A stretch of 64,000 nt of DNA from a virus (lineage: Duplodnaviria; Heunggongvirae; Uroviricota; Caudoviricetes), in IMG/VR virus record IMGVR_UViG_3300033463_000034; one strand, given 5' to 3'. How positions within the stretch are numbered: position 1 is the stretch's first letter; each line of letters opens with the position of its first letter. Both the position numbers and the translations under genes were made by a program. The notes under the pieces are model-generated. The model had not been told where the DNA came from. It saw nothing but the letters and a program-made list of their open reading frames with translations, and ran no database searches. Of this stretch, positions 1-64,000 are shown piece after piece.

Positions 1-193
1 AGTAAATCATGCAGAAGTTCGAGAAATTGGTGGATATACAGAAGAAGATTTTAAAAGAGAATTTAAATTAGGAAGATTTGTTGATGGAAAAAGAGAAACT
101 TTAGCAGATTGTACTAATATAAAATGTCCTTTCAATCAAAATGGTAAATGTTGGAATAGCAATAAAGATAATGATTGCGGGCATAGATTATAA
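1..193 (+). CDS. C-terminal fragment of a hypothetical protein (Cys-rich tail CPFNQNGKCW..DCGH), 5' partial
   Basis: Open frame from the window edge in frame 2, TAA at 191-193. Confidence 0.4.
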   Translation, partial: VNHAEVREIGGYTEEDFKREFKLGRFVDGKRETLADCTNIKCPFNQNGKCWNSNKDNDCGHRL

Positions 194-210
194 GATAGGA
201 GTTGATTAAA

Positions 211-663
211 ATGAGTAAAATGTATTTAATGTGTGGATGCCCAGGAGTAGGAAAATCATATTATATTAAAACACATTTAAAAGAAGGCGAAAAGATAATT
301 TCAAGAGATGAAATTCGTTTTAGTATGCTTAAAGATGAAGATGAATATTTTTCAAAAGAAAAAGAAGTTTATAATGAATTTCTTAGAAGAATAAATGCGG
401 AAATAGCAGCTGGATCGGACTTTTATGTCGATCAAACATCTCTTAATACCGGGGCCCGCGCAAAATTATTAAATAAATTAAATAAAAAACCTGATAAATT
501 AATTGCAATTTATATTAATAAACCACTAAATATTATATTAAATCAAAATGCTCAAAGAACAGGACGCGCTTTTGTCCCTGAAGATGCAGTAATTAATATG
601 TTTAATTCAATAGAAAAACCTACAAAAAAAGAAGGTTTTGATGAAATATGGGAGATTAAATAA
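211..663 (+). CDS. P-loop polynucleotide kinase, similar to the T4 Pnk kinase domain
   Basis: RBS AGGAG 9 nt upstream of ATG 211. Walker A GCPGVGKS. ISRDEIRFSM and VDQTSLN match T4 Pnk INRDDYRQSIM and SDTNLN. Confidence 0.7.
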   Translation: MSKMYLMCGCPGVGKSYYIKTHLKEGEKIISRDEIRFSMLKDEDEYFSKEKEVYNEFLRRINAEIAAGSDFYVDQTSLNTGARAKLLNKLNKKPDKLIAIYINKPLNIILNQNAQRTGRAFVPEDAVINMFNSIEKPTKKEGFDEIWEIK

Positions 664-664
664 T

Positions 665-826
665 ATGTGGTTTTTTGAAATAAAATATGGAAATAATTGT
701 GCGCTTGGTGGACATTTTTATTCAAGAGAAGAAATGTTTGATTGGTTTGAATGTCATTTAAAATATTATACTTTTATTGATAAATTTTATGATTTACATA
801 TATGGTATAAAAAGGAGGTAGATTAA
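665..826 (+). CDS. small hypothetical protein
   Basis: ATG overlaps the kinase stop. Only 53 aa and no recognisable motif. Confidence 0.3.
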   Translation: MWFFEIKYGNNCALGGHFYSREEMFDWFECHLKYYTFIDKFYDLHIWYKKEVD

Positions 827-827
827 T

Positions 828-1517
828 ATGAAAGAATTAGTTAAATATTTTATAGAAAATGGAATATACCCTGATGAAGAATTTAAAAAAAGTGAACAAG
901 AAGCAATTAAAAAATTAAGTATTCCAATGAAAAATAATTTTTATGATTATTATAAAAAAAGAAAAATTTGGTTTACCTCAGATTTACATTTTGGTCATAA
1001 TAAAGAATTTTTATGGGGTCCAAGAGGTTTTGAATCTAGTCAAGAACATGATGAGGCGGTTATCCGCAATTGGAATAGTGTAGTAGATTATGATGATGAT
1101 GTATATGTTCTTGGAGATTTAATGCTTGGTGATAATGAATATGGACTTAATTGTATTAAAAGATTATCAGGACATATTCACATTATTCTTGGTAATCATG
1201 ATACAGAAACAAGAGCTGTATTATATTTACATTGTCCTAATGTTGAAACAATAGATTATGCAAGAGAAGAAAAATTTGAAAAAAATTATTTCTTTTTATG
1301 CCATTATCCTGTAATTACTGCAAATTATGATGATCAAAAAGCATGGGCTAAACATTTAATTAATTTACATGGACATACACATTCAGACAAAAGATTTTAT
1401 AATAATAATCCATATATGTATAATGTATCATTAGATGCACATTATAATTATCCTGTAGAATTAAACGAAATTATTGATGATATTAAGATGTTTAAAGAAC
1501 AACTTGATAAACAATAA
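828..1517 (+). CDS. calcineurin-like metallophosphoesterase
   Basis: RBS AAAGGAGG upstream. Motifs SDLHFGH, GDL and GNHD typical of metallophosphatases. Confidence 0.7.
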   Translation: MKELVKYFIENGIYPDEEFKKSEQEAIKKLSIPMKNNFYDYYKKRKIWFTSDLHFGHNKEFLWGPRGFESSQEHDEAVIRNWNSVVDYDDDVYVLGDLMLGDNEYGLNCIKRLSGHIHIILGNHDTETRAVLYLHCPNVETIDYAREEKFEKNYFFLCHYPVITANYDDQKAWAKHLINLHGHTHSDKRFYNNNPYMYNVSLDAHYNYPVELNEIIDDIKMFKEQLDKQ

Positions 1518-1556
1518 TTTTTTTTCTATAATAAAAATAAGATAGGAGAAAAGAAA

Positions 1557-1769
1557 ATGTTTAAAATTTTTAAAACTTTAATTTTAATTATTTGAATTAT
1601 TGATATATTAGATATTAATTTTTTAATTAATAATATACAAGTTGCAGAATTTCTTGATAAAACTGTACCTTTAAATTTTTGATTTTGATTAATATTATGA
1701 ATTTTTATACCAAGTTCAAATTATATAGATTTAAATAAAAGAATAGGAGAAATAAAATGAAAAAAATAA
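1557..1769 (+). CDS. small hydrophobic protein, only open if TGA=Trp (4 in-frame TGA)
   Basis: RBS AGGAGAAAAG upstream. Hydrophobic, Trp-rich translation MFKIFKTLILIIWIIDIL... Confidence 0.25.
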
Positions 1770-2203
1770 AAACTTTAGATACTTATTTTGATGAAAATGG
1801 AATCTCTTATGCAACTATTATGACTGAATTAGGTGCTTTTAATGGAACTTGTAAATTACATGATGAAGATAAAGATATAGTTTCAGAATTTCAAGGTTGT
1901 AGATGGGCGGAAATGCGTGCAGGAATCAAATATTTACAAGAAAAAGTTAAATTATTAAAAATAAAAGTTGATACATTAGAAAATTTAATTAATACTTTAT
2001 CATTAGTTAAAGGATATGAAAAAGACTCTGTAGAAGCAAGATATTTAAGAAAACAATATTTTATTAATAAAAATGAATATCAAATAAAAAAGAAAAATAT
2101 TCAAAAAATAAAAGAAAATTTATATAATTCAATGAAATATTATAGAAAAGATAAAGAAGACTTTTTAAATAAAATACAAAATAAAAAAGAGTCAGTTGAA
2201 TAA
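1757..2203 (+). CDS. hypothetical coiled-coil protein
   Basis: RBS TAGGAGAAAT upstream, 148 aa, heptad-like K/E-rich sequence. Confidence 0.5.
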   Translation: MKKIKTLDTYFDENGISYATIMTELGAFNGTCKLHDEDKDIVSEFQGCRWAEMRAGIKYLQEKVKLLKIKVDTLENLINTLSLVKGYEKDSVEARYLRKQYFINKNEYQIKKKNIQKIKENLYNSMKYYRKDKEDFLNKIQNKKESVE

Positions 2204-2237
2204 TAATTGGCTCTTTTATTCTTAGGAGATGATAAAT

Positions 2238-2786
2238 ATGAAAAAACCATTGATAAGACTTTATACAGATGGAGCATGTAGTGGAAATCCTGGAATAGGA
2301 GCATGAAGTTGTATTAGATATGATGGAGAAACTAATACTATATATGATGCTTATACTGGCGGAGAAGAAACTTATATGGATGGACATTTGATTCAAAAAG
2401 TTGAAACAACTAATAATCGTATGGAAATAAAAGGATTACTTCAAGCTCTTGAATTAGCGGTAACTAAATATAAAAATTGTGATGTGGTTATTTATTGTGA
2501 TAGTTCATATGTAGTAAATATTTTTAATGAATGGATTCACAATTGGGCGCGCAATAATTGGATTAATAGTTCTAAAGAGCAAGTTAAAAATTTAGATTTA
2601 ATATTAAAATTATATGAATATGCTAAAAAAGAATTCCCAAATTATGGAGTATATAAAATAGCAGGTCATAATAATGAATTAGGAAATGAATTAGCTGACG
2701 CTTACGCAGTTGCAGAACGAAGCGGAAATGCTACAAAATTAGCTAAAATTTTAAAAGAAAATAATATTACTCTCTCTATAGAGTAA
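2238..2786 (+). CDS. rnhA: ribonuclease H (RNase HI family)
   Basis: YTDGACSGNPGIGAW(TGA)S, then DSSYVVN and GHNNELGNELADAYA. One in-frame TGA at about 2303. Confidence 0.8.
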
Positions 2787-2790
2787 TTTT

Positions 2791-2819
2791 TTGATTTTAA
2801 AGGAAAATTTTATTATAAT
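2791..2819 (+). promoter_or_regulatory. sigma-A-type promoter TTGATT-17-TATAAT
   Basis: Exact hexamers with a 17-nt spacer upstream of the topoisomerase operon. Confidence 0.55.
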
Positions 2820-2851
2820 TAATATAGAAGATTTTATGAAAGGAGAAAATT

Positions 2852-4756
2852 ATGGCTGATAATAAATTATATACAAAAGATTCAATTGAGTCATTATCTC
2901 CATTAGAGTTTACTCGTTTAAAACCGGGTGTATATGCTGGTGATACTACATATTCAACTCAATTACTTGTAGAAATAATTTCTAATGCTGTTGATGAATT
3001 TAGATTAGGTCATGGTAATGAAATAGATATTGATATTAATAAAGATATTATATCTGTAAAAGATTATGGTCAAGGTTTTTTAGTAAATGAAAAAAGAGAA
3101 GATGGTAAAACCGTTCTAGAAGCAGCTTTCAGTGTTCTTAATACTTCTGGCAAATATCGTGAAGATGGAACTTATGAAGGAACTTCATTAGGTAGTTTTG
3201 GTATCGGATCAAAAATCACTACTTTTTTATCTCACTGGTTAGAAGTTCAAACTTGGAGAGATAATAAATCTGAATTTATTAGATTTGAAGAAGGTGTATT
3301 TAAAGATAGAGTTGTAAGAGAGGATCCATTAATCCCATCTGGAACTCTTGTAAGATGGCAACCTAGTGAACAATTTTTTACTCATACAACAGTAGAAATT
3401 AATAAAATAAAAGAATTATTTAATACAATAACTTGTTTATGTCCTGGGTTAAAAATGACTTTAACTATTGATGGAGAACAAACTATTTATTATTCAGAAA
3501 ATGGTATTAATGATTTAGTTGATGAAGCTGTTAAAAATAAAGAAATTATTGTTAATAGATTTAATATGAAATATGAAGAAGGAAAAGAAAAATTAGATAT
3601 GGTATTAACTTATACATCTAATTATTCACTTACTCTTGTTCCTTATGTTAATACAGGTTTAACAGAGAAGGGTCCTCATATCACTCAAGTTAAAACTATT
3701 ATAACAAGAGAATTTAATAAATTTTTTAAAGATAAAAAATGGTTAAAAGATAAAGAAGAAAATTTAACTGGAGATGATATACAAGAGGGTATGTATATAG
3801 TATTTAATATGACAGCTCCTAATGTTGCATATGATGCTCAAGTTAAATCAACAGTAACTAAATTAGATATGAGTAATTTTAGTGCGGCAATTGCTGAACA
3901 ATTACAATATTGGCTAATTAATAATGAAAAAGAAATAAAAGTAATCTTTGATAAAGCTGCAGCCGCACGTAAAGCAAGAGAAGCAGCTAAATCTGCACGA
4001 GAAAGAGTTAGAGAAAACAATAAGAAAAAAGAAAAAGCTCTTAAATTTGATAGTAAATTAGCAGATTGTTATTCAAAAGATAGAAGTAAATGTGAAATAT
4101 ATATCACAGAGGGTGATTCAGCTTCAGGAAATTTAAAATCAGCTAGAAATAATGAATTCCAAGCAGTAATGCCTGTTCGTGGTAAAATATTAAACACACA
4201 AAAAGCAAGTTTAGATAAGATACAAAAGAATGCAGAAATTATGACAATGATAGATGCATTTGGATTATATATTGATACTAAAACTATGCAAGTGACTTAT
4301 GATAAAAATAGTCTTCGATATGGTAAAATTATAATTGAATCAGATGCCGATGTAGATGGCGCTCATATTAAGAATTTATTCTATACATTTATATGGAACT
4401 TCTGTCCTCAACTAATTGAAGATGGTTATATTTATGCTGGTGTTCCACCATTATATAAAGTAACAATAGGAAAAGAATATAAATATATTAAAAATGATGA
4501 AGAATTAGAAGAATTTAAAAAAACAGTTGGCGATAAAAAAATAACTGTTAATCGTATGAAAGGTCTTGGTGAAATGTCGGTTGATGAAACTGAAGAAACA
4601 CTAACTGATCCTAATAACAGAATTATTAAACAAATAACAGTTGAAGATATGGCTGCCGCAGATAAACTATTTAATGATTTAATGGGAACTGCTATTGTTG
4701 TTAGAAAAGATTTTATAAAAGAACATAGTAAGGAGGCTACATACAATGCAGAATAA
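2852..4756 (+). CDS. type II topoisomerase large subunit (GyrB-like ATPase plus Toprim, as in T4 gp39)
   Basis: HATPase motifs NAVDE and GLGSFGIGSK. Toprim motifs EIYITEGDSASG, PVRGKILN and IESDADVDGAHI. Confidence 0.85.
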   Translation: MADNKLYTKDSIESLSPLEFTRLKPGVYAGDTTYSTQLLVEIISNAVDEFRLGHGNEIDIDINKDIISVKDYGQGFLVNEKREDGKTVLEAAFSVLNTSGKYREDGTYEGTSLGSFGIGSKITTFLSHWLEVQTWRDNKSEFIRFEEGVFKDRVVREDPLIPSGTLVRWQPSEQFFTHTTVEINKIKELFNTITCLCPGLKMTLTIDGEQTIYYSENGINDLVDEAVKNKEIIVNRFNMKYEEGKEKLDMVLTYTSNYSLTLVPYVNTGLTEKGPHITQVKTIITREFNKFFKDKKWLKDKEENLTGDDIQEGMYIVFNMTAPNVAYDAQVKSTVTKLDMSNFSAAIAEQLQYWLINNEKEIKVIFDKAAAARKAREAAKSARERVRENNKKKEKALKFDSKLADCYSKDRSKCEIYITEGDSASGNLKSARNNEFQAVMPVRGKILNTQKASLDKIQKNAEIMTMIDAFGLYIDTKTMQVTYDKNSLRYGKIIIESDADVDGAHIKNLFYTFIWNFCPQLIEDGYIYAGVPPLYKVTIGKEYKYIKNDEELEEFKKTVGDKKITVNRMKGLGEMSVDETEETLTDPNNRIIKQITVEDMAAADKLFNDLMGTAIVVRKDFIKEHSKEATYNAE

Positions 4757-7067
4757 TGATATTTTAAATGAGTTAAGTACAAACTTTATTGAATATGCTG
4801 TTGCAGTTAACACAGATCGTGCTATTCCAGATGCGACTTGTGGTTTAAAACCAGTAGCCCGTAGAATATTATGGGGAGCTTTTGAAAAAGGTTATACATT
4901 TAGTAAACCTCATGTTAAATCAGCAAAAATTGTCGGGGATGTAATGGGTACTTATCATCCACATGGAGATTCTTCTATATATGGAGCTCTTGTTAGATTA
5001 TCTCAACCTTGGGTTATGAGATATCCACTTATAGATTGGCATGGATCTAATGGAAATATTGATGGTGATGGTCCAGCCCATATGCGTTATACAGAAGCAA
5101 GATTATCAAAACTTGCGGAAGATGGTATGTTAAAAGGAATTAAAAAAAGAAATGTAGAATTTATTCCTAATTATTCTGAAGATGCAGAAGAACCAATTAC
5201 ATTACCTGCTATATTCCCTAATTTATTATGTAATCCTAACACAGGTATAGGGGTTGCAATGGCTTGTAATTTTGCTCCACATAACTTATGTGAAGTAGCT
5301 ACAGCTATATATGATTATATTGATGGTAAAGAACCAATGTTACCAGGTCCTGATTTTCCAACAGGTGGATTAATTATTAATATGAATGATATTCCATCTA
5401 TTATGAAAACAGGACATGGTAGTGTAAAAGTTAGAGCTAAATATAAAACAGAAGGTCAGAATATAGTATTTTATGAAATACCATATGGAACTTCCACTGA
5501 AGCACTTATTGCGGAAATAGGTGAAGTAGCAGAAAACGACATTCCTGATATAATAAATATTAGAAATGAAAGTAATAAAAAAGGTTTAAGAATAGTTGTA
5601 GAGTGTGCAAAAGGAATTAATCCAGATACAATAGCTAATAAATTATTTACAAAAACTGATTTACAAAGTAGTTTTTCATATAATCAAGTTGCTTTAATAA
5701 ACAAAACTCCAACTGAAGTTAATTTAAAAGATTGTATTAAATTATACTTAGATCATAATATTGAATGTTTAATTAAAGAAACTAAATTTGATTTACAAGC
5801 TGCAGAGGCCCGTCTTGAAGTTGTAGAAGGTTTAATAAAAGCATTAGAAGATATAGATAATATAATTGCATTTATTAAAAAGTCTGAATCAAGTGCTGCC
5901 GCAAAAGATGGTTTAGTTAAAGAATATAAATTCACAGAAGCTCAAGCTAAGTCTATTGTAGCTATGAGATTAGGTAGTTTAGCTAAATTAGAAAAAATTG
6001 AATTAAATGAAGAAAAGGCTCAATTAGAACATGATATAGATGGTTATAAATATTTATTAAATAATAAAGATGCTCAAGTTTCTACTATAAGAACTAGATT
6101 ATCTGATTTAGTTAAGAAGTATGGAGATAAGAGAAGAACTGAATTAGCACAAATTGATATTCCAAAAGAAGATAAAGAAATAATTACTGTTATTCCTGAA
6201 GATGTAGTTGTTATGGTATCTCAAACAGGAGATGTTAAGCGTATTCCTAAATCAAGTTTTAGAACACAAAGAAGAAATGGTAAAGGTATCAAATCTGAAG
6301 ATGATGCAATATTAACTACTATAAAGACTAATACTATTGATAATTTATTAGTATTTACTAACAAAGGAAAAATGTATAAAATATTAGTTGATAAACTTCC
6401 TATTGGAACAAATGTTTCAAAAGGACAAAATTTAGCTAGTTTAGTGAATATGGATGCTGATGAAAAAGTTATAGCGGCATCAAGTTTAGATAGAGATACG
6501 GATGCAGAATATGTAGTGTTTATAACTAAACAAGGTTTATTTAAGAAAACTTTATTAAGTGAATATAAATCAATTAAAAAATCAACAGGTACTCAAGCTA
6601 TTAAATTAAAAGATGGAGATAGTATTGCTAATGTAGTATTTATGAAAGAAGAAGAATTTATGATATTTACTAAATTAGGTATGGCTATCAGATTTACAAC
6701 AAAAGATATTGCAGCAATAGGTAGAGTTACTAGTGGAGTTAAAGGTATTAATTTAATAGATGGCGATGAAGTAATTTGCGGATTCCCTATATTAGATGGT
6801 AAGACTGAAATTGCTATTATTGGTAAAAATGGCTATGGAAAGAAAACTAGTTTAAATGAATTTACTTGCCAAGGTAGAGGCGGAAAAGGATTAAAATTAG
6901 GCGCGGAAATAGCAGGTGCTGCAATGATAGGGGCTGAAGATAATCTTCTATTAATTGGTAAACCAAATAGCATATGTATAGATAGTAGTGAATTACCTTT
7001 ACAAGGTAGAGCTACACTTGGTGTAAAATTAGCACAAAATGAAATTAAAAATGTTGTTATTGTATAA
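4746..7067 (+). CDS. type II topoisomerase subunit A (GyrA/ParC-like, as in T4 gp52)
   Basis: AIPDATCGLKPVARRILW and YHPHGD, with a catalytic Tyr region. Overlaps the upstream subunit by 11 nt. Confidence 0.85.
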   Translation: MQNNDILNELSTNFIEYAVAVNTDRAIPDATCGLKPVARRILWGAFEKGYTFSKPHVKSAKIVGDVMGTYHPHGDSSIYGALVRLSQPWVMRYPLIDWHGSNGNIDGDGPAHMRYTEARLSKLAEDGMLKGIKKRNVEFIPNYSEDAEEPITLPAIFPNLLCNPNTGIGVAMACNFAPHNLCEVATAIYDYIDGKEPMLPGPDFPTGGLIINMNDIPSIMKTGHGSVKVRAKYKTEGQNIVFYEIPYGTSTEALIAEIGEVAENDIPDIINIRNESNKKGLRIVVECAKGINPDTIANKLFTKTDLQSSFSYNQVALINKTPTEVNLKDCIKLYLDHNIECLIKETKFDLQAAEARLEVVEGLIKALEDIDNIIAFIKKSESSAAAKDGLVKEYKFTEAQAKSIVAMRLGSLAKLEKIELNEEKAQLEHDIDGYKYLLNNKDAQVSTIRTRLSDLVKKYGDKRRTELAQIDIPKEDKEIITVIPEDVVVMVSQTGDVKRIPKSSFRTQRRNGKGIKSEDDAILTTIKTNTIDNLLVFTNKGKMYKILVDKLPIGTNVSKGQNLASLVNMDADEKVIAASSLDRDTDAEYVVFITKQGLFKKTLLSEYKSIKKSTGTQAIKLKDGDSIANVVFMKEEEFMIFTKLGMAIRFTTKDIAAIGRVTSGVKGINLIDGDEVICGFPILDGKTEIAIIGKNGYGKKTSLNEFTCQGRGGKGLKLGAEIAGAAMIGAEDNLLLIGKPNSICIDSSELPLQGRATLGVKLAQNEIKNVVIV

Positions 7068-7084
7068 CAACATTTTTTAGTTAT

Positions 7085-7133
7085 GCGGGAGAGCCATTCT
7101 CCTGGATCTATGAGGTATTGACCGGCCGCCGCA
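7085..7133. other. GC-rich intergenic island containing CCGGCCGCCGC
   Basis: gcgggagagccattctcctggatctatgaggtattgaccggccgccgcac stands out in AT-rich DNA. It holds a short hairpin (ggaga/tctcc) and an EagI-like palindrome. Confidence 0.5.
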
Positions 7134-7134
7134 C

Positions 7135-7163
7135 TTGACAATAATAAAAAATTATTATATAAT
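7135..7163 (+). promoter_or_regulatory. consensus promoter TTGACA-17-TATAAT
   Basis: TTGACA at 7135-7140 and TATAAT at 7158-7163, both perfect. Confidence 0.65.
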
Positions 7164-7194
7164 ATATATAATAAATAAAGAAGGAGAGATACAT

Positions 7195-8310
7195 ATGAAT
7201 CCAGATAAATTAGAAGAATATAAAATGCAAGAATTAGTAGATAAATTAAATTATTATACAAAAAAATATGATGAAGGTAAACCTGAAATATCTGATTTTG
7301 AATGGGATTCTATGTATTTTCAACTACAAGATTGGGAAAATAGAACTGGAATATATCTTTCAGATAGTCCTACTCAAAATATTAATTATCAAGTAGTTAA
7401 TAAACTTAATAAAGTAGAACACAATCACCCTATGTTATCTCTTGATAAAACAAAAGATATAACAGTAGCAGATTCATTTTACAATAGTCATAAGTGTATT
7501 GTAATGGCTAAAATGGATGGACTAACTTGTTCACTTCGTTATTTAGATGGTAAACTTGTATCTGCGGAAACTCGCGGAAATGGAATAATAGGTGAAGATA
7601 TACTTCATAATGCTTTACAAGTAAAAAATATTCCTAATAGAATTGATTATTATGAAGAATTAATTGTAGATGGAGAAATTATTTGTACTTATAATGATTT
7701 TAAAGCATTTGAAAATGAATATAAAAATCCTAGAAATTTTGCTTCAGGAAGTATTAGATTATTAGATAGTCAAGAAAGCGCCACTAGAAATCTTACTTTT
7801 GTTGCATGGGATGTTGTAAAAGGATTAGATTTAGAAAATCTATCTGATAAATTAAAATGGTTAGGAGATTTAAATTTTACTGTTGTTCCAAAAGGAAATA
7901 ATTTTTATACATTTCCTGTTCAAATAGAACATATTCAAAATGAATGTAATGCTTTAGGCTATCCAATTGATGGAATTGTAATTAAATATGATAATTGTAA
8001 AGAGTATGAAATTGCAGGTAAAACTGATCATCATTTTAAAGGTGGATTAGCATATAAATTTTATGATGAAGAATATGAAACTACTCTTCTAGATATAGAA
8101 TGGAGTATGGGTAGAACTGGAGTTCTTTCTCCTATTGGAGTTTTTGAGCCTATTGAAATAGATGGTACTACAATTACTAGAGCAAGTTTATCTAATATAT
8201 CAATTATGCATCAAACATTAGGGGAAAAACCTTTTAAAGGACAGAAGATTTGGGTATCAAAACGAAATATGATAATTCCAAAAATTGAAAGAGCGGAAAA
8301 GGAGGAATAA
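7195..8310 (+). CDS. ligA: NAD-dependent DNA ligase, N-terminal half (Ia, adenylation and OB domains)
   Basis: RBS AAGGAGAG upstream. KxDG motif AKMDGLTC. The OB fold ends at IIPKIERAEKEE followed by a stop. Confidence 0.8.
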   Translation: MNPDKLEEYKMQELVDKLNYYTKKYDEGKPEISDFEWDSMYFQLQDWENRTGIYLSDSPTQNINYQVVNKLNKVEHNHPMLSLDKTKDITVADSFYNSHKCIVMAKMDGLTCSLRYLDGKLVSAETRGNGIIGEDILHNALQVKNIPNRIDYYEELIVDGEIICTYNDFKAFENEYKNPRNFASGSIRLLDSQESATRNLTFVAWDVVKGLDLENLSDKLKWLGDLNFTVVPKGNNFYTFPVQIEHIQNECNALGYPIDGIVIKYDNCKEYEIAGKTDHHFKGGLAYKFYDEEYETTLLDIEWSMGRTGVLSPIGVFEPIEIDGTTITRASLSNISIMHQTLGEKPFKGQKIWVSKRNMIIPKIERAEKEE

Positions 8311-8314
8311 TATT

Positions 8315-8782
8315 ATGAATTTAAATATAGAAAAAAGAGAATATGATGAAAATGGCATATTAAAAAATAAACAATGTAATATTTGTTTTAGAATGTTACC
8401 TATTGAACAATATTATTCTAACAAAGCTCAATATGATGGACATAGTAACACATGTAAAGAATGTGAAAATGCTTCTTTATCTGTTAGATTAAAAAATTAC
8501 AAAAGAAATGCTAAAAATAGAAATCTTAATTTTAATTTAACAAAAGAAGAATTTGATAAAATAACTTCCCAACCATGTTATTATTGTGGAGATTTGGGTG
8601 CAATATCTCCTTCTGGATTTAGATATAATGGAATAGATAGAAAAGATTCATCGCAAGGATATAACTTAGATAATATAGTTCCTTGTTGCAAGATTTGTAA
8701 TTTAATGAAATTAGATATTCCAGAAAAAGATTTTTTATATCATATTCAAAAAATATATGAATTTCAGTTATGGGGGGATTAA
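8315..8782 (+). CDS. HNH homing-type endonuclease inserted between the ligase halves
   Basis: RBS AAGGAGG 10 nt upstream. HNH signature CYYCGD...NGIDRKDSSQGYNLDNIVPCCKICN. Confidence 0.75.
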   Translation: MNLNIEKREYDENGILKNKQCNICFRMLPIEQYYSNKAQYDGHSNTCKECENASLSVRLKNYKRNAKNRNLNFNLTKEEFDKITSQPCYYCGDLGAISPSGFRYNGIDRKDSSQGYNLDNIVPCCKICNLMKLDIPEKDFLYHIQKIYEFQLWGD

Positions 8783-8783
8783 A

Positions 8784-9584
8784 ATGAAACAATATTTTGA
8801 AATTCCTGAAATCTGTCCAATATGTGGCGGCAATACTGAAATTAGAAAAGATAATGATAGTGAGATGTTGTATTGTATAAATCCTCACTGCGAAGGAAAA
8901 TTAATAAATCACCTAGACCATTTTTGTGGTAAAAATGGGTTAGATATAAAGGGGCTCTCAACGGCAACTCTCGAGAAACTTATAGACTGGGGTTGGGTTT
9001 CTAATTATATTGATATATATAAATTAGAAAACTACTCAAACGAATGGAAAAACAAAGCTGGTTTTGGAGAAAAGTCAGTAGAGAGGATCTTGAGCGCCCT
9101 TGAACTAAGTAAAAATACTACATTAAATAAAGTTATTGCGGCCGCAGGTATACCTTTAATAGGTCCTGGAGTAGCAAAAATGTTAAGTGAGATTTATCAT
9201 ACTTGGATAGAGTTTCGTAATGAAAAAGATTTTGAATATATAGATGGAATCGGTCCAGAAATGAATAATTCATTATTAAATTTTAATTATACTGAAATTG
9301 AACAAGTTATTCCTTATTTAAATATAGAAAATGATAAAATAGAAAAGAAAAATAAATTAGAAAATTTAACTTTTTGTATTACTGGTAAAGTACATACAGT
9401 AAAAAATAGAGATGAATTAAAAGCAATAATAGAAAATAATGGTGGAAAAGTTGTTGGTTCAATGTCAAGCAAAGTTAATTATTTAATTAATAATGATAAT
9501 ACTTCAACTAGTGCAAAAAATATTGCCGCAAAACAAGCAGGAATTCCAATTATTACAGAGGAAGAATTGCAATTAATGATTTAA
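8784..9584 (+). CDS. ligA: NAD-dependent DNA ligase, C-terminal half (Zn finger, HhH and BRCT)
   Basis: CPICGG...C..C Zn finger at the N-terminus, HhH region GIPLIGPGVAK, BRCT-like end. Own weak RBS GGGGGGA. Confidence 0.75.
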   Translation: MKQYFEIPEICPICGGNTEIRKDNDSEMLYCINPHCEGKLINHLDHFCGKNGLDIKGLSTATLEKLIDWGWVSNYIDIYKLENYSNEWKNKAGFGEKSVERILSALELSKNTTLNKVIAAAGIPLIGPGVAKMLSEIYHTWIEFRNEKDFEYIDGIGPEMNNSLLNFNYTEIEQVIPYLNIENDKIEKKNKLENLTFCITGKVHTVKNRDELKAIIENNGGKVVGSMSSKVNYLINNDNTSTSAKNIAAKQAGIPIITEEELQLMI

Positions 9585-9588
9585 TATT

Positions 9589-9617
9589 TTGATACCTTAA
9601 AAATTTTTATATATAAT
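9589..9617 (+). promoter_or_regulatory. promoter TTGATA-17-TATAAT
   Basis: Hexamers at 9589-9594 and 9612-9617. Confidence 0.5.
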
Positions 9618-9623
9618 ATAGAT

Positions 9624-9821
9624 ATGAAAGATAAAAAAAAGAAGGTTAAAAAAATAGCTCAACAAATCGTATCATTAGAAAATAAATGTCATCAAACTAA
9701 TAATATAGATGAAAGAAATAAATATATGATACAAATTCAAAAATTAATAGAAAATCTTTCATTAACAGAGCTATTACAAATTGATGAATATATAGTTGAA
9801 AATAGTCTTTTGACAAAATAA
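9624..9821 (+). CDS. small hypothetical protein
   Basis: 65 aa basic protein directly downstream of the promoter. No obvious RBS. Confidence 0.35.
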   Translation: MKDKKKKVKKIAQQIVSLENKCHQTNNIDERNKYMIQIQKLIENLSLTELLQIDEYIVENSLLTK

Positions 9822-9889
9822 AAATTTTTAATTATAATATTTATGTAAAAAATAATAAAATAGGTTTAAAGAGAAGGAGAAGAAAAATT

Positions 9890-10159
9890 ATGTTAAAACC
9901 AAATAGTATAACAGTTTACAATTATGTAAAAGAAAATCAAGCAAATAATATTACAGCTGCAGATATCGCTGAAGGAACTGGATTACCAGTAAGAACAATC
10001 AATGGTATCGTTACATCAGCATTCCAAAGAAAAGGTTTAATGGAAAGAATCGAAAAAGAAGTTGAATTAGAAGATGGTTCACACAAAAAAGTAAAATTCA
10101 TTAAATTAACTGCTGAAGGTGAAGCTTTCGATCCAGAAGCAACTGAAGACGCTGAATAA
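9890..10159 (+). CDS. small winged-helix-like DNA-binding protein with acidic tail
   Basis: RBS AGGAGAAG upstream. HTH-like ITAADIAEGTGLPVRTINGIV. Codon usage differs from neighbours (atc, ttc, ggt, cgt). Followed by a terminator. Confidence 0.5.
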   Translation: MLKPNSITVYNYVKENQANNITAADIAEGTGLPVRTINGIVTSAFQRKGLMERIEKEVELEDGSHKKVKFIKLTAEGEAFDPEATEDAE

Positions 10160-10178
10160 TTTTAATTATATAATAAAG

Positions 10179-10212
10179 AAAGCTAAATATTTATTTAGCT
10201 TTTTTATTTTAG
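10179..10212 (+). terminator. intrinsic terminator
   Basis: Stem aaagctaaata/tatttagcttt followed by a T-run. Confidence 0.6.
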
Positions 10213-10218
10213 AAAGGA

Positions 10219-11157
10219 TTGATTAATATAAAAGATTTTATTACAATATTTTTCTTTATTACAACAATAATATTATTTATTATATTATTATGTAAAAAAT
10301 ATAAAATTAATGAAATTAATAAAAATATTGAATTAGAAAATGAAAAATTATTAAAAAATAAAGATAATATTATAAATGAAATAAAAATTTTAAATATAAC
10401 AAAAGAAGAAAAAAATAAAGATTTACAAGAGATAGAAAAAATTACAAATAATATGAATGCGGCCGCTCATAAAGCATTTTCTGAATACTGTGATTCTTTA
10501 GATTCAGAATATAAAATTACTGAACAAGAACATGATGCAGCAATTGATGGATTAAGAACTGCATATGATAATCTTCAAGATATATTAATGATGAAAATTA
10601 AAAATACTCAAAAAGAATTAGATAAAATTTCTGCAACCCGTGCTGCCGCATTAGAAACTCAATTAAAAGAACAAGAAATAAAAAATAAACAATCTTTCTA
10701 TTGTCCGCAAATTCCTGAAGATGAATTAAAAGATGTTAAAGTTTTACATGAAATAGAATATAAATTAAATAATCCAAGAATATTAAGAATGCTTATATGA
10801 CAAACATATTATCAAAAACCTATGAATCAAGTTTGTGCAAATGTATTAGGAGATGCATCCGCAGAAAAATGCGGTATATATAAAATAACAAATCAAAAAA
10901 ACGATTTATTATATATAGGTCAAGCTGTTGATATTGCTACTCGTTGAAAAAATCATGCTAAAGCAGGTTTAGGAATAGATACTCCTGCAAATAATAAATT
11001 ATATAAAGCAATTATAGAAGATGGGCTTGAAAATTTTTCTTTTGAATTATTAGAAGAATGTAATAGAGATCAACTTAATGAAAAAGAAAAATTTTATATA
11101 AAATTATATCAATCTGATCAATTTGGATATAATTCTAATTCAGGTATAAATAAGTAA
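10219..11157 (+). CDS. membrane-anchored coiled-coil protein with C-terminal GIY-YIG nuclease domain (TTG start, 2 in-frame TGA)
   Basis: N-terminal TM FITIFFFITTIILFIILL and a long K/E coiled coil. C-terminal GIYKITNQKNDLLYIGQAVDIATRW(TGA)KNH...E..FYIKLY. Confidence 0.5.
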
Positions 11158-11178
11158 TTTGATAATTACTTATTTTTT
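11150..11178 (+). terminator. intrinsic terminator
   Basis: Stem aagtaatt/aattactt with loop tgat, followed by a T-run. Confidence 0.5.
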
Positions 11179-11222
11179 AAGTATAATAATTATATAAATA
11201 AAATAATAAAAAATAAATAAAT

Positions 11223-11251
11223 TTGACAATTATGAATTTTTTTATTATAAT
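11223..11251 (+). promoter_or_regulatory. consensus promoter TTGACA-17-TATAAT
   Basis: Perfect hexamers 17 nt apart. Confidence 0.65.
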
Positions 11252-11328
11252 ATTTATAGAAATAATGAAATCATAAGATAAATTAAATGAAATGAAGTTA
11301 TTTTAAAAGAAATAGGAGGAAAAATTAA

Positions 11329-12273
11329 ATGAGAAAACCACAAAATACAGAAAAAATTATTGGAAGAATTTATCAACATGATTTAGCTATAAAACAAGTT
11401 CAAAATAAAGATTCAGAGAACTTTGGAAAAGATTTTATAGCTGGAAATATTGAAGTAGCAACTGATGAAGAATGTTTAAATGTTATTAAAGTACATTTTA
11501 CATATGTTACACCAACAAATAAAACTGGAGCAGAAAATAAAACTTATACAGTTTTAAAGAAAATTATTGATGAAAATAAAACTATCACTTCAGTAGGAAA
11601 AGATAGTGCTATGAAAGTAAGAATTGATACTGCAATAGCATTAAATGATTTTTATAATAATAATGATGAATTAGTATCAGCAAAAACTAATGAAGGTGGA
11701 TTTGTTACTATTATAAATGATTTAGGAGAAGAAAAAGAAAGAAATATCTTCTCAGTAGATATGGTTATCACTGGAGTTACTCATGTAGATAAAGATGATG
11801 AAAAGAAAACTGAAGAATATGCATCTGTAAGAGGAGCAATATTTAATTTTAGAAATGATTTATTACCTGTTGAATTTAAAGTAAAAAGTTCTGATGGTAT
11901 TAAATATTTTGAAAATTTAGGTGCATCTAACTCAGAACCTATTTATACAAAAGTATGGGGAAAAATTATATCTGCAACTAGTACAACAACTCAAGAGGTT
12001 GAAAGTGCATTTGGAGAACCTGCAGTAAGAACTTATAGAAATACAAATAAAGAATGGGTTATTACAGGAACAGCAAAAGTTGCTTATGATTTTGGTGATG
12101 AAAATATATTAACAGCTCAAGAATTAACAAAAGCAATGCAAGATAGAGAAGTTTATTTAGCAGATGTTAAAAAAAGAGCTGAAGAATATAAAACAACAAA
12201 AGCTAGCTCTACTCCTGCAGCATCAAGTACAACTACAACAATAACAGGAAAAAAAGCCGATTTTAATTTTTAA
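11329..12273 (+). CDS. putative ssDNA-binding protein (DUF2815-like phage SSB)
   Basis: RBS AGGAGGAA upstream. Sits immediately upstream of a Sak4-like ATPase. Low-complexity tail ends ...ADFNF (aromatic C-terminus). Function is inferred from context. Confidence 0.4.
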   Translation: MRKPQNTEKIIGRIYQHDLAIKQVQNKDSENFGKDFIAGNIEVATDEECLNVIKVHFTYVTPTNKTGAENKTYTVLKKIIDENKTITSVGKDSAMKVRIDTAIALNDFYNNNDELVSAKTNEGGFVTIINDLGEEKERNIFSVDMVITGVTHVDKDDEKKTEEYASVRGAIFNFRNDLLPVEFKVKSSDGIKYFENLGASNSEPIYTKVWGKIISATSTTTQEVESAFGEPAVRTYRNTNKEWVITGTAKVAYDFGDENILTAQELTKAMQDREVYLADVKKRAEEYKTTKASSTPAASSTTTTITGKKADFNF

Positions 12274-12285
12274 TATCGGCTTCTT
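12253..12285 (+). terminator. intrinsic terminator
   Basis: Stem aagccgatttt/atcggctt followed by cttatttt. Confidence 0.45.
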
Positions 12286-12307
12286 ATTTTAAGAAAGGAG
12301 AAAGAAA

Positions 12308-13333
12308 ATGGCTATAGATTTAATGAATTTAGCACCTCATAAAGTTAGTAGAGATTTACGCGGATATAGTGTATTCTTTTATGGAGAACCTAAAAGCGGT
12401 AAAACAACAACTGCCGCACATTTTCCTGAAGCTTTACTTTTAGCTTTTGAAAAGGGATATAATGCTATTCCTGGAATTATGGCTCAACCAATAAATTCAT
12501 GGAGTGAATTTAAACAAACTTTAAGAGAATTAAAAAAACAAGAAGTAAAAGATAAATTCTCAACTATTATTATTGATACAGTTGATATTGCTTATGATTA
12601 TTGTACTAAATATATTTGTGATAATGCAAAAAGATCTGATGGAGGATTTGGAGTAGATTCAATTAGCGATATTGGATATGGAAAAGGTTATGGTATGGTT
12701 AGTCAAGAATTTGATGATAGTCTTCGTAGTATTGTTCAAATGGATTATGGTCTAGTTCTTATTAGTCATGCAACTGATAAAACTTTCAAAAATGAGAGTG
12801 GAGAAGAATATAATCAAATAGTTCCAACATTAGATAAAAGAGGAACTAATATTGTATCTCGTATGGCAGATATTATTGGTTATTCAAGAGTAGTAACTAC
12901 TGATGAAGGAGATAAAACAATGTTATTTATGAGAGGTACAAATAGATATATGGCTGGAAGTAGATTTAAATATACTCCAGATTATATTGAATTCTCATAT
13001 AAAAATCTTACAGATGCTATTGCAAATGCAATAGATATGCAATCTAAAGAAGAAGGAGAACAATATTTTACTGAAGAAAGAAGTAATTTATATGCTCCTA
13101 AAGATAATGAATTGGATTTTGATAAACTAATGGTTGAATTTCAAAATTGTATTAATCGCATGATAGCAAAAGCTGGAGATAAATTTGAATCAGAATATAC
13201 TCCAAGAATTACTCAAATAACTGAAAAATATTTAGGACGCGGTAATAAAGTAAGTCAATGTTCAAGAGAACAAGTTGAAGCATTATCATTAATAGTTGAA
13301 GATTTAAAAGATTTAGAAAAAATTAATATTTAA
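12308..13333 (+). CDS. Sak4-like RecA-family ATPase (AAA_24 recombination protein)
   Basis: Walker A GEPKSGKTT and Walker B IIIDTVD. Overall AAA_24/Sak4-like layout. Confidence 0.65.
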   Translation: MAIDLMNLAPHKVSRDLRGYSVFFYGEPKSGKTTTAAHFPEALLLAFEKGYNAIPGIMAQPINSWSEFKQTLRELKKQEVKDKFSTIIIDTVDIAYDYCTKYICDNAKRSDGGFGVDSISDIGYGKGYGMVSQEFDDSLRSIVQMDYGLVLISHATDKTFKNESGEEYNQIVPTLDKRGTNIVSRMADIIGYSRVVTTDEGDKTMLFMRGTNRYMAGSRFKYTPDYIEFSYKNLTDAIANAIDMQSKEEGEQYFTEERSNLYAPKDNELDFDKLMVEFQNCINRMIAKAGDKFESEYTPRITQITEKYLGRGNKVSQCSREQVEALSLIVEDLKDLEKINI

Positions 13334-13342
13334 TTTTATTTA

Positions 13343-13376
13343 TAAACGCCCTTTAGGAGCGTTTTTTGATTTTTTA
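13343..13376 (+). terminator. intrinsic terminator
   Basis: Stem aacgccc/agcgtt followed by ttttgatttttt. Confidence 0.45.
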
Positions 13377-13394
13377 AGAAATAAAAGTTATAAT
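13366..13394 (+). promoter_or_regulatory. promoter TTGATT-17-TATAAT
   Basis: Hexamers at 13366-13371 and 13389-13394. Confidence 0.5.
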
Positions 13395-13425
13395 ATAAAA
13401 AAGAGAAATATAAGGAGGTGCGGAA

Positions 13426-13929
13426 ATGGCAAAATTATTAGCAAAATGTTTTTATTGCGGAGAACAATTTGATCGTAATCAAGAAGAATGAATTGCGATA
13501 AATGCTCGTAGATATGCACATAAAAAATGTTATGATTTGGCTGAATCTGGTAAAACTCAAGATGAAAAAGATTATGAAGCTTTAATTAGTTATATTAAAC
13601 AAAAATTTTGTATTTCAACTATTTCCGCAAAAATAACTAGACAAATTACAGATTATAAAAAACAATATGGTTTTACTTATAGTGGAATGTTAAAAGCATT
13701 AATATGGTGGTTTGATATTAAAAAAAATAGTTTAGAAGGTACTAATGGTGGAATTGGTATTTTACCTTATATTTATAACGATGCTAAAACCTATTATTAT
13801 GGATTATATATGGCTAAATTATATAATGAAGATAAAATTATCCATAATAAAATTGAAGAGGTTGAGATAGCTCCGCCTCAAGTATATGTACAACCGCCAC
13901 GATTATTTAAATTAGAGGAGGATGAATAA
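13426..13929 (+). CDS. zinc-finger protein, possible helicase loader or accessory (1 in-frame TGA)
   Basis: RBS AAGGAGG upstream. CFYCGEQF...RYAHKKC Zn-finger-like N-terminus. Sits upstream of the DnaB-like helicase. Confidence 0.4.
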
Positions 13930-13930
13930 T

Positions 13931-15469
13931 ATGAAGTCAAAATATATAGATATTCCATCAACAATTCAAGTTATTGGAAATATATTTAATAATCCAAATC
14001 TATTAGATAATGAAAAATATACTTTTTTAGAAGAAGATTTTCCTAATGAATTTCATAAAATAATTTTTGGTTCTATATACAATCTTCATATGATGGGAGC
14101 AAAAGAAATTACAATTAATGCTGTTGAAGATTATTTGTATAATAGACCTACTTCTTATGGAATTTATCAAAATAATAAAGGAAATGAATATTTACAAAAA
14201 TTATCTGAAGAAATACAATTATCTACTTTTGATTATTATTATAATCGTTTGAAAAAAATGACATTATTAAGAGAATATGATAAAATAGGTTTAGATTTAA
14301 AATGGTTATATGATCCAGATAATATTTTAGATAGTAAAAAGAAACAAGCTCAAGAAGATTGGTTTGATAATACATCTCTTGAATCAATGGCAGAAATAAT
14401 AGATAGAAAAATAACAGATATAAAATTAAAATATGTAGATGGAACAGATGAAGAATATGTTCAAGCTGGAGATAATATTGATGAACTTATTGATAGATTA
14501 CAAAAAAATCCAGAAATAGGATATCCATTATATGGACCTCTTATTAATACAGTAACTCGCGGAGCAAGATTAAAGAAATTATATCTTCGTAGTGCAGCAA
14601 CAGGTGTTGGTAAGACTCGTGCTATGATTGCAGATGCTTGTAATATAGCCTGCGATCAAATATATAATTTAGAAACTAATCAATGGGAACTTAATGGAAC
14701 AAAAGAACCTACATTATTTATTACAACAGAACAAGAAGTTGATGAAATACAAACAATGATGTTAGCTTTTTTAAGTGGAGTTAATGAAGCACATATTATT
14801 TATAATAAATATGAAACAGGAGAGTTAGAAAGAGTTATACAAGCAGCAAAACTTATTAAAACATCTCCGCTTCATATAAAAAGATTACCTGATTTTAGTT
14901 TACAAGATATTGAAAATGCAATTAAATTTGGTATTCATGAATGGGGTATTAGATATGTATTTTTTGATTATTTACATACTTCATTAAAAATATTAGGTGA
15001 AGTATCATCTAAAGCAGGAATAAAAGGATTAAGAGAAGATAATGTATTATTTATGATAGCAATAAGATTAAAAGATATTTGTAATGAATATGGTGTATTT
15101 ATTATGACAGCAACTCAATTAAATGCAGAATATACAACAGCTCAACAATATGACCAAAATTTATTAAGAGGTGCTAAATCTATTGCTGATAAAATTGACT
15201 ATGGTGCTATTATGCTTCAAACATCACAAGAAGATAAAGATGCATTAAAACCTATATTAGTAAAACAAAATCTTCCAGAACCAATAATAAAAATATCTAT
15301 ATATAAAAATAGACGTGGGCAATATAAAGATATATTATTATGGTGCAAAGCAGATAGAGGAACTTGTAGAATAGAACCTATGTTTGCTACTGATTATCAA
15401 TATCAAATTATTGATTTACCTGACTTAAAAATTAAAATTAATCCAAATATAAGTAGTAGTGCATTTTAG
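13931..15469 (+). CDS. DnaB-family replicative DNA helicase
   Basis: Walker A RSAATGVGKT, with DnaB-like N-terminal and RecA-fold regions. Confidence 0.75.
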   Translation: MKSKYIDIPSTIQVIGNIFNNPNLLDNEKYTFLEEDFPNEFHKIIFGSIYNLHMMGAKEITINAVEDYLYNRPTSYGIYQNNKGNEYLQKLSEEIQLSTFDYYYNRLKKMTLLREYDKIGLDLKWLYDPDNILDSKKKQAQEDWFDNTSLESMAEIIDRKITDIKLKYVDGTDEEYVQAGDNIDELIDRLQKNPEIGYPLYGPLINTVTRGARLKKLYLRSAATGVGKTRAMIADACNIACDQIYNLETNQWELNGTKEPTLFITTEQEVDEIQTMMLAFLSGVNEAHIIYNKYETGELERVIQAAKLIKTSPLHIKRLPDFSLQDIENAIKFGIHEWGIRYVFFDYLHTSLKILGEVSSKAGIKGLREDNVLFMIAIRLKDICNEYGVFIMTATQLNAEYTTAQQYDQNLLRGAKSIADKIDYGAIMLQTSQEDKDALKPILVKQNLPEPIIKISIYKNRRGQYKDILLWCKADRGTCRIEPMFATDYQYQIIDLPDLKIKINPNISSSAF

Positions 15470-15486
15470 GAAGGAGGATTGCGGCA

Positions 15487-16584
15487 ATGGATGATAAAGA
15501 AAGATTAGAAGAAATAAAAAATAATTTATCAATAGAACAAATTTTTGATTTATTATTAACTTTAGGTGCAGATCCAATTCAACATGGAGATTTAATAGTA
15601 TGTCGTACTATATGTCATGGCGGATCTAGTCATAAATTATATTATTATGAAAATACGCATCTTTTTCGTTGTTATACAGAATGTTCAGATACTTTTGATA
15701 TATTTGAATTAATAGTAAAAATTGAAACATCATGCGGCCGCAAATTCTCATTACCTCAAGCATTAAATTATATAATAAATTATTTTAATTTAAGCATAGA
15801 AACTAAAAATTTTGAAAAAAATGATGACCAATTAATAGATTGGCAAATTTTAAGTAGATATAATAAAATTTTAAATAAAGAAAATAATGAAAATAAAAAA
15901 GTAGAAATAAAAATTTATGATGATAAAATATTATCATATTTACCTCATCCTCGTATACTACCTTGGGAGCAAGAAGGAATCACAAAAGAAGTAATTAAAT
16001 ATCATAATATATGCTATAATCCTTCTTCTCAAGCTATTGTTATTCCTCATTATAATATTAATAATGAATTAATAGGTATAAGAGAAAGAACTTTAATTAA
16101 AGAAAATGAAATTTATGGAAAATATAGACCTATGTATTTAAATCATCAAATGTATAATCACCCATTAGGTTTTAATTTATATAATATAAATTTTAGTAAA
16201 GATAATATAAAAAGAATTAAGAAAGCTATTGTCTTTGAAGGTGAGAAAAGTCCTCTTTTATTCGCATCCTATTTTGGACAAGAAAATGATATAACAGTAG
16301 CAGTATGTGGAAGTTCATTATCTTTATATCAAGTTCAGTTATTATTAGATCTTGGAATTGAAGAATTAATTATTGCATTTGATAAACAGTTTCAAGAACT
16401 TGGTGATAAAGAACATGGCGGTTGGGTAAAAAAATTAAAAGAGATTAATAAAAAATATAGTAAATATGTTTATATAACTTATATGTTTGATAAATGAAAT
16501 ATATTAAGTTATAAATCTAGTCCGATAGATGAAGGTAAAGAAAAATTTTTAGAATTATTTGAAAAAAGATTTAGTATAGAATAG
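15487..16584 (+). CDS. DNA primase (CHC2 zinc finger plus Toprim; 1 in-frame TGA at 16495)
   Basis: CRTICHGG..H..FRCYTEC zinc finger and a Toprim-like VFEGEKS. The reading frame continues past TGA to TAG at 16582. Confidence 0.65.
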
Positions 16585-16598
16585 GAGAAGATTATTAA

Positions 16599-18404
16599 AT
16601 GAAATATAAACTTATAAAAGAAATAGATCCAAATTTAAGTCCTATTCAAGTTATTTTATTTAATAGAGGAATTAAATTAAGTGAAATTCATCATTATCTT
16701 AATACAACAGATGAAGATATAAATAATGCGGAAATGTTCGGTAAAGACAAATTAGACCTCGCTACTTTAGAATTAGCCAAGGCTATTCAAAATAATAAAG
16801 ACACTTTAGTATTAGTAGACTGCGACTGTGATGGATATACTGCCGCCGCAATACTTATAAATTATTTATATGATTTATTTCCTTCATTTGTTGAAAATCA
16901 TTTAAAATATTATTTACATGAAGATAAAACACATGGATTATCAGATTGTATGGACTATATAGAAGATAATAATTTTGAATTAATTATTATACCTGATGCC
17001 GCAAGCAATGATTATGAATATCATAAAAAATTAAAAGAAGAAGGTAAAACTATTATTATATTAGATCACCATGAAGCACCAAAAGTATCTGAAGATGCTA
17101 TTATTATAAATAATCAATTAAGTGATTATCCAAATAAACAATTATCAGGTGCTGGTGTTGTATGACAATTTTGTAGACATTTTGATAAAATACGTGGCGG
17201 ATTTAATGCAGATCAATATATAGATTTAGCAGCGTTAGGAAATTGCGGAGATATGATGAGTCTTAAATCAATTGAGACTAAGCATATTATAACCAAAGGT
17301 TTCCGTAATGAAAATATTAAAAATCCATTTATATATGGAATGGCTGAAAAAAATAGTTATTCTTTAGGAAATAAAATTACTCCAATTGGAGCAGCATTTT
17401 ATATAGTTCCTTTTATAAATAGTATGGTTAGAAGTGGAACTCTTGAGGAAAAAGAAATATTATTTAAATCAATGTTAAAATCTGAAGCTTTCAAAGAAAT
17501 TCCTTCTAATAAAAGAGGTCATGCTCTAGGAGAAACAGAAAAATTAATAGATCAAGCATTAAGAACAGCAACAAATGTAAAGAGTAGACAAACAAGAGAA
17601 CAAGAGAAAGGTATGACTCTTGTAGAAGATATGATAATAAAAAATAATATGATGGAACATAAAGTATTATTATTTTTACTTGAACCTGGACAAATAGATC
17701 CAAATATTGCAGGTTTAATAGCAAATAAAATTATGGCTAAATATCAAAGACCTACATTAATGTTAATAAAATGTGAAGTTCTTAATCCTAATATTGTATT
17801 AACTTCTAATCCACCAAAACCCTATTATGAAATATATTATCGCGGAAGTGCTCGTGGATATTCTAAATCTGGTATAGATAATTTTAAGGATATATGTCAA
17901 GAAACTGGGTTGGTAGAATATGCAGAAGGACATCAAAATGCATTTGGTATTAGTATAAAAAGAGAATATATAGATAAATTTATAGAACTAACAGATATAA
18001 CACTTAAAGATTTACAAAGTGAACCTTTATATTATGTTGATTATATATTTAAAGGTGTAGATGTAACTCCAAATGTAATATTAGAAATAGCGGGTTTAAA
18101 TGATATATGGGGCCAAGATATGGATGAAAGTTTAATTTGTGTAGAAAATTTAAAAGTAACAAAAGAAAACTTAACTCTTATGTCTCCAGATAAAAAACCT
18201 ACATTAAAAATAATATTACCAAATAAATTATGTTTTATTAAGTTTGGAAGTTCACAAGAAGAATATGAAAAATTATTAAGTGATGGATATATAGAAATTA
18301 ATATTATAGGTAAATGTAATGCTAATGAATGAAATGGAAATGTGACTCCTCAAATATTAATTGAGGATTATGAAATAATAGGACAAAGTAAATATAATTT
18401 TTAG
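16599..18404 (+). CDS. DHH-family phosphoesterase (RecJ-like exonuclease); 2 in-frame TGA
   Basis: DHH motifs VLVDCDCDGYTAAAI and ILDHH. Protein continuity runs across the TGA at 17163 and 18330. Confidence 0.7.
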
Positions 18405-18433
18405 TTGATAAATAAATAAAAATATATTATAAT
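18405..18433 (+). promoter_or_regulatory. promoter TTGATA-17-TATAAT
   Basis: Hexamers at 18405-18410 and 18428-18433. Confidence 0.5.
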
Positions 18434-18456
18434 ATAATTATAAGTAGGAGGTGTAT

Positions 18457-19659
18457 ATGATAGAATTAAATGAAAAACAACTTGAAGGATTAAAATTAGC
18501 AGTTGATAGATATAGAGCTGGAGAAAAATGTACTATAATTGCTGGCTATGCTGGAACTGGTAAGTCAACCCTAGTTAAATTTATTATTGCTGCACTAAAA
18601 GAAGATGGAATTGATCCAGATAAAAATGTTGTATATACATCTTTTACAGGTAAAGCTACACAAGTTTTACAAAAAAAGGGAAATAAAAATGTAAGTACAT
18701 TACATAAATTATTATTTGAACATTATCCTAAGGCAGATGGAACATTTTATCGTGTTCCTGTACCTTCTATTCCATTTAAAATTGTTATTGTAGATGAATG
18801 TAGTATGGTGCCAAAAGATTTATTAAAAAGATTGGCAAGTTATAAAGTTCATATTATATGTTTAGGTGATCCAGGTCAATTACCTCCAATAGATAAAAAT
18901 GAAGATAATCATTTATTAGATATTCCGCATATTTTTCTTGATGAAATTATGCGTCAGGAAGAACAAAGTGAAATTATAAAATTAACTATGGATATAAGAG
19001 AAGGTAAACCTTTAAATCATTTTAAAGGTAAAGAAGTTCAAATTTTAGATGCTGATGAATTAACAACAGGTATGCTAACTTGAGCTGATCAAATTATTTG
19101 TGCAACCAATGCAACTAGAGTCGCTTTAAACAATCAAATGAGAAAATTATTAGGGCGTGGAGACAAACCTGAAGATGGAGATAAAGTAATTTGTTTAAGA
19201 AATTATTGGGATGTATGTAGTGAAGATGGTCAACCATTAGTGAATGGAACTATCGGAACTCTTCAAAATAGTTTTGAAAGTTTTTTAAAAATTCCTAGTT
19301 ATGTTACAAATGGAAGAACTAATAAAATAGATACTATTATTAGTAATTTTAAATCAGATGATGAAATAACTAATTTTAATAATTTATCAATGGATAAAAA
19401 AATGATATTAGATGGAGAACCTAGTTTGAATTGAAAAGAAAGTTTTAAATTAAGTAAAAATAAAAATTATATAAATAGTATTCCATTAAATTTTACTTAT
19501 GGCTATGCAATTACAGGATGGAAAGCTCAGGGTAGTGAATGGGATAATGTATTAGTTATAGAAGAAGGTTTTCCTTTTGATAAAGAAGAACATCAAAAAT
19601 TTTTATATACATGCGCAACTAGAGCAGCTAAAAAACTAGTTATTATTAGAAAGGGTTAG
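18457..19659 (+). CDS. SF1 helicase of the RecD/Dda type (AAA_30 plus UvrD_C); 3 in-frame TGA
   Basis: Walker A GYAGTGKST and DEx motif IVDECSM. The C-terminal RecD-like domain continues across TGA. Confidence 0.7.
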
Positions 19660-19664
19660 GTAAT

Positions 19665-19922
19665 ATGAATAGATATAAAATAAAAGAAGTAAAAGATGAA
19701 AGATGGGCAATTTGGTATATGGATTTTCCTAAAAGAAGAGGTGGAAAGATCGGCTGCTATAAAATTATAGATTTATTTAAACCAACAAGAGAAAAAAAAT
19801 TTGCATTTAGATATTTACCTAGAGAAGGACAAACTCAAGAGCAAAGTGATAATTTAATTATTTTAAATACAATAAATAATTTTTATAAAAAAAGAAATTT
19901 TATAGTAAATAAAGAAGATTAG
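19665..19922 (+). CDS. hypothetical protein
   Basis: 85 aa, no recognisable motif. Confidence 0.4.
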   Translation: MNRYKIKEVKDERWAIWYMDFPKRRGGKIGCYKIIDLFKPTREKKFAFRYLPREGQTQEQSDNLIILNTINNFYKKRNFIVNKED

Positions 19923-19926
19923 CGGA

Positions 19927-19962
19927 AATACTCGATTGATGAAAAATTAATCGAGGTTTTCT
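19927..19962 (+). terminator. intrinsic terminator
   Basis: Stem ctcgatt/aatcgag followed by gttttctt. Confidence 0.45.
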
Positions 19963-19996
19963 TATATTTAAACAATAATTGTAAAGGAGAATATAA

Positions 19997-20311
19997 ATGG
20001 AAAAAATAATTATACCAACTTTTATAGAATATAATGCTTGCCAATTCACTACTGATAATTTAGAAAATTTTTTAAATTTTATTGATGAATATATTTATAA
20101 AACATCTGTAAAAATTACATATAGATATTATAAAGATAAAAATATTCCTGTAAAAATTAGTTTTAAATGAAATCCTTATGAATGAGATAACCCTCCTACA
20201 ATAGAATTAGAACTTAATCAATATTTTATGTATGAAGATGGATATCCAGATAATTATAAAATAATTAATTCAGAAGAAATAAGTGAGGATTGGTATATTC
20301 ATGAAACTTAG
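19997..20311 (+). CDS. hypothetical protein (2 in-frame TGA)
   Basis: RBS AAAGGAGAA upstream. MEKIIIPTFIEYNAC... Confidence 0.4.
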
Positions 20312-20804
20312 ATTATCATATTTTTATCAAATAAGAAATTTTAAACCTAATATGATTCCAATGTCTACAGCTATGTCAGATCCAGCTTGATATCATGATT
20401 TTAAAGATCAAGATCATATATTTATAGATAAAAGAGGGATTCTTAATGGATTGAGACTTAAACCAATAATAGTACAAGGAGTTCATGAAGAAGTTCATTG
20501 CCCTTGTGAAGCTAAAGATCCAACTCAATGTCCATTAACAAAAAACTATGAGTTTGAATTAGAATTAATTGATTTACCTAAAATGATGAAAGGAATAGAA
20601 GATTTTTGTAATGATTATTGTAGAAAAAATAAAATAAAAGAAGAACCTATTGCTGTTTTAATAGTTTATGAAGCTCCTAATAATCCTTGTAGTGAACGAC
20701 ATAGTCTTTTAAAATATTTTAATAATCATGGAATAGAATGTAAAGAACTGGATTATCCAATTAATCAGCCAGTCTCAATGAAAGATGAATCATTTGATTT
20801 TTAG
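20301..20804 (+). CDS. hypothetical Cys-rich protein (1 in-frame TGA)
   Basis: Start overlaps the previous stop (ATGA). Contains HCPCEAKDPTQCP. Confidence 0.4.
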
Positions 20805-20822
20805 ATAAATTTGTTGTATAAT
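20794..20822 (+). promoter_or_regulatory. promoter TTGATT-17-TATAAT upstream of the polymerase gene
   Basis: Hexamers at 20794-20799 and 20817-20822, with TG immediately 5' of the -10 element. Confidence 0.5.
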
Positions 20823-20854
20823 ATATATAGAAAATAAAAGAGGAGGACGAAAAT

Positions 20855-23800
20855 ATGAATAAAAGATTTGAAGTTCATTCACATACATATTATAGTAATT
20901 TGCGTTTATTGGATTGTATTAATCGTCCTAAAGATTTAATAAATCGTGCGATTGAATTAGGATTATCTGGAATAGCCATTACAGATCATGAATGTATTAG
21001 TTCGCATCCAGAAATAAACTTTTATCAATCTGAAATAGAACAAGAACATCCTGATTTTAAAATAGCACTAGGGAATGAAATATATTTAACTGATGATAGA
21101 GAAAAAGGACAAAGATATTATCACTTTATTTTAATAGCAAAAAATAAAGAAGGTCATAGAGCATTAAGAGAATTATCTTCAAGAGCATGGATGAATAGTT
21201 ATTGGGATAGAGGTCTTGAAAGAGTACCAACATTAAAAAGTGATTTAGAAGAAATATTAAAAAAATATCCTAATAGTTTAATTGGAACAACAGCATGCTT
21301 AGGTGGAGAATTATCAGTTAATACATTAAATTTAATTAGAAGTGAAACAACAGGAGATGAAAATGGTGCGGTAACTGCACATAATAATATAGTAAATTTT
21401 TTATTATGGTGTAAAGAAGTATTTGGTAAAGACAATTTTTATATAGAATGTGCGCCAGGTGCTAGCCGCGATCAAGTGTTAGTTAATAAAAGATTTCCTG
21501 CTATTGCAAAAGCATTTGGATTAAAAATGGTAATAGGTTCAGATGCTCATTATCTTAAAAAAGAAGATAGATATGTTCATAAAGCATATCTTAATTCTAA
21601 AGGTGGAGAGCGTGAAGTAGATGAATTTTATGAATATGCATATCTACAAGATAATGAAGAAATAAAAAATAATTTATATGCATCTCAATTTAGTAATGAA
21701 TTTATAGAAGAAATGTTTAATAATAGTTATGAAATATATGAGAAAATAGAAAAATTTAGTTTGGCTCATGCACAAACAATTCCAAAAGTAGAAGTAGAAG
21801 ATTATCCAAAAATTAAAGTTGGAGAACTAGAAAAACAAGAATTTCCTATTTTATCTAGTATGTTAGAATCAGAAGATAAAATAGAAAGATATTGGGTTAA
21901 TCAATGCTTTAATAAATTAAAAGAAATTAATTTATATAATAATGAATATTGTCATAGATTAGAAGAAGAAGCTGATATAAAAAGAACAATTAGTGAAAAA
22001 TTAGGAACTAATATGTTTGCATATCCAGTAACATTACAACATTATGTTGATTTATTCTGGGAATGTGGTAGTATAGTTGGAGCAGGAAGAGGTTCAAGTT
22101 GTTCTGGTTTAAATCATTATCTTTTAGGTATAACTCAATTAGATCCTATTAAATGGAGTCTTCCTTTCTGGAGATATTTAAACAAAGAGCGTGTTGAATT
22201 AGGAGATATAGATTTAGATTTATGTCCAAGTAAACGTCCTAAAATTTTAAATGAAATAAAAAAAGAAAGAGGACAAAAATTTAATAAAGATATAGATGAA
22301 TTGAGTAGAAAAAATTTAGGTTGTACTTTAATAGCAACATTTGGAACAGAAGGAACAAGATCTACAATTTTAACTGCTTGCCGCGGATATAGAAGTGAAG
22401 ATTTTCCAGATGGTATTGATGTTGATACAGCTCAATATTTATCTTCATTAATTCCTAGTGAGCGTGGATTTTTATGACCACTATCTGATGTTATTAATGG
22501 AAATGAAGATAAAGAAAGAAAACCTATAAAAACTTTTATAAATGAAGTTAATCAATTTCCTGGATTATTAGATATAATGCTAGGAATAGAAGGTTTAGTA
22601 AATAAAAGAAGTAGTCATGCTTCAGGAGTTATATTATTTGATGAAGATCCATATGAGTTCGGTTCATTTATGAGAACTCCAAAAGGAGAAGTTATAACAG
22701 CATATGATCTTCATATGTGTGAAGCATGTGGTATGACAAAATATGACTTTTTAGTAACAGAAGTTCAAGATAAATTGGCGGAAGCAATTAGAATGTTACA
22801 AGATTATGGAGAAATTGAAAGTGATTTAACATTAAGAGAAGTATATGATAAATATTTTCATCCAAATGTTTTACCTATTGAAGAGGATAAATATTGGAAA
22901 GTTATTCAAGAAAATAATATATTAAATTTATTTCAATTTGATTCAGAAGTTGGTAGTCAAGCAGCTAAAAAAATTAAGCCAACAAATATGATGGAATTAG
23001 CAGATGCAAATGGTTTAATGAGATTAATGACTGCGGAAAAAGGTCAAGAATCTCCAATGGATAAATATATTAGATTTAAGAATAATATTAATTTATGGTA
23101 TAAAGAAATGGATGAATATGGTTTAACAAAAGAAGAACAAAAAGTATTAGAGCCATATTTTAAAAGTTCACATGGTGTTCCACCATCACAAGAACAATTA
23201 ATGAGAATGTTAATGGATGAAAATATTTGTAATTTTAGCTTAAAAGATGCAAACGCCGCGAGAAAAATTGTAGGTAAAAAACAAATGAGTAAGATCCCTG
23301 GATTAAGACAACAAGTATTAGATCAAGCTAAAAGTCCATGTTTAGGTAATTATGTTTGGAAATGTGGTATCGGTCCACAAATGGGTTATTCATTTAGTAT
23401 TATTCACGCTCTTGCATATAGTTTTATAGGTTTTCAAACTGCCTATATAGCAACAAAGTGGAATCCTATATATTGGAATACAGCATGTTTAATAGTAAAT
23501 AGCGGAAGTCTTGAAGAAGAAAGTGATTTTGAAGAAGATGAAGATGGATTTGTTGTAGAGAAAAAAGAAAAGACAACAGATTATAGTAAAATAGCAAAAG
23601 CATTAAGTGATATTATAAATAAAGGAATAAAAGTTAGTTTAGTAGATATAAATAAATCAGATTATAGTTTTGAACCAGATGTTGATAATAATGAAATATT
23701 ATTTGGAATGAAAGCATTAAGTAATGTAGGAGGTCCAATAATAGAACAAATTAAAGCTGGTCGTCCATATGCAGGAATTGCAGATTTTATGGTTAAATGT

Positions 23801-24808
23801 CCATTAAATAAAAGTGCAATGATAAGTTTAATTAAAGCGGGGGCTTTTGATAAAATAGATAATAAAAATGCGAAAGAAGCAAATGTTGAACCTAGATTAT
23901 GGGTTATGACATATTATTTATCTAAAGTGTGTGATGCAAAAAAAAGATTAACTTTACAAAATTTTAATGGTTTATTACAACATAATTTAATTCCTGAAGA
24001 ATTAGATTTACAAAAAAGAGTATTTAATTTTAATAAATATTTAAAAGCAAATCAAAAAGTAGGAAAATATTATGTATTTAATCAACCTTGTGAAGATTTT
24101 TATAATAAATATTTTGATTTAGATCAGTTAGAAGTAATAAATGGTATTACATGTATTCTTCAAACAAGATGGGATAAAATATATCAAGATATAATGGGAA
24201 CAGCTAGAGATTATTTACAAGTACATCAAGATGAAATGTTAAAGAAATTTAATACAATGTTATTTAAAGAATGTTGGGATAAATATGCACAAGGAAATAT
24301 TTCTGCGTGGGAAATGGAATCTTTATGTTTTTATTATCATGAACATGAATTAGCTCATATTAATAATTTAAAATATGGATTAACAAATTTCTTTGATTTA
24401 TCTCCATCTCCAGAAATTGATACAATGTTTAAAAGAAATGGTAAAGAAATTCCTATATTTAAAACTTTTAAAATAGTTGGAACAGTTATTAATAAAAATG
24501 ATAATAAAAATAGTATAACTTTATTAACAACAAATGGTATTGTTATTGTTAAATTTACAAAAGAATATTTTGCAATGTTTAATAGACAATTAAGTGAAAT
24601 GGGAGAAGATGGAACTAAACATGTTATTGAAAAAGGTTGGTTTACAAGAGGAACTAAAGTAATGATAACAGGTTTTAGAAGAGATGATACTTTTGTAGCA
24701 AAAACTTATACACGAACAGCAACTCATCAATTATATAAAATAGAAAAAGTATTTGAAAATGGAGATATGGAATTAACTCATGAAAGAGGAAATAATAATG
24801 AAGAATAG
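20855..24808 (+). CDS. DNA polymerase III alpha-family replicative polymerase (PHP domain plus pol core plus OB), about 1317 aa; in-frame TGA at 22478
   Basis: RBS AGAGGAGGA upstream. PHP motif HSHTYYS...ITDHE. The two track ORFs are in the same frame and joined by TGA. Confidence 0.75.
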
Positions 24809-24845
24809 CGGCGGATCCAGTTCTATAGAATCTTTAGACACGGTC

Positions 24846-24859
24846 CTCCGCAAGGAGGT
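24846..24859 (+). promoter_or_regulatory. hairpin cctccgcaaggagg that sequesters the Shine-Dalgarno sequence
   Basis: Stem CCTCC/GGAGG with loop GCAA. The 3' arm is the AGGAGG RBS for ATG 24865. Confidence 0.4.
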
Positions 24860-24864
24860 TTAAA

Positions 24865-25131
24865 ATGAAAAAAATAATAGAGCATGGATATAAATATCAT
24901 ATGGAAACTAAATGTCCTTCATGTGGTTGTAAATTTTCGTATGATTGGGAAGATGTATTAAAAACTGATTTATATCATTATGGATACAATGGTTATTATA
25001 CTTACCCAAATTATAAAATTACTTGCCCAGAATGTGGAGCTGAATTTCAAATATTAAATTGGACTTTTAATTATCCTAGTGATACAATTACCTGTATTCA
25101 TACTTCAGGAGATACAAAAAATGAAAATTAA
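24865..25131 (+). CDS. zinc-ribbon protein
   Basis: CPSCGC...CPECG pairs. Confidence 0.45.
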   Translation: MKKIIEHGYKYHMETKCPSCGCKFSYDWEDVLKTDLYHYGYNGYYTYPNYKITCPECGAEFQILNWTFNYPSDTITCIHTSGDTKNEN

Positions 25132-25678
25132 AATTATAGCATTATTTGGGGCAAGTGGTAGCGGAAAAGATACATTATCAAAAATTTTAGCAAAGCAAGA
25201 TAATATAAACGAAATAATTAGTAATACAACAAGACCTAAAAGAGATTATGAACAAGATGGAATAGATTATCATTTTTTAACCGAAGCAGAATTTACTAAA
25301 AAAATATTAAAAGGGGATATGTTAGAAGCAACTAGTTTCCGCAACTGATTCTATGGAACTTCTATTGATTCATTAAAAGAAGATAAAATAAATGTTGGAG
25401 TATTTAATATTCAAGGAATTGAATGTCTTTTAAAAGATGAAAGATTAGAAGTGTATCCAATTTTAATTGCTTGTGAAGATAAACTTCGTTTACAAAGATG
25501 TTTAGATAGAGAAGCAAATCCAGATTGTGAAGAGATTTGTCGCAGATTCTTAGCAGATTTAAAAGATTTTGAAGATATACCTTTTGAATATAATATACAT
25601 TATAATGGAGCAAAAGTAGAGCCATCATGGATTATTCAAGATCTTATCGACTTAAATATACTCAACAAGATAGATTAA
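25121..25678 (+). CDS. gmk: guanylate kinase-like nucleoside monophosphate kinase (1 in-frame TGA)
   Basis: P-loop GASGSGKDT and signature TTRPKRDYEQDGIDYHFLTEAEF. Continues across the TGA at 25346. Confidence 0.65.
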
Positions 25679-25757
25679 TTTATATAAGCTAAAAATAAAA
25701 TAATATAGAGGGTAATTTTAACCACTCGAAATAATTTATATACTGAGGAGGTTGACT

Positions 25758-28010
25758 ATGAAAGTCATAAAACGTGACGGTCGTATTGTAGAATTCGATC
25801 CTACTAAAATCCATAACGCAATTTTAGCAGCTTTTCAAAGTGTTGATGGAGAAATTACTGATTATGCAAAAGATAAAGCTGAAAATATAGCAAGTTATAT
25901 TGAAGGATATTATTTAGATGTTGATGAAACACCTGGGATAGAAGATATCCAAGATTTAGTTGAAAAAGGATTAATGGCAACTAAAAGAAAAGATGTAGCT
26001 AAAGCTTATATATTATATAGAGAAGAAAGAAATAAAAAAAGACAATTAAAAACTTCTTTAATGCAAAATGTAAAAGAAAAAATTGAAGCTTCAGATGTAC
26101 AAAATCAAAATGCTAATGTTGATGAATATTCATTTGGTGGAAGAATGGGTGAAGCCCGCAGTGAAGTAATGAAAGATTATGCACTTAATTATATTGTATC
26201 TGATATGGCTAAACAAAATCATTTAAATAATGAAGTATATATCCATGATTTAGATTCATATGCTGTTGGTATGCATAACTGTTTAACCGTACCTTTTGAT
26301 CATTTATTATCACATGGTTTTAATACTAGACAAACAGATGTTCGTCCAGCTCGTTCAATTAATACTGCATTTCAACTAGTAGCAGTTATATTCCAATTAC
26401 AATCACTTCAACAATTTGGTGGAGTTAGTGCAAGTCATTTAGATTGGACTATGGTACCATATGTTCGTATGAGTTTTTATAAACATTTTCAAGATGGTTT
26501 AAAATATATTTCACCAGATCCATATTATAGTGGAGATGATTTTAATAGTGATATGTCTATTGAAGATGAGCAATATAAGAAATATCCAAAAGCATATAAA
26601 TATGCAATGGATATGACTGAAAAAGAATTAAATCAAGCTGTTCAAGGTATGTACCATAACTTAAATACATTACAATCTAGAAGCGGAAATCAATTACCTT
26701 TTACTTCAATTAATTATGGTACTTGTACTTTACCAGAAGGTAGAATGGTTACAAAAGCATTATTAGAAGGTAGTATTGAAGGTGTTGGTAAAGTTAGAAA
26801 AACTCCAATATTCCCATGTAGTATATTCCAATGTATGAATGGTGTTAATCGTAAACATGGAGATCCAAACTATGATTTATTTAAATTAGCACTTAAATCA
26901 ACAGCTCAAAGATTATATCCAAACTATGTTAATGTAGATTGGTCTGTAAATGCGGGTTATGATAAAAACGACCCTAAAACATATGTTTCTACAATGGGAT
27001 GTCGTACATATAATGGAGCAGATATAAATGCTGAACCTGGAACTAATCCACAAACTAAAGATGGCCGCGGAAATATTTGCCCTGTTACAGTTATTATGCC
27101 TACTTTAGCAATGGAAGCTAAAAAATTAGCTGATGAAGAGTATGAAGCTACAGGTCAAGCTGATATTATTGATGCTTTTATGTCTTTGTTAGATAAAAAA
27201 ATTCATGAAGCAAAAGATATGCTTATTGAAAGATATAATTATATTATCAGCCAAAGTCCTAATGGAGCAAAATTTATGTATGAAAATGGTTGTATATTAG
27301 GTTATGATGGTAAAACAGTAGAAAGTGCTATGAAACATGGAACATTAGCTCTTGGTCAAATAGGTCTTGCAGAAACACTTCAAATATTAATTGATAAAGA
27401 TCACACAACACCTGAAGGTATGGAATTAGCAAAAAAAATAGAACAATTATTTAAAGATAGATGTGCTGAATTTAAAAAAGAATATAAATTAAATATTGGT
27501 GTATATTATACTCCAGCTGAAAATTTATGTTATACAGCTATGAAAAAATTTAAAAACAAATATGGAATAATTCCTAATGTAAGTGATAGAGATTACTTCA
27601 CTAATTCAATTCATGTTCCAGTTTGAAAAGAAATGAGTCCTTTTGATAAAATAGATATTGAAAGTCAATTAACTGGATATAGTAATGCAGGATGTATTAC
27701 TTATGTTGAATTAGATGGCGGAGTTAAAAATAATTTAGATGCATTAGAAACAATTGTAAATTATGCTATTGATAAAGATATACCTTATTTTGCAATTAAT
27801 GTTCCAAATGATACCTGTTTAGATTGTGGATATACAGATGAATTTAATGATAATTGTCCAATGTGTGGAGGTACACATATTCAACAATTGCGTAGAGTAA
27901 CAGGATATTTAACTGGAGATTATAAAACTGCTTTCAATAAAGGAAAACAACAAGAAACTGAACAAAGAATAAAACATCAAAAATTTAATGGAGATTGTTC
28001 TCATGATTAG
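25758..28010 (+). CDS. nrdD: anaerobic ribonucleoside-triphosphate reductase (class III); in-frame TGA at 27627
   Basis: RBS GAGGAGG upstream. ATP cone at the N-terminus. C-terminal glycyl-radical motif RRVTGYL with a Cys cluster CLDCG...CPMCG. Confidence 0.8.
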
Positions 28011-28500
28011 AATAGCAGGAATTAATGAAAATGATATGGTGAATGGAGAAGGAGTAAGTGTTAGTTTATTTCTCCAAGGATGTCCATTTCATTGTAAAGG
28101 ATGTCATAATCCAGAAACATGAGATCCTGAAGGCGGCAATGCCTGATTTGAAGAGAATTTAATTAAACATATTAAAGAACTAATTGCCGCAAATGGAATA
28201 CAAAGAAATTTAAGTATTTTAGGTGGCGAACCATTAGACACTCCTGATAAATTAAATTTTCTTGAAAAATTAATATTTTCAGTAAAAAATAAATATCCTA
28301 ATATAATAATTTGTTTATGAACAGGTTATAATTATGAATATTTACAAACAAGATGAGATATGAATTTTATATTAAATAATATAGATTATTTGATAGACGG
28401 TCCTTTTAAAATAAAAGAACGCGATATAACTTTAAAATGACGCGGCAGCCGCAATCAAAGAATAATAGATTTAAAAAAGGGACTAATTATTCAAAATTAG
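28003..28500 (+). CDS. nrdG: anaerobic RNR activating enzyme (radical SAM); 5 in-frame TGA
   Basis: CPFHCKGCHNPETW aligns with E. coli NrdG CPGCYNKSTW. ICLWTGY aligns with DIWVWTGY and LKWRGS with LIWRGS. The TGA codons fall on conserved Trp positions. Confidence 0.8.
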
Positions 28501-28512
28501 TCCTTTTATTTT
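28468..28512 (+). terminator. intrinsic terminator
   Basis: Stem gggactaat/attagtcc followed by ttttatttttt. Confidence 0.6.
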
Positions 28513-28541
28513 TTATATATATCAAAGAGAGTGTGATATCT

Positions 28542-29006
28542 ATGCGTACAGTAGTAAATGAAATGATAAAAGATTATGATTTAAAAAAATGAAATTGTGA
28601 TTTTATGGGCTATACTTTTGATACTATTAAAGATTTAAGTTTTCATCATTTAATCATTCCTAAAAGAGATAGTAAAAAAAATGGTATTGGTGAAGGTTAT
28701 GTATCTTGAAATGGTGCTATTTTAAATAGAGATACTTCACATCCTTATTTACATACAATAGAAAGAATTGATAGAAATTTATTTTTAAAAATTACACAAG
28801 AAATGGTAGAAGAAAATATAAATAAAAAATTGACAAAAGAAAATTTAGAAAATATTAGAGATATGCTATTATGATTTGAAAGTAAGTATGAAGATACTAT
28901 AACTTCACATGAAAAATTAATTGTAAAACCTGAATTTAAAACAAAAAGATTAGTTTTATCTATTGATGAAGAATGAAATTGAAAAAATAAAAAATATAAA
29001 TTATAA
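28542..29006 (+). CDS. putative HNH-family endonuclease (at least 6 in-frame TGA)
   Basis: SFHHLIIPKRDSKKNG....N.AILNRDTSHPYLH resembles an HNH core. Very dense in TGA. Confidence 0.35.
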
Positions 29007-29007
29007 T
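28979..29007 (+). promoter_or_regulatory. promoter TTGAAA-17-TATAAT
   Basis: Hexamers at 28979-28984 and 29002-29007. Confidence 0.45.
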
Positions 29008-29039
29008 ATTTATATATAAAAGAAAGAAGGTAATAATAT

Positions 29040-29498
29040 ATGATAAGACCAATTTTTAAATATCCACAAGATAAAGATATATTAACAAAAGAAAGTTATA
29101 AGGTAGAAGTTCCTTACACAGAAGAAATAAAACAAACTATTGAAGATTTAGTGGATACATTAAAATCATCAAATGGAGTAGGTATTTCCGCAATTCAAAT
29201 AGGAAAGCCATACTGTATTTGTGCTATTAATTGGAATGGAATTCATGTATTAGTTAATCCAGAAATAACAAGAGTTAGGGGTGAACATACTATGAGAGAA
29301 GGATGTTTGTCTGTTCCTGGATTATTTATAGATACAACTAGATATCAAAAAGTATGGATCAAAGCATTAAATGAAAACGAACAAGAAATAGAATATGCTG
29401 AAGGCGGAAATGGCAGTTATATAGCTCAACATGAATTAGATCATTTTAAAGGTAAATGTAATTTATTTGATGCTTATGATAATTTAAAAGAAGAATAA
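29040..29498 (+). CDS. def: peptide deformylase
   Basis: GVGISAIQIG, EGCLSVPG and QHELDHFKG correspond to the three PDF motifs. Confidence 0.75.
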   Translation: MIRPIFKYPQDKDILTKESYKVEVPYTEEIKQTIEDLVDTLKSSNGVGISAIQIGKPYCICAINWNGIHVLVNPEITRVRGEHTMREGCLSVPGLFIDTTRYQKVWIKALNENEQEIEYAEGGNGSYIAQHELDHFKGKCNLFDAYDNLKEE

Positions 29499-29519
29499 AA
29501 AGAAAGAAGGGAGAATAAT

Positions 29520-29681
29520 ATGAATATAAGTACTTTAAGTGCATTTAATTGAGGATTAATCATAGGTTTTATTATATGTTTTATTCTCCCATTTTTTATA
29601 GATATAGATGATGAAGATGATGAGGAGGATAATTTCAATGAAATTCCTAAAAAAAATCAAGAAAAACACAACAAAAAATAA
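29520..29681 (+). CDS. small membrane protein with acidic tail (1 in-frame TGA)
   Basis: RBS AAGGGAGAA upstream. TM segment GLIIGFIICFILPFF followed by DDEDDEED. Confidence 0.35.
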
Positions 29682-30063
29682 TAAAGTTGAAATAGGAACT
29701 TTATATGATATAAATAAAAATTTAATAGAAAAAAATATTAAAGATTTAACCATAGAAGAAATAAATAATAAAAAAGAATTATTTGAAGAATATATTGAAA
29801 AAACACAAAATGAATATTATATGTTATTATGTAATGATAGAAAAGATTATACTATATTTAGAAGAACTGGAATAGGATCTGAAGATAGTATAGGATGTTG
29901 TTTAATAGATATATTACTTAATGAATGCTTGCCTAATCGTGGTAATACAAAATCTATAGAATTAACAGAAAATAAAGATGCTATTGAAATATGGATTTCA
30001 ATTGATGGAGAAAGTTATTGTTATTATTTCTTCCCATATGATACAGCAATTATAGAATGCTAA
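29638..30063 (+). CDS. hypothetical protein
   Basis: RBS GAGGAGGA upstream. Overlaps the previous small ORF in another frame. Confidence 0.4.
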   Translation: MKFLKKIKKNTTKNNKVEIGTLYDINKNLIEKNIKDLTIEEINNKKELFEEYIEKTQNEYYMLLCNDRKDYTIFRRTGIGSEDSIGCCLIDILLNECLPNRGNTKSIELTENKDAIEIWISIDGESYCYYFFPYDTAIIEC

Positions 30064-30074
30064 GGAGGTGCAAA

Positions 30075-30341
30075 ATGAAAATTATAGTAAATTTAAAAGG
30101 CTTTACTTTAGCATATCAAGTCATGTTTATAGATGATCAAGAACATGTTACTATTACAAAATCTACTTTAAAAAATATTCCTGAGGTAGTAAGTGAATTG
30201 GCAAATAAATATAATTGTAATAATGTTTTAATTTATGGAAATAAAACATTTGCAAAAAATATTGGTGATAATATAAAAAATACTTTTTCTGCTAAATTTA
30301 GAGAAAAAGAAATGTTAAATGTAGAAATATATACAAAATAA
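30075..30341 (+). CDS. hypothetical protein
   Basis: RBS AAGGAGGTG upstream. Confidence 0.45.
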   Translation: MKIIVNLKGFTLAYQVMFIDDQEHVTITKSTLKNIPEVVSELANKYNCNNVLIYGNKTFAKNIGDNIKNTFSAKFREKEMLNVEIYTK

Positions 30342-30370
30342 TAAAAGTATATATTTCTACTTTTTTTTAT
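30322..30370 (+). terminator. intrinsic terminator
   Basis: Stem gtagaaatatatac/gtatatatttctac followed by a T8 run. Confidence 0.55.
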
Positions 30371-30374
30371 TTGT

Positions 30375-30403
30375 TTGAAAATATTAAAAAAATATATTAT
30401 AAT
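30375..30403 (+). promoter_or_regulatory. promoter TTGAAA-17-TATAAT
   Basis: Hexamers at 30375-30380 and 30398-30403. Confidence 0.5.
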
Positions 30404-30431
30404 ATAATTAAATAAAGGAGGAAATATAATA

Positions 30432-30683
30432 ATGAGATATTTAATTGAAGTTACAGAAAATTATAGAGTAGATAATGAAGCAGAAGCAAAAACTTTAATT
30501 GAAGAAGCTAAAGCTGGAAATAATTATATTGTTAAAAAATACTCTTCTCAATATAAAGAAAGAAAACAAAAGGGAGAAGTTGTAGATGCTTGGTATAAAG
30601 TTGTTTTAGTAAAAAGTTTTACAAGTGAAAAAGAACCTGATGCTCAAATTGAAATAGAATATAAAGAAGGAAGTGCTTTTTAA
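30432..30683 (+). CDS. hypothetical protein
   Basis: RBS AAAGGAGGAA upstream. Confidence 0.45.
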   Translation: MRYLIEVTENYRVDNEAEAKTLIEEAKAGNNYIVKKYSSQYKERKQKGEVVDAWYKVVLVKSFTSEKEPDAQIEIEYKEGSAF

Positions 30684-30685
30684 TT

Positions 30686-31156
30686 ATGTTTGGAATAGAT
30701 ATATTAGGAAGATATGAAACTAAATTTATTAAATATAAAAAATTAAATGAATTAGCAATAGAACCAACTAGAGGAAGTGCTACAGCAGCTGGCTACGATC
30801 TTTATGCTGCGATTAGCGATCCTGTAAAGATTCCCGCACATTCAACAGTAAAGATAGGAACAGGATTAGCTTTTGCATTACCTAATAACACTTTCGCAGC
30901 AATATTTGCTAGAAGCGGATTAGCTACTAAAGAAGGATTAAGACCAGCAAATTGTGTTGGAGTATGTGATAGTGATTATCGTGGAGAATATATAGTAGCA
31001 TTACATAACGATACAGATAGTGAAAAATTTATTAATCCAGGTGAAAGGATTGCTCAAATGATTTTAATACCATATATTCCAATGATATTTGAAGAAGTAG
31101 AAGAACTTTCAGATACTAATCGTGGTAATGGAGGATTTGGAAGCACAGGAAAATAA
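30686..31156 (+). CDS. dut: dUTP diphosphatase
   Basis: dUTPase motifs GSATAAGYDLYA, RSGLA, GVCDSDYRGE and the C-terminal GGFGSTG. Confidence 0.8.
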   Translation: MFGIDILGRYETKFIKYKKLNELAIEPTRGSATAAGYDLYAAISDPVKIPAHSTVKIGTGLAFALPNNTFAAIFARSGLATKEGLRPANCVGVCDSDYRGEYIVALHNDTDSEKFINPGERIAQMILIPYIPMIFEEVEELSDTNRGNGGFGSTGK

Positions 31157-31178
31157 TATATAAGAAAGGGGTTTTATT

Positions 31179-31265
31179 ATGTTATTAAATATTTTATGTT
31201 TTTTAGGTGGTACTATTACAGGTGCTATTCTTATGGCAGCAATTGCCGCAGGTAAAGAAAGATAA
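31179..31265 (+). CDS. small membrane peptide
   Basis: 28 aa hydrophobic peptide MLLNILCFLGGTITGAILMAAIAAGKER. Confidence 0.3.
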   Translation: MLLNILCFLGGTITGAILMAAIAAGKER

Positions 31266-31286
31266 AAAAAGAAAGGGAAAATTTTT

Positions 31287-32738
31287 ATGGATTTAATTTT
31301 ATTATTTAGTATTATAGGAGGAATACTTTTATTAATTATATTGTTAACATCAAGTTATGTTAAATGCCCTCCTGATATGGTATTTATTATTTCAGGTTTA
31401 AGAAAAAAACCTAGAGTTATTATTGGAAAAGCTACTCTTAGAATTCCATTCTTTGAAAGAGTAGATAAATTAACCTTAGAGTTAATACAAATTGATGTTC
31501 AAGCTCATAATGTTCCAACATCTGATTTTATTAATGTAGATGTTGATGCTGTTGCAAATGTAAGAATTCCAAATAATCCAGATTTAATTCAAGTTGCAGC
31601 AAGACATTTTTTAAATCAAACTTCTAAATATATTGCAGATAATGTACAACAAGTACTTGAAGGAAATATGCGTGAAATTATAGGACAAATGAATTTAGTT
31701 GCTCTTGTAAATGATAAACAATTATTTTCTCAAAAGATACAAGAAAATGCAAGTGATGATATAAAAAATATAGGATTGGAAATTGTTAATTTAAATGTTC
31801 AAAGTTGTACTGATGATAATCAAGCTATTGAAAATTTAGGAATTGATAATTTAGTTAAGATACAAAAGGCAGCTAAAATTGCAAAAGCTCAAGCTGAAAA
31901 AGAAATTAAAGTTGCGGAAGCAGCCGCTGACGAAGAAGGAGCTCGAGCTCGTGCAGAAGCAGATGCTAAAATAGCTGAACAACAAAAAAATTTACAACTT
32001 AAAAAAGCAGAATATAAAATCGAACAAGATAAAAAGAAAGCTGATGCAGATGCCGCATATGAAATACAAAAGGCAGTTCAACAAAAAACAATTAATGAAA
32101 ATAATGTAGAAGCAGAAGTTGCTAAAACTGAAAAGTTAACCGCTTTAAAACAAAAAGAAGTTGCTTTAAAAGAACAAACTTTGGAAGCAGAAATTAAAAA
32201 GCAAGCTGATGCTGAAAGATATGCTGCGGAAATTCAAGCTGAAGTTGATAAAACTCGTGCTATTAAAGCCGCTGAAGCTGAAGCTCAAGCAAGAATAGCT
32301 CGTGCTGAAGCTGAAAAAGAAGCTAATGTAAAAGAGGCAGAAGGTATTCGTGCAAAATTACAAGCTGAAGCTGATGGTAAAAAAGCCATATTACTTGCTG
32401 AAGCAGAAGGTGTTCGTGCCAAAGCATTAGCTGAAGCTGAAGGTATTGAAAAGAAAGCAGAAGCTCAAAAGAAAATGGGTGAAGCATCTATCGTTGAAAT
32501 GATTATGAATGCATTACCACAAGTAGCTAAAGAAGTATCTGCTCCATTAGCAAATGTAGATAATATTACAATGTATGGCGACCAATCAACTAAACTTATT
32601 GAAAATAATACTCAAAAAATAGATCAAGTATTAAAAGTGGCTCAAGATAGTTTAGGACTTGACCTTAAGAGTCTTATAGCAGGGTTTGCCGCAAACAAAA
32701 TATTAGACAATAAAAAACCTGGAGACTTAGACAAATAA
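31287..32738 (+). CDS. SPFH/band-7 flotillin-like protein with long Ala/Glu-rich coiled coil
   Basis: N-terminal TM, SPFH domain, then about 200 aa of AEAEA-type repeats as in FloT/YqiK flotillins. Confidence 0.65.
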   Translation: MDLILLFSIIGGILLLIILLTSSYVKCPPDMVFIISGLRKKPRVIIGKATLRIPFFERVDKLTLELIQIDVQAHNVPTSDFINVDVDAVANVRIPNNPDLIQVAARHFLNQTSKYIADNVQQVLEGNMREIIGQMNLVALVNDKQLFSQKIQENASDDIKNIGLEIVNLNVQSCTDDNQAIENLGIDNLVKIQKAAKIAKAQAEKEIKVAEAAADEEGARARAEADAKIAEQQKNLQLKKAEYKIEQDKKKADADAAYEIQKAVQQKTINENNVEAEVAKTEKLTALKQKEVALKEQTLEAEIKKQADAERYAAEIQAEVDKTRAIKAAEAEAQARIARAEAEKEANVKEAEGIRAKLQAEADGKKAILLAEAEGVRAKALAEAEGIEKKAEAQKKMGEASIVEMIMNALPQVAKEVSAPLANVDNITMYGDQSTKLIENNTQKIDQVLKVAQDSLGLDLKSLIAGFAANKILDNKKPGDLDK

Positions 32739-32753
32739 TCTAAGTCTTTTTTG
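32722..32753 (+). terminator. intrinsic terminator
   Basis: Stem agacttag/ctaagtct followed by a T6 run. Confidence 0.55.
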
Positions 32754-32779
32754 ATGAAATAAAAAATCTTTATTATACT
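32751..32779 (+). promoter_or_regulatory. promoter TTGATG-17-TATACT for the polysaccharide-modification operon
   Basis: Hexamers at 32751-32756 and 32774-32779. Confidence 0.45.
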
Positions 32780-32856
32780 ATAATTAGGGACTGAATAAAA
32801 TAATAAAAATAATCAAATTTTTATAATATAATAGAATATAAAAAGGAGAATATATT

Positions 32857-33810
32857 ATGAATACTTACCCTATTGATATCGTTGTAACTTTTTTAGATAA
32901 TTCGGATAAAAACTGACAAAAAGAATTTTACAAATATAAAAAAGAAGAAATAAAAAACAGAATTACTCAAGCAGAAAATTCTCAAGCATTTGGAAAAGAT
33001 AGATTTCGTGAATGAGATGTGTTCAAATATTGGTTTAGAGGAGTTGAAAAGAATTGTTCATGAGTAAACAAGATATTTTTAATAGTTCAAAGTGAAACAC
33101 AAATTCCTAAATGATTAAATAAAAATCATCCAAAATTAAGAATTGTTTATCATGAAGAATATATTCCTAAAGAATTATTACCTACTTTTAATGATAGACC
33201 TATTGAATTTTATACTTGTTTTATTAAAGATTTATCTAAAAATTATATTAGAAGTAACGATGATTGTTATTTTTTAAATCCAATTCCTGAAGATATGTTT
33301 TTTAAAAATGATAGACCAGTATTACCAGATAATCAAAGACCATTTGAATTTTTTGAGGCTAAAGGTTCAGGTGCAACATTTTGAGGAGCATTAAATAATA
33401 ATTTAGAATTAGAAAAAGAATATTTAAATGGAAAAAATTATACTTATGGTATAGCTCATTTACAAATGGCATGTGATAAAAATTTTGAATTAAAAATAAT
33501 TAATAATCATAAAGAAAAATTTTTATCTGCTTTATCTTATAGTCGTTTTAGAAGTGAAAAACATTATACAATTTATTTATTTGATGATTTAGAAAGAATA
33601 TGTGAAAACGCAATTTTAGATAAAAACATTTTTAATACAAGTTGTTATTGTTATTTAAATAAAAATTTAAATTTTGAAGATATAAAAAATAAATTATGTG
33701 TTTGCTTAAATGATACAGATAAAGCAAATTCAGATTATTCTTTAATTAAAAAAAATATGCAAAAATTTTTTGAAGATAAATTTCCTAATAAATCTTCTTT
33801 TGAAATTTAA
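32857..33810 (+). CDS. Stealth-family hexose-1-phosphoryl transferase (capsule/teichoic-acid phosphotransferase-like); 5 in-frame TGA
   Basis: Stealth CR1-like PIDIVVTFLDNSDKNW(TGA)QKEF and a CR2-like segment. Confidence 0.55.
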
Positions 33811-33823
33811 TAAAGGAGGCTAT

Positions 33824-34483
33824 ATGAAAATATTAGTATTAAGCTGTGATAAAAATGAAGATACTTTTAAAGCATTTCATCATTGTATGGAAAAATATTA
33901 TCCAAATCATCCTGAAGTAATATATGCAACAGAAACATTAAAAAATCCATATTATAAAACAATAAGTAAAAATTATCCTTTAAATTTATGAACTAAAAGA
34001 ATAAGAGAAACTTTAAAAGAAATTGATGATGATAAAATATTATTAATGATAGATGATTGTTTTATTAGAGAACCTGTTGATACAAAAAGAATTCAATATG
34101 CAATAGATAATTTAAAAGGAAATATTGCAATGTTTAATTTTGAAAAATCATTTGATAATACCGATGAAGAAACTAATCTAATAGATTTTAAAAAAAGAAA
34201 ACATGGATCTTCTTATGAAGTTAGTTTGTTATGTGGATTATGACAAAAAGATAAATTAATAAAAGTTATTTCTACTGATAGTGATCCATGATCAATAGAA
34301 TATGGTCAAAAAAATTATAATTTTGATTATTATATTAATAGTGGTGATTATATTATTGATTGAGGATATAAAACTTGGAAACCAGCAGGTATTTTTAAAG
34401 GTTTATGATGTAAAGAAGTGGTGCCATTTTTTGAAAAGGAGGGTATCAAGATTGATTATGACAAACGAGGATTTTCTAATTAG
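33824..34483 (+). CDS. hypothetical protein, possible sugar-transferase accessory (5 in-frame TGA)
   Basis: RBS AAAGGAGG upstream. No firm motif. Confidence 0.35.
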
Positions 34484-35045
34484 TATTATAACTCCTTATT
34501 ATAATACATTAACACAAACAAAAAAATTAGCAAAAATATTAGAACCACAACTTACAGAAGAAATAGAATGAATAATTATAGATGATGGATGTCATGAAAA
34601 AAAATTAGATAATATAAAAGCAAAAGTTATTCATCTCGAAAATAATAGCGGCGGAGGTAGTGTCCCTAGAAATGTCGGTTTAGATAATGCTAAAGGAAAA
34701 TATATATTATTTATAGATAGTGATGATATGATCAAAACTAATTATATAGAAACTATAATAGATAAAATTAATCAAGAAGATTTTGATTATTGTTACTTTG
34801 GTTGAGAATCACATACATTTTCTATTATAATAACAGATGAACCTCCAGAATGAAATTGTTGTATATGAGATTGTATTTATAAAAAAGAATTAATTGGAAA
34901 TGTTAGATTTGATCCAAAATTACGAGTAGGGGAAGACTTAGATTTTAATAAAAAAGTTAGAAAAGGTAAAAAAGCTCATATTCATAAAATTTTATATTAT
35001 TATAATGATACTCCTAACTCCTTAACAAAACGAGGTGACAAATAA
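34458..35045 (+). CDS. family 2 glycosyltransferase (GT-A fold); 4 in-frame TGA
   Basis: ISIITPYYN, IIIDDG and GKYILFIDSDD (DxD motif). Confidence 0.7.
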
Positions 35046-36145
35046 TGCATTTTACTAATATTTATTATTTTTATTATCTTAATGTTATAGGTGGAACAGA
35101 AACTTTTTTATATCAATTAGCAAAAAAATATAAAGATTATGATTTAACTATTATATATCGTTATGCAGATGCTAAACAAGTTGAAAGATTAAAAAAATAT
35201 GTTCGATGTATAAAATTTACAGGGCAACAAATTGAATGCGATAGAGCGTTTTTTAATTATGGTGCAGATATTATAGGAAATGTTCATGCTAAAGATTATT
35301 ATTTAGTTGTTCATGCAGATTATGAAGCAGTTGCAAAAACAAATCCTAATTTTATGGCAAGTTTTTCTCCAAAAATAAATCATTTTATTGGAGTTAGTGA
35401 TTTAGCTTGCAAAGCGTTTACAAAAGTAACTGGAAAATTATGTGAAAAAAGTTATAATCCAATTGAAATAGAAAAACCTAAAAAAGTATTAAATCTTATT
35501 AGTGCAACAAGATTATCAAAAGAAAAGGGTAAACATAGAATGGAACAACTTGCGGCCGCACTTGATAAAGAAGGAATACCTTATATATGAACAATATTTA
35601 CAACAGATACTAATGCTATTGATAATCCTAATATAGTATATATGAAACCTAGATTAGATATTACTAATTTTATTGCTAATGCAGATTATCTTGTACAATT
35701 ATCAGATAATGAAGGATATTGTTATTCGGTTGTAGAAGCATTGGGTATGGGAACTCCAGTAATAGTAACTCATTGTCCTGTATTTGATGAAATAGGTTTA
35801 AAAAATAAAGAAAATTGTTTCTTATTAGATTTTGATATGAAAAATATTCCTATTAAAGAAATTTATGAAAGTGAATTAAAATTTACTTATACGCCTCTTC
35901 CAGATAGTTGAGATAAATTTATTATAAAAAACCCTTCAACATATAAAGAAGAAATTAATACAATATATACGGTTCAAGCATTAAAAACTTATGAAGAAAA
36001 TCATATTGAAGATGGACAATTACATATGATTCCAAATCCTGGATTTAAATGAGATGTTGATTGTGAACGTATGAGAGTATTGACTGGAGATAATGATAGG
36101 CATTTAAAATTCGTAAAAGTAGTTAGTGAAAGAAAAAAAGACTAA
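35045..36145 (+). CDS. GT-B-fold glycosyltransferase (GT4-like); 3 in-frame TGA
   Basis: N-terminal VIGGTETF and C-terminal EGYCYSVVEALGMGTPVIVT. Confidence 0.6.
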
Positions 36146-36166
36146 CTTCTTTTTTTTATATAAAAA

Positions 36167-36195
36167 TTGCGTTTTAAAAAATTTTTAAGTATACT
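36167..36195 (+). promoter_or_regulatory. promoter TTGCGT-17-TATACT
   Basis: Hexamers at 36167-36172 and 36190-36195. Confidence 0.45.
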
Positions 36196-36224
36196 GTAGT
36201 TAAGAAATATAGGAGTTGATTAAT

Positions 36225-36722
36225 ATGATATTATTATCATTAGATTTAAGTACAAAAAGTTCAGGTTGGGCAATATTTAAAGATGGTTTATTAATGGATT
36301 CTGGATGTATTACCTCTTCATCTACAGATTTGTTAAAAAGAATTAATGTAATGATAAATGGATTAAAAACAATAGTAGAACAATATCAACCTAATAGAAT
36401 AATTGCGGAAGAAGTAAGACCTGAAAATGGAATGCAAAATCTTAAAACTCATCGTGCTCTTATGTGATTACAAGGTGGCATTGCTTTAATGATTTATGCT
36501 TATAATAAAAATTTAGAATTAGAATTAATATATCCTAGTTCTTGAAGGGCGGCAATTGGTATTAAAACTGGGCGCGGAATTAAAAGAACTACATTAAAAG
36601 AAAAAGATATACAATTTGTAAAAGAAAATTATAATCTTGATGTTAATGATGATGAAGCTGATGCAATTTGTATAGGATATGCAAATTGTCATGATATAGA
36701 AACTGAAATTAATTGAGAATAA
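36225..36722 (+). CDS. ruvC: RuvC-like Holliday junction resolvase; 4 in-frame TGA
   Basis: RBS AGGAG upstream. LSLDLSTKSSGWAIF start, catalytic-type acidic residues EE and DDEADA, similar to phage RuvC. Confidence 0.65.
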
Positions 36723-36732
36723 AAAATTTTAC

Positions 36733-36775
36733 ACTTTATGATACTTTTATCATAAAGTTATTTTTTTTTATATTT
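36733..36775 (+). terminator. intrinsic terminator for the + strand module
   Basis: Stem cactttatgata/tatcataaagt followed by a T9 run. Confidence 0.65.
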
Positions 36776-36799
36776 CCTGCCAAATTTTAAGCATAAAAA

Positions 36800-36838
36800 A
36801 ATAGCACAGATATAAAAATCTGTGCTTTTTTATTTTTA
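36800..36838. terminator. bidirectional terminator between convergent modules
   Basis: Stem agcacagat/atctgtgct flanked by T-runs on both strands. The minus-strand gene stops at 36836. Confidence 0.6.
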
Positions 36839-39688
36839 TAATTTTGTTTGTACTTGTATTGCCGCAATATTCATAGTTCCACTTATAGTTAAAGGTATTG
36901 AAATAGATTTTATCATAAAATCTCCATGAATATCTGCATCTATAGATTGAACTGTAATTCTAGTATTAGGTTCAAGATGGTAAATTGGAATAACTGATAA
37001 ACTAATACTACTATTATAATCAGTATAATCTCATAATAATTCTTTAATTCTATTAAAACAACTATTATTTAATCCACCAATTATTAACATATTATATAAA
37101 TTTTCACTCATTAAATAATAATCTTGTCCTCTTTTTTCACATTCTTCAATCTTAGATTGAGTATCTGATTGATTATTTTCTATAATTACAATATCAGGAA
37201 TATCAGATTCAAAAATACAATTATATTCATTTCTATTTTCAACAATACTTCTTCTTCCTATATTTGAAACATTAAATTGACTAATTGCCGCCTCGCTATC
37301 TATAAAATCTAATCAATAATTTACATCTCAAGGATTTAATTTAACTTCTTGATAAAAATCACCAGTATAAATAACATCTCCTGTTTCGCTATCTATGTAA
37401 CTATTTGCTTGTAAATTATATAATTTTGGTCATTCTGCAGCAAGTTCAGCATAATAATAATTATTTGCTAAACCTAATGGTTCAGAAGAAACTCCATCTA
37501 AATATAATTCACTTCTTCAATCTGTTGTTTTTACTTTTACTAATCTAGCTCCTTCATATTCTATATATTCAGGTTGAGATAATAAATAATTAGTTTTATT
37601 AGTTTCATAAGTTCTTTCTAAATTATTTAAAACTTCATTATAATTATTAATTAATTCTTGTTTATCGCTAATTTGATTTTCTAAATCATTATATGTATTA
37701 TCATAATCTATAAGAGCTTCATTTAACGGTATTAATGATTCTTCAGTTTCAAGTTTTTCATCAGTTCAATTTATAATATTATTATTATTTTGAATTATTT
37801 TATTATTAGCTCTATTATTTTCTTCTTGTAATTTTTCAATATCAGAATTTAAACTATCTATTTCAGATTGAATTTGGGCTCTTCTAACTGGATCTGTTTC
37901 ATGTTCTAATTCATCTTCTAATATTGCAATTTGATTTAATTTTTGAGTAATTAAATTAGAATTAGCATTTATTAATTCTTGTAATTCTACATTTTCTTCA
38001 GTAGCAGTATTTATTTGTGAAGTTAATAAATCTATTTGTTTATTTAATTGATTTCTAGGAATAATTCATTTAATATATTGATTATATAAATCAGTTTCTT
38101 GCTCTTTTAAATTATTTATTTGTATATTTATATTATCAATAATATCTAAATATCCCTGTTTTTCAATATCATATTCATTTTTTAAAATATTTAATTGATT
38201 AACTACAGTTTGATAATGAGCAGAACCAGGATTTAAACTTCATATATATTGTTTATTAGTACTTGTACTAATGTAAATAATATCATATTGACCAATATCA
38301 GGAAAATCATTTATATTATCATATTCTTCATAATAATATCCTTCAGGAGAAACATACATTTGTTTTTCCGCATCTCATTTATATATGATTCCTGTATTTT
38401 CGCTCATATAAAATAATTCTTCTACTCCAGGATAAGGAAATCTAGTTATATTACTATATTTAATTGGGCATTTAGCTTTTCTTAATCCATCAATAGGATC
38501 TATATAAAAAAATACTTCATATATATTTCCAATTTGAGGCTTTTTATCAATAACTAAATGATATCTTATAGGAATTTTTATATTATTTGTATCTTCTTTT
38601 ATACCTCATACAACATAATCATTTTTTATTCTATTATATTGAGGGCTATTTGAATAATTTGTTATTAATTTACCATCTAAAAAACTATATACTGATTTGC
38701 CTTTGGCAATATCAATTATATAATCATCATTTTTCATTTTATTTAATTCTACAGTAGCTTGAGTAGTATTAAGATAATCTTTTATTTCTTGTCATATAAA
38801 ATTACCTCATATGTCATAATAATATTCATAGTTACCTAATAAATTTTTTATTTTATCCAAGACAGTACAAACACTATCTCCAGCATTTGCAGTTAATTCA
38901 GATGGATAAATAAAATCTTCTAAAATAAAACCAACATTCATTCCATAAGAAAGTTCTTGAATTATTCCTCCAAATTGAATAGCTTCAACTTCATTCGTTG
39001 TATATAAATGACTATTATCTTTAGTTGCTAAATATAAAGGATTCTCTGCTGTTCATTTCATAACTGTTTTTATTTTATCATCTACATCATGAACAATAAT
39101 TCTAGCTAAATTTTCATTTCCAAAATGATTAACTATTTCTTTAATAATTTGAGATATTAAAGGTTTTTTTAATATAATTTGACCAGTTGAATCTTCAATA
39201 GTATCATAAGTATCTAGTTGAACTGCGGAAGTAATGGTTCCACCGCATTCGCCATTTAATAAACACATTTTATCTTTTAATTGAGCAGATAAAGTAGTTG
39301 CTTGCCCAACTCCAAAAGATACACTACAAGATGTAAAAATAAATAACCCTTGTGGATATCATAAAATAGGATAATCTGAATATTGATTAGTTTTATTTTC
39401 TATTCCTATTTCTAAATATACTTTTTTATTAATAGAAATTAAATTTTTTGTATCTGTAATTTTCCCTGTTGAAATATCTTTTACTGTCATATTTAAACTA
39501 CATGTTCTACGAATTGCGGAGTCACCGTTTAGAGAAACGGTTCCTCCAGTTGCAATTCCTTGGATTTCTTCTAATGGATTTTCATCTCAATCAAGTAAAG
39601 TTAATTTTACATATTGATTTTGTAATTTTTCAGTGTCTGCTAAATATAAAAATTTTTCATCTTGTAAATAAGGATAACTTTTTTTCAT
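36836..39688 (-). CDS. large virion structural protein (tail or baseplate) with central coiled coil, 951 aa; many in-frame TGA
   Basis: RBS GGAGG 7 nt upstream of ATG (complement 39686-39688). The frame was traced by hand to TAA at 36836-36838. Confidence 0.5.
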
Positions 39689-39691
39689 ATG

Positions 39692-42028
39692 CTATTCCTC
39701 CATAATAGGAACAGAAATTTTTTCATATTCATCTGTATTATTATTCCAAATATATAAATCATTTACTTCGTCAGTATATAATCTTCTTGAAACTCCAGTT
39801 AAACCATCTGTACTTGGATCAACATAATTCCAAATTGGAGCAGAAATTAAAATATATTGATTAGTATTTACATCTCAAATATATATTTCTTTTTTATAAA
39901 TATATAATACATTTTTTCTTCCTTCTTCAGGAAATTGACTATTATCATCAATAAATACAATTCTTTTGATAGGTGTTAATGTATTTGGCTCATCTCCGCC
40001 AGAACTAATAACAGTACTATTATCATAAACTGTTATTACTTTATATTTATCAAAATTATTTAAATTACATTCATCAATTTCATAAGCATTACTTGAAAAA
40101 CTCCATAGTCTACGACCTAAAGTTTGATTAGGTTGAAATTGAACATCCATAAGTTTTATTAAAAAATTTCCTTCTGTTGGACTACGAAATAATTTAACAT
40201 CATCAGCATATAAGAAATCTAAAATTTTATCTCTAAAGAATTTTTCTCAAATTACATCTCTTCAACGAGGAATTTCATTATCTTCATTATATTGATTATA
40301 TTGAGGTAAATAATCTCCAAAAACTTCTTGTTTAGAAGTAAATGTTCCACTTGCATCCATTGCAGATGAAATAAATCCCCCTAAAGGAAATTGAACATAA
40401 TTAATATATCCATTTCTTTTAATAAAAGGATATTTACTTCCTATTGTATCTGTACGAACCTCACTAATAGTTCTTTTAAATGAAGATAAAGATGGATTAA
40501 ATTCTAATTTTAATTGTCTATCTCCACTTGTTAAAAATATATGTTCAAAATTTAATAATAAAGGTTCTTCTATCATAACCATTTGAGTACGAGTTTGATT
40601 ACTACTCATTCCTTGTACTCCATATCTATACCATATACCATTCTCAACAGTATAATCATATCAATCTAAATTTATTATTCCAGCTTGATCAAAATTAGTA
40701 ATATACATATCATCTCATATTGTATAATTATTTTTATTACAAGCTCTTCTTATAATTAATTTACCAGTATATGTTTGAGAACTTGCTGATGTTTTCTCAA
40801 TATGAATTTTTACTCTTCCATTTTCTTCATCTTTTTCTGCGGCTATTGAAAAATCAAAACCTTCAGATGGAGCTGGAATGACATTAAAATCATAACTAAT
40901 TGTTTCTTGATATAAATTTTGAGTTGTATAAGTTATATCAAAATGATAAAATTCTCCAACAGTAAATCAATATTGAATATTATAATAAAAATTGTTTACA
41001 TCTGAAAATTGATTTGCAAAAATTTCTCCACTATCAGTTAATAAATTATTACTATTATCATAAGATTTTATTCTAAAACTTCTTAATGTTTCAGTTTCAT
41101 TTTCATCTGCAAATCTTAATTCACCAAGAATTAATGTATTAATAACTGAATCATAAATTTCAGTAGCAGACCCTGGATCAAAATCTTGAATAACTAAATC
41201 TGGAACTGAAATCCCTCTAATTAAACATACTGTTGACCATTCACTAAAATTATATAAATTTTTAGTTAATCATCCATCAATAGCTTGAACAGCATCTTTA
41301 TCACTTAAATCAATACCTGGATCATCTGCATTACTACTTGTAAATCTAATTTGTACTTTGTAATATTGATCTATGATAAAATTACAATCTTTTAAATCTT
41401 CAGGTCTAATTTCAATAAAATATTTATCATCACTAACTCTATGCTCATCTAATTGAATATTTTGTAACATTATTTCACATGGATATTTATCAGGATGTAA
41501 AACTGTTTTATTTGTTAATTGACTTCTGACAGTAATTTGTGCATTCTGAATTTGAGATAAAGAATTATAAGGAGATAAAGCAAAATATATTCTACAAATA
41601 AATTTATTATCAGTAGTATCAACAGTATTAAACTCTGCAGATTTAGAAATAACAACAGCTGAAGGTTCTTCTGCAAAGAAAATTTCTTCAGTTTTAGTTT
41701 TTTTAGAACTTCCTTGTAATAATTCTTCTAAATAACCTCGATATTCTATTTTTAATAATCTTTCTTGTTCAATTTCTTCTGGAGTAATACCACCTGCACG
41801 TAAAGCAGCTAATTTTGCTTCATATTCTTCTCAAAGTTCTTCTACACCATCTATTTCTGAATTTGTAATATATTCATCAACAGCATTCTCATATGCATCT
41901 TCTGCGGCATATGATGTTATTGTATATTGTTTAGTAATTTTAGTTACATTTTCCGAATTATCTTTAACTAAAAATGCTGGCATATATGTTTCTATTAAAG
42001 GTGGGTATAAATTAGTAGTTACTGCCAT
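39692..42028 (-). CDS. large structural protein (baseplate-like), 778 aa; many in-frame TGA
   Basis: RBS GGAG plus 8 nt spacer to ATG (complement 42026-42028). Frame verified through track ORFs 41831, 41270, 40262 and 39875. Its TAG stop overlaps the next RBS. Confidence 0.5.
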
Positions 42029-42132
42029 ATAAACATCTCCTTTTATCTCGCGGCGGCCGGTGTTAGAATATTCACCAAGACTCATCAAATGATGAACCTG
42101 ATTTCCGCATTATCTATTATTATCTTCTTCTT

Positions 42133-42594
42133 TTATTTTTTAGCTTCATAAGATGTAACTTCTATTGTTTTCTTAGGTAAAGCTCTTATTTCTCTCATTA
42201 AATCTTCTACAAAGCTATTTCCGCCTTCATCTTTATAATGAGAATATCTTTTCTCTATACAATCTAAATTATAATCATCTATAAATCCTAATTTATAACA
42301 AAAATAATGATGTTCTCTTGTTATATAAGCTTTAATATCATCTTTATCAGAAGCAACTAATAAATCAATTGTATCATCAATTTGAGTTATTTTATCTAAT
42401 ATTTTATCTACAGTTTCTTTTAATTCATTAATATCTTGTTTTAAAGTTTCTTCTTCTTTTTTCTTACCCATTTTTTCCATAATTTTTCCTTTTGCTCAAT
42501 CTATTCATGTAATAACCCCTTTTATTGCAACTGCTAATAAGATAATAAATATAATGATTTCTTGTATACTATAAGTTTCTAATAGTTGTTTCAT
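42133..42594 (-). CDS. membrane protein (N-terminal TM plus coiled coil), 153 aa
   Basis: Track ORF 42133-42480 extends in frame through 2 TGA to ATG at 42594, which has a GGAG RBS upstream. Confidence 0.4.
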
Positions 42595-42676
42595 AATTTA
42601 TCATCTCCATTTTTCTAATTTATATTAAAAATAATTAATGTAAATGATTTATTTTAGTCCAAATAAAAAAGATATA

Positions 42677-43783
42677 TTAATTATTATCTTTTTTATTATA
42701 ATAATCTTTAGCACATACTCCACATTCTATATTTTTATTTTTTATTTCTTCAGGAATTTTTGCTTGTATTGAATAAATATCATCTTCATTATATTCTAAT
42801 TCTGATAACATATCCATAAATTGGACTATATTTGGCTGTGCCATAAATATTTGTGCTGAAGTTGACATTTCTCCACATCAAATTTTAAAATTTTCATTAA
42901 AACTATTGATAAATTGTTCAGTATGATAATCTAAATTATATTGTTTTCAAGTATAATAATAAAATTTTTTAATATATTCTAAATTTTGTTCTTGAAACAT
43001 TTCAGAATTTGCACCTACATCACAATAAGTAAAATATAGAAATATAATTGCTCCAATAATTTCTTCTATAATAACTTCTTTTTTTATATTATGATTTCTA
43101 GCTCATTCAAAAGTTTCAATCATCCCATCTACAAATCCACATACACTTTGATCATATGTATATTGTCCATGATTAATTCTTGTAATAGAATTAGAACGAA
43201 CATGTCATAAATAAGTAAATGCATCCATAAAAGGAATTGTTTTATTTTCATTCATATAATAAATTAATATTTTTCTATTAAAACAAGTATCTTCATTAGC
43301 CCTTAAATCTGTAAAAGTAATCTTATTATCTATTAAAAATTGTCTACGATAAATTTTGCCAAAAACTCAGACAGTATCCCCATAATGAGGTATATAATTA
43401 TCATCATGTTCTTCTATAAAACCACTAAATAAGACATTTTCTTTAGATATTTCAATTTGTTTATAAAATTCTTTAAAAGTAAATCCTCCCATATAACTAT
43501 CATCTGCATCTGCAAACATTATATAGGGGCAAGAAGTATGCTCAATTCCATATCTTCTAGCATAACCTGGTCCATGATTTTCAGGAAGACGTCTAACATT
43601 TATATCTAATTTTTCTTTAAATAATTTTGCAATAGATTTATAATCTCCTTCAGGACAATGATCATCTACTATTGTTACTTTTACCAATTCAGAACCATCT
43701 TGCATAGCAATAGAACATAAAGTTTTAAAAATAGATTTATGAGCTTTATAAGCAGGAATAATTACATCAATTTGTTTTTCCAT
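42677..43783 (-). CDS. family 2 glycosyltransferase in the late module; several in-frame TGA
   Basis: VIIPAYKA, VTIVDD and FADADD. Track ORFs 43367 and 42677 are in the same frame. Confidence 0.6.
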
Positions 43784-43837
43784 ATTATCATATTCCTTTC
43801 TTTTAAATATTATACTATATTTTTTTCTTTTTGTCCA

Positions 43838-43880
43838 TAAAAAAAGAACATGCGGCGATCGGTTAGTCGCTCTTCCGCAT
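43838..43880 (-). terminator. intrinsic terminator (minus strand)
   Basis: GC-rich stem aacatgcgg...ccgcatgtt (9 bp plus inner stem), then T7 on the minus strand. Confidence 0.6.
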
Positions 43881-43891
43881 GTTTTAAAAAT

Positions 43892-44322
43892 TATCTTGGT
43901 ATCATTGAAAAATAATAATAAACTTTATCTTCTTTTGCATCTTCATCTTTTATAAAATCTTTACTATATCTTGCATACATTTCAATATTATCTTTAAAAA
44001 TATCATTATAATCATTATAGGCGCTATTCATCACAATTCAAAAATCAACAGGTCTAATATCATCAAAACCATAACTAGTTCTTACACTTTCTGTATCTGG
44101 TAATCCTCATTTCATACCAAATGGTTTCATATTTTCAATTAAATATTTTGCTTTTTCTTCATTTAGAACTCTACCTTCTGCTATTTCATATAATTTTCTT
44201 TCAGTTTCTTCTAAATCTTCATCCATATGTTTTAAAATTTCACACATTCAATGAGATAAATCATTTTTTTTATCTACATTATCTGAAGATAAAATTTTAT
44301 CAATATAATATTTAATTTCCAT
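43892..44322 (-). CDS. hypothetical protein, about 143 aa (several in-frame TGA)
   Basis: RBS GGAAGGGAA upstream. Translation MEIKYYIDKILSS... Confidence 0.4.
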
Positions 44323-44512
44323 TTTTATTCCCTTCCACCTTTCTTAAAATTTCATTTAATATTTTATTTTGATATTCTAATTTATTTTCCATATCAAAAA
44401 TAATAATATCAAGTTTTTTACTTTGAGATTCATTCTCTTCATAAGAATGAAGAGAAATATATGACAATAGTACAGTTAATAAGTCTAAGGCATCTATGTC
44501 TCTATTTATCAT
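44312..44512 (-). CDS. hypothetical protein
   Basis: 66 aa. Overlaps the downstream gene start. Confidence 0.35.
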   Translation of the reverse strand: MINRDIDALDLLTVLLSYISLHSYEENESQSKKLDIIIFDMENKLEYQNKILNEILRKVEGNKNGN

Positions 44513-44513
44513 A

Positions 44514-44870
44514 TTAAATACTTCCTATTGTATCAGATGAAACACTTTTTGGACATATACAATTTTGAATAACAAATTGACCATTTTCATAATTGTCATT
44601 ATCATTACCATATATAATTGTATATCTTATTCTTGTATCTAATTGATTAGCATATACTGTATTTCCAGCTTTACATAAAACAGGAATATCTCCTATATTT
44701 GTTCTAATAAATACTGGCAAATTTGCGGTTGCAGCAGCATTTGAACAGATTACTAATCCATAAGTAGAAGTATTAATTAAATTTTTTATTGCTCTATTTG
44801 GCACTAAAACAACAGTAGTTTGAGTTGTTTCTGCGGTAGAACAATACATTGTATTACAATTACAGCTCAT
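44514..44870 (-). CDS. hypothetical Cys-rich protein
   Basis: RBS GGAGAATTG upstream. MSCNCNTMYCS...NCICPKS. Confidence 0.4.
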   Translation of the reverse strand: MSCNCNTMYCSTAETTQTTVVLVPNRAIKNLINTSTYGLVICSNAAATANLPVFIRTNIGDIPVLCKAGNTVYANQLDTRIRYTIIYGNDNDNYENGQFVIQNCICPKSVSSDTIGSI

Positions 44871-44887
44871 TTCAATTCTCCTTTCCT

Positions 44888-44922
44888 AATAAAAAAAATG
44901 CGGAAGCAATTTGACCCGCTTC
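44888..44922 (-). terminator. intrinsic terminator (minus strand)
   Basis: Perfect 11-bp stem aatgcggaagc/gcttccgcatt, followed by T8 on the minus strand. Confidence 0.6.
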
Positions 44923-44961
44923 CGCATTATCTCAACTTGCAAAGCAAGGAATTATTAACTA

Positions 44962-45537
44962 CTAATAAAGTGAATTACATCCGCAATTAGTATAGCAAGG
45001 TGGATTTAATACATATCTACCTTGTAAATTTAAGATTGAATCTGTTGAGTTTTGAATTGCGGCTGTTAAAGCAGCTGTTTGATTTGCATTAGATAAAGCA
45101 TCTCTTGTAGTTTGAAGTTTATCACTTAATTCTCTAATGTAATTATCTTGAATCATTGATCTTGTAGCAGCATTTTCGCTTACAACTAAATTTCCAATTG
45201 CGGCAATACTATTACCAATTTGTTGAGAAATATCTTTCATAGTTGATAAGCTATTATAGCTTGCATTTAAGACTGTATCAGTAATTCCACATTGACCTTG
45301 AGCTAAACCTCTAATGGCATTATCTTGACTTTGGAAATATAATGAATTTTGTAAGTCACTTTGTCCTAAAGCAGTAGCTCCAGCATTATTTCCCCAGAAT
45401 CCACCATTTCCACCAAATAATAAGATGAATATGATAATTAATGAGAAGATTCCCATAGAACCACCAAATAATCCACCATCATTAGATCTTGTTAATGCTA
45501 ATACATCAGCAGCTGACATTCCAGTTGTGTCGTTCAT
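44962..45537 (-). CDS. membrane protein (one TM, Gly-rich)
   Basis: RBS GGGAGGAAA upstream. TM segment IFSLIIIFILLF followed by GGNGGFWGNN. Confidence 0.45.
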   Translation of the reverse strand: MNDTTGMSAADVLALTRSNDGGLFGGSMGIFSLIIIFILLFGGNGGFWGNNAGATALGQSDLQNSLYFQSQDNAIRGLAQGQCGITDTVLNASYNSLSTMKDISQQIGNSIAAIGNLVVSENAATRSMIQDNYIRELSDKLQTTRDALSNANQTAALTAAIQNSTDSILNLQGRYVLNPPCYTNCGCNSLY

Positions 45538-45596
45538 AAATTTCCTCCCTTTCCATAAAAATAAAATATTATATATAATAAAAAATTAGTAAAATA

Positions 45597-45821
45597 CTAA
45601 CTTTTATTACCATTCATTAAATTAAGCATCCAAGCTAATTGTTCTTTTGAAATTCCTTTTTGATTACATAAATTTGCAATAGCTTCCGCCTTTTGTTGAT
45701 CTGGTTGACCATTTAATTGATTAAAAATTTGTTGTTGTTGTGGATTTAACAGGCTTAACAATGCTTGTTGTGGTTGTTTTGACATCATTACTTGAGATAA
45801 TAGACTCTGAATGTTTATCAT
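45597..45821 (-). CDS. Gln-rich small protein
   Basis: Strong RBS GGAGGAGAAG. Overlaps the 3' end of the upstream gene out of frame. Confidence 0.4.
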   Translation of the reverse strand: MINIQSLLSQVMMSKQPQQALLSLLNPQQQQIFNQLNGQPDQQKAEAIANLCNQKGISKEQLAWMLNLMNGNKS

Positions 45822-46194
45822 TTATCTTCTCCTCCAATTCTAAAATTTTATTTTCTAATTCTTCTATTTTTAAATCTTTTTCATCTTTAGGAATTATAAT
45901 ATCATAAGATTTAGAAATAGTTCCATCTACCTCTTTTAAACATATTTTAGTTCTAGGTTCATCTATAAATAATGTTTTTTTAGTAATAAGAATATTTGAA
46001 ATATCATCATCTTTATTTAAAAACTTGACATCTATATCTGATCCAGTTCCAGATGTAGTAGTATTAATAATATTTTGAACTGGAGCCTGTGGATTCATAA
46101 GACCTTGAGAATATTGAGCTATCATATTTTCAATATTATCTTTATAACGATAAAGTTGATTCATCATTCCCGCATTATTATAATTATATGCCAT
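45721..46194 (-). CDS. hypothetical protein with coiled coil and Thr-rich tail
   Basis: RBS GGGAGAGAAA upstream. ATG (complement 46192-46194) gives MAYNYNNAG... Confidence 0.45.
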   Translation of the reverse strand: MAYNYNNAGMMNQLYRYKDNIENMIAQYSQGLMNPQAPVQNIINTTTSGTGSDIDVKFLNKDDDISNILITKKTLFIDEPRTKICLKEVDGTISKSYDIIIPKDEKDLKIEELENKILELEEKINDKHSESIISSNDVKTTTTSIVKPVKSTTTTNF

Positions 46195-46227
46195 AATTTT
46201 CTCTCCCTTTCTAAAACACAAAAAAAC

Positions 46228-46262
46228 CATGCAATAAGGAAATGAATTTAATCCTTATTGCA
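46228..46262 (-). terminator. intrinsic terminator (minus strand)
   Basis: 14-bp stem ccatgcaataagga/tccttattgcatgg followed by T7 on the minus strand. Confidence 0.6.
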
Positions 46263-46413
46263 TGGTAATATATACTTAATCCTGCATTTAAATTTCTTTT
46301 CAATCCATTTCCCTTTATAAATTCATATAGAAAAAATATTATTTCTTTTTTCTACATTATTATTTTATTTTTAGCTTATATAAATTATAAACTTTGTCCC
46401 AATTTTTATAAAA

Positions 46414-49400
46414 TTAGCTTATTTTTTCTATTGTAAAATTACCTAATCATAATGTAGTAGTTATCCCATCTGCAGCTAAACCATAATTATAATTTATATA
46501 TGTTACATCACCAACAGCGGTAAAATTAAATGTTAATCTTTGAGTTTGAACATTTGATAAAGGAGATAAAAGAATTTCATTTATAACATTTGAATTAACT
46601 CTTTCATCACTATCAGTAGGTAATGATCTTAAAGCTTGACATGAAATACCAGTATATCCACTTAAAGGTGTATATCCATTTGGATTAAAATAATCAAATG
46701 TAACTCTATAAGTAGAACCACTTTCAGTTGCAAAAGGATAATATAATTCTTCGCAACCGCTTGATCCAACACATGATACTCTATTTAATTCAAGTTCATT
46801 ATCATAAGTAATATTTCATCTTGAACTATAATCTGATTCTTTTCAATATTTTCAATAGCAGAAATTATCATATTTGTCTATTTTAGCTTTTGTCCAATTA
46901 CCACTATTTTTAATATAACATTGTTTAGCATCTACTCAATTTCCATTAATTTTAATTTTTGGAATTCCTCTTAATCATTTTGATTGAGATTCAACAATAG
47001 ATCCAGCAGTAAAAGTACCTGTTCCAGCATTAGTAAAAAATGTATTTGAAACTAAATCATATAATCCAACTACATTATCACTATTTCTTTCCGCAGGCAC
47101 ATAATCTCTTAATAAATTACCTTCAAAATCATATAATTTTAAATAATATAATTTTAATCCTGGCGCAAGTTGAGTTGCGGAACCAACAGAGTTATTTGCA
47201 AATATATACATATTATAAGTTTCAGGTTCGTATTCACCTCTAGGAACATTATAATTATAATTAGTTCCATTAATTTTAATTTTTTCTTTAAGAATATTAA
47301 AATCAATTTCATAATCAGTATTAATTGTAAATGAAGCTATTTGTACACTTTTATTTCCTCATTGAGGACGTAATGTTGTTCCTGATTGGATTCTTATTCC
47401 ACATCCAGGTCAAATATCATCTATTACATATTCTGAAAAACATACTGAATTTCAACTATTTCCAATAGAAGTACAATTAAATTTAGTTATGATTTCTCCA
47501 ATATTAGATCCAGGAATTTCACTATTAATATATTGAGTTCCTGAATTTTGAATATAACTTAATTGAGTATATCCTGCTGGGAAATTTCTTTTAATTTTTA
47601 CTATTGGAGATTGAATAGCTGTTGTTGCATTACTTACTTTATAATCAAAAGTATCATAAGCATTTGCTCCTGTATGAGTTGCAATTACCCCATTTGCTAA
47701 ATAATAAGTAGTATTTTCTTTTAATCCATCATATACAAAAGCATCATCATCTTTATATTGTAATGCTTGGAATGATAAATCATTAAATACTCCTGTTGTA
47801 GATCCAGTACCAGCAGTATCATTTGTTAAATAAAAAGTTAAACGATAAAATGGAAAAATACTTTTATCTACATAAAAACATATTTCTTTGTTAGCAGTTG
47901 CATCTTTATATATAACTCTATTACTAGTTGGAGATCTATGAGCAGAAACAGATATTGCTCCTCAATAAGTAGAACCTCCAGTTATAGAAAAACTACCTGT
48001 TGATATTTTATAAAAAGTTTTATCTTCTAATAAATCACTAATATCTATATAAGTAGAACTTCAAGTTTGTCCTGAAGTATTTTTAACTACCGTTACTTTA
48101 GTTGCACTATTAACAGTTACGTCAGATTGAGGATCTCCATTTCTTAAATCTATTTCTGAATTTTTATTTGTTCAAATTCCATAATAATAATTTAAAGTTC
48201 TAGAAGGTGTTATAGATGCGGCAATGGAATCTTTTATACTATTTGGAGTAATACGATTAATAATAGGATCTGATACAGTTGGTAAAGGTAAATATGTAGA
48301 TTGTGTTCATGTAGTAGAAGTGTCACTCATAGAATGAGAATATGAACCATAACTTAAACTTCATGCTTTAACTTTAAAACTGTAATCTGTATCTGGAGAT
48401 AATCCAGTCCAAGTATAATAAGGGCTGTCATCAACAAATGCTACATAATCTCCTGTAGAATTTGTTCCAAAATAAATATTACTAAATGTTTGACTTTGTC
48501 CACTTACATCAATATCAAATCTTAAACATGCATATACCGCATTGCTAGGTGAAGTAAATGATGCAACACGTCTTTCTGAAGTTGCTGCATCTGAAAATGC
48601 TGCATGACTTAAATAATTTCAATTTGTGTCATATCAAAATACAAAAGCCTGAGTTTGAACATTTGCATTACTTGGAGTATAACCAAAATAATATAAAGTA
48701 TTAGGAGCAACAGGAAAACCATATTTTCCAACTATACCTTTTTGAACTTCTGTAACAGATGATGAAGTCATATGATAAGTATTTGTATAACTATCACTAT
48801 CTATTGAAGTAAAAGTTATACTAGTTCCGCTTATTGTAGCTGAAGCTCCACCTTTAACAGCTACTCCGCAATTTGCTCATCTTTGAAAATTAAATAAATT
48901 TCTATTATTTCTTTTTCAAGTTGTTCCACCATCAGAACTAAATAAATATTCTAAAGGAGTTCTATATCCAGTAGCAGTAACTCTTTGTCTAATAGAAGTT
49001 GTTGTTACATTATCAAAATAATGATCTGCAATAGTAACCTCACTTAATAAAGTTGAATAAGAAATTGTAGACGATGTAGATGTTCCAACTGAATTAGTAG
49101 CAGTAAAATATATTGTATAATCTTGATCTGTTACTAATCCTGTAATTTGTTTTGAAGTAGAAGTTCCTGCACTAACACTAGAATAATTTGAATCAGTTGG
49201 TCTCTTATAATAAATAGTATAATTTGTTATAGGAGTCCCTGAATCTGCAGTAGCACTAAAACTAACTGTAATAGTATTATAAGTATGTGCAGTTGCAGAA
49301 ATTGTTAAATTACTAGGTTTGTTTCCAGTTGTTTTTCCTTGTACTGAACTATAAACATATGGACTTTCATTTCCACTTGCAGAAGAAGTTGTTTTAGCTC

Positions 49401-49995
49401 TTAAATAAAAAGTATATGTAGTATTAGGAGTTAAACTACTAAATACATTACTACTTTGTCATGAACTATTATCTCTTGAATATTCAACAGTAGGTGTTGT
49501 AGTATTTAAATTTAAATATAATTGTGGATTTCCACTATCTGTTGTTTTGTTAAATATATAATTATTTGTTGAACCTCCTGTATTATGAATCTGTAATCAA
49601 AATGCTTGATTTCCTGATGGAACTATACCAACATTAAAATTGTCAGTAACATATTTATTTTGAGCATTATCTTTTCATTCCCAATAAGCTCCATTAGATG
49701 TATTTAAGAAAAAGTGAACATTTTGATTAATAACTGTAGAACCAAATCCCATATTAACTCAACAGTTATTATATCTACTATAACTATTTGATGAACCACG
49801 TCTTCCACGCATATTATTTATAAAAAATGAACCTGTAGTAGGTGCGGCAATAGAACTTGATAAAGTTATTTGAGTTTGTGCATTAGAAGCAGTAAAGGAA
49901 GTTACTGAAGGTGCATTTGGTACAAAAGATCAATAAGTCATTAATCTCATCCCAGTACTATTAGTACAAACAATATTAGTAAAAATTGCTGCCAT
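46414..49995 (-). CDS. large tail protein with fibronectin type III-like repeat and C-terminal lectin-like domain, about 1190 aa; very Trp(TGA)-rich
   Basis: RBS AGGAAG upstream of ATG (complement 49993-49995). Stop hand-indexed at 46414-46416. FN3-like segment TISATAHTYNTITVSFSA...YTIYF. Confidence 0.5.
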
Positions 49996-50013
49996 ATTAT
50001 AACTTCCTTTCTA

Positions 50014-51228
50014 TTAAATTAACACATATAAATCTCCGTCTGCTCCAATTGAAGCTGATGGAGTTGTAGATCCAGAATAAATTTCATGAGTGGCTCCTCC
50101 ACCACCAGATGAAGCAATTGATTGACCTAACCAAACAAAGTTAGTTCCATCATACATGTATATAACAGGCTTATTTGCTGTTCCTATAATATCTAAATTT
50201 GCAGTAGTAATTAAAGCTCCATTATATTTAATGCTTTTAGCTCCTTTACTATTAACATTTAAAGTTGGATTTGAAGCACTGTTTGTATTTGTAAAATTAA
50301 TTACTACAATAGCACCTGTTTGTAAATTTCAATTACTATTTTCAGATACTGTAACTACTTTTGCGGCAGTTGCTGCAGCAGTATCACAAGTTGCATAAGT
50401 AATATTTGTATAATCTATTTTTGCTTTATCAGTAGTAGACATTAAACCATGAGTTGATGTAGTTGCATCATTATAAGTTGTATCTGTAAATTTTGCTCCA
50501 CTAGGAACATTTTCAGCTACTGTTTTTCCATTAACTGTTGCGGCATCACCAGTAATACTTGCAGTTAATTTACCATCTGTTCTGAAATAATAATTTGTTC
50601 CATCATAATAAGTTAAATAAGAACCTGCAGGTAATGTATAGTTAGTTGAACTTGAAGCTGTACCATTAATATAAATTGGACAAGCTGTTTTACTATTAAC
50701 TTTAAATGTTAATGCAGATGCACTAGTATTTGAATTTTTAATAATTACATGTAAATATGAATTATTTAATAAAACATAATCAGTGCAAGATGCTGTTTTA
50801 GCAGCAGTATCTGCGGCAGTAGTACAATAAGCTGATGGAATTGTATTTGAATTATCATTTGCATCATATCCGCCACTTATCCAAACCCAATATGTTCCAT
50901 CATATTGATAAAATAATGTTCTATTAGCATAACCAGTAATCATTGAAGAATTTCCAGTATAAGGTATATTTGTACTATATACTATACTTATATCTCCAGT
51001 TTCATTAACATTAAGTGTACATGATGAAGCACTATTAGTATTTGTAAATTTAACACCTATAATATCTCCTGTTTGTAAATTCCAAGTAGGATCTGCAATA
51101 GTAACTACTTTAGCTGCGGTTGCCGCTGCAGTGCTACAAGTACCATAAGCAAGTTTTGGAGAACTATTATAAATATTTCCAATAAACTTTGAATCACCAG
51201 TAACTATTAAATCTTTTAATTGTGCCAT
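50014..51228 (-). CDS. tail fibre protein with internal repeats (TC[SD]TAAATAAKVVT x2), about 404 aa
   Basis: RBS GGAGGAAAAAGG upstream. Translation MAQLKDLIVTGDSKF. Frame continues past TGA at 50329 to TAA at 50014. Confidence 0.55.
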
Positions 51229-51245
51229 GTCCTTTTTCCTCCTTC

Positions 51246-53723
51246 TTATATTTCAATAAAATTGTTTGAAACAATTTTATTACCTTCATAAATTTGTGCA
51301 TTTGGTATCGAATACCCTATTTTTAATTGAGTTTTTATATCATTACTTGTAACATTAATGTTATTTTCATCAAGATACAATTTAATACTATTAAGTTGAT
51401 TAATTAATTCTTTATCAGTAATAGTTTCATAAATTGGATTTTCTAATACATAATATACTGTTGTGTTATGTGTTAATAATCAATCTTTAAAACCTGTGAC
51501 ATCTATACTAGATAATCTATTTCTTTTTATTTCAAAATATATTGCATCATTAGCAGTACCATATCCTTCATTGCCATCTTGTGAACTTTGGCTATAACTA
51601 AAATAATTACAATATTTATTATTACCATATGGCATAATAAAATTTGATAAATTAAAAGATATTGTTGTACTTCCATCACCTGTATTTCTTTGTGTATAAT
51701 TTTCACTACCATCTAAAACAACCTTACCAATATTTCTCTTAATAAATAAATCTTTTTTATAAGGTTCATATGATGTGGCTATACTTCCTTTTTCAATTTG
51801 AATATATGTTGAAAAATTAATAACATTTTGGAATTGCAAATAATAACAATTATTTGGTGTTGTGAATGTATATTTATTTAATGAATTAATTATATTATCT
51901 GAACGACTTATCCATACTTTTTCTTTTGTATAATAATATATTCTTGATACTGCACTTGTTAAAACACCACTTATTGTATAAGTAGTATTTGGTTCTACTA
52001 ATGTATAAGATGTTGTATAATTACCACCTATATTTGCTGTTTCATTTCCACTATCATCTTTTGCATAATCATTTTTTATAGTTTGATTATCTTCATCAAA
52101 TAAATTTTTTCCATTATTGCTAATTAATTCATCTTGATAACTACCAATACCATATAATTTTATTGGTGTTTTGTATGGTACATAATCTGTTGCGGTAGAA
52201 CCTTTTTCTAACATTGGATTGTTAACTTCGCAAGTATCTCCAATACCAACAGCTTCACTTGAACTAACATATATACCGATTCTTATTTTTGAATTTGTAT
52301 TTCCGCTATTAAATGTATATGAACCATTACTATCTATTGTTCCTTGTGCAATATAAGAACTTCACATGGTTCCTACATATATTGTTAAATTATTTTTTGT
52401 AACATCTTTTATTTTGTAGTCTCCCATACTAAATGTATAATTTGTATTAGGTTCAGGAATAAAATCTCAAGTTATAGGAAAACTATTTTCATTAGCAGTA
52501 TTAGATGTAGCAATAACTTTATTTTCACTACCTACAACTGTATATTGAGTACTATATGATGAACTAGCAGTTAAATTATTAATTAAATTTTTTCCTAAAT
52601 TTAATTTAAAATTTTGTCCTTTATAGGATTCATAAGTCATATCTTCATCATCTATTGTTAATACCATATCAGTAAAATCTATATAATCATTTTGATTTAT
52701 TGTACCTGCTTCTGTATTTACATATAAATTTAAATACAAATATGTTTGATTTCCACTTAATTCTGGTACTATAAAACTTACAATACCACCACTTGTGCTG
52801 CTAGTACTTTTTGAAGTTCTATTACTTCCATCTGCATTACATAATCCTATAATATATCTTCCTCTATTAGAAGAACTTGCAATAAATTTTGCTTTAAATC
52901 TAATTGTTTTCCCAACATAATTTGATAAATCCATTATTGTATAAATTAAAAATTGAGTTGTTGCTGATGCTGTACTAGAAGTATATGTTAATCTTTTTCC
53001 TGTATCTAATGTAGTATCAGTTATTACAGAATATTGACCTTGTGTTTTTCTTACAATTGATTTATCAAAATAATTTTTTCCACATATATTAATATTTTGT
53101 TCTCCTGTAACAATTTTTATATCTTGTGGATAATCTGGATTTGGACTTGCAATTCCACCAACATAAGGTTCATAATCAGTTGCTGGTGAACCTAATTCCA
53201 ATTGAGGTTTTATTTGTACATTTTCTAATTTTGTTCCATTTGATATTCTTATTGTAAATCTTACATTTTGAGTAGTATCATTAGTAAATGTTGTATTATT
53301 ATTTAGTAAAGTAAATCTTGTTAAACTACCGGATAAATTTGTTGTTGTATCCTGTAATCTTAAACTTATATAATCATTTGTATTAGTAGATGAAAAATTA
53401 TTATTTGCACTTAATGAATAAGTTCCTTGTTTTAATTCAAATTGATTAGTTCTTACAACAAAATCTGTTGTACAAGTTCCATTTAATGTTATAGAACCAT
53501 CTCTATTATTTGTAATAGTTATTCCATTTATTTCTTGAGTTGTTAATGTTGATAAGTTTAATAAATTCTTTCCAGTGTATTGTTGTTGTTCACATTTACC
53601 TTTCAATGCTATTAAAGAAGGATTTTCTGATGTATTATTTTTCATATTGAAATTAAAACCTTCTGCAGTTTTAAATTCTTGTATATTTTCATTTTCTCAA
53701 ATACCATTTTTATAAATACTCAT
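51246..53723 (-). CDS. receptor-binding-like protein built from repeated beta-sandwich modules (EKGSxATDYEPY repeated at least 3 times), about 825 aa
   Basis: RBS GAGGAGGAA upstream of ATG (complement 53721-53723). Track ORFs 52467 and 51480 are in frame. Stop at 51246. Confidence 0.5.
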
Positions 53724-53725
53724 AA

Positions 53726-54970
53726 TTATTCCTCCTCTATAAATTCATATGAATAAGAATTTCCTTTATTATCTATAATAGCAAAAGCCTCATATAATTG
53801 TTTTACATCATTTGCAGAAAGTGCTGTGACATAAAAACGTAAATCACTCATATATCCTTGAAATTGTCCAGTATTTTTTCTTCCGCCAATATTTAAAACT
53901 TCTTTACTATAAACAGTTCCATTTGTTGAAATTTGTTGATTTTGAATTCCATTTATATATAAAGTTAAAGTTTGTGCCGTACTATTATGAACTAAAGTAA
54001 GATATTGTCAAACATTATCAGTTGCATTTCATGTTCCTACATGTGCAGTTCCTGAAGAATCATATATAAAAAATCTATTTTTTTCAAGAGCAACTGTAAT
54101 AGCATTTGCATTATCTCCTGCATAATAACAAGTTCCATCTGTATGATAAAATCATCCACTAATAGTAAAATCTTTTGAATTAGCTAATACATTTCCGATA
54201 GAAACATTTAATAATTGAGATCCTGTAAAAATTGCACTTTTATCATATCTAGGACTTTCATTATTTAAAGTTAAAGTTCCTACACTAGTTGTATTATAAC
54301 CATTTCCACTTACATCAGTATTAATAAAATCTAAATTATTTAATTTATAATGACATATTAAACCTTTACTTAATTCTTTTATCTCTTTTGTAGATAAAGC
54401 CTCATCATAAAGTCTAAAATCATTTAATAAACCTTTAAATTTATACCCATTTGCAATTCATCCTATATACATTTGAGTTTCTGGTATAGAATAAATTTCA
54501 GAACAAGCTACAGTTTTTTCTAATATACCATCAATATATAAACGAAGTTTTTCTCCATTAAAAGTTCCACATATATGATGTCATTTACCATCTTTAACAC
54601 TTGATGTTGAATAAGCTACAGTTCTATGACCTTCTGTATCAGTTCCATCTTGTGTAGTTCAAAATCTAATACGACCATCATCATAAATATCAAAATGATA
54701 TTGATTATGATAACCTCTTCCACAAAGTCTTCTTCAAGTTTGCGTAGCTGGAACATCTTCATCTTTTATTCAAATACTCATAGTAAAACTTGTTGTATAA
54801 TTTCCAACACTTGAAGTAGGAGTAGTTAAATAACTATCTCCATCAAAACTATAACACTTTCCTATTTTACCTGTATCACTAACAGTGGCATTAATATTTG
54901 CAAACCTAAGATTACTTAAACCTTTATTTTTTAAATCGCCATTAAGAGGCAGCCAAACACGTAAAGCCAT
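53726..54970 (-). CDS. tandem concanavalin-A/LamG-like lectin-domain protein
   Basis: RBS GGAGGTAAT upstream. Two LamG-type ends (FRLYDEALSTKEI and LRFYVTALSANDV). Its stop overlaps the next RBS. Confidence 0.5.
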
Positions 54971-54983
54971 ATTTGATTACCTC

Positions 54984-56393
54984 CTAAGCAAAAATAAATT
55001 CTATACATTTATCTGTTGAATTATATTGCATTGTTGCAGCAGTTCCACCAACTTGCACTGATTTAGTAGTAAGAACCCCATCAGTAGCATATATTTCATT
55101 ATCTGAATAAGTTTGTGGATTAGCAGCTTGACTAGTTGCACCAATTAAATAAATTTTACTTGATGTATCTGTTGAGCCAGCAGTATTTTTAGTATTTGTA
55201 TAACAAGCAGTTGGAATAGTTCCACTTAATTTAGTTGCATCTAAAGTAGAAGCAGCAGTAAGTGGAGTAATTGTTTCACTACCTAAAGTAATAGTGCCAT
55301 TTTCTAATTTAGCATCTGTAATTCCATAACCACTTATTGTAGTTGGATTAGTTCCCCCAGTAACATGTCCTGTTTCATTAACTGTTACAGAAGTATAAGT
55401 TCCAGCTGTAACTCCTGAATTAGCGTGTGATATTGTTCTAGTACCACTTGTTGTAATTGCACTTGTACTATTTACTGCAATAGGTGAAGTAGCTTTTATA
55501 ACAATACTTGTTACAGTTCCACTTGGTTCATCTCCAGAAGGAATTAATTCCCAAGTATTTGCATTAGAAGTTTTTGTTAAACATATAAAAGTATCTCCAA
55601 TCTTTGCATTTTGAGATGCATATACTCCAGCAGTAATAACTTTATAAGTATCACCAACATCTGCAGAACCATCAACAGGTAAATCAGTAATAGTTCCATC
55701 TGTTCCTAAACTACCTTTAAATACCATTGGTTCTGGTAAATTATCAATAGCAGTTTTAACAAATGAAGTTGTTGCTATTTGATCTGTATTAGTACCAGCA
55801 TCCGCAGTTGGTGCACTTGGAATACCATTTACAATACTAATAGCTTCTTTATAATTATTACTTACTGTATTACCTAAAGATAATCTAGCATTTGCATCAT
55901 CTGTAGTTGTAAGAGCTGTAACGCCAGTATCTGCAGTAGTAGAAGCGTAATTTAATTTAAAACCATCTGAAGATCCAGTTACCTCTATAATATTTGTTGA
56001 AGCAACAGTCCCACTACCAGCTAAAGTATTTTTTAATACACTAGCTTCAGTAGCATAAGGTACTGTAATTGATTGAGCGCTTCCAGAACTAGGTGTTAAT
56101 TTAATTTGTTTATTTGTTGTATCTGCCTCTAATAAATAAGTAGTATTATTATCAGGCATTGTAATTTCATGAGATGTTCCACTTGGATCTGTAAAAATTA
56201 ATTTATGAGTATCAGTTCCATCTTGAATTAAATTATAAGAACTAATTTCAATACGATTTGAATTAGTTTGATCTAAATATAATCTTTTTGTATCTGTTAC
56301 AAAAATAAGTTGCCCTGCAGTAATAGGTAAAGAAGAAAGATTAGTATTAGTTGTTTGATAAAATTTTACTAATGTTCTGTTTGTTTCAGCCAT
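54984..56393 (-). CDS. tail fibre protein
   Basis: RBS GGAGGAAAT upstream. N-terminal anchor motif GQLIFVTDTKRLYLD, then Thr/Ser-rich shaft. Confidence 0.55.
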   Translation of the reverse strand: MAETNRTLVKFYQTTNTNLSSLPITAGQLIFVTDTKRLYLDQTNSNRIEISSYNLIQDGTDTHKLIFTDPSGTSHEITMPDNNTTYLLEADTTNKQIKLTPSSGSAQSITVPYATEASVLKNTLAGSGTVASTNIIEVTGSSDGFKLNYASTTADTGVTALTTTDDANARLSLGNTVSNNYKEAISIVNGIPSAPTADAGTNTDQIATTSFVKTAIDNLPEPMVFKGSLGTDGTITDLPVDGSADVGDTYKVITAGVYASQNAKIGDTFICLTKTSNANTWELIPSGDEPSGTVTSIVIKATSPIAVNSTSAITTSGTRTISHANSGVTAGTYTSVTVNETGHVTGGTNPTTISGYGITDAKLENGTITLGSETITPLTAASTLDATKLSGTIPTACYTNTKNTAGSTDTSSKIYLIGATSQAANPQTYSDNEIYATDGVLTTKSVQVGGTAATMQYNSTDKCIEFIFA

Positions 56394-56409
56394 TTTATTT
56401 CCTCCTTCA

Positions 56410-56450
56410 TATTATTGCGGAAGATCTCGATTTAATATTCTTTAAATCGG
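56410..56450. other. GC-containing imperfect stem-loop between fibre genes
   Basis: gatctcgatttaa / ttaaatcgggatc with one mismatch, flanked by gcggaag and agcgcc. Confidence 0.3.
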
Positions 56451-56471
56451 GATCCAGCGCCTTTATTTACA

Positions 56472-57824
56472 TTAAGCTGAATAAGTTTCCCAAGCTAGGA
56501 TACTTTCAGCGTAAGCTTTTGCTCCATAGATTGTATTTGCAGTAGCAGTGTCTGAAGCAGTTCCTATTGCTGTACTTAATGCAGCAGCAGCACTACCACT
56601 TGCATCATAAGCACTACTTGCAGTATAAGCAGCTGATCCTAAACCATGGACACTAACTTCTGCAGTTGTTCCACCAGTATTAACACTAATTGTACCATTA
56701 TTAGATCCTTCAGCTACGCTTCTAACTGCGTTATCAGCTAAAGTTCCTTGAGCAGCAGTTGCATAATTTGAAGCTAAACTATCTGCATATTTTTTAGCAC
56801 CATAAATAGTATTAGCAGTTGCAGCATCACTACTTGAACCAATAACTTCTGATTTAACTGTTGCAGCAGCTCCGCTAGCATCATAAGCTGATGAAGCAGT
56901 ATAAGCAGCACTACCTAAACCATAAACTGCAACATCTGTACCATCAACTGCAATTGTACCATTAGTAGCACCAGTTGTAATATCTGCAGCTTGTAATGCG
57001 CTATCAGCAGCATTAATTGAGCTTTGTAATGAACTAGATAATTTTGCTTTTGTTACATTAGCATCTAAAATTTTTGCAGTTGTAACAGCATCATCAGCTA
57101 ATTCTGTAGCAGTAACTGATCCAGCTACGATTGAACCACTAATTACATTAGCATTACTAATAGCTAATTGAATTTGACTAGCATTTTGTTCTGCAGTATA
57201 AATATCTACTAAATCTTTAGCAGCAATATATAATACATCACTTGAGCTATTAGCGATTTGTAATTTAATATATTTACCAGCATCTGCAGCAGTAGCAGTT
57301 CCACCTTGACCTTTGATTTTTTCAGTTACATCTGTTTGTCCATCATATAATTTTCCATCTTCAGAGTTATAAGTGATATCTACAACAGATCCACTTTCAA
57401 CTACCATATCTTTTGGAATATCAATATTTACATTTAATCCTGTAGCAGATTGAACTACATTATATCTTTTTGAATATGGATCCCCAGTTTGTCCTGAAGT
57501 TTCAGTAATTGCTACTGTATAATTAGTTTGACTAGGTACATTAACGTATAATCCTTTTTCTCCTGCTCCAGTTTGTAAACTTAAACTATTTCCTGATTTT
57601 TCAGAAATTTGAACTTTAATTTTTTTATTATCTGAAACTACAATTGAATCATCTTTACCTTCAACAGCAGTTAAGAAACTTGATAAATCTTGATCTGTTA
57701 AATGTCTTTCTCCTAGATATAATTCATTAGTATCAGTTAATAAATAAAAATAATCTGCATTAACTGTTCCTGCAGTTTTTAATGCAGCATATTCACTAGC
57801 TAAAATTTTAATAAATTTAATCAT
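56472..57824 (-). CDS. tail fibre protein with tandem repeats (YGLGSAAYTASSAYDASG and TATANTIYGAK[KA]YA, each x2)
   Basis: RBS GAAAGGAAG upstream. N-terminal YFYLLTDTNELYLG motif. Confidence 0.55.
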   Translation of the reverse strand: MIKFIKILASEYAALKTAGTVNADYFYLLTDTNELYLGERHLTDQDLSSFLTAVEGKDDSIVVSDNKKIKVQISEKSGNSLSLQTGAGEKGLYVNVPSQTNYTVAITETSGQTGDPYSKRYNVVQSATGLNVNIDIPKDMVVESGSVVDITYNSEDGKLYDGQTDVTEKIKGQGGTATAADAGKYIKLQIANSSSDVLYIAAKDLVDIYTAEQNASQIQLAISNANVISGSIVAGSVTATELADDAVTTAKILDANVTKAKLSSSLQSSINAADSALQAADITTGATNGTIAVDGTDVAVYGLGSAAYTASSAYDASGAAATVKSEVIGSSSDAATANTIYGAKKYADSLASNYATAAQGTLADNAVRSVAEGSNNGTISVNTGGTTAEVSVHGLGSAAYTASSAYDASGSAAAALSTAIGTASDTATANTIYGAKAYAESILAWETYSA

Positions 57825-57848
57825 ATTTTTTCTTCCTTTCTTTTATTA

Positions 57849-58286
57849 TTAAATTGATTGATTAGAATAATTTTCCCAATCATTTCCGCCTAATCGATAA
57901 TAACTATCCATTTCTCCATTTCAACGATACATTTTATCATTTTTTACATAGATAACATCTTCAATTCCTATATAAGGTAAATCACCATCTATAAAAATTA
58001 TATTAGGCTCTTCTTGTCCTGTCATTTGAATCCATTCACCGAAATAACTCCATAAAGTATTAGTACTCATTACATAGTAATATCCTTCAAAAGGAGATTC
58101 AATAGCTAATCTAGCTTCTTCATCGGCTACATTTAAAATTGATTGATAAGGTGTTCTCTCATCATTAACATCTAAATATATTGCTCTAGTATCTGAACAG
58201 AAAATTAATTGTCCTGCTTTAACTTCTATATATGGAAGTTTATTAGATGTAGTAGCAATAAAATGCATACTTGGTTTAACAGCCAT
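57849..58286 (-). CDS. short fibre/anchor protein sharing the N-terminal motif (GQLIFCSDTRAIYLD)
   Basis: Track ORF 57921 continues across one TGA. Ends in three consecutive TAA codons at 57843-57851. Confidence 0.45.
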
Positions 58287-58302
58287 ATTTTATTCCTCCT
58301 TT

Positions 58303-58653
58303 TTAAAAAATATCTAATACTAAAGAACCATCAATACTTTCGATTACATCTTGAATGATTTCTTCTTTATCCTCGCCAGTATAGTAATCTACTCCTTTTT
58401 GAGGAATGTACATAGGAACTTCTCCTGAATCAATAGTATCACCATTTGACATAGTACATATTAAATGATTATCTTCATTAATATAAACGTCAATTATAGA
58501 AATACCATCTTCTGGAGCTGGGAAATCAATCTCTAAAATTTCTCCGCTTTTTGTTTCAATATAAAGTGTAGTCTCTTCAACCCACATTCTTTCAATTCCT
58601 GAAGCGGCTGCACCTGCTATTTTTTTACAAAGAGCATATGTAACTATATCCAT
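58303..58653 (-). CDS. hypothetical protein
   Basis: 116 aa acidic protein. Confidence 0.4.
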   Translation of the reverse strand: MDIVTYALCKKIAGAAASGIERMWVEETTLYIETKSGEILEIDFPAPEDGISIIDVYINEDNHLICTMSNGDTIDSGEVPMYIPQKGVDYYTGEDKEEIIQDVIESIDGSLVLDIF

Positions 58654-58683
58654 ACTATCTTCCTTTCTTCCTCAAAAATTTTA

Positions 58684-58869
58684 TTGAGCAATTCATTCTT
58701 TTTGAGAATTTAGAATATAAACAGCACCAGTTGCAATGATGTAAGCTACACTCCCTGCAACAATATTAGGGAATTTTGTAAGAACTTGATTTAATTCACT
58801 TGCGGAATCTAGGAACACTTCCATATAATTATAATCAGTTCTTCCACCTTGTTTAACTATTTGCATATT
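58684..58869 (-). CDS. small protein with C-terminal hydrophobic segment (about 61 aa; bounds approximate)
   Basis: RBS GGAGGAGTG upstream. MQIVKQGGRTDYNYMEVF... Confidence 0.3.
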
Positions 58870-58927
58870 ACACTCCTCCTTCTGAAACTATTTAAAAATT
58901 GCCTTTTTTCTATTTTCTTAATTTGAC

Positions 58928-58962
58928 CATAAAAAAAACGCGGAAATAACTCCGCAATCTTT
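58928..58962. terminator. bidirectional terminator
   Basis: Stem gcgga/tccgc (with flanking pairs), followed by T-runs on both strands. Confidence 0.45.
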
Positions 58963-58970
58963 TTTATTTA

Positions 58971-59405
58971 TTATTTTTCTTCATTTTCAGGAACTTTTAC
59001 TTCCCAAGTAATTTCTTCATTATTAGCTTTTACAGTTAATAATTGACCAATTCCTTCTAAAGCCTTTTTTCCTTGTGCTATTATAGAATTGATTACAATA
59101 CCTAATACTGCAACTGTACTTAAAGTATTCAAAGTATCACTTGCAATAAGTTGAATTCCATATACATTAGTAATCATATCATTAACAAAAGGTAACATTG
59201 TGAAAGCTATAGATAATAAAGCTGAACAAATATAGAATACTATAGCTTTTAAAATTCCTTTAAAGAAAACTTTTCAAGAAAAACTTTCTCCCTTTTTATT
59301 AATATTAAATATTACACCACAAACAGTATTAATTGTTACTAAAATTCCTAAAACAACTCCTAACCAACCTACTATTTGTAATGTAGACATTATAGCTTCA
59401 TACAT
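58971..59405 (-). CDS. holin-like membrane protein (3-4 TM segments), about 144 aa; 1 in-frame TGA
   Basis: RBS GGAGGTAAAG upstream. Hydrophobic segments LQIVGWLGVVLGILV, AIVFYICSALLSIAF and AVLGIVINSII. Sits directly downstream of the lysin. Confidence 0.5.
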
Positions 59406-59418
59406 AAAACTTTACCTC

Positions 59419-60840
59419 CTATAATTTTTTTAAGGCATCAGCTTGATAAAATCCAGTAGTACCAGTATTATTACCAACTTGATATGGATAAGGTTTACCA
59501 TTCCAAATTTTTAATATTTGTCTTGTCCAGCCAATACCATAAGCAGTATTACAATCTCCATAACAAGAACCATTACCAGTGCCTATAATTTGAACTTTAT
59601 CTCCAACTTTTAATTCTTCTGGTTTTGGTGGTACAGGTGTTGGAGTTGGTTCTGGATCTACATAAGGACTAATAGAATCTTCAGCCATCCAACCTAAATC
59701 TCCAGTAGTATTATATGGATAAGGATGTCCCCATGCAATTCTAGTAATATTAGTTACTTTATTATGCGCAGTTTTACCAGGATATTTTCCATCTGCGGTT
59801 CCATATAATTGACCATTAATAATAACCTTATCCCCTATATTATATTTAGGAGTAGGTTGTGGTTGTGCAGGATAAATAGTTGTCCATTCATCACTTGAAG
59901 CTATCCATTGTTCATCTGCAATTCTATACCATATATAACCTGATGCTTCCGCAGTTTCATAATAATTATAATATCCAATATGAGCAAATCCTAAAACTTC
60001 TTTATCAGTTCCAGCACCTTTTCTAACTCTTAAATTAGATATTTTTACTTCTATTTGATCTTTATAAATATCTCTATCTACATTTGGAGTAATTGGTGAT
60101 TCTCCACCATCAACCCATTTTTGTACGTCATCTGGTAAATAAATAAAACATCTAAATGTATAAGCAGATCCTTGTCCCCATCTACCATTTTTATTAGATC
60201 TTGTTGTATTTCTAAATGTATAAGAATTATATCCTGATTCAGAAACATAAATCGAACCATCTGCATTAATTCTTTCTACAACAGCAACATGTCCAGCCCC
60301 ATCTTTACTAGCTAAAGAGCCTTTTTGCCATACTATAATAGCACCAACTTTTGGAGTTGATCCAGTTTTTAACCCAGCTGGGATAGCTCTTTCAGGGAAG
60401 TTTTCTGCATTACAATTTAATGTTTTATAAGTACATCCAGTTGTATTTCTTGCTTCGTTAATAATTTCATTAAAACGACCTGAAGCATATCCAACACAGT
60501 TTGCTAATACATTAGCTTCTGGATCTTTTGGTTTACCTAAAATACAAGTATTCCATCCACCTGTTCCAGCCTTTATAAAGTTTTTATTATTTTTTGGTTT
60601 AGTAGTTCTCATTGAAAACCCACTAGCTCCAATACCTTCTTGCTCTTCTTCATTAACATTTTCTATTGAAATAATATCTTCCATATCATCTTGTTCTTCT
60701 TGAGGATCTGTATTAAATAAATATTGTACATCCTCATCATCAATATCATCTCTTAAGAAGGCTTTAGCTACCATATGTTGTACTTCAATAGGAGCCATTT
60801 CAACTCTAGCTATTCTTTCTTCTGAAGTTAATTGTGCCAT
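59419..60840 (-). CDS. peptidoglycan hydrolase: CHAP amidase/peptidase domain plus two SH3-like wall-binding domains, with an acidic N-terminal extension
   Basis: CHAP Cys/His region GGWNTCILG...NCVGYASG...AGHVAVVE. SH3_5-like GDKVIINGQLYGTADGK and GDKVQIIGTGNG. Confidence 0.65.
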   Translation of the reverse strand: MAQLTSEERIARVEMAPIEVQHMVAKAFLRDDIDDEDVQYLFNTDPQEEQDDMEDIISIENVNEEEQEGIGASGFSMRTTKPKNNKNFIKAGTGGWNTCILGKPKDPEANVLANCVGYASGRFNEIINEARNTTGCTYKTLNCNAENFPERAIPAGLKTGSTPKVGAIIVWQKGSLASKDGAGHVAVVERINADGSIYVSESGYNSYTFRNTTRSNKNGRWGQGSAYTFRCFIYLPDDVQKWVDGGESPITPNVDRDIYKDQIEVKISNLRVRKGAGTDKEVLGFAHIGYYNYYETAEASGYIWYRIADEQWIASSDEWTTIYPAQPQPTPKYNIGDKVIINGQLYGTADGKYPGKTAHNKVTNITRIAWGHPYPYNTTGDLGWMAEDSISPYVDPEPTPTPVPPKPEELKVGDKVQIIGTGNGSCYGDCNTAYGIGWTRQILKIWNGKPYPYQVGNNTGTTGFYQADALKKL

Positions 60841-60841
60841 A

Positions 60842-61078
60842 TTAATTTTCCTCCTTTTCTATTATATCTGCGGAAGGAACCGCTTGTTCTTCTTGAACCT
60901 CTTCTTTAGATTCTTGAGCGGCCGCCGCATTTTGTTCTCTTTCTAATTGAAGTTGCTGATTATAAAGACTAGTAACTTCATTCATTATATCTTTCATTAC
61001 ATAATATATTACATCAATACTTAAACCCGATTGATTTAATACTTTTGTAATATTTACTCTTAAATCATTTAAAATCAT
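60842..61078 (-). CDS. hypothetical acidic protein (contains the GCGGCCGCCGC Ala4 stretch)
   Basis: 78 aa. Poly-Ala encoded as gcg gcg gcc gct. Confidence 0.4.
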   Translation of the reverse strand: MILNDLRVNITKVLNQSGLSIDVIYYVMKDIMNEVTSLYNQQLQLEREQNAAAAQESKEEVQEEQAVPSADIIEKEEN

Positions 61079-61103
61079 TTTTTACCTTCTTTCTTTTGTA
61101 TTT

Positions 61104-64000
61104 TTAAGTATTACAAATTAATCCATGTCTAATCTTATAAGCAGTGCCATTAATATTTATTGATATATCATTAGCAGCTTGATTTCCTTTTACTATTATT
61201 TGACCTATATCAGTTCCAAAATTAAAAGTATAAGTATTTAAATAAATACCTGTACCAGCTGTTAAAGTAATACTATTAGTTGTAGTTGCTCTTTGAATAA
61301 TACGTGTATTTCCATTAATTAAGATTCCTCCATTGTTATCAGATAAATCAGAACGAATTTTAATTTCACCATTACTACCATCAACATTTAAACCAGATAC
61401 TTGAGGATGTTTAGTGCTAACTCCCATTCTAAAATAATAAGTACTGTTTCCTAAACTTATTCCATCAGTACCAACATATATTCCTTGGGTATTACTTGTC
61501 CTAGAATTTTTCTTATTGTATAAAGATGAACCTGTAATAGTAAAACCACCTATTGTACCCATCCTTGAAAAAATAGCTCCATCATGTCCTACTCTAAAAG
61601 GGGCACTTGCTGAACTTCCTTGTTCTGCTCCAGCTCAAAATGCTCAATCTGTATGATCTGGTTCTGAACACATACCAACTTGACTTCCATATAATCTTCA
61701 TTCATCTATTGTATATCCACCAATTTTACCTGATCTAGCTGTTAAAGCTCCTGCTGTAGTTACTTGAAATGGATTTCCTAAAGTAGAATCATAAGCTCCT
61801 AAAGCAATTCCATCAGTACCTATATAAAAACCATTATTGGTATTATTAAATGATGATTTACTTCCTGAATAAATTGAACTATTTGAAGTATTATTTGTAC
61901 CAATATTAATTTTATTAGTTCCATCTCCAAAAGTTCCAGTTTTAGCATTTATTGTTCCAGTAATTTCTGCACTTGAAGCATATAATCCACCATTATGACT
62001 AACTTTAAATTTAGCATTTGTTTCTGAAGTACCATTTTTACTATTTGTTTCTCCAGCTCAAAATGCATACTTTGCAGTATCAGAACTCATACCTGTTTTA
62101 TTATCTACATAAATTCTTGTTGCATCAATAGTTCAACCACCTATTTTACCATTTTCAGCAGTTATTGTTCCTTTTATATTAGCATTTGCAGCAAATAAAT
62201 TACCAGCAGAATTTACCCCAAAATTATCTCCTGCTTTAAATACTATACTATTATGACTTTCATTACCAATAACAACATTATCTAAACCTGTAGTTCCTAA
62301 ATATAAATTATTATTTGTAGTATATAAAGCACTATTACTTAATGTCCAGCCACCTATTTGTCCAGCACCAGCATAAATAGTCCCATGTATTAATGCATTA
62401 TCAGCTTCTAATAAACCATTTTTACTAATTTTAACATAATTATTTGCATGTGTTGAAGTATCTTGAGTACCAATACCAACATTAGTATAAACATATCCAT
62501 CTGAAGTAGATGTATATGTTGTATACGTTTGTTCTACTCCATTTATATCTTTAAATGTTACAGTATCTGTAATCAAATGTCCATCTGAAGATGTTGTTCT
62601 TGTATGTTGTATATCTCCTTGATAAAGAACGCCTAATGCTTCAACTTCATCATCAATAGCATTATTTAATCCATCTACTTTATTTGCTGGAACTGTTACT
62701 CCATCAGCCAAAGTTAAACTTGTTGCTGTAATAGCTCCAGAGATATTTGCCTCTGTTGCATTTAAAACTCCATTATTATTTACACTAAATTTATCACTAC
62801 CAAATTTTATTTCAGGAGTAGTAAAATCAATTAACATACCACTTATTCCAGGTACATAATTACCAGATTGAATTTTTGCTGTGTTATTAGTTGGATCTAA
62901 AATAATTTGTCCAGCCCCAGCTTTACCAAATTCAGCTTTACCTGTATTTGCATCTAAAAAGATTGTTCTTTGACCATTATGATAACCAAATAATCCTTCT
63001 TCTGCATTATCTCTGCCAGATTCTTTTACTGAACCCATTAACACTCCAGTAAATTGATTAGCATTATTTTTCTTTCCTGCACCAACTTGAGGAGCTAATA
63101 TTGCACCTAATTCATCATTAAGTGTAATTTTATTCCCATCTCAATCATTAAGTGCAGCAATACCATATTTATATAAATATAAATGAACAGGAATATGAAT
63201 TGAACCAATATTTGTTAAATTAGAATCTTGTAAATTGGCATGAATTGTATTATTTATACATTCTCCATCATATTCTTCATTTGGAATAAAAAATTTTGAA
63301 TTTCCTGTCAAATCATTTTCTTTTGTTAAATATTCTTTATTTATTCAAGTAGTTCCATTATAAATACTTCCTGAAGAAGACCAATTATAAATAACTTGAT
63401 ATTGATTTTCAATAGTTGAGACATCTTCTCAATAACCATTGATTTTCCTTTTTACTTCAAGAGTAAATGGATGCATATTATCATACTGTGGACTGCGGCC
63501 ATCACTTGTATAAAGAACATATCTAAAACCAGTGCCTTCTACTAATTTTATTTGATATTCATTAATATCATAATTTGCACAAATTAAAGGTAATGTTGCA
63601 TAATATTTTTGTCCTAAATATTTAATTTCCGCTTTTATAATATTTGCATCGGCATTATTATAAGTACCATTATAAGTAAAATCTCCATTATTATCAATAT
63701 TTATTGAACTACTATTTTCAATTTCATTTGTATATTTATTTTTTAAAATAGACCATTTTAAATCTATACCAGCTATAGCATCAGATTGATATCCTTCTCA
63801 AATTTTATTTCCGCTTTTCCATAATTGAACCTTAAATCATTTTTTAGCAACTGCTATTGAATAATTTGGAGTTCCATTAATTAACATTGGATAATCTTTA
63901 AAATCTTCATCTGTTGTATTTAGTACTATTTTACAAATTACTTCAGAACCATTAGTTCCAGGTTCTCCCTCTTTTATAAAATTAAAAGTTGTTTTTGCTT
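61104..64000 (-). CDS. large tail protein with repeated G[KT]IGG[WYF]TI motifs (fibre or tail-associated); 5' end lies beyond the window
   Basis: Track ORFs 61104 and 62133 share a frame and are joined by TGA. Coding continues to the window edge. Confidence 0.5.

Follow-up and report, generated by a model that had tools for sequence, protein, structure and literature searches.

The gene at positions 31287–32738 (plus strand) of the window, a 64,000-nucleotide stretch of the IMG/VR virus record IMGVR_UViG_3300033463_000034, encodes a genuine flotillin of the FloT type, 483 aa long, in which all elements of the flotillin architecture are kept. Its assignment is based on the list of open reading frames, Pfam and NCBIfam profiles, an alignment with human flotillin-1 and a fold search. 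The explanation that we favour, with moderate confidence, is that a FloT-type flotillin was captured by the phage and is carried as optional cargo, expressed early or independently of the switch in genetic code, where it would serve as a membrane scaffold supporting the host cell during infection.

Identity and architecture of the phage flotillin

According to an earlier note on this DNA, the phage encodes a flotillin that contains an SPFH domain. The domain on which this description hinged is detected: Band_7/SPFH (PF01145) matches residues 50–205 (31434–31901; E=5.9e-20, 72.5 bits against a cut-off of 23.6), and the flotillin C-terminal region Flot (PF15975) matches residues 362–430 (32370–32576; E=1.5e-8, 35.2 bits against a cut-off of 27), so that both matches exceed the gathering cut-offs. 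The NCBIfam FloT model NF058507 is aligned over positions 49–476 of 477 (E=2e-84, 284.3 bits). Judged by this profile, the protein is a member of the FloT family, but its equivalence to FloT of Bacillus subtilis is not supported, because the score lies below the equivalog cut-off of 700 bits. Human flotillin-1 (chains 9bq2_B/9l3g_A) aligns with residues 25–344 and 371–434 of the phage protein at E=1e-56 with a single-sequence query, and at E=2e-75 with a phage-profile query; the phage Flot region corresponds to flotillin-1 residues 322–385. A structure model of the monomer, of moderate confidence (pLDDT 63), finds its best Foldseek matches in the flotillin-1/-2 cage chains (E=1e-21, 410–447 columns), and its fold also resembles the SPFH domains of flotillin, stomatin and HflK/C. 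The predicted secondary structure agrees with the flotillin layout.

The protein starts with a predicted transmembrane helix (residues 2–23; 31290–31355), which is followed by the conserved motif YVKCPPD; a hydrophobic N-terminus is common to all of the phage and cellular homologues compared. The long AEAEA coiled coil noticed earlier is recovered in the structure model and in the flotillin-1 alignment as an A/E-rich region comprising helices at residues 180–288 and 300–398 (31824–32480). It spans about 200 residues, a length that differs between homologues, and is colinear with the coiled coil of flotillin-1, lying between the SPFH and C-terminal domains. The invariant segment KAEAQKKM...ITMYG is located inside the Flot region.

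The domain order and length are the same as in FloT/YuaG of B. subtilis and in FloT-like proteins of Clostridia, from which the phage copy differs in being phage-encoded, in belonging to its own monophyletic clade and in its sub-equivalog score. Human flotillin is described in PMC13000311 as a 44-mer membrane-attached dome. The phage protein shares the SPFH, CC1, CC2 and C-terminal layout of the flotillin-1/-2 dome (PDB 9bq2, 9l3g) at about 29% identity, and this layout suggests that it may form the same cage-type assembly. The human proteins are anchored by acylation and a hairpin, whereas the phage protein would be anchored by its predicted N-terminal helix; it also has about 26 extra coiled-coil residues (345–370). 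The phage assembly is presumably a homo-oligomer, since just one flotillin gene is present. Other phage SPFH proteins, namely the 'lipoproteins' of PHROG 200 (phrog_200 matches residues 7–244, E=5e-14) and the 'flotillin family protein' of phage csAssE-Sib (residues 22–185, 29% identity), match the SPFH part alone, whereas the protein of the window is a full flotillin that also has a coiled coil and a Flot region.

The SPFH fold and the principle of a membrane-attached cage are also shared with HflK/HflC-FtsH of Escherichia coli, stomatin, prohibitin, erlin and QmcA-YbbJ. Among SPFH systems, it is HflK/C that has the classical link to phages, namely the control of lambda CII by FtsH. An HflK/C-like cage of the phage could sequester a host FtsH-type protease or an abortive-infection effector, thereby protecting phage proteins or disarming defence. 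The architecture common to HflK/C-FtsH (Foldseek matches 9cz2, 7wi3 and 9paw), the location of the gene in an accessory island of a type that often holds host-interaction genes, and its conditional dispensability would fit such a role. However, the protein is a flotillin and not a homologue of HflK/HflC: the TIGR01932 hflC model gives 24.1 bits against a cut-off of 134.4, the similarity to QmcA is likewise remote (E=3e-4), and the phage protein departs from the HflK/C group in its much longer coiled coil and its flotillin-specific C-terminus. Neither a client nor a conserved partner was found, and the defence models of PADLOC-DB v2 (E<=0.01) matched neither the flotillin nor the 28-aa peptide and three proteins encoded upstream. 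Sequestration is therefore considered unlikely.

The short upstream reading frame

The flotillin gene is preceded on the same strand by a hydrophobic 28-aa ORF, a putative gene (MLLNILCFLGGTITGAILMAAIAAGKER, 31179–31265), which ends 21 nt upstream. Direct reading of the sequence reveals a Shine-Dalgarno-like site, AAGAAAGGGG (31162–31171), 7 nt before its ATG, and another, AAGAAAGGGA (31269–31278), 8 nt before the ATG of the flotillin gene, both on the plus strand. The membrane peptide that had been reported in front of the flotillin is thus present as an ORF, hydrophobic and with a good Shine-Dalgarno site, but it is not a conserved companion. Its pairing with the flotillin in a two-gene module, with the peptide as a regulator or small partner in the membrane, as NfeD proteins are for SPFH proteins, would be consistent with the strong ribosome-binding site, nearly identical to that of the flotillin, with the transmembrane-like sequence and basic C-terminus, with the observation that 2 of 3 differences from sister strains are synonymous, and with a low chance expectation, as just about 2.8% of random 130-mers from the locality hold an ORF of 28 codons or more. 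These features are outweighed by the distribution of the ORF. It is carried only by the window and by L065–L067, strains with an identical flotillin, and in the latter its codon 3 is TGA, so that read-through is required. It is absent from L001 and L068, from relatives whose flotillins are 88–90% identical and from all those of lower identity, in both phage clades, and from cellular loci. It has no match in Pfam, PHROG or PADLOC, and 28 residues are much too few for the OB-fold of NfeD. A two-gene module is accordingly rated as quite improbable.

Searches against Pfam and PHROG identified no NfeD-family gene or other membrane partner next to the phage flotillin, whether among the upstream neighbours of 83, 94 and 151 aa, in the dUTPase gene or in the 28-aa ORF. 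The idea that NfeD had been lost by the phage copy was dropped, as the chromosomal loci inspected in Clostridia likewise have no obvious adjacent NfeD gene; for the same reason NfeD pairing is not diagnostic for this subfamily. An origin of the ORF by duplication of the 5' end of the flotillin gene, considered in view of the similar Shine-Dalgarno sites and the M-L-L...GG start, found no significant similarity. Comparison of the strains leads us to regard the ORF, with moderate confidence, as a recent strain-limited insertion, which encodes at most a small accessory membrane peptide and lies outside any conserved two-gene system.

Putative transcription unit and accessory island

The flotillin gene is located at the 3' end of a plus-strand gene block. 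The putative unit opens with a gene (30432–30683) for a conserved hypothetical protein of 83 aa that has no Pfam match and is kept in syntenic relatives. It is followed by a dUTPase gene (30686–31156; Pfam dUTPase, E=2e-28; phrog_135, E=4e-56) immediately upstream of the region containing the short ORF and the flotillin. A promoter-like site, TTGAAA-17-TATAAT (11/12; 30375–30403, plus strand), precedes the 83-aa gene and is a possible start of the unit ending with the flotillin, although such a motif is weak evidence, the scan of the region having returned 50 sites against 56.9 expected from shuffled sequences, with no excess. A hairpin resembling an intrinsic terminator, made of AGACUUAGA / UCUAAGUCU around a loop that contains the TAA stop codon and with a run of T behind it, was predicted by folding at 32723–32752 (plus strand; centroid structure −11.1 kcal/mol), and probably closes the unit.

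The next unit starts with a gene (32857–33810, plus strand) for a 317-aa sugar-phosphotransferase-like protein of the Stealth family (Pfam CR2/CR4), which contains five in-frame TGA codons and has its own Shine-Dalgarno sequence (AAAGGAG) and promoter-like site. The remainder of this glycosylation cassette (33824–36145, plus strand) encodes a 219-aa protein of unknown function and glycosyltransferases of the GT2 (34452–35045) and GT1 (35045–36145) families, all with TGA codons. The Stealth, GT2 and GT1 genes are readable as whole genes only when TGA is taken as a sense codon.

The earlier note had placed the flotillin between dUTPase and a polysaccharide operon; both neighbours were confirmed, but they probably belong to separate units with the hairpin between them. 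As a terminator-like hairpin of its own marks the flotillin as the last gene of the dUTPase unit, co-transcription with the glycosylation genes is improbable. The adjacency nevertheless invites the proposal that the flotillin scaffolds the Stealth phosphotransferase, GT2 and GT1 in a membrane microdomain for modification of host surface polymers. In the window and its nearest relatives (L001, L065 and L066) it directly adjoins these genes, and a GT1 gene is found downstream of it in L002, L009, L010 and L068. However, in addition to the hairpin and the separate start of the cassette, L014 has a flotillin with no adjoining glycosyltransferase gene, L003–L013 present other contexts, and in the second phage clade the neighbours of the flotillin are phosphatase, Zn-ribbon and P-loop genes, glycosyltransferase genes being absent nearby. 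Conversely, the four syntenic relatives L220/221, L223 and L224 retain glycosyltransferase genes and have no flotillin in this slot, which is filled instead by an epimerase, an NTP-transferase or SHMT. The hairpin and these relatives indicate that the adjacency of the flotillin and polysaccharide genes is local synteny within a variable island and not functional coupling, and a scaffold for glycosyltransferases is quite unlikely. The flotillin is an optional accessory gene of a hypervariable island rather than a core gene.

No neighbour family shared by both phage clades was revealed by all-vs-all clustering of stop-to-stop fragments from 69 loci. Many of the high-count clusters in this search consisted of shadow ORFs on antisense frames of the flotillin gene.

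Selection, origin and distribution

The dN/dS values of the flotillin gene against 11 orthologues range from 0.12 to 0.26, and all 12 of the nucleotide differences from the sister strain L065 are synonymous third-position changes. These substitution patterns indicate that the gene is functional and maintained by purifying selection.

The copies of the window's lineage form a monophyletic phage clade, P1, of 22 sequences. Identity to chromosomal homologues of Clostridia and Bacilli is 45–60% overall, the closest of these being 54–60% identical to the P1 copies. The flotillins of P1 and of the second clade, P2, are about 47% identical, no higher than the identity of either clade to bacteria, and this comparison indicates that at least two phage clades acquired the gene separately. 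A host lineage of the Firmicutes type is the probable source of the captured gene, an attribution that we make with moderate confidence from sequence identity.

The earlier note had called a phage flotillin unusual, which holds for deposited phages, but not for metagenomic ones. Among 50,697 deposited phage records, tblastn found a homologue in nine, several of which are small fragments, and at the nucleotide level the region matched deposited phages only in short dUTPase and flotillin fragments. On the other hand, at least 70 distinct viral contigs from metagenomes, about 50–420 kb in length, carry a homologue, and close copies are found on IMG/VR contigs of 130–145 kb. In the literature that we searched, no flotillin encoded by a phage had been studied functionally, and only passing annotations and one phage that integrates into host floA came up; a similar SPFH gene was noted, unexplained, in phage GIB1 (PMC13239085).

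The phage and its genetic code

The phage origin of the window is confirmed. It is part of a virulent-looking tailed phage of about 130 kb from rumen or gut samples that resembles the 'Agate' phages. It encodes components of replication and nucleotide metabolism, namely topo II, NAD-ligase, DnaB, PolIII-alpha, NrdD, PDF and dUTPase, as well as a tail fibre, a tail protein, a virion structural protein and a CHAP lysin. When TGA is treated as sense, ORFs of 150 aa or longer together encode 21.5k aa, compared with 12.8k aa otherwise. The ratio of TGA to TGG is 15:0 and 23:3 in late genes, while the replication genes mostly use TGG. NrdD requires read-through of TGA; its TGA codon aligns to a variable position (Y/E/R), which proves read-through and not decoding as Trp. 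That TGA is decoded as Trp we infer from the replacement of TGG by TGA and from the literature on Agate phages. Estimates of the genetic code of individual loci from the gain in ORF length were too noisy outside the closest clade and were not used for TAG/TGA calls in the relatives.

Agate phages have genomes of about 127 kb, occur in the guts of cattle and other animals, read TGA as Trp, and concentrate TGA in structural and lysis genes, with replication genes largely spared (Borges et al., bioRxiv 10.1101/2021.08.26.457843); flotillin or SPFH proteins are not mentioned in that paper. The phage is alike in size, its relatives being 110–145 kb long, in gut origin and in the enrichment of sense TGA in late genes. 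The likeness is one of traits; no terminase gene lies within the 64-kb window.

The flotillin gene contains neither TGA nor TGG codons. Its position, the absence of TGA and the consensus-type terminator are the features that point to early expression. Absence of TGA is weak evidence of timing, because flotillins are nearly free of Trp anyway (124 of the 135 phage copies contain no W).

An early membrane protein might also mediate superinfection exclusion, if altered membrane microdomains or rigidity blocked the DNA translocation of later phages. The position of the gene fits early or middle expression, it has no recoded stops, and exclusion genes are typically accessory and variable between strains, as this one is. 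However, a cage-forming protein of about 480 aa would be a costly block to injection, and a literature search combining SPFH and superinfection exclusion gave one incidental co-mention and no example. To our knowledge, no superinfection exclusion protein has a flotillin fold, and we regard this function as very unlikely.

Three close flotillin copies are found in MAGs labelled Bacilli or Erysipelotrichaceae. The respective contigs are only 73–132 kb long and have phage gene content, so some GTDB 'species' MAG contigs under these labels appear to be these phages. The view that the window belongs to a low-GC, code-4 (Mollicutes-like) chromosome or plasmid, with the flotillin as an ordinary cellular gene, would accommodate the GC content of about 26%, sense TGA, these MAG labels and the gyrase-like, ligase, DnaB, PolIII-alpha, PDF and NrdD genes that are also found in bacteria, but it is extremely improbable in view of the tail-fibre, tail, virion-structural and lysin genes, the absence of tRNA genes from the 64 kb and of ribosomal or other housekeeping matches among the scanned ORFs, the clustering of the relatives' IMG/VR viral contigs at 110–150 kb, and a distribution of TGA and TGG between late and replication genes that is the published pattern of phage recoding.

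Proposed role of the flotillin and its significance

According to the favoured explanation, a captured flotillin acting as a membrane scaffold, the protein would be produced along with those of nucleotide metabolism, either ahead of the switch in code or independently of it. Its N-terminal helix would insert into the cytoplasmic membrane of the host, and the coiled coils would drive oligomerisation into a membrane-attached dome or cage, as in cellular flotillins. Such a scaffold may supplement or replace the host flotillin and may thus preserve the organisation, fluidity and integrity of the membrane, and with them the energy supply and envelope processes, over a long infection until programmed lysis. 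Related functions have been described in cells: in B. subtilis an SPFH protein connects PspA to the membrane (PMC8581546), and DynA, a protein with a genetic link to flotillin, stabilises the membrane and delays phage lysis (PMC8844932).

Close relatives do without a flotillin at this slot, and any benefit is therefore conditional; it could equally be one of anti-defence, exclusion or client scaffolding. The roles suggested in the earlier note, remodelling of host membranes for replication or assembly and countering of membrane-associated defences, are plausible proposals. A more specific proposal, which we consider unlikely, sees phage flotillins as a device for takeover of the host or for counter-defence: SPFH cages made early would surround and neutralise one particular component of the host, for instance a protease of the FtsH type or a membrane-acting abortive-infection effector, or would hold the membrane against premature lysis. 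If true, a bacterial virus would here for the first time be seen to put a flotillin cage to functional use, and it would be explained why large gut phages of two or more lineages captured the gene independently and why purifying selection acts on it.

In practice, TGA has to be treated as sense when this neighbourhood is translated, and the 28-aa ORF should not be counted as part of a system. A gene that recurs in large phages of gut and rumen, was captured on two or more independent occasions, and is selected yet optional has the features expected of one that serves host interaction or fitness. The role of flotillin in bacteria is debated, with raft scaffold, regulator of fluidity, and organiser of proteases or secretion as the options, and a virus with its own intact flotillin represents a natural experiment on what flotillin contributes in a stressed cell.

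Identity and predicted fold of the phage flotillin

The 483-aa protein encoded on the plus strand at 31287-32738 matches, above the Pfam gathering thresholds, both Band_7/SPFH (residues 50-205, E 5.9e-20) and the flotillin-specific Flot domain (residues 362-430, E 1.5e-8), and covers positions 49-476 of the 477 in the NCBIfam FloT model (E 2e-84). The FloT score of 284 bits is far under the 700-bit equivalog cut-off; judged from its sequence, the protein is a member of the family without the status of a FloT equivalog. Its best matches among PDB sequences were the human flotillin-1 chains of the cage structures 9bq2 and 9l3g (E 1e-56), with an alignment spanning residues 25-344 and 371-434 and about 26 additional coiled-coil residues in the phage protein; using a profile of the phage homologues, the E-value against human flotillin-1 improved to 2e-75.

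The AlphaFold monomer model has a mean pLDDT of 63, which is moderate confidence only, as expected for a cage-forming protein modelled as a monomer from a shallow alignment. The predicted layout, comprising a transmembrane helix (residues 2-23), an alpha/beta SPFH core (31-176), two long helices (180-288 and 300-398) and a helical C-terminus, is in this model that of flotillin. The top Foldseek matches were flotillin-1 and flotillin-2 (E 1e-21, 410-447 columns), with stomatin, HflK/C, prohibitin and erlin ranking next; an HflK/C identity was considered and rejected in favour of membership in the flotillin family. Thus, the Pfam, FloT, flotillin-1 and Foldseek matches establish the presence of an SPFH domain, which is accompanied by the other features of the family, namely the Flot domain, the coiled coil and the membrane anchor. 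The earlier note had proposed an SPFH domain and a long coiled coil for this product, and had placed a 28-aa membrane peptide ahead of it; the domains were confirmed, as were both ORFs, of 28 aa (31179-31265) and 483 aa (31287-32738) on the plus strand.

Selection and distribution among phages

The identical protein is encoded by at least seven contigs on record, ten contigs having been read, and homologues at 69-96% identity occur on many contigs of 100-150 kb. The dN/dS values against eleven orthologues are 0.12-0.26, and all 12 nucleotide differences from the flotillin gene of the sister strain L065 are synonymous and in the third position. Purifying selection acts on this gene.

In a neighbour-joining tree the window's protein belongs to an exclusive clade of 22 sequences at 65-100% identity, the nearest cellular relatives of which reach only 54-60%. 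A second set of phage flotillins, found on contigs of 100-200 kb with 31-43% GC, is about 47% identical to the first clade, no nearer than bacterial copies, and is interleaved with Clostridia-labelled sequences, which implies that phages acquired flotillins at least twice. Cys27 of the motif YVKCPPD (31365-31367), located just past the transmembrane helix, is invariant in the window's clade, whereas most second-clade flotillins and the inspected cellular homologues have Ala here.

A tblastn match to flotillin was obtained for 9 of 50,697 deposited phage records, several of which are small fragments, whereas a scan of IMG/VR revealed at least 71 distinct flotillin loci on contigs of up to 424 kb. 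Phage flotillins are therefore rare among isolates yet recurrent in large gut phages from metagenomes, and the description of such a gene as unusual holds for deposited phages but not for IMG/VR. Its presence is unsurprising in principle, since large phages often carry host-derived accessory genes.

Flotillins of the phage clade (69-81% identity) are also carried by three contigs of 73-132 kb, L069 (CANPWX010000001.1), L070 (JAFRAK010000039.1) and L071 (CACYRE010000001.1), which GTDB files in species-representative MAGs under the labels Bacilli or Erysipelotrichaceae. The flotillin genes have phage-type neighbours there (dUTPase, SpoVG-like, DUF2829-like); these contigs are probably phage genomes misbinned into the MAGs, and the labels could hint at the phage host.

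SPFH proteins of phages have been annotated before, as the 'lipoprotein' PHROG 200 and as a 'flotillin family protein' in the csAssE-Sib phage, and an SPFH-type gene of phage GIB1 was called unexplained (PMC13239085). No functional study of such phage SPFH/flotillin proteins was found in the literature.

The carrier phage and its genetic code

The plus-strand half of the window encodes topoisomerase II/gyrase-like subunits, NAD-ligase, DnaB, PolIII-alpha, NrdD, peptide deformylase and dUTPase, while the minus-strand half contains tail, tail-fibre and virion-structural PHROG matches and a CHAP-domain lysin. The window has about 26% GC. Near 36 kb both skews, GC and AT, flip sign and the plus- and minus-strand modules converge at 36200-36850, consistent with a replication terminus or a point of transcription convergence. 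No tRNA genes, including suppressor tRNA, were found within the 64-kb window.

Few standard-code ORFs are present beyond 32.8 kb. When TGA is read as sense, ORFs of 150 aa or longer hold 21.5k residues instead of 12.8k, with ORFs of 951, 805, 1198 and 839 aa appearing, and TAG recoding brought no gain in the window's coding capacity. TGA is a sense codon at 32842-64000 and at single codons in 1-31000: TGA:TGG ratios in late genes are 15:0 and 23:3, and the replication genes mostly keep TGG with an occasional TGA. The standard code splits PolIII-alpha (20855-24808) into 540 and 743 aa and NrdD (25752-28010) into 624 and 125 aa; in each case one in-frame TGA unites the frame, of 1325 codons in PolIII-alpha. 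Since the glycyl-radical motif RVTGYL and the Zn-ribbon of NrdD lie 3' of its TGA, this codon must be read through, and even such "early" enzymes would need read-through for activity; the aligned position is variable there, and this alignment by itself does not assign an amino acid to the codon. This TGA usage fits the published TGA-recoded Agate phages of the animal gut, the description of which makes no mention of flotillin (Borges et al., bioRxiv 10.1101/2021.08.26.457843). The virion genes, the asymmetric TGA usage and the relatives on viral contigs make a Mollicutes-like chromosome an unlikely identity for the window; the flotillin is phage-borne.

The flotillin gene contains neither TGA nor TGG, and so is free of recoded stop codons and translatable before or after a code switch. 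Since 124 of 135 phage flotillins lack Trp, this absence is weak evidence of timing. Among the 135 loci, only the flotillin of L015, a contig also represented by L154, has an in-frame TAG (position 6442), which points to a phage with TAG recoding and a recoded codon in its flotillin.

Proposed transcription unit and upstream ORF

A Shine-Dalgarno-like site, AAGAAAGGGA, is located on the plus strand 8 nt ahead of the flotillin ATG, and the loop of a terminator-like hairpin of 9-10 bp (32723-32747, coding strand) contains the TAA stop. A T-run follows the hairpin within the element at 32723-32752. Because the hairpin forms on both strands, it could be a bidirectional terminator-like element. Downstream, a Stealth-family gene on the plus strand (317 aa, start 32857, five in-frame TGA) has an AT-rich spacer, a promoter-like site and AAAGGAG ahead of it. 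A promoter-like match precedes the 83-aa gene at 30432 and ranks among the best two on the plus strand, but the scan as a whole was no better than shuffles. We infer a transcription unit of the 83-aa gene, dUTPase, the peptide ORF and flotillin, with flotillin last, transcribed apart from the TGA-rich glycosylation cassette; flotillin stands at the end of the nucleotide-metabolism block. The dUTPase gene (30686-31156) differs from that of L065 at 50 of 471 nt, compared to about 1% in its flanks (28/2399 nt upstream and 12/1452 nt in flotillin), suggesting a recombination patch.

The 28-aa ORF (31179-31265, plus strand), with a good Shine-Dalgarno sequence, AAGAAAGGGG, 7 nt ahead of its ATG, encodes a hydrophobic G/A/T-rich core and a basic tail, and an ORF of this sort arises in only about 2.8% of random local 130-mers. 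In three sister contigs the third codon is TGA (ATG TTG TGA), so that the ORF is intact there solely when TGA is read as sense; of the three differences between the window and the sisters, two are synonymous. Apart from the window, the entire 130-nt spacer was found in just these three contigs, whose flotillin is identical, the gap between dUTPase and flotillin being 27-33 nt in relatives with 88-90% identical flotillin. No similar peptide was found in any fetched locus, and searches of Pfam, PHROG and PADLOC returned no family match. The ORF is a recent, strain-limited insertion, putatively coding; given the restricted occurrence of the spacer, the view of the peptide as a conserved companion of flotillin is abandoned.

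Accessory island

Syntenic relatives, gathered via the neighbouring clade-specific 151-aa gene, share a backbone of NrdD, PDF, the 151-aa, 94-aa and 83-aa genes, dUTPase, a variable slot, GT1 and a RuvC-like gene. Among them flotillin occupies the slot only in L001. Named from translations read by eye, without a family search, the slot genes are an epimerase-like gene and GT genes in L220 and L221, an NTP-transferase in L223, and deoxyribosyltransferase-like, serine hydroxymethyltransferase and NTP-transferase genes in L224. Bounded by dUTPase on one side and the GT1/RuvC-like genes on the other, the slot (31157-36145) is an accessory island of hypervariable content, Stealth/GT2 being another of the gene sets carried there. 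Since it holds other genes in relatives, and since the context of the gene differs among further members of the flotillin clade, flotillin is non-core cargo, optional in the lineage, and adjoins the polysaccharide genes through local synteny only.

In the second clade (L015-L064) local synteny is strongly conserved over about 2.5 kb ahead of flotillin and 3 kb behind it, in the order putative metallophosphatase, small transmembrane protein, Zn-ribbon protein, P-loop protein, second putative metallophosphatase, flotillin, a conserved protein of about 150 aa and a protein that by eye resembles PIN/PhoH. No neighbour family common to both clades was found. An NfeD-type partner was found neither beside the window's flotillin, in Pfam and PHROG searches of its neighbours, nor at the chromosomal Clostridia homologues inspected, and the PADLOC defence models gave no match.

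Possible role in infection

The protein is a complete flotillin, kept functional by selection. Flotillins form membrane-attached oligomeric domes (PMC13000311); an SPFH protein of B. subtilis brings PspA to the membrane (PMC8581546), and DynA, genetically linked to flotillin, stabilises membranes and slows phage lysis (PMC8844932). By analogy with these precedents, the phage flotillin may insert in the membrane via its N-terminal helix, oligomerise via its coiled coils and supplement or replace the host scaffold, whereby membrane organisation and integrity would be kept through a long infection until programmed lysis; this is the leading scheme, though on balance less likely than not.

Less probably, flotillin may sequester a host protease or defence effector in an HflK/C-like manner, or may act in superinfection exclusion. 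A third alternative, in which it would scaffold the glycosylation enzymes of the phage, is weakened by the terminator-like hairpin between flotillin and the cassette and by the relatives in which the GT genes persist and flotillin is absent. In our estimate, the chance that this accessory flotillin is genuine and functional, is made early or in the middle of infection and serves as a membrane scaffold is slightly better than even, and as a family member in an unusual carrier the protein is of moderate interest as a lead for experiments.

What the first reader, a model, noticed from the sequence alone, without database searches (positions are those of the whole stretch)
32751..36145. Phage-borne operon of a Stealth phosphotransferase plus three glycosyltransferases with its own promoter
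Stealth enzymes add hexose-1-phosphate to capsule or teichoic-acid polymers. Paired with GT2 and GT4 enzymes, this looks like a surface-polysaccharide modification cassette for receptor masking, superinfection exclusion or serotype conversion, sitting inside an otherwise replication-focused early region. An alternative is glycosylation of phage DNA or virion proteins.
Basis: partly seen in the sequence, partly recalled or inferred. Interest (0 to 1): 0.6.

Follow-up and report, generated by a model that had tools for sequence, protein, structure and literature searches.

The report
Phage virion-glycosylation cassette with Stealth enzyme
A gut or rumen phage that reads TGA as tryptophan carries a tightly packed set of four sugar-transferring enzymes, one a Stealth sugar-phosphate transferase, that most likely decorates the phage's own particle proteins late in infection rather than the host surface; this would extend virion glycosylation well beyond the mycobacteriophages where it is known.

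Summary
Four abutting + strand genes lie at 32857-36145: a Stealth hexose-1-phosphate transferase with all four conserved regions and the validated catalytic residues, an unclassified GT-A-fold enzyme, a short GT2 and a GT4.

The cassette is written in the recoded, late-gene dialect of an apparently virulent ~128 kb phage. Its enzymes are soluble, and homologous cassettes in many small phages are embedded without gaps in packaging or head operons.

Comparing relatives with and without the cassette gave the key result. Carriage tracks a short C-terminal tail ending in Ser at position -2 on the major capsid protein, in three capsid families with no detectable sequence similarity (14/14 vs 2/11; 32/32 vs 2/32; one carrier versus its relatives). 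In one lineage it also tracks such a tail on the tail-tube protein (16/17 vs 3/17). That is the capsid-plus-tail-tube C-terminal pattern known from glycosylated mycobacteriophages.

DNA glycosylation is disfavoured because no hydroxylated-base enzymes were seen. The acceptor in this particular phage is unseen: its head genes lie outside the window. Phage-borne Stealth enzymes appear to be undescribed.

The parts
32723..32747 (+). Hairpin plus T-run at the stop codon of the upstream SPFH/flotillin-like gene; probable terminator that sets the cassette apart
   Evidence: Sequence; the scan reports the palindrome. Inference.
32751..32779 (+).
   Evidence: 9/12 match. Such matches occur at chance frequency in this DNA, so this is unproven.
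32857..33810 (+). g1: Stealth-family hexose-1-phosphate transferase, 317 aa, minimal catalytic core
   Evidence: Pfam CR2 and CR4. GNPTAB 2e-18 and CpsY 4e-15. The family profile aligns full-length to CpsY at 3e-22. CR1 IDIVVTF at 6-12; E117, N134, D136 and R232 correspond to CpsY E305, N322, D324 and R419; CLND at 283-286 (PMC10668966).
33824..34483 (+). g2: unclassified GT-A-fold glycosyltransferase, 219 aa, highly conserved
34458..35045 (+). g3: short GT2 glycosyltransferase, 195 aa
   Evidence: PF00535, 59 bits. 51-63% identical homologs in small-phage cassettes.
35045..36145 (+). g4: GT4 (GT-B, Glycos_transf_1) glycosyltransferase, 366 aa; candidate initiating enzyme
   Evidence: PF00534 and PF13692 above cut-off. 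The g4 class is the commonest cassette member and often occurs alone; 64 of 66 cassette loci have g4 or the N-extended GT2.
36216..36722 (+). RuvC-like resolvase, probably co-transcribed with the cassette and also TGA-recoded
   Evidence: PHROG 159/827. 70-nt gap with no terminator before it. 3 TGA and 1 TGG.
36803..36826 (.). Strong bidirectional terminator where the + and - arms converge; the cumulative GC skew peaks here
   Evidence: 9-bp stem with T-runs on both strands; skew profile.
42677..43783 (-). Fifth glycosyltransferase (GT2, 368 aa) in the structural arm; homolog of the N-extended GT2 found in small-phage cassettes
   Evidence: PF00535, 70 bits. 26-37% identity to the L010 and L024/25/30 GT2s. 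5 TGA and 0 TGG.
31287..32738 (+). SPFH/flotillin-like membrane protein directly upstream; conserved neighbour in relatives, role unknown
   Evidence: Band_7 and Flot domains in L001 and L003. N-terminal TM segment. Stays next to g2-g4 in L003/L015 although the Stealth gene has moved.
56472..57824 (-). Speculative acceptor candidate: 450-aa fibre-like structural protein ending ...ETYSA, resembling the ETVSA/EEVSA capsid tails
   Evidence: One of only 3 of 63 window proteins ending S[ALVGSYI] (1.8 expected); all three lie in the structural arm. Weak evidence.

Best explanation
The cassette is a late-expressed, cytoplasmic protein-glycosylation pathway that decorates the phage's own virion proteins.

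Proposed steps (inferred):
1. The GT4 enzyme g4, and/or the N-extended GT2 at 42677-43783, attaches the first sugar to a Ser near the exposed C-terminus of abundant structural subunits (capsid and tail-tube type proteins).
2. The short GT2 (g3) and the GT-A enzyme (g2) extend the glycan.
3. The Stealth enzyme (g1) transfers a hexose-1-phosphate from a UDP-sugar onto a sugar hydroxyl of that glycan. This gives a phosphodiester-linked, negatively charged cap, the same chemistry GNPTAB performs on glycoprotein glycans.

Shown here: the enzyme families, the catalytic residues, the recoded late-type codon usage, the operon structure, and the cross-lineage correlation between cassette carriage and C-terminal Ser tails.

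Inferred: the acceptor, the order of action, the sugars, and the transfer of the small-phage result to this large phage.
For: (1) Timing. The cassette has 17 TGA and 2 TGG codons, like the baseplate and fibre genes. Topoisomerase, ligase, DnaB and Pol III alpha use TGG. In TGA-recoded Agate-type phages, recoded genes are the structural and lysis genes and cannot be translated before the code switch (bioRxiv 10.1101/2021.08.26.457843).

(2) The four enzymes have no TM segment and pI 5.6-7.5. No flippase, priming transferase or integrase is seen.

(3) Homologs at 37-63% identity form modular cassettes in many ~30 kb standard-code phages, embedded in late operons: before terS/TerL (L006, L009, L011, L012), or between minor capsid and scaffold/MCP with 3-12 nt gaps (L022, L010).

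(4) Acceptor signature.
- Lineage S: the putative MCP has an extra 5-6 aa tail (EEVSA, SEVSA, ETVSA, ETISG, SEAVSS...) in 14/14 cassette-positive phages against 2/11 cassette-negative (p = 2.7e-5). L051 ends ...RLVEEVSA and its 80%-identical cassette-free relative L063 ends ...RLV.
- L010-type capsid lineage (Pfam capsid): 32/32 against 2/32 (p = 6e-16). At 90%-identity clusters the counts are 24/0/2/15 (p = 2e-9), with carriers and non-carriers interleaved.
- L022-type: the carrier ends ...TATASL; 76-81%-identical relatives without the cassette end ...TTAVE/Q/A.

(5) This matches the reported glycosylation of the C-termini of capsid and tail-tube subunits in mycobacteriophages (Freeman et al. 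2023, as summarised in PMC12619734).

(6) Stealth and g2 never occur without another GT (7/7 and 5/5 loci), and 64 of 66 cassettes contain g4 or the N-extended GT2. This fits initiator and elaborator roles. A natural g2-GT2-GT1 fusion in the same order as g2-g3-g4 exists.

(7) Unassigned ORFs beside the cassettes are mostly sugar-pathway enzymes: NTP transferases (10), GT32-like (5), UDP-galactopyranose mutase (2).
Against: - The capsid and tail-tube genes of this phage lie outside the window and could not be retrieved, so no acceptor tail is shown for this genome. Only a weak hint exists: three structural-arm proteins end in S-x.
- The correlation comes from small siphophages whose enzymes are only 37-63% identical to those here.
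- The lineage-S 'MCP' is assigned by gene order only; it has no Pfam, PDB or profile-profile match.
- There are exceptions (L070, L074, L149, L177). 'Cassette-negative' means no BLAST match to my reference set within the fetched locus.
- In the L010 and L022 types the cassette is physically close to the MCP gene, so linkage could inflate the association. In lineage S it is about 5 kb away.
- In lineage S the cassette shares a hypervariable island with ParB_N and Mom-like DNA-modification genes.
- TagD-like and TagF-like partners in L029 and L037 are classic wall-polymer enzymes.
- Here the cassette sits beside RuvC and a flotillin-like membrane protein, not among head genes.
- No experiment has been done.
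Confidence: 0.55

Rival explanations
1. Host cell-envelope glycopolymer modification. The soluble enzymes act on lipid-linked wall teichoic acid or another secondary wall polymer at the inner face of the membrane, as prophage TarP does. This would change receptors for superinfection exclusion, reduce progeny loss on debris, or tune lysis.
Against: No lysogeny genes appear in the window, and the phage is large and replication-autonomous. The cassette is TGA-recoded like late genes, so a standard-code host could not express it from a prophage or early in infection. Wall polymer made minutes before lysis cannot replace the existing wall. Small-phage homologs are translationally coupled inside packaging or head operons and are not autonomous morons. 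This idea does not explain the cassette-specific Ser tails on capsid and tail-tube proteins.
Confidence: 0.15
2. Phage DNA hypermodification. The enzymes build a glycan or sugar-phosphate on a hydroxylated base as an anti-restriction measure, as in T4, the 5mYOX-associated GTs, or the sugar-phosphate-bearing base of Bacillus phage SP-15.
For: DNA glycosylation also happens late, before packaging (PMC13326640). In lineage S the cassette occupies the same hypervariable pre-terminase island as ParB_N and Mom-like DNA-modification genes, sometimes alongside them. The SP-15 genome paper proposes a TagF-like enzyme plus GTs for its phosphoglucuronolactone-bearing base (PMC5977210). The window encodes dUTPase, a dNMP kinase and NrdDG, and the cassette abuts RuvC.
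Against: Every described route needs a ThyA homolog or a 5mYOX dioxygenase, usually clustered with the GTs. None is in the 64 kb window, in L001, L003, L006, L009 or L010, or among 42 enzyme-sized neighbours; only one TAGT turned up among 46 further flanking ORFs. About 21 kb of the ~30 kb L006 genome is visible and has no candidate of suitable size. In L022 a TAGT-type DNA GT sits about 4 kb from the Stealth trio, with TerL, portal and minor capsid between them, so it is not clustered with it. g1-g4 have near-neutral pI. UDP-galactopyranose mutase partners point to glycoconjugate-type glycans. This idea does not explain the capsid and tail-tube tails.
Confidence: 0.12
3. Another late intracellular target. 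Examples: glycosylation of a host or phage non-structural protein or small molecule as counter-defence, or synthesis of a free teichoic-acid-like polymer that modulates lysin activity and lysis timing.
For: The cassette lies in an accessory, hypervariable island in lineage S. g4 has a weak, sub-threshold match to 'GT4 in conflict systems'. Recoded phages concentrate recoding in lysis-related genes. The fifth GT lies among small TM proteins.
Against: There is no positive evidence for any such target. It does not predict the specific co-variation with the C-termini of the two most abundant virion proteins.
Confidence: 0.08

Closest known systems
Mycobacteriophage virion glycosylation (Freeman et al. 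2023, Cell Host Microbe; known to me through citing papers PMC12619734 and PMC13313380, the original is not held)
   Same: Phage-encoded glycosyltransferases. Glycans are reported on the C-termini of capsid and tail-tube subunits. Here, cassette carriage co-varies with C-terminal Ser tails on exactly those two proteins.
   Different: The hosts are low-GC gut or rumen bacteria rather than actinobacteria. The enzyme set includes a Stealth hexose-1-phosphate transferase, an unclassified GT-A family and, in relatives, TagD/TagF-like and Galf-pathway enzymes. Nothing has been shown biochemically. In this large phage the acceptor is unseen.
Stealth family: GlcNAc-1-phosphotransferase GNPTAB, M. tuberculosis CpsY, Neisseria capsule polymerases
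   Same: All four conserved regions are present, as are the mutationally validated residues (E, N-D-D, CR3 Arg, CLND). There is a full-length profile match to CpsY and a match to the GNPTAB catalytic core. In the proposed role g1 would act on a protein-linked glycan, as GNPTAB does.
   Different: At 317 aa it is a bare catalytic core with no spacer or regulatory domains. It is phage-encoded: there is no homolog in 50,697 GenBank phages, no PHROG family, and no literature hit. Donor and acceptor are unknown.
Prophage serotype-conversion and wall-polymer glycosyltransferases (S. aureus TarP; Gtr systems of Shigella and Salmonella phages)
   Same: Phage-borne GT2-type enzymes. PHROG hits for g3 include 'GtrB-like O-antigen conversion' families. 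TarP is a structural neighbour of g2.
   Different: Those genes are expressed from prophages as autonomous units and, for Gtr, include membrane flippase or transferase partners. Here there are no membrane components or lysogeny genes, the coding is late-type recoded, and homologs are embedded in structural operons.
Phage DNA glycosylation systems (T4 alpha/beta-GT; 5mYOX- or ThyA-associated GT clusters; the SP-15 cluster)
   Same: Late-acting, soluble, phage-encoded GT-A and GT-B enzymes. They neighbour DNA-metabolism genes, and in lineage S ParB and Mom-like genes.
   Different: No hydroxylated-base-generating enzyme was found in any visible locus. No TAGT or beta-GT-like match for g1-g4. Carriage co-varies with structural-protein tails.
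TGA-recoded 'Agate'-type gut phages (Borges et al., bioRxiv 10.1101/2021.08.26.457843)
   Same: Low GC, TGA = Trp, replication genes in standard code, structural genes recoded, two arms with a GC-skew switch, and related loci from IMG/VR, ENA and JGI metagenome contigs and from rumen and faecal MAGs.
   Different: Clade membership was not tested phylogenetically. No suppressor tRNA lies in this window.

Membership tests
Stealth protein family (hexose-1-phosphate transferases) | CR1 motif IDVVYTF or very similar at the N-terminus | tested here: met
   g1 residues 6-12 are IDIVVTF. They align with PIDVVYTW of GNPTAB and the CpsY N-terminus. The Pfam CR1 model itself gave no hit at E<=1. Motif definition from PMC10668966.
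Stealth protein family (hexose-1-phosphate transferases) | CR2, about 100 residues, the most conserved region, including the N-D-D metal/substrate motif | tested here: met
   PF11380, 107.2 bits against a cut-off of 39.4. g1 N134-D135-D136 align with CpsY N322-D323-D324, and E117 with E305.
Stealth protein family (hexose-1-phosphate transferases) | CR3 with the essential arginine (CpsY R419) | tested here: met
   The invariant S229-x-F231-R232 of the g1 family aligns with CpsY SPFR, chain residue 219 = R419. The Pfam CR3 model gave no hit, so this rests on the profile alignment.
Stealth protein family (hexose-1-phosphate transferases) | CR4 with the near-universal CLND/CIND tetrapeptide | tested here: met
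   CLND at 283-286. PF17103, 31.8 bits against 27.4. C283, N285 and D286 are invariant in 32 homologs.
Stealth protein family (hexose-1-phosphate transferases) | Transfers sugar-1-phosphate from a UDP-sugar to a hydroxyl, releasing UMP | not testable with these tools
   Needs an enzyme assay.
GT2 (GT-A, inverting) glycosyltransferases: g3 and the gene at 42677-43783 | Pfam Glycos_transf_2 above the gathering score, with a DXD motif | tested here: met
   g3 scores 59.3 bits and has DSDD; the 42677-43783 gene scores 69.9 bits and has DADD.
GT4 / Glycos_transf_1 (GT-B): g4 | Pfam Glycos_transf_1 / Glyco_trans_1_4 above the gathering score | tested here: met
   34.8 bits (cut-off 26.4) and 30.1 bits (cut-off 27). 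No structure was predicted for g4.
GT-A-fold glycosyltransferase: g2 | Rossmann-like GT-A fold with a DXD motif | tested here: met
Phage virion-glycosylation systems (mycobacteriophage type) | Phage-encoded GTs expressed with late or structural genes | tested here: met
   Late-type TGA recoding. Homologs are embedded in packaging and head operons. Expression timing itself was not measured.
Phage virion-glycosylation systems (mycobacteriophage type) | Acceptor sites at the C-termini of capsid and tail-tube subunits | tested here: inconclusive
   Met by correlation in small-phage relatives. Not testable for this phage, whose capsid and tube genes lie outside the window.
Phage virion-glycosylation systems (mycobacteriophage type) | Glycans physically present on virion proteins | not testable with these tools
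   Needs mass spectrometry or glycan staining.
Lysogenic-conversion glycosylation cassettes (Gtr / TarP type) | Carried by a temperate phage and expressed from the prophage as an autonomous unit | tested here: not met
   No integrase or repressor in the 64 kb window. The recoded codons block translation in a standard-code cell. In temperate small phages the cassette is coupled to late genes with no room for a promoter.
Lysogenic-conversion glycosylation cassettes (Gtr / TarP type) | Membrane components (flippase or integral GT) for Gtr-type systems | tested here: not met
   No TM segment in g1-g4.
Phage DNA-glycosylation pathways | A hydroxylated-base source (ThyA homolog or 5mYOX/TET-JBP, with or without a C5-methyltransferase) in the genome, usually clustered with the GTs | tested here: not met
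   Absent from the window and from all annotated loci. Caveat: about half of this genome is unseen.
TGA-recoded (code 4) phages infecting standard-code hosts | In-frame TGA = Trp concentrated in structural and late genes, with replication genes in standard code | tested here: met
   A CHAP lysin argues for a walled, non-mycoplasma host. No suppressor tRNA in the window.

The most novel reading that the evidence does not exclude
Many uncultured phages of gut and rumen bacteria build phosphodiester-containing (Stealth-made, and in relatives glycerol-phosphate or teichoic-acid-like) O-glycans on a short C-terminal '...x-Ser-x-COOH' tag. The tag has evolved convergently on capsid proteins from families with no detectable similarity and on a tail-tube protein. 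That would be the first protein phosphoglycosylation by a Stealth enzyme outside eukaryotic GNPTAB, a predictable acceptor motif for engineering glycosylated phage particles, and a modular, rapidly swapping 'virion serotype' locus. The window's five GTs would be its most complete version.
Probability: 0.35. Interest if true: 0.85.

Novelty: new variant of a known kind. Interest (0 to 1): 0.66.

Why it matters
Virion glycosylation has so far been treated as an actinobacteriophage peculiarity. If correct, this finding has several consequences:

- It is widespread in uncultured gut and rumen phages: hundreds to more than a thousand protein clusters for g1 and g2.
- It uses enzyme families absent from reference phage databases, namely Stealth and an unclassified GT-A.
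- It comes with a simple, testable acceptor rule: Ser at position -2 of the capsid and tail-tube proteins.

This bears on phage immunogenicity and clearance in phage therapy, on phage persistence and mucus interactions in the gut, and on how 'auxiliary' glycosyltransferases are annotated in viromes. They are routinely called host-surface or DNA modifiers.

It also shows that the codon dialect of recoded phages can be used to assign accessory genes to the late class. And it gives a prokaryotic-virus counterpart of GNPTAB chemistry that can be reconstituted with two to five small soluble proteins.

Tried and rejected
- **Table-11 reading of the interval.** Gives only fragments; rejected in favour of code 4. 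Code 25 (TGA = Gly) is rejected by the Trp alignments.
- **Megablast of 24 kb against GenBank phages.** No match. tblastn of g1: none; g2: one weak unannotated hit.
- **Single-protein IMG/VR scan with g1.** Nothing; the alignment-based scan worked.
- **'Own promoter'.** The sigma-70 scan is at chance level, so this is not claimed.
- **DNA-modification hypothesis.** I looked for ThyA, TET/JBP, C5-methyltransferase and TAGT in the window, in Pfam tables of six loci and in two batch scans. Only isolated TAGT, D12-methyltransferase and Mom hits appeared, never consistently with the cassette.
- **Reaching this phage's head genes.** Exact look-ups at the window ends returned only short contigs. The last window protein has no IMG/VR relatives.
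- **Identity of the lineage-S 'MCP'.** A single sequence and a profile against PDB, and a profile-profile comparison with the Pfam-supported L010-type capsid, all gave nothing. The assignment stays positional.
- **Archaeal host.** The 'Methanobrevibacter sp.' label on one homolog was treated as possible mis-binning; other labels are Clostridia, Bacilli and Anaeroplasmataceae MAGs. Not pursued.
- **Literature.** Searches for phage Stealth enzymes and for capsid-tail glycosylation outside actinobacteriophages found nothing specific. The Freeman 2023 and Pyle 2024 journal versions are not held.
Full report
**1. What is at the coordinates**

Under the standard bacterial code the interval 32751-36145 holds only short ORFs. 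Every break is a TGA. Reading TGA as sense raises coverage of the window by ORFs of at least 100 aa from 60% to 92%. It yields four abutting + strand genes, each with a GGAGG-like site upstream:

- g1 32857-33810 (317 aa)
- g2 33824-34483 (219 aa)
- g3 34458-35045 (195 aa)
- g4 35045-36145 (366 aa)

TGA encodes Trp. Thirteen of the 17 in-frame TGAs align with Trp in all three standard-code homologs compared, and most of the rest align with Trp in two of them or with aromatic residues. ARAGORN finds no tRNA in the window.

**2. Enzyme identities**

*g1.* It passes Pfam's gathering scores for Stealth CR2 (107 bits) and CR4 (31.8 bits). It matches the GNPTAB catalytic core (2e-18) and M. tuberculosis CpsY (4e-15). 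A profile of 32 homologs aligns over its full length with CpsY(201-520) at E = 3e-22. Using the family definition and mutagenesis data of PMC10668966, g1 has:

- CR1 IDIVVTF at 6-12
- E117, N134 and D136, corresponding to CpsY E305, N322 and D324
- R232, corresponding to the essential R419 of CR3
- CLND at 283-286

It is therefore a minimal but complete Stealth catalytic core.

*g3 and g4.* g3 is a short GT2 (59 bits) and g4 is a GT4/Glycos_transf_1 enzyme (34.8 bits).

**3. The genome around it**

The window is part of a large phage. The + arm encodes topoisomerase II subunits, NAD ligase, DnaB, primase, helicases, Pol III alpha, NrdD/NrdG, a dNMP kinase, peptide deformylase, dUTPase and an SPFH/flotillin-like membrane protein. 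Then come the cassette and RuvC. The - arm encodes baseplate and fibre-like proteins, a fifth GT2 (42677-43783) and a CHAP lysin. The arms converge at a strong bidirectional terminator (36803-36826), where the cumulative GC skew peaks. The identical g1 lies on a 127.7 kb contig.

TGA use is bimodal. Replication genes use TGG (Pol III alpha has 1 TGA and 17 TGG). Baseplate and fibre genes, RuvC and the cassette (17 TGA, 2 TGG) use TGA. This is the pattern described for TGA-recoded 'Agate'-type phages of animal guts, where recoded genes are the late structural and lysis genes and cannot be translated before the code switch (bioRxiv 10.1101/2021.08.26.457843). By that logic, which is inference, the cassette is a late function.

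The claimed promoter cannot be supported, because sigma-70-like matches are at chance level. A hairpin plus T-run at 32723-32747 does separate the cassette from the flotillin gene, and RuvC probably belongs to the same transcription unit.

**4. Relatives**

g1 has 318 detectable homologs, all of about 310-320 aa. In 60%-identical large recoded relatives (L003, L015) all four genes are present, but the Stealth gene sits 4.5 kb away beside NrdDG. So the set is conserved while the operon arrangement is not.

At 37-63% identity the same enzyme classes form modular cassettes in many ~30 kb standard-code phages: g4-g3-g1, g4-g2-g3, g4-g2, GT2-g4-g1, g4-g1-g3, GT2-g3-g1 and GT2-g3-g2. They are packed into late operons. 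Some sit directly before terS/TerL. In L022 and L010 they sit between minor capsid and scaffold/MCP, with gaps of 3-12 nt.

Related recoded phages add a TagD-like cytidylyltransferase, GT8 and a run of GT92-like genes (L029), or TagD-like plus the g2-TagF-like fusion next to a T4 gp13-like neck gene (L037). Organism labels on related MAG contigs are Clostridia, Bacilli and Anaeroplasmataceae from rumen and faeces.

No GenBank phage has a g1 homolog, PHROGs has no family for g1 or g2, and literature searches found no phage Stealth report.

**5. Discriminating between acceptors**

*Host envelope.* The enzymes are soluble. No lysogeny genes or membrane partners are seen. Late expression leaves no time to remodel an existing wall. 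Embedded cassettes are not autonomous morons.

*DNA.* All described pathways start from a ThyA-homolog or 5mYOX product, usually clustered with the GTs. SP-15, whose base carries a sugar phosphate and whose genome has a TagF-like gene and GTs, also encodes an hmdU synthase. No such enzyme is in the window, in six Pfam-annotated loci, or among 42 enzyme-sized neighbours. Still, in one small-phage lineage the cassette shares a hypervariable island with ParB_N and Mom-like genes, and half of this genome is unseen. The rival is weakened, not excluded.

**6. The comparative test**

Using the portal of the pre-terS lineage ('S'), I fetched 80 related IMG/VR loci. The slot between a conserved ~137-aa gene and terS is empty (11 loci), holds GT cassettes (16), holds ParB_N/Mom-type genes (12), or holds both (5).

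*Lineage S capsid.* Anchored on a conserved FGA motif, the putative major capsid protein ends 15-17 residues later in cassette-negative phages (...KLA...RLV). In all 14 cassette-positive phages it ends 20-21 residues later, with a tail carrying Ser at position -2 (EEVSA, SEVSA, ETVSA, ETISG, SEAVSS, SEKLSA). Only 2 of 11 negatives have such a tail (Fisher p = 2.7e-5). Five earlier loci agree. The negatives form about two separate clades plus one within-clade contrast: L051 ...RLVEEVSA against L063 ...RLV, with cores 80% identical. There are two within-clade exceptions.

*Replication in two other capsid families* (the L010 and L022 MCPs show no significant BLAST similarity to each other or to lineage S; profile comparison of S with L010-type gives 1.8% probability).
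- In the L010 type (Pfam Phage_capsid_4), 32/32 carriers extend beyond ...KVVVAKF by 6-8 residues ending ...VSL, ISL, PSL, ASL, PSV or RSY. This compares with 2/32 non-carriers (p = 6e-16).
- At 90%-identity clusters the counts are 24/0/2/15 (p = 2e-9).
- The classes interleave. For example, KFTA phages are 82-83% identical to a KFKGTPVVSL carrier. A non-carrier 89% identical to a carrier has a tail without Ser...DPGL.
- In the L022 type the carrier ends ...TATASL, and 76-81%-identical relatives with TerL-portal-minor capsid-scaffold-MCP and no GTs end ...TTAVE/Q/A.

Capsid plus tail-tube C-termini is exactly what is reported for glycosylated mycobacteriophages (Freeman et al. 2023, as summarised in PMC12619734).

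**7. Mechanistic reading**

Across 66 cassette loci, 64 contain g4 or the N-extended GT2, and either can occur alone. Stealth (7/7) and g2 (5/5) never occur without another GT. Unassigned flanking ORFs are mostly NTP transferases, GT32-like GTs and UDP-galactopyranose mutase.

I infer that g4 and/or the N-extended GT2 (whose homolog here is 42677-43783) initiate on the Ser tail, that g3 and g2 extend the glycan, and that Stealth caps it with a phosphodiester-linked hexose, as GNPTAB does on glycoprotein glycans. The window phage encodes all five classes.

**8. Limits**

- This phage's capsid and tail-tube genes lie outside the window and could not be reached. Only a weak hint exists: three of 63 window proteins, all in the structural arm, end in Ser-x, including a 450-aa fibre-like protein ending ETYSA.
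- The lineage-S MCP is assigned by gene order only.
- 'Cassette-negative' means no BLAST match to my reference set within the fetched locus.
- Linkage may inflate the association where the cassette abuts the MCP gene.
- Nothing has been tested biochemically.

**9. Verdict**

| Item | Verdict |
|---|---|
| Observation | confirmed |
| Novelty | new variant of a known kind |

The known kind is phage virion glycosylation. What is new is the host range, the enzyme repertoire (Stealth and an unclassified GT-A) and a predicted acceptor rule.

Noticed in passing
window 1-64000 (per-gene table): TGA=Trp recoding is bimodal by gene. Replication genes keep TGG (Pol III alpha 1 TGA/17 TGG; topoisomerase, ligase and DnaB 0 TGA). 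Baseplate and fibre genes, the GT cassette, RuvC, NrdG (27988-28500, 5 TGA) and 28437-29006 use TGA. The CHAP lysin-like gene 59419-60840 has 11 TGG and 0 TGA, and two fibre-like genes (54984-57824) have 0 TGA. No tRNA in the window.
   Followed up: partly
window 36803-36826 and the GC-skew profile: A strong bidirectional terminator lies exactly where the + and - arms converge and the cumulative GC skew peaks. This is consistent with a replication terminus or origin boundary, as described for bidirectionally replicating recoded phages.
   Followed up: no
window 31287-32738 (+): A 483-aa SPFH/flotillin-like protein with an N-terminal TM segment and a long Ala/Glu/Lys-rich coiled region. It is the conserved upstream neighbour of g2-g4 in relatives even where the Stealth gene has moved (L003, L015). 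Its function in a phage is unknown.
   Followed up: partly
window 7135-9584 (+): The NAD-dependent DNA ligase appears split. The adenylation/OB part is at 7135-8310 and the Zn-finger/HhH/BRCT part at 8757-9584, with a 165-aa Cys-rich ORF (8285-8782) between them. This may be a homing-endonuclease or intein-type interruption.
   Followed up: no
window 42133-46230 (-): The fifth GT2 (42677-43783) is flanked by small proteins with TM segments or Cys-rich, Gly/Asn-rich sequences (42133-42594, 44514-44870, 44962-45537, 45721-46230). Homologs of two of them occur in small phages (for example the first ORF of L010). This may be a lysis or membrane module.
   Followed up: no
L041-L120 (small-phage lineage S), slot between the ~137-aa gene and terS: A hypervariable accessory island that alternately holds nothing, GT cassettes of varying composition, ParB_N-domain genes (158-498 aa) each followed by a ~225-260 aa gene (Mom-like in some), or both. 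The ParB_N-plus-partner pairs resemble the ParB-dependent DNA-modification pairs of PMC13229309, but the partners were not identified.
   Followed up: partly
L029 2529-9995 and L037 178-2432: Recoded phages carrying a TagD-like cytidylyltransferase with Stealth, GT8 and seven GT92/GT2_4-like genes (L029), or TagD-like with a g2-domain-TagF-like glycerophosphotransferase fusion beside a T4 gp13-like neck gene (L037). This is phage-encoded teichoic-acid-type chemistry.
   Followed up: partly
L022 730-1710: A TET-associated (DNA-type) glycosyltransferase (TAGT, 32 bits) sits upstream of the terminase in a phage that also has the GT2-GT2-Stealth trio in its head module. One genome may carry two separate glycosylation systems.
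   Followed up: no
lineage S MCPs of 383-386 aa (e.g. L082, L108, L078): A capsid variant with a C-terminal Ig-like/He_PIG-type domain (...GLPAGLTLNPTTGAITGTPT...) occurs almost only in cassette-negative phages. It may be an alternative surface decoration to glycosylation.
   Followed up: no
L061, L071, L104 MCP genes: Three lineage-S capsid ORFs end prematurely at ...PGLTCVA / ...PGLKCVA instead of continuing through the FGA motif. No continuation was found in the other frames of the region checked. Assembly error, frameshifting or a real variant was not resolved.
   Followed up: partly
P0016 / L006-L008: One g1 homolog is deposited as 'MAG: Methanobrevibacter sp.' (MBO7712768.1), although its contig has typical bacterial temperate-phage genes (integrase with Arm-DNA-bind_4, ERF, DnaB_2). 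This is probably mis-binning, but an archaeal host was not excluded.
   Followed up: no

What the first reader, a model, noticed from the sequence alone, without database searches (positions are those of the whole stretch)
46414..58286. Unusually large arsenal of receptor-binding proteins, three of which share an N-terminal anchor motif
Seven consecutive genes encode fibre or lectin-type proteins. Three share the N-terminal motif G-Q-L-I-F-x-x-D-T-x-x-x-Y-L-D (54984, 56472, 57849). One has a tandem LamG lectin. One is built from at least three EKGSxATDYEPY-initiated modules. One has duplicated AATAAKVVT repeats. One is a 1190-aa FN3 plus lectin protein extremely rich in TGA-Trp. The shared anchor domain suggests interchangeable fibres docking on one adaptor, which would give a multi-receptor or broad host range.
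Basis: seen in the sequence. Interest (0 to 1): 0.6.

Follow-up and report, generated by a model that had tools for sequence, protein, structure and literature searches.

The report
Modular tail-fibre locus of recoded phage
A large gut phage that reads TGA as tryptophan carries a block of seven fibre and sugar-binding-type genes, three of which start with the same small trimer-forming "node"; this is a real but fairly ordinary example of how phages shuffle host-recognition modules.

Summary
The seven genes are real only if TGA is read as Trp. That reading is confirmed by conserved LamG tryptophans and by TGG/TGA paralogous positions. The exact motif GQLIFxxDTxxxYLD occurs in two proteins (469 aa and 145 aa). 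The 450-aa protein has a degenerate version, but profile comparison shows it is homologous (hhalign 95.5%, E 1.5e-8).

The motif is the core of a ~45-residue unit. A confident AlphaFold model of the 145-aa family best matches collagen XV/XVIII trimerization domains and N-terminal domains of phage fibres. The 145-aa protein is three such units in tandem. The unit heads 765 protein clusters of very different lengths and also occurs internally in some giant fibres.

Five related phage lineages (six contigs) keep the same order: small node protein, 450-type fibre, then one or two further node-headed fibres, followed by variable node-less genes. Shafts and tips are shuffled between phages. The three node classes are old paralogues (53-61% identity between genomes, 21-32% within one), which argues against free interchange on a single adaptor.

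The LamG tandem, the three modules of the 825-aa protein, the repeats of the 404-aa protein (three, not two) and the FN3 domain are confirmed. The "lectin" part of the 1193-aa protein is not. The phage fits the ~127-kb TGA-recoded "Agate" lineage. Verdict: a new member of a known kind.

The parts
57849..58286 (-). 145-aa protein made of three tandem trimerization nodes (res 20-50, 64-88, 103-132) with no distal domain. It is always the first gene of the trio in relatives.
58137..58286 (-). N-terminal node (anchor) of the 145-aa protein; exact motif GQLIFCSDTRAIYLD at 58170-58214.
56472..57824 (-). 450-aa fibre with a diverged node at the N-terminus (57675-57824; YFYLLTDTNELYLG at 57711-57755) and a duplicated C-terminal unit (res ~284-352 and 366-450).
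   Evidence: BLASTP to the 469-aa protein E=0.002. hhalign Prob 95.5%. PF24243 Phage_tail_C passes its gathering score on the L001 orthologue's N-terminus (27.2 vs 23.7 bits). PHROG tail fibre 1.8e-4. C-terminal duplication z=23. Full-length orthologues in L026-L031.
54984..56393 (-). 469-aa fibre with an N-terminal node (56244-56393; GQLIFVTDTKRLYLD at 56271-56315) followed by a widely shared shaft and tip.
   Evidence: More than 2,158 homologues, mostly with partial coverage; some are named tail fibre or carry PF03406. Mosaic relatives P0003 and P0020. Exact copy P0001 on contigs up to 127,686 bp.
53726..54970 (-). 414-aa protein with two tandem LamG/ConA-like domains and no node. The N-terminus MALRVWLPLNG is conserved in relatives with different C-terminal parts.
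   Evidence: Laminin_G_3 1e-43, 2 stretches. 8 of 9 Trp codons are TGA, at conserved LamG Trp positions. L001 592-aa, L010 789-aa and L026 428-aa counterparts.
51246..53723 (-). 825-aa protein with three homologous GKNL...E[KL]GSxATxYxPY modules (res 51-187, 377-517, 538-655), one unrelated module (215-376) and a distinct C-terminal domain.
   Evidence: Module z-scores 5.1-8.2. PHROG 6782 tail fibre 1.1e-10. The same modules are carried on a node anchor in P0234 and in the L029 921-aa fibre.
50014..51228 (-). 404-aa protein with three CxTAAxTAAK-initiated ~90-aa repeats (res 29-120, 134-222, 279-370). The N-terminus MAQLKDL is shared with other fibres.
   Evidence: Repeat z-scores 5.9-30. Its C-terminal two-thirds forms the tip of the node-headed fibre P0003. 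Its N-terminus heads P0020, the L010 2280-aa protein and the L026 384-aa protein.
46414..49995 (-). 1193-aa protein: FN3 (res 226-312), weaker FN3-like signals, an uncharacterised ~195-aa domain (res ~804-998, 47002-47586) and an unknown C-terminus. 23 TGA-Trp codons.
   Evidence: fn3 45.3 bits. Only about 5 true homologues. The 804-998 domain recurs twice in P0290 and as stand-alone genes in L026. It has no Pfam, PHROG or PDB sequence match.
58303..58653 (-). 116-aa conserved protein, the first gene of the putative fibre transcription unit. Function unknown.
   Evidence: 53-68% identical orthologues sit immediately upstream of the small node protein in L001 and L026. A terminator-like hairpin at 58939-58956 separates it from the holin.
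39851..39934 (-). Additional node copy at the C-terminus (res 718-745) of the 797-aa tail/structural protein (gene 39692-42085).
   Evidence: Node HMM score 13.3 against a shuffled-proteome maximum of 3.4. This sequence was not in the training set.

Best explanation
This is the host-adhesion gene block of a ~127-kb virulent-type gut phage that reads TGA as Trp in its late genes. It is built from exchangeable modules.

Three proteins begin with a ~45-residue unit: a short helix plus a beta-hairpin/meander whose core is G-Q-L-I-F-x-x-D-T-x-x-x-Y-L-D. This unit most likely nucleates homotrimer formation and, when N-terminal, fixes the fibre to the virion. The first protein (145 aa) is nothing but three such nodes and probably forms a short trimeric stub or connector. 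The next two (450 and 469 aa) carry fibre shafts and tips.

The three node classes are ancient paralogues, each tied to its own gene slot, so each probably has its own position or partner in the virion rather than competing for one site.

Four downstream node-less proteins (tandem LamG; three beta-sandwich-type modules; three tip repeats; FN3 plus unknown domains) have their own conserved N-terminal (and partly C-terminal) peptides. They are the likely carbohydrate-recognition or accessory adhesins.

Host range evolves by recombination that moves shafts, sugar-binding modules and tips between anchors and between phages.

Shown: gene models, the genetic code, homology of the nodes, their fold class, class-specific conservation, mosaicism, and the LamG and FN3 domains. 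Inferred: trimerization, virion attachment, receptor binding and multi-receptor use.
For: - Code and genes.
- Node homology.
- Node at residues 1-47 of 765 cluster representatives (74 at E<=1e-10) with lengths from 42 to over 2,100 aa.
- Conserved order and class-specific identity.
- Mosaic chimeras P0003, P0020, P0131, P0234.
- LamG and fn3. PHROG tail-fibre hits. Internal module repeats.
- Single transcription unit: 2-78 bp gaps and no internal - strand terminator-like site.
- Lineage: ~127-kb contigs; recoding pattern as in the 'Agate' phages of bioRxiv 10.1101/2021.08.26.457843.
Against: - There is no direct evidence that any of the seven proteins is in the virion or binds a receptor.
- The GQLIF-type node does not reach the gathering threshold of any Pfam family.
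- Head-fibre proteins (P68, crAss001) are among the structural matches, so some of these proteins could decorate the head or neck rather than the tail.
- The sugar-binding role of the 825-, 404- and 1193-aa proteins rests on weak or no domain evidence.
- No docking partner was identified.
Confidence: 0.7

Rival explanations
1. First reader's model. The three node-headed proteins are alternative, interchangeable fibres that compete for or share one docking site on a common adaptor, giving each virion (or the population) a mix of specificities.
For: The N-terminal unit is homologous in three co-encoded proteins. Relatives L027 and L029 even have four node-headed genes, and the two fibre-type anchors there are 35-44% identical. 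Anchors recombine with different bodies.
Against: The classes are conserved by slot across genomes (53-61%) and divergent within a genome (21-32%), with no sign of homogenisation. All relatives keep the full set in a fixed order, so these are components, not alternatives. One of the three (145 aa) has no distal domain at all. No adaptor was found.
Confidence: 0.15
2. Serial or branched assembly. The 145-aa three-node trimer is a hub or connector whose successive nodes provide docking platforms for the 450- and 469-type fibres (and perhaps the node-less lectin proteins). This would be functionally analogous to the T4gp10-like branching domains of Klebsiella/CBA120-type phages but built from a different fold.
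For: The small protein is always encoded first and is strongly conserved (invariant G25, F29, D32, W85, P104, G107, etc.). It has three nodes, which happens to match the three node-headed genes in the window, and it lacks any tip. Low pTM suggests a beads-on-a-string arrangement. Branching RBP systems are well documented (PMC6872550).
Against: No interaction evidence. P0131 shows the small protein can itself carry a fibre tip, which suggests it is simply a minimal fibre. Relatives with four node-headed genes still have a three-node small protein.
Confidence: 0.1
3. Some or all of the node-headed proteins are head, neck or collar fibres (decoration or primary reversible adhesion) rather than tail receptor-binding proteins.
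Against: PHROG hits for the 450-, 825- and 414-aa proteins are to tail-fibre families. Homologues are named tail fibre. Tail-type proteins lie on both sides (927 aa upstream; 797/950 aa downstream), and the 797-aa protein shares the node.
Confidence: 0.1

Closest known systems
Anchor / conserved-peptide / branched multi-RBP systems of Klebsiella and related phages (KP32, Menlow, PhiK64-1, G7C, K1-5; Latka et al. 2019, PMC6872550)
   Same: Several RBP genes sit in one cluster. Short N-terminal attachment modules are conserved within a phage group. Central and distal parts are highly variable and horizontally exchanged. Standardized units are re-used to build a complex apparatus.
   Different: No T4gp10-like branching domain or depolymerase beta-helix was detected here. 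The N-terminal unit has a different fold class (collagen-XV-like node). The host is probably a Gram-positive, low-GC gut bacterium. Distal domains are LamG, FN3 or unknown rather than depolymerases.
Collagen XV/XVIII (multiplexin) trimerization domain; Pfam PF20010 Collagen_trimer
   Different: Sequence scores are far below the gathering threshold (12-13 vs 23.8 bits). No collagen Gly-X-Y repeats are adjacent in these proteins. Here the unit is N-terminal or tandem.
N-terminal domains of phage fibres Mtd (BPP-1, 1yu0), HylP1 (2c3f) and P68 head fibre (6q3g); Pfam PF18454 Mtd_N, PF24243 Phage_tail_C
   Different: Mtd_N gives only E=0.041 on one sequence. The window's own 450-aa copy misses PF24243 because of a 4-residue insertion. 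No Pfam model covers the GQLIF type.
[quoted passage not shown]
   Same: Genome size (exact proteins on 127.7-kb contigs). TGA read as Trp. Recoding concentrated in structural genes, with replication genes in standard code. [quoted passage not shown] A GC-skew switch. Ruminant gut MAG sources (sheep and goat record titles).
   Different: Membership was not verified by terminase phylogeny or ANI. That paper does not mention tail fibres at all.

Membership tests
Pfam PF13385 Laminin_G_3 (414-aa protein) | Score above the gathering threshold (27.6 bits) | tested here: met
   149.5 bits, E 1e-43, two stretches. TGA codons fall on the conserved LamG Trp positions.
Pfam PF00041 fn3 (1193-aa protein) | Score above the gathering threshold (25 bits) | tested here: met
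   45.3 bits at residues 226-312. Two further FN3-like signals are below threshold.
Lectin / carbohydrate-binding domain in the 1193-aa protein | Recognisable CBM, lectin or ConA-like domain by sequence or fold | tested here: not met
   No Pfam, PHROG or PDB sequence hit for residues 1-225, 317-572, 573-803, 804-1039 or 1040-1193. The match to P0290 lies outside its LamG region.
Pfam PF24243 Phage_tail_C (450-type N-terminus) | Score above the gathering threshold (23.7 bits) | tested here: inconclusive
   The L001 orthologue scores 27.2 bits (pass) and the L004 orthologue 15.1 bits (fail). The window copy, which has a 4-residue insertion, gives no hit.
Pfam PF20010 Collagen_trimer / collagen XV-XVIII trimerization domain (GQLIF-type node) | Sequence score above the gathering threshold (23.8 bits) | tested here: not met
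   12.0-13.1 bits, E 0.1-0.2.
Pfam PF20010 Collagen_trimer / collagen XV-XVIII trimerization domain (GQLIF-type node) | Same fold | tested here: met
Pfam PF20010 Collagen_trimer / collagen XV-XVIII trimerization domain (GQLIF-type node) | Forms homotrimers | not testable with these tools
   Only monomer prediction is available.
Pfam PF18454 Mtd_N | Score above the gathering threshold | tested here: not met
Anchor-branched multi-RBP systems (Latka et al. 2019) | Cluster of several RBP genes with N-termini conserved within the phage group and variable distal parts | tested here: met
Anchor-branched multi-RBP systems (Latka et al. 2019) | T4gp10-like branching domain in the anchored RBP | tested here: inconclusive
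   No such hit in the Pfam or PHROG scans of all seven proteins. No HHpred-type search against T4 gp10 was possible.
Anchor-branched multi-RBP systems (Latka et al. 2019) | Physical attachment of RBPs to the virion or to each other via the N-terminus | not testable with these tools
   Needs cryo-EM or biochemistry.
'Agate' TGA-recoded phage lineage | ~127-kb genome with TGA read as Trp, concentrated in structural/late genes | tested here: met
   Exact proteins on contigs of 127,686 bp. 133 in-frame TGA against 118 TGG across the table-4 gene set, with the + strand replication-side block almost all TGG. TGA = Trp.
'Agate' TGA-recoded phage lineage | Placement in the Agate clade by terminase phylogeny or ANI | not tested
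   Reference Agate genomes are not available in the tools, and no terminase was identified in the window.
'Agate' TGA-recoded phage lineage | TGA suppressor tRNA | tested here: not met
   ARAGORN finds no tRNA in the 64-kb window. The other half of the genome was not examined.

The most novel reading that the evidence does not exclude
The ~140-aa three-node protein is a dedicated branching hub. As a homotrimer it would present three stacked collagen-XV-like nodes, each recruiting a different fibre class through node-node recognition. This would be a new structural solution to multi-RBP branching (analogous to, but unrelated to, T4gp10-like domains) in phages of Gram-positive gut bacteria, and it would define a portable 'plug' for engineering fibres in uncultured recoded phages.
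Probability: 0.1. Interest if true: 0.6.

Novelty: new member of a known kind. Interest (0 to 1): 0.35.

Why it matters
Host-recognition loci of uncultured, stop-codon-recoded gut phages are essentially undescribed, and standard-code annotation shatters them. This locus shows that such phages use the familiar logic of a constant N-terminal module with shuffled shafts and tips. It also defines three things that annotation pipelines currently miss. First, a recurrent ~45-residue trimerization/attachment node, present in 765 clusters, for which no Pfam model covers the GQLIF type. Second, a conserved ~140-aa "three-node" protein family. Third, an uncharacterised ~195-aa distal domain. These are useful markers for finding and comparing receptor-binding genes in metagenomic phages, and possibly for modular fibre engineering. 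The principle itself, however, is not new.

Tried and rejected
1. Nucleotide search of the locus against INPHARED found nothing. tblastn of the 450-aa fibre gave only a 13%-coverage hit in Gordonia phage NHagos. There is no cultured relative.
2. PDB sequence searches with the 469-, 450- and 145-aa proteins and with the anchor profile gave nothing significant. The best were 9eg4 orf16 (E 0.038) and hemopexin-like noise.
3. The first structure prediction of the 145-aa family, with 11 close sequences, gave pLDDT 54.7 and was unusable. It was rescued with a 25-sequence alignment.
4. My own idea that the three nodes of the 145-aa protein fold onto each other as a single-chain pseudo-trimer is not supported. 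pTM is 0.42, the node matches domains that trimerize between chains, and P0131 carries a fibre tip. It is not excluded, but I dropped it as the preferred reading.
5. TGA = Gly (code 25) is rejected. TGA sits at conserved Trp positions and alternates with TGG in paralogous repeats.
6. Using TGA density in the 469- and 450-aa genes (0 TGA) as a sign of recent import is rejected. Each has only one Trp.
7. The lectin label for the 1193-aa protein via P0290's LamG domain is rejected. The aligned region is a different, unannotated domain.
8. Host assignment from the CHAP lysin: three of five genome hits are phages or prophages binned in MAGs, including implausible Methanobrevibacter bins. Only L110 looks bacterial, so this is a weak hint of a low-GC Bacilli host.
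9. A self-BLAST for repeats failed technically and was replaced by Smith-Waterman with shuffles.
10. The promoter scan was uninformative: 94 sites found against 111 expected.

Full report
**1. What is at the coordinates**

The window has about 26% GC. Under the standard bacterial code, the region 46.2-50.3 kb and several neighbouring stretches contain only short ORFs. Reading TGA as a sense codon raises coverage by ORFs of at least 100 aa from 12,484 to 20,011 codons. It also produces seven back-to-back - strand genes at exactly the finding's coordinates:

| Coordinates | Length |
|---|---|
| 57849-58286 | 145 aa |
| 56472-57824 | 450 aa |
| 54984-56393 | 469 aa |
| 53726-54970 | 414 aa |
| 51246-53723 | 825 aa |
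| 50014-51228 | 404 aa |
| 46414-49995 | 1193 aa |

Gene calls on independent assemblies give the same 414/825/404/1193-aa products.

TGA encodes Trp. In the 414-aa protein, 8 of 9 Trp codons are TGA and lie on the canonical LamG tryptophans. In the 404-aa protein, one repeat has TGG where its paralogous repeat has TGA. The 1193-aa protein has 23 TGA and 3 TGG.

Gaps between the seven genes are 2-78 bp. The only - strand terminator-like hairpin nearby (58939-58956) follows the holin gene, so the seven genes plus a conserved 116-aa gene (58303-58653) look like one transcription unit.

Reading in the direction of transcription:
- Upstream: a 927-aa tail-type protein, a CHAP lysin and a holin.
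- Downstream: small conserved genes, a family-2 glycosyltransferase and two large structural proteins of 797 and 950 aa.

**2. The shared N-terminal motif**

The literal pattern GQLIF..DT...YLD is present in two proteins, the 469-aa and 145-aa ones. The 450-aa protein has YFYLLTDTNELYLG at the same distance from its N-terminus.

- BLASTP: 469 vs 145 gives E = 3e-7 (48% over 31 residues); 469 vs 450 gives E = 0.002.
- Using orthologues from related phages, a profile of 450-type N-termini aligns to a profile of GQLIF-type N-termini with 95.5% probability, E = 1.5e-8.
- A protein from the exhaustive search (P0262) carries six internal repeats of the form TQAEYDAL...YFCSDTxxIYLNG. These combine the characteristic halves of both variants.

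The refutation criterion stated in the finding is therefore not met. The three N-termini are homologous, as two close copies and one diverged copy.

**3. What the unit is**

A 50-position profile of the unit was searched against 1.84 billion cluster representatives. It finds 765 proteins at E <= 1e-3 (74 at <= 1e-10). Almost all matches are at residues 1-47, in proteins ranging from about 140 aa to more than 1,200 aa. So this is a true recurrent N-terminal module with variable cargo.

It is not only N-terminal:
- The 145-aa protein contains three tandem copies, at residues 20-50, 64-88 and 103-132.
- P0132 has 11 internal copies and P0262 has six.
- An HMM of the unit also detects the C-terminus of the window's 797-aa protein. 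The score is 13.3 against a shuffled maximum of 3.4.

Pfam gives only weak hits for the GQLIF type: Collagen_trimer at E about 0.1 and Mtd_N at 0.041. The 450-type N-terminus of the L001 orthologue passes the gathering score of PF24243, 'Phage tail tip domain'.

A first AlphaFold model of the 145-aa family was poor (pLDDT 54.7). With 25 diverged family members it became confident (pLDDT 85.4, and 89-95 over the first node). The pTM was low (0.42), meaning three well-defined units with an undefined mutual arrangement.

Foldseek against viral predicted structures returns a 140-aa siphovirus protein of the same family, then collagen-like, tail-collar, C1q-domain and tail-fibre proteins.

The simplest reading is a small trimerization node that also serves as the virion-proximal end when it is N-terminal.

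**4. Comparative evidence**

The exact 469-aa and 1193-aa proteins lie on contigs of 127,686 bp. Six IMG/VR contigs representing five distinct lineages (L004 and L005 give identical ORF tables) share the locus organisation: L001/L028, L004/L030, L005/L031, L026, L027 and L029. The order is:

1. a conserved small node protein (141-157 aa);
2. a 450-type fibre;
3. one node-headed fibre of very variable length (469, 546, 692, 921, 958 or 1470 aa);
4. in L027 and L029, a second one (499 and 533 aa);
5. a variable set of node-less genes;
6. conserved small genes.

Node sequences group by class rather than by genome. Identity is 53-61% for the same class between genomes. It is 21-32% between classes within a genome, and 40% for the two fibre-type anchors.

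Distal parts are visibly shuffled:
- P0003 joins a 469-type N-terminus and shaft to the C-terminal two-thirds of the 404-aa protein.
- P0020 puts the 404-type N-terminus (MAQLKDL...) on a 469-type shaft and tip.
- P0131 fuses a small node protein to a 450-type tip.
- P0234 and the L029 921-aa fibre carry 825-type modules directly on a node.
- L026 encodes the unknown domain of the 1193-aa protein as separate 229- and 240-aa genes.

The node-less proteins have their own conserved N-termini (MALRVWLPLNG..., MS[IV]YKNGIW..., MAQLKDL...). Some also share a C-terminal tail (...NFIEI).

**5. The other sub-claims**

- The tandem LamG is solid.
- The 825-aa protein has three homologous modules (z = 5-8). 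Each begins at GKNL and ends with the E[KL]GSxATxYxPY motif. It also has one unrelated module and a separate C-terminal domain, and it hits a PHROG tail-fibre family at 1e-10.
- The 404-aa protein has three repeats, not two.
- The 450-aa protein has a duplicated C-terminal unit (z = 23).
- The 1193-aa protein has one clear FN3 domain and two weak ones. Its remaining roughly 800 residues have no recognisable family. The ~195-aa domain at residues 804-998 recurs in P0290 and L026 but is absent from Pfam, PHROGs and PDB sequences. The 'lectin' label for this protein is therefore unverified.

**6. Which phage**

There is no cultured relative. [quoted passage not shown]
- genome size;
- TGA read as Trp;
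- recoding concentrated in structural genes while the + strand block at 1-27 kb is almost all TGG;
- a GC-skew sign change at about 36-37 kb.

That paper does not discuss tail fibres. Membership was not verified phylogenetically.

A CHAP lysin with repeat domains implies a walled host. A bacterial membrane protein in a 24%-GC rabbit 'Bacilli' MAG shares the lysin's C-terminal repeat, which is a weak pointer to low-GC gut Bacilli.

**7. Interpretation**

The locus is best explained as a modular adhesion apparatus. Three node-headed trimeric components (a stub and two fibres) are each tied to their own slot and probably their own position in the virion. Four node-less proteins with LamG, FN3 and repeat-module domains likely recognise surface carbohydrates. 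The whole set evolves by exchange of shafts, modules and tips.

This is the same logic as the anchor, conserved-peptide and branching systems catalogued for Klebsiella and related phages (PMC6872550). It uses a different attachment fold, and no T4gp10-like branching domain was detected.

Homology and cassette swapping are real. Class-specific conservation, the fixed co-occurrence of all classes, and the tandem and internal use of the node argue against a single shared docking site. A hub role for the three-node protein, and a head or neck location for some components, remain possible.

**8. Verdict**

The finding is a real feature, with corrections in detail, and an example of a well-known principle in an under-described phage lineage. 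The modestly new elements are the node family (no Pfam model for the GQLIF type), the conserved three-node small protein and the uncharacterised 195-aa domain.

- Novelty: new member of a known kind.
- Interest: 0.35.

Noticed in passing
window 1-64000; e.g. 59419-60840 vs 61104-63887: TGA-Trp use is strongly patchy. The + strand block at 1-27 kb is almost all TGG, and the CHAP lysin has 11 TGG and 0 TGA. The 927-aa tail protein just upstream of the lysis cassette has 10 TGA and 4 TGG, and the 950-aa protein has 15 TGA and 0 TGG. No tRNA gene, and so no suppressor, lies in the window. The pattern matches the published 'Agate' TGA-recoded phages.
   Followed up: partly
window 47002-47586 (-), residues ~804-998 of the 1193-aa protein; also L026:14455-15873: A ~195-aa domain (YTQLxYIxSTGTQYI ... 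VGLYDxxxxxFYTNxGTGxF). It recurs twice in P0290 and as stand-alone 229- and 240-aa genes in a related phage. It has no Pfam, PHROG or PDB sequence match, so it is an undescribed distal fibre domain.
   Followed up: partly
window 51246-51300 and 53726-53780 (C-termini of the 825- and 414-aa proteins); L026 240- and 229-aa genes: The node-less proteins share a C-terminal tail (...IYEGNKIVSNNFIEI, ...IYKDDNRIEAANFIEI, ...IYENKIMTNDFNEI, ...SYSYEFIEEE). Some also share an N-terminal MS[IV]YKNGIW. This could be a docking or strand-exchange peptide.
   Followed up: no
window 39692-42085 (-), residues 718-745 and 775-789: The 797-aa structural protein ends with one clear and one weak copy of the same trimerization-node motif. 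It is a candidate partner or a further fibre-like component outside the finding's coordinates. The 950-aa neighbour has weaker look-alikes.
   Followed up: partly
window 42677-43783 (-): A family-2 glycosyltransferase (PF00535, 3e-19) with 5 TGA-Trp codons is embedded among the virion and late genes. It might modify virion proteins or the host surface.
   Followed up: no
window ~36700-36850: The + strand and - strand gene blocks converge here (ends at 36722 and 36836), and the GC skew changes sign at the same place. This is consistent with a replication terminus or module boundary, as reported for Agate phages.
   Followed up: no
L110:2476-3189 (rabbit gut 'Bacilli' MAG, 24% GC): A bacterial membrane protein shares 44% identity with the last 62 residues of the phage CHAP lysin (a wall-binding repeat). 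This is a weak host hint. Other genome hits, including Methanobrevibacter MAG contigs, look like mis-binned phage contigs.
   Followed up: partly
P0219 (382 aa): A protein with an N-terminal part that looks like a eukaryotic starch-binding/phosphatase protein, joined to a perfect phage fibre anchor at residues 293-339. It is probably a chimeric assembly or gene call.
   Followed up: no
window 1557-1769 (+), 27988-29006 (+): Small ORFs in the otherwise TGG-only + strand block carry 5 TGA and 0 TGG each. They may be late-regulated or mobile genes. The Agate paper reports a recoded intron homing endonuclease inserted in an early gene.
   Followed up: no
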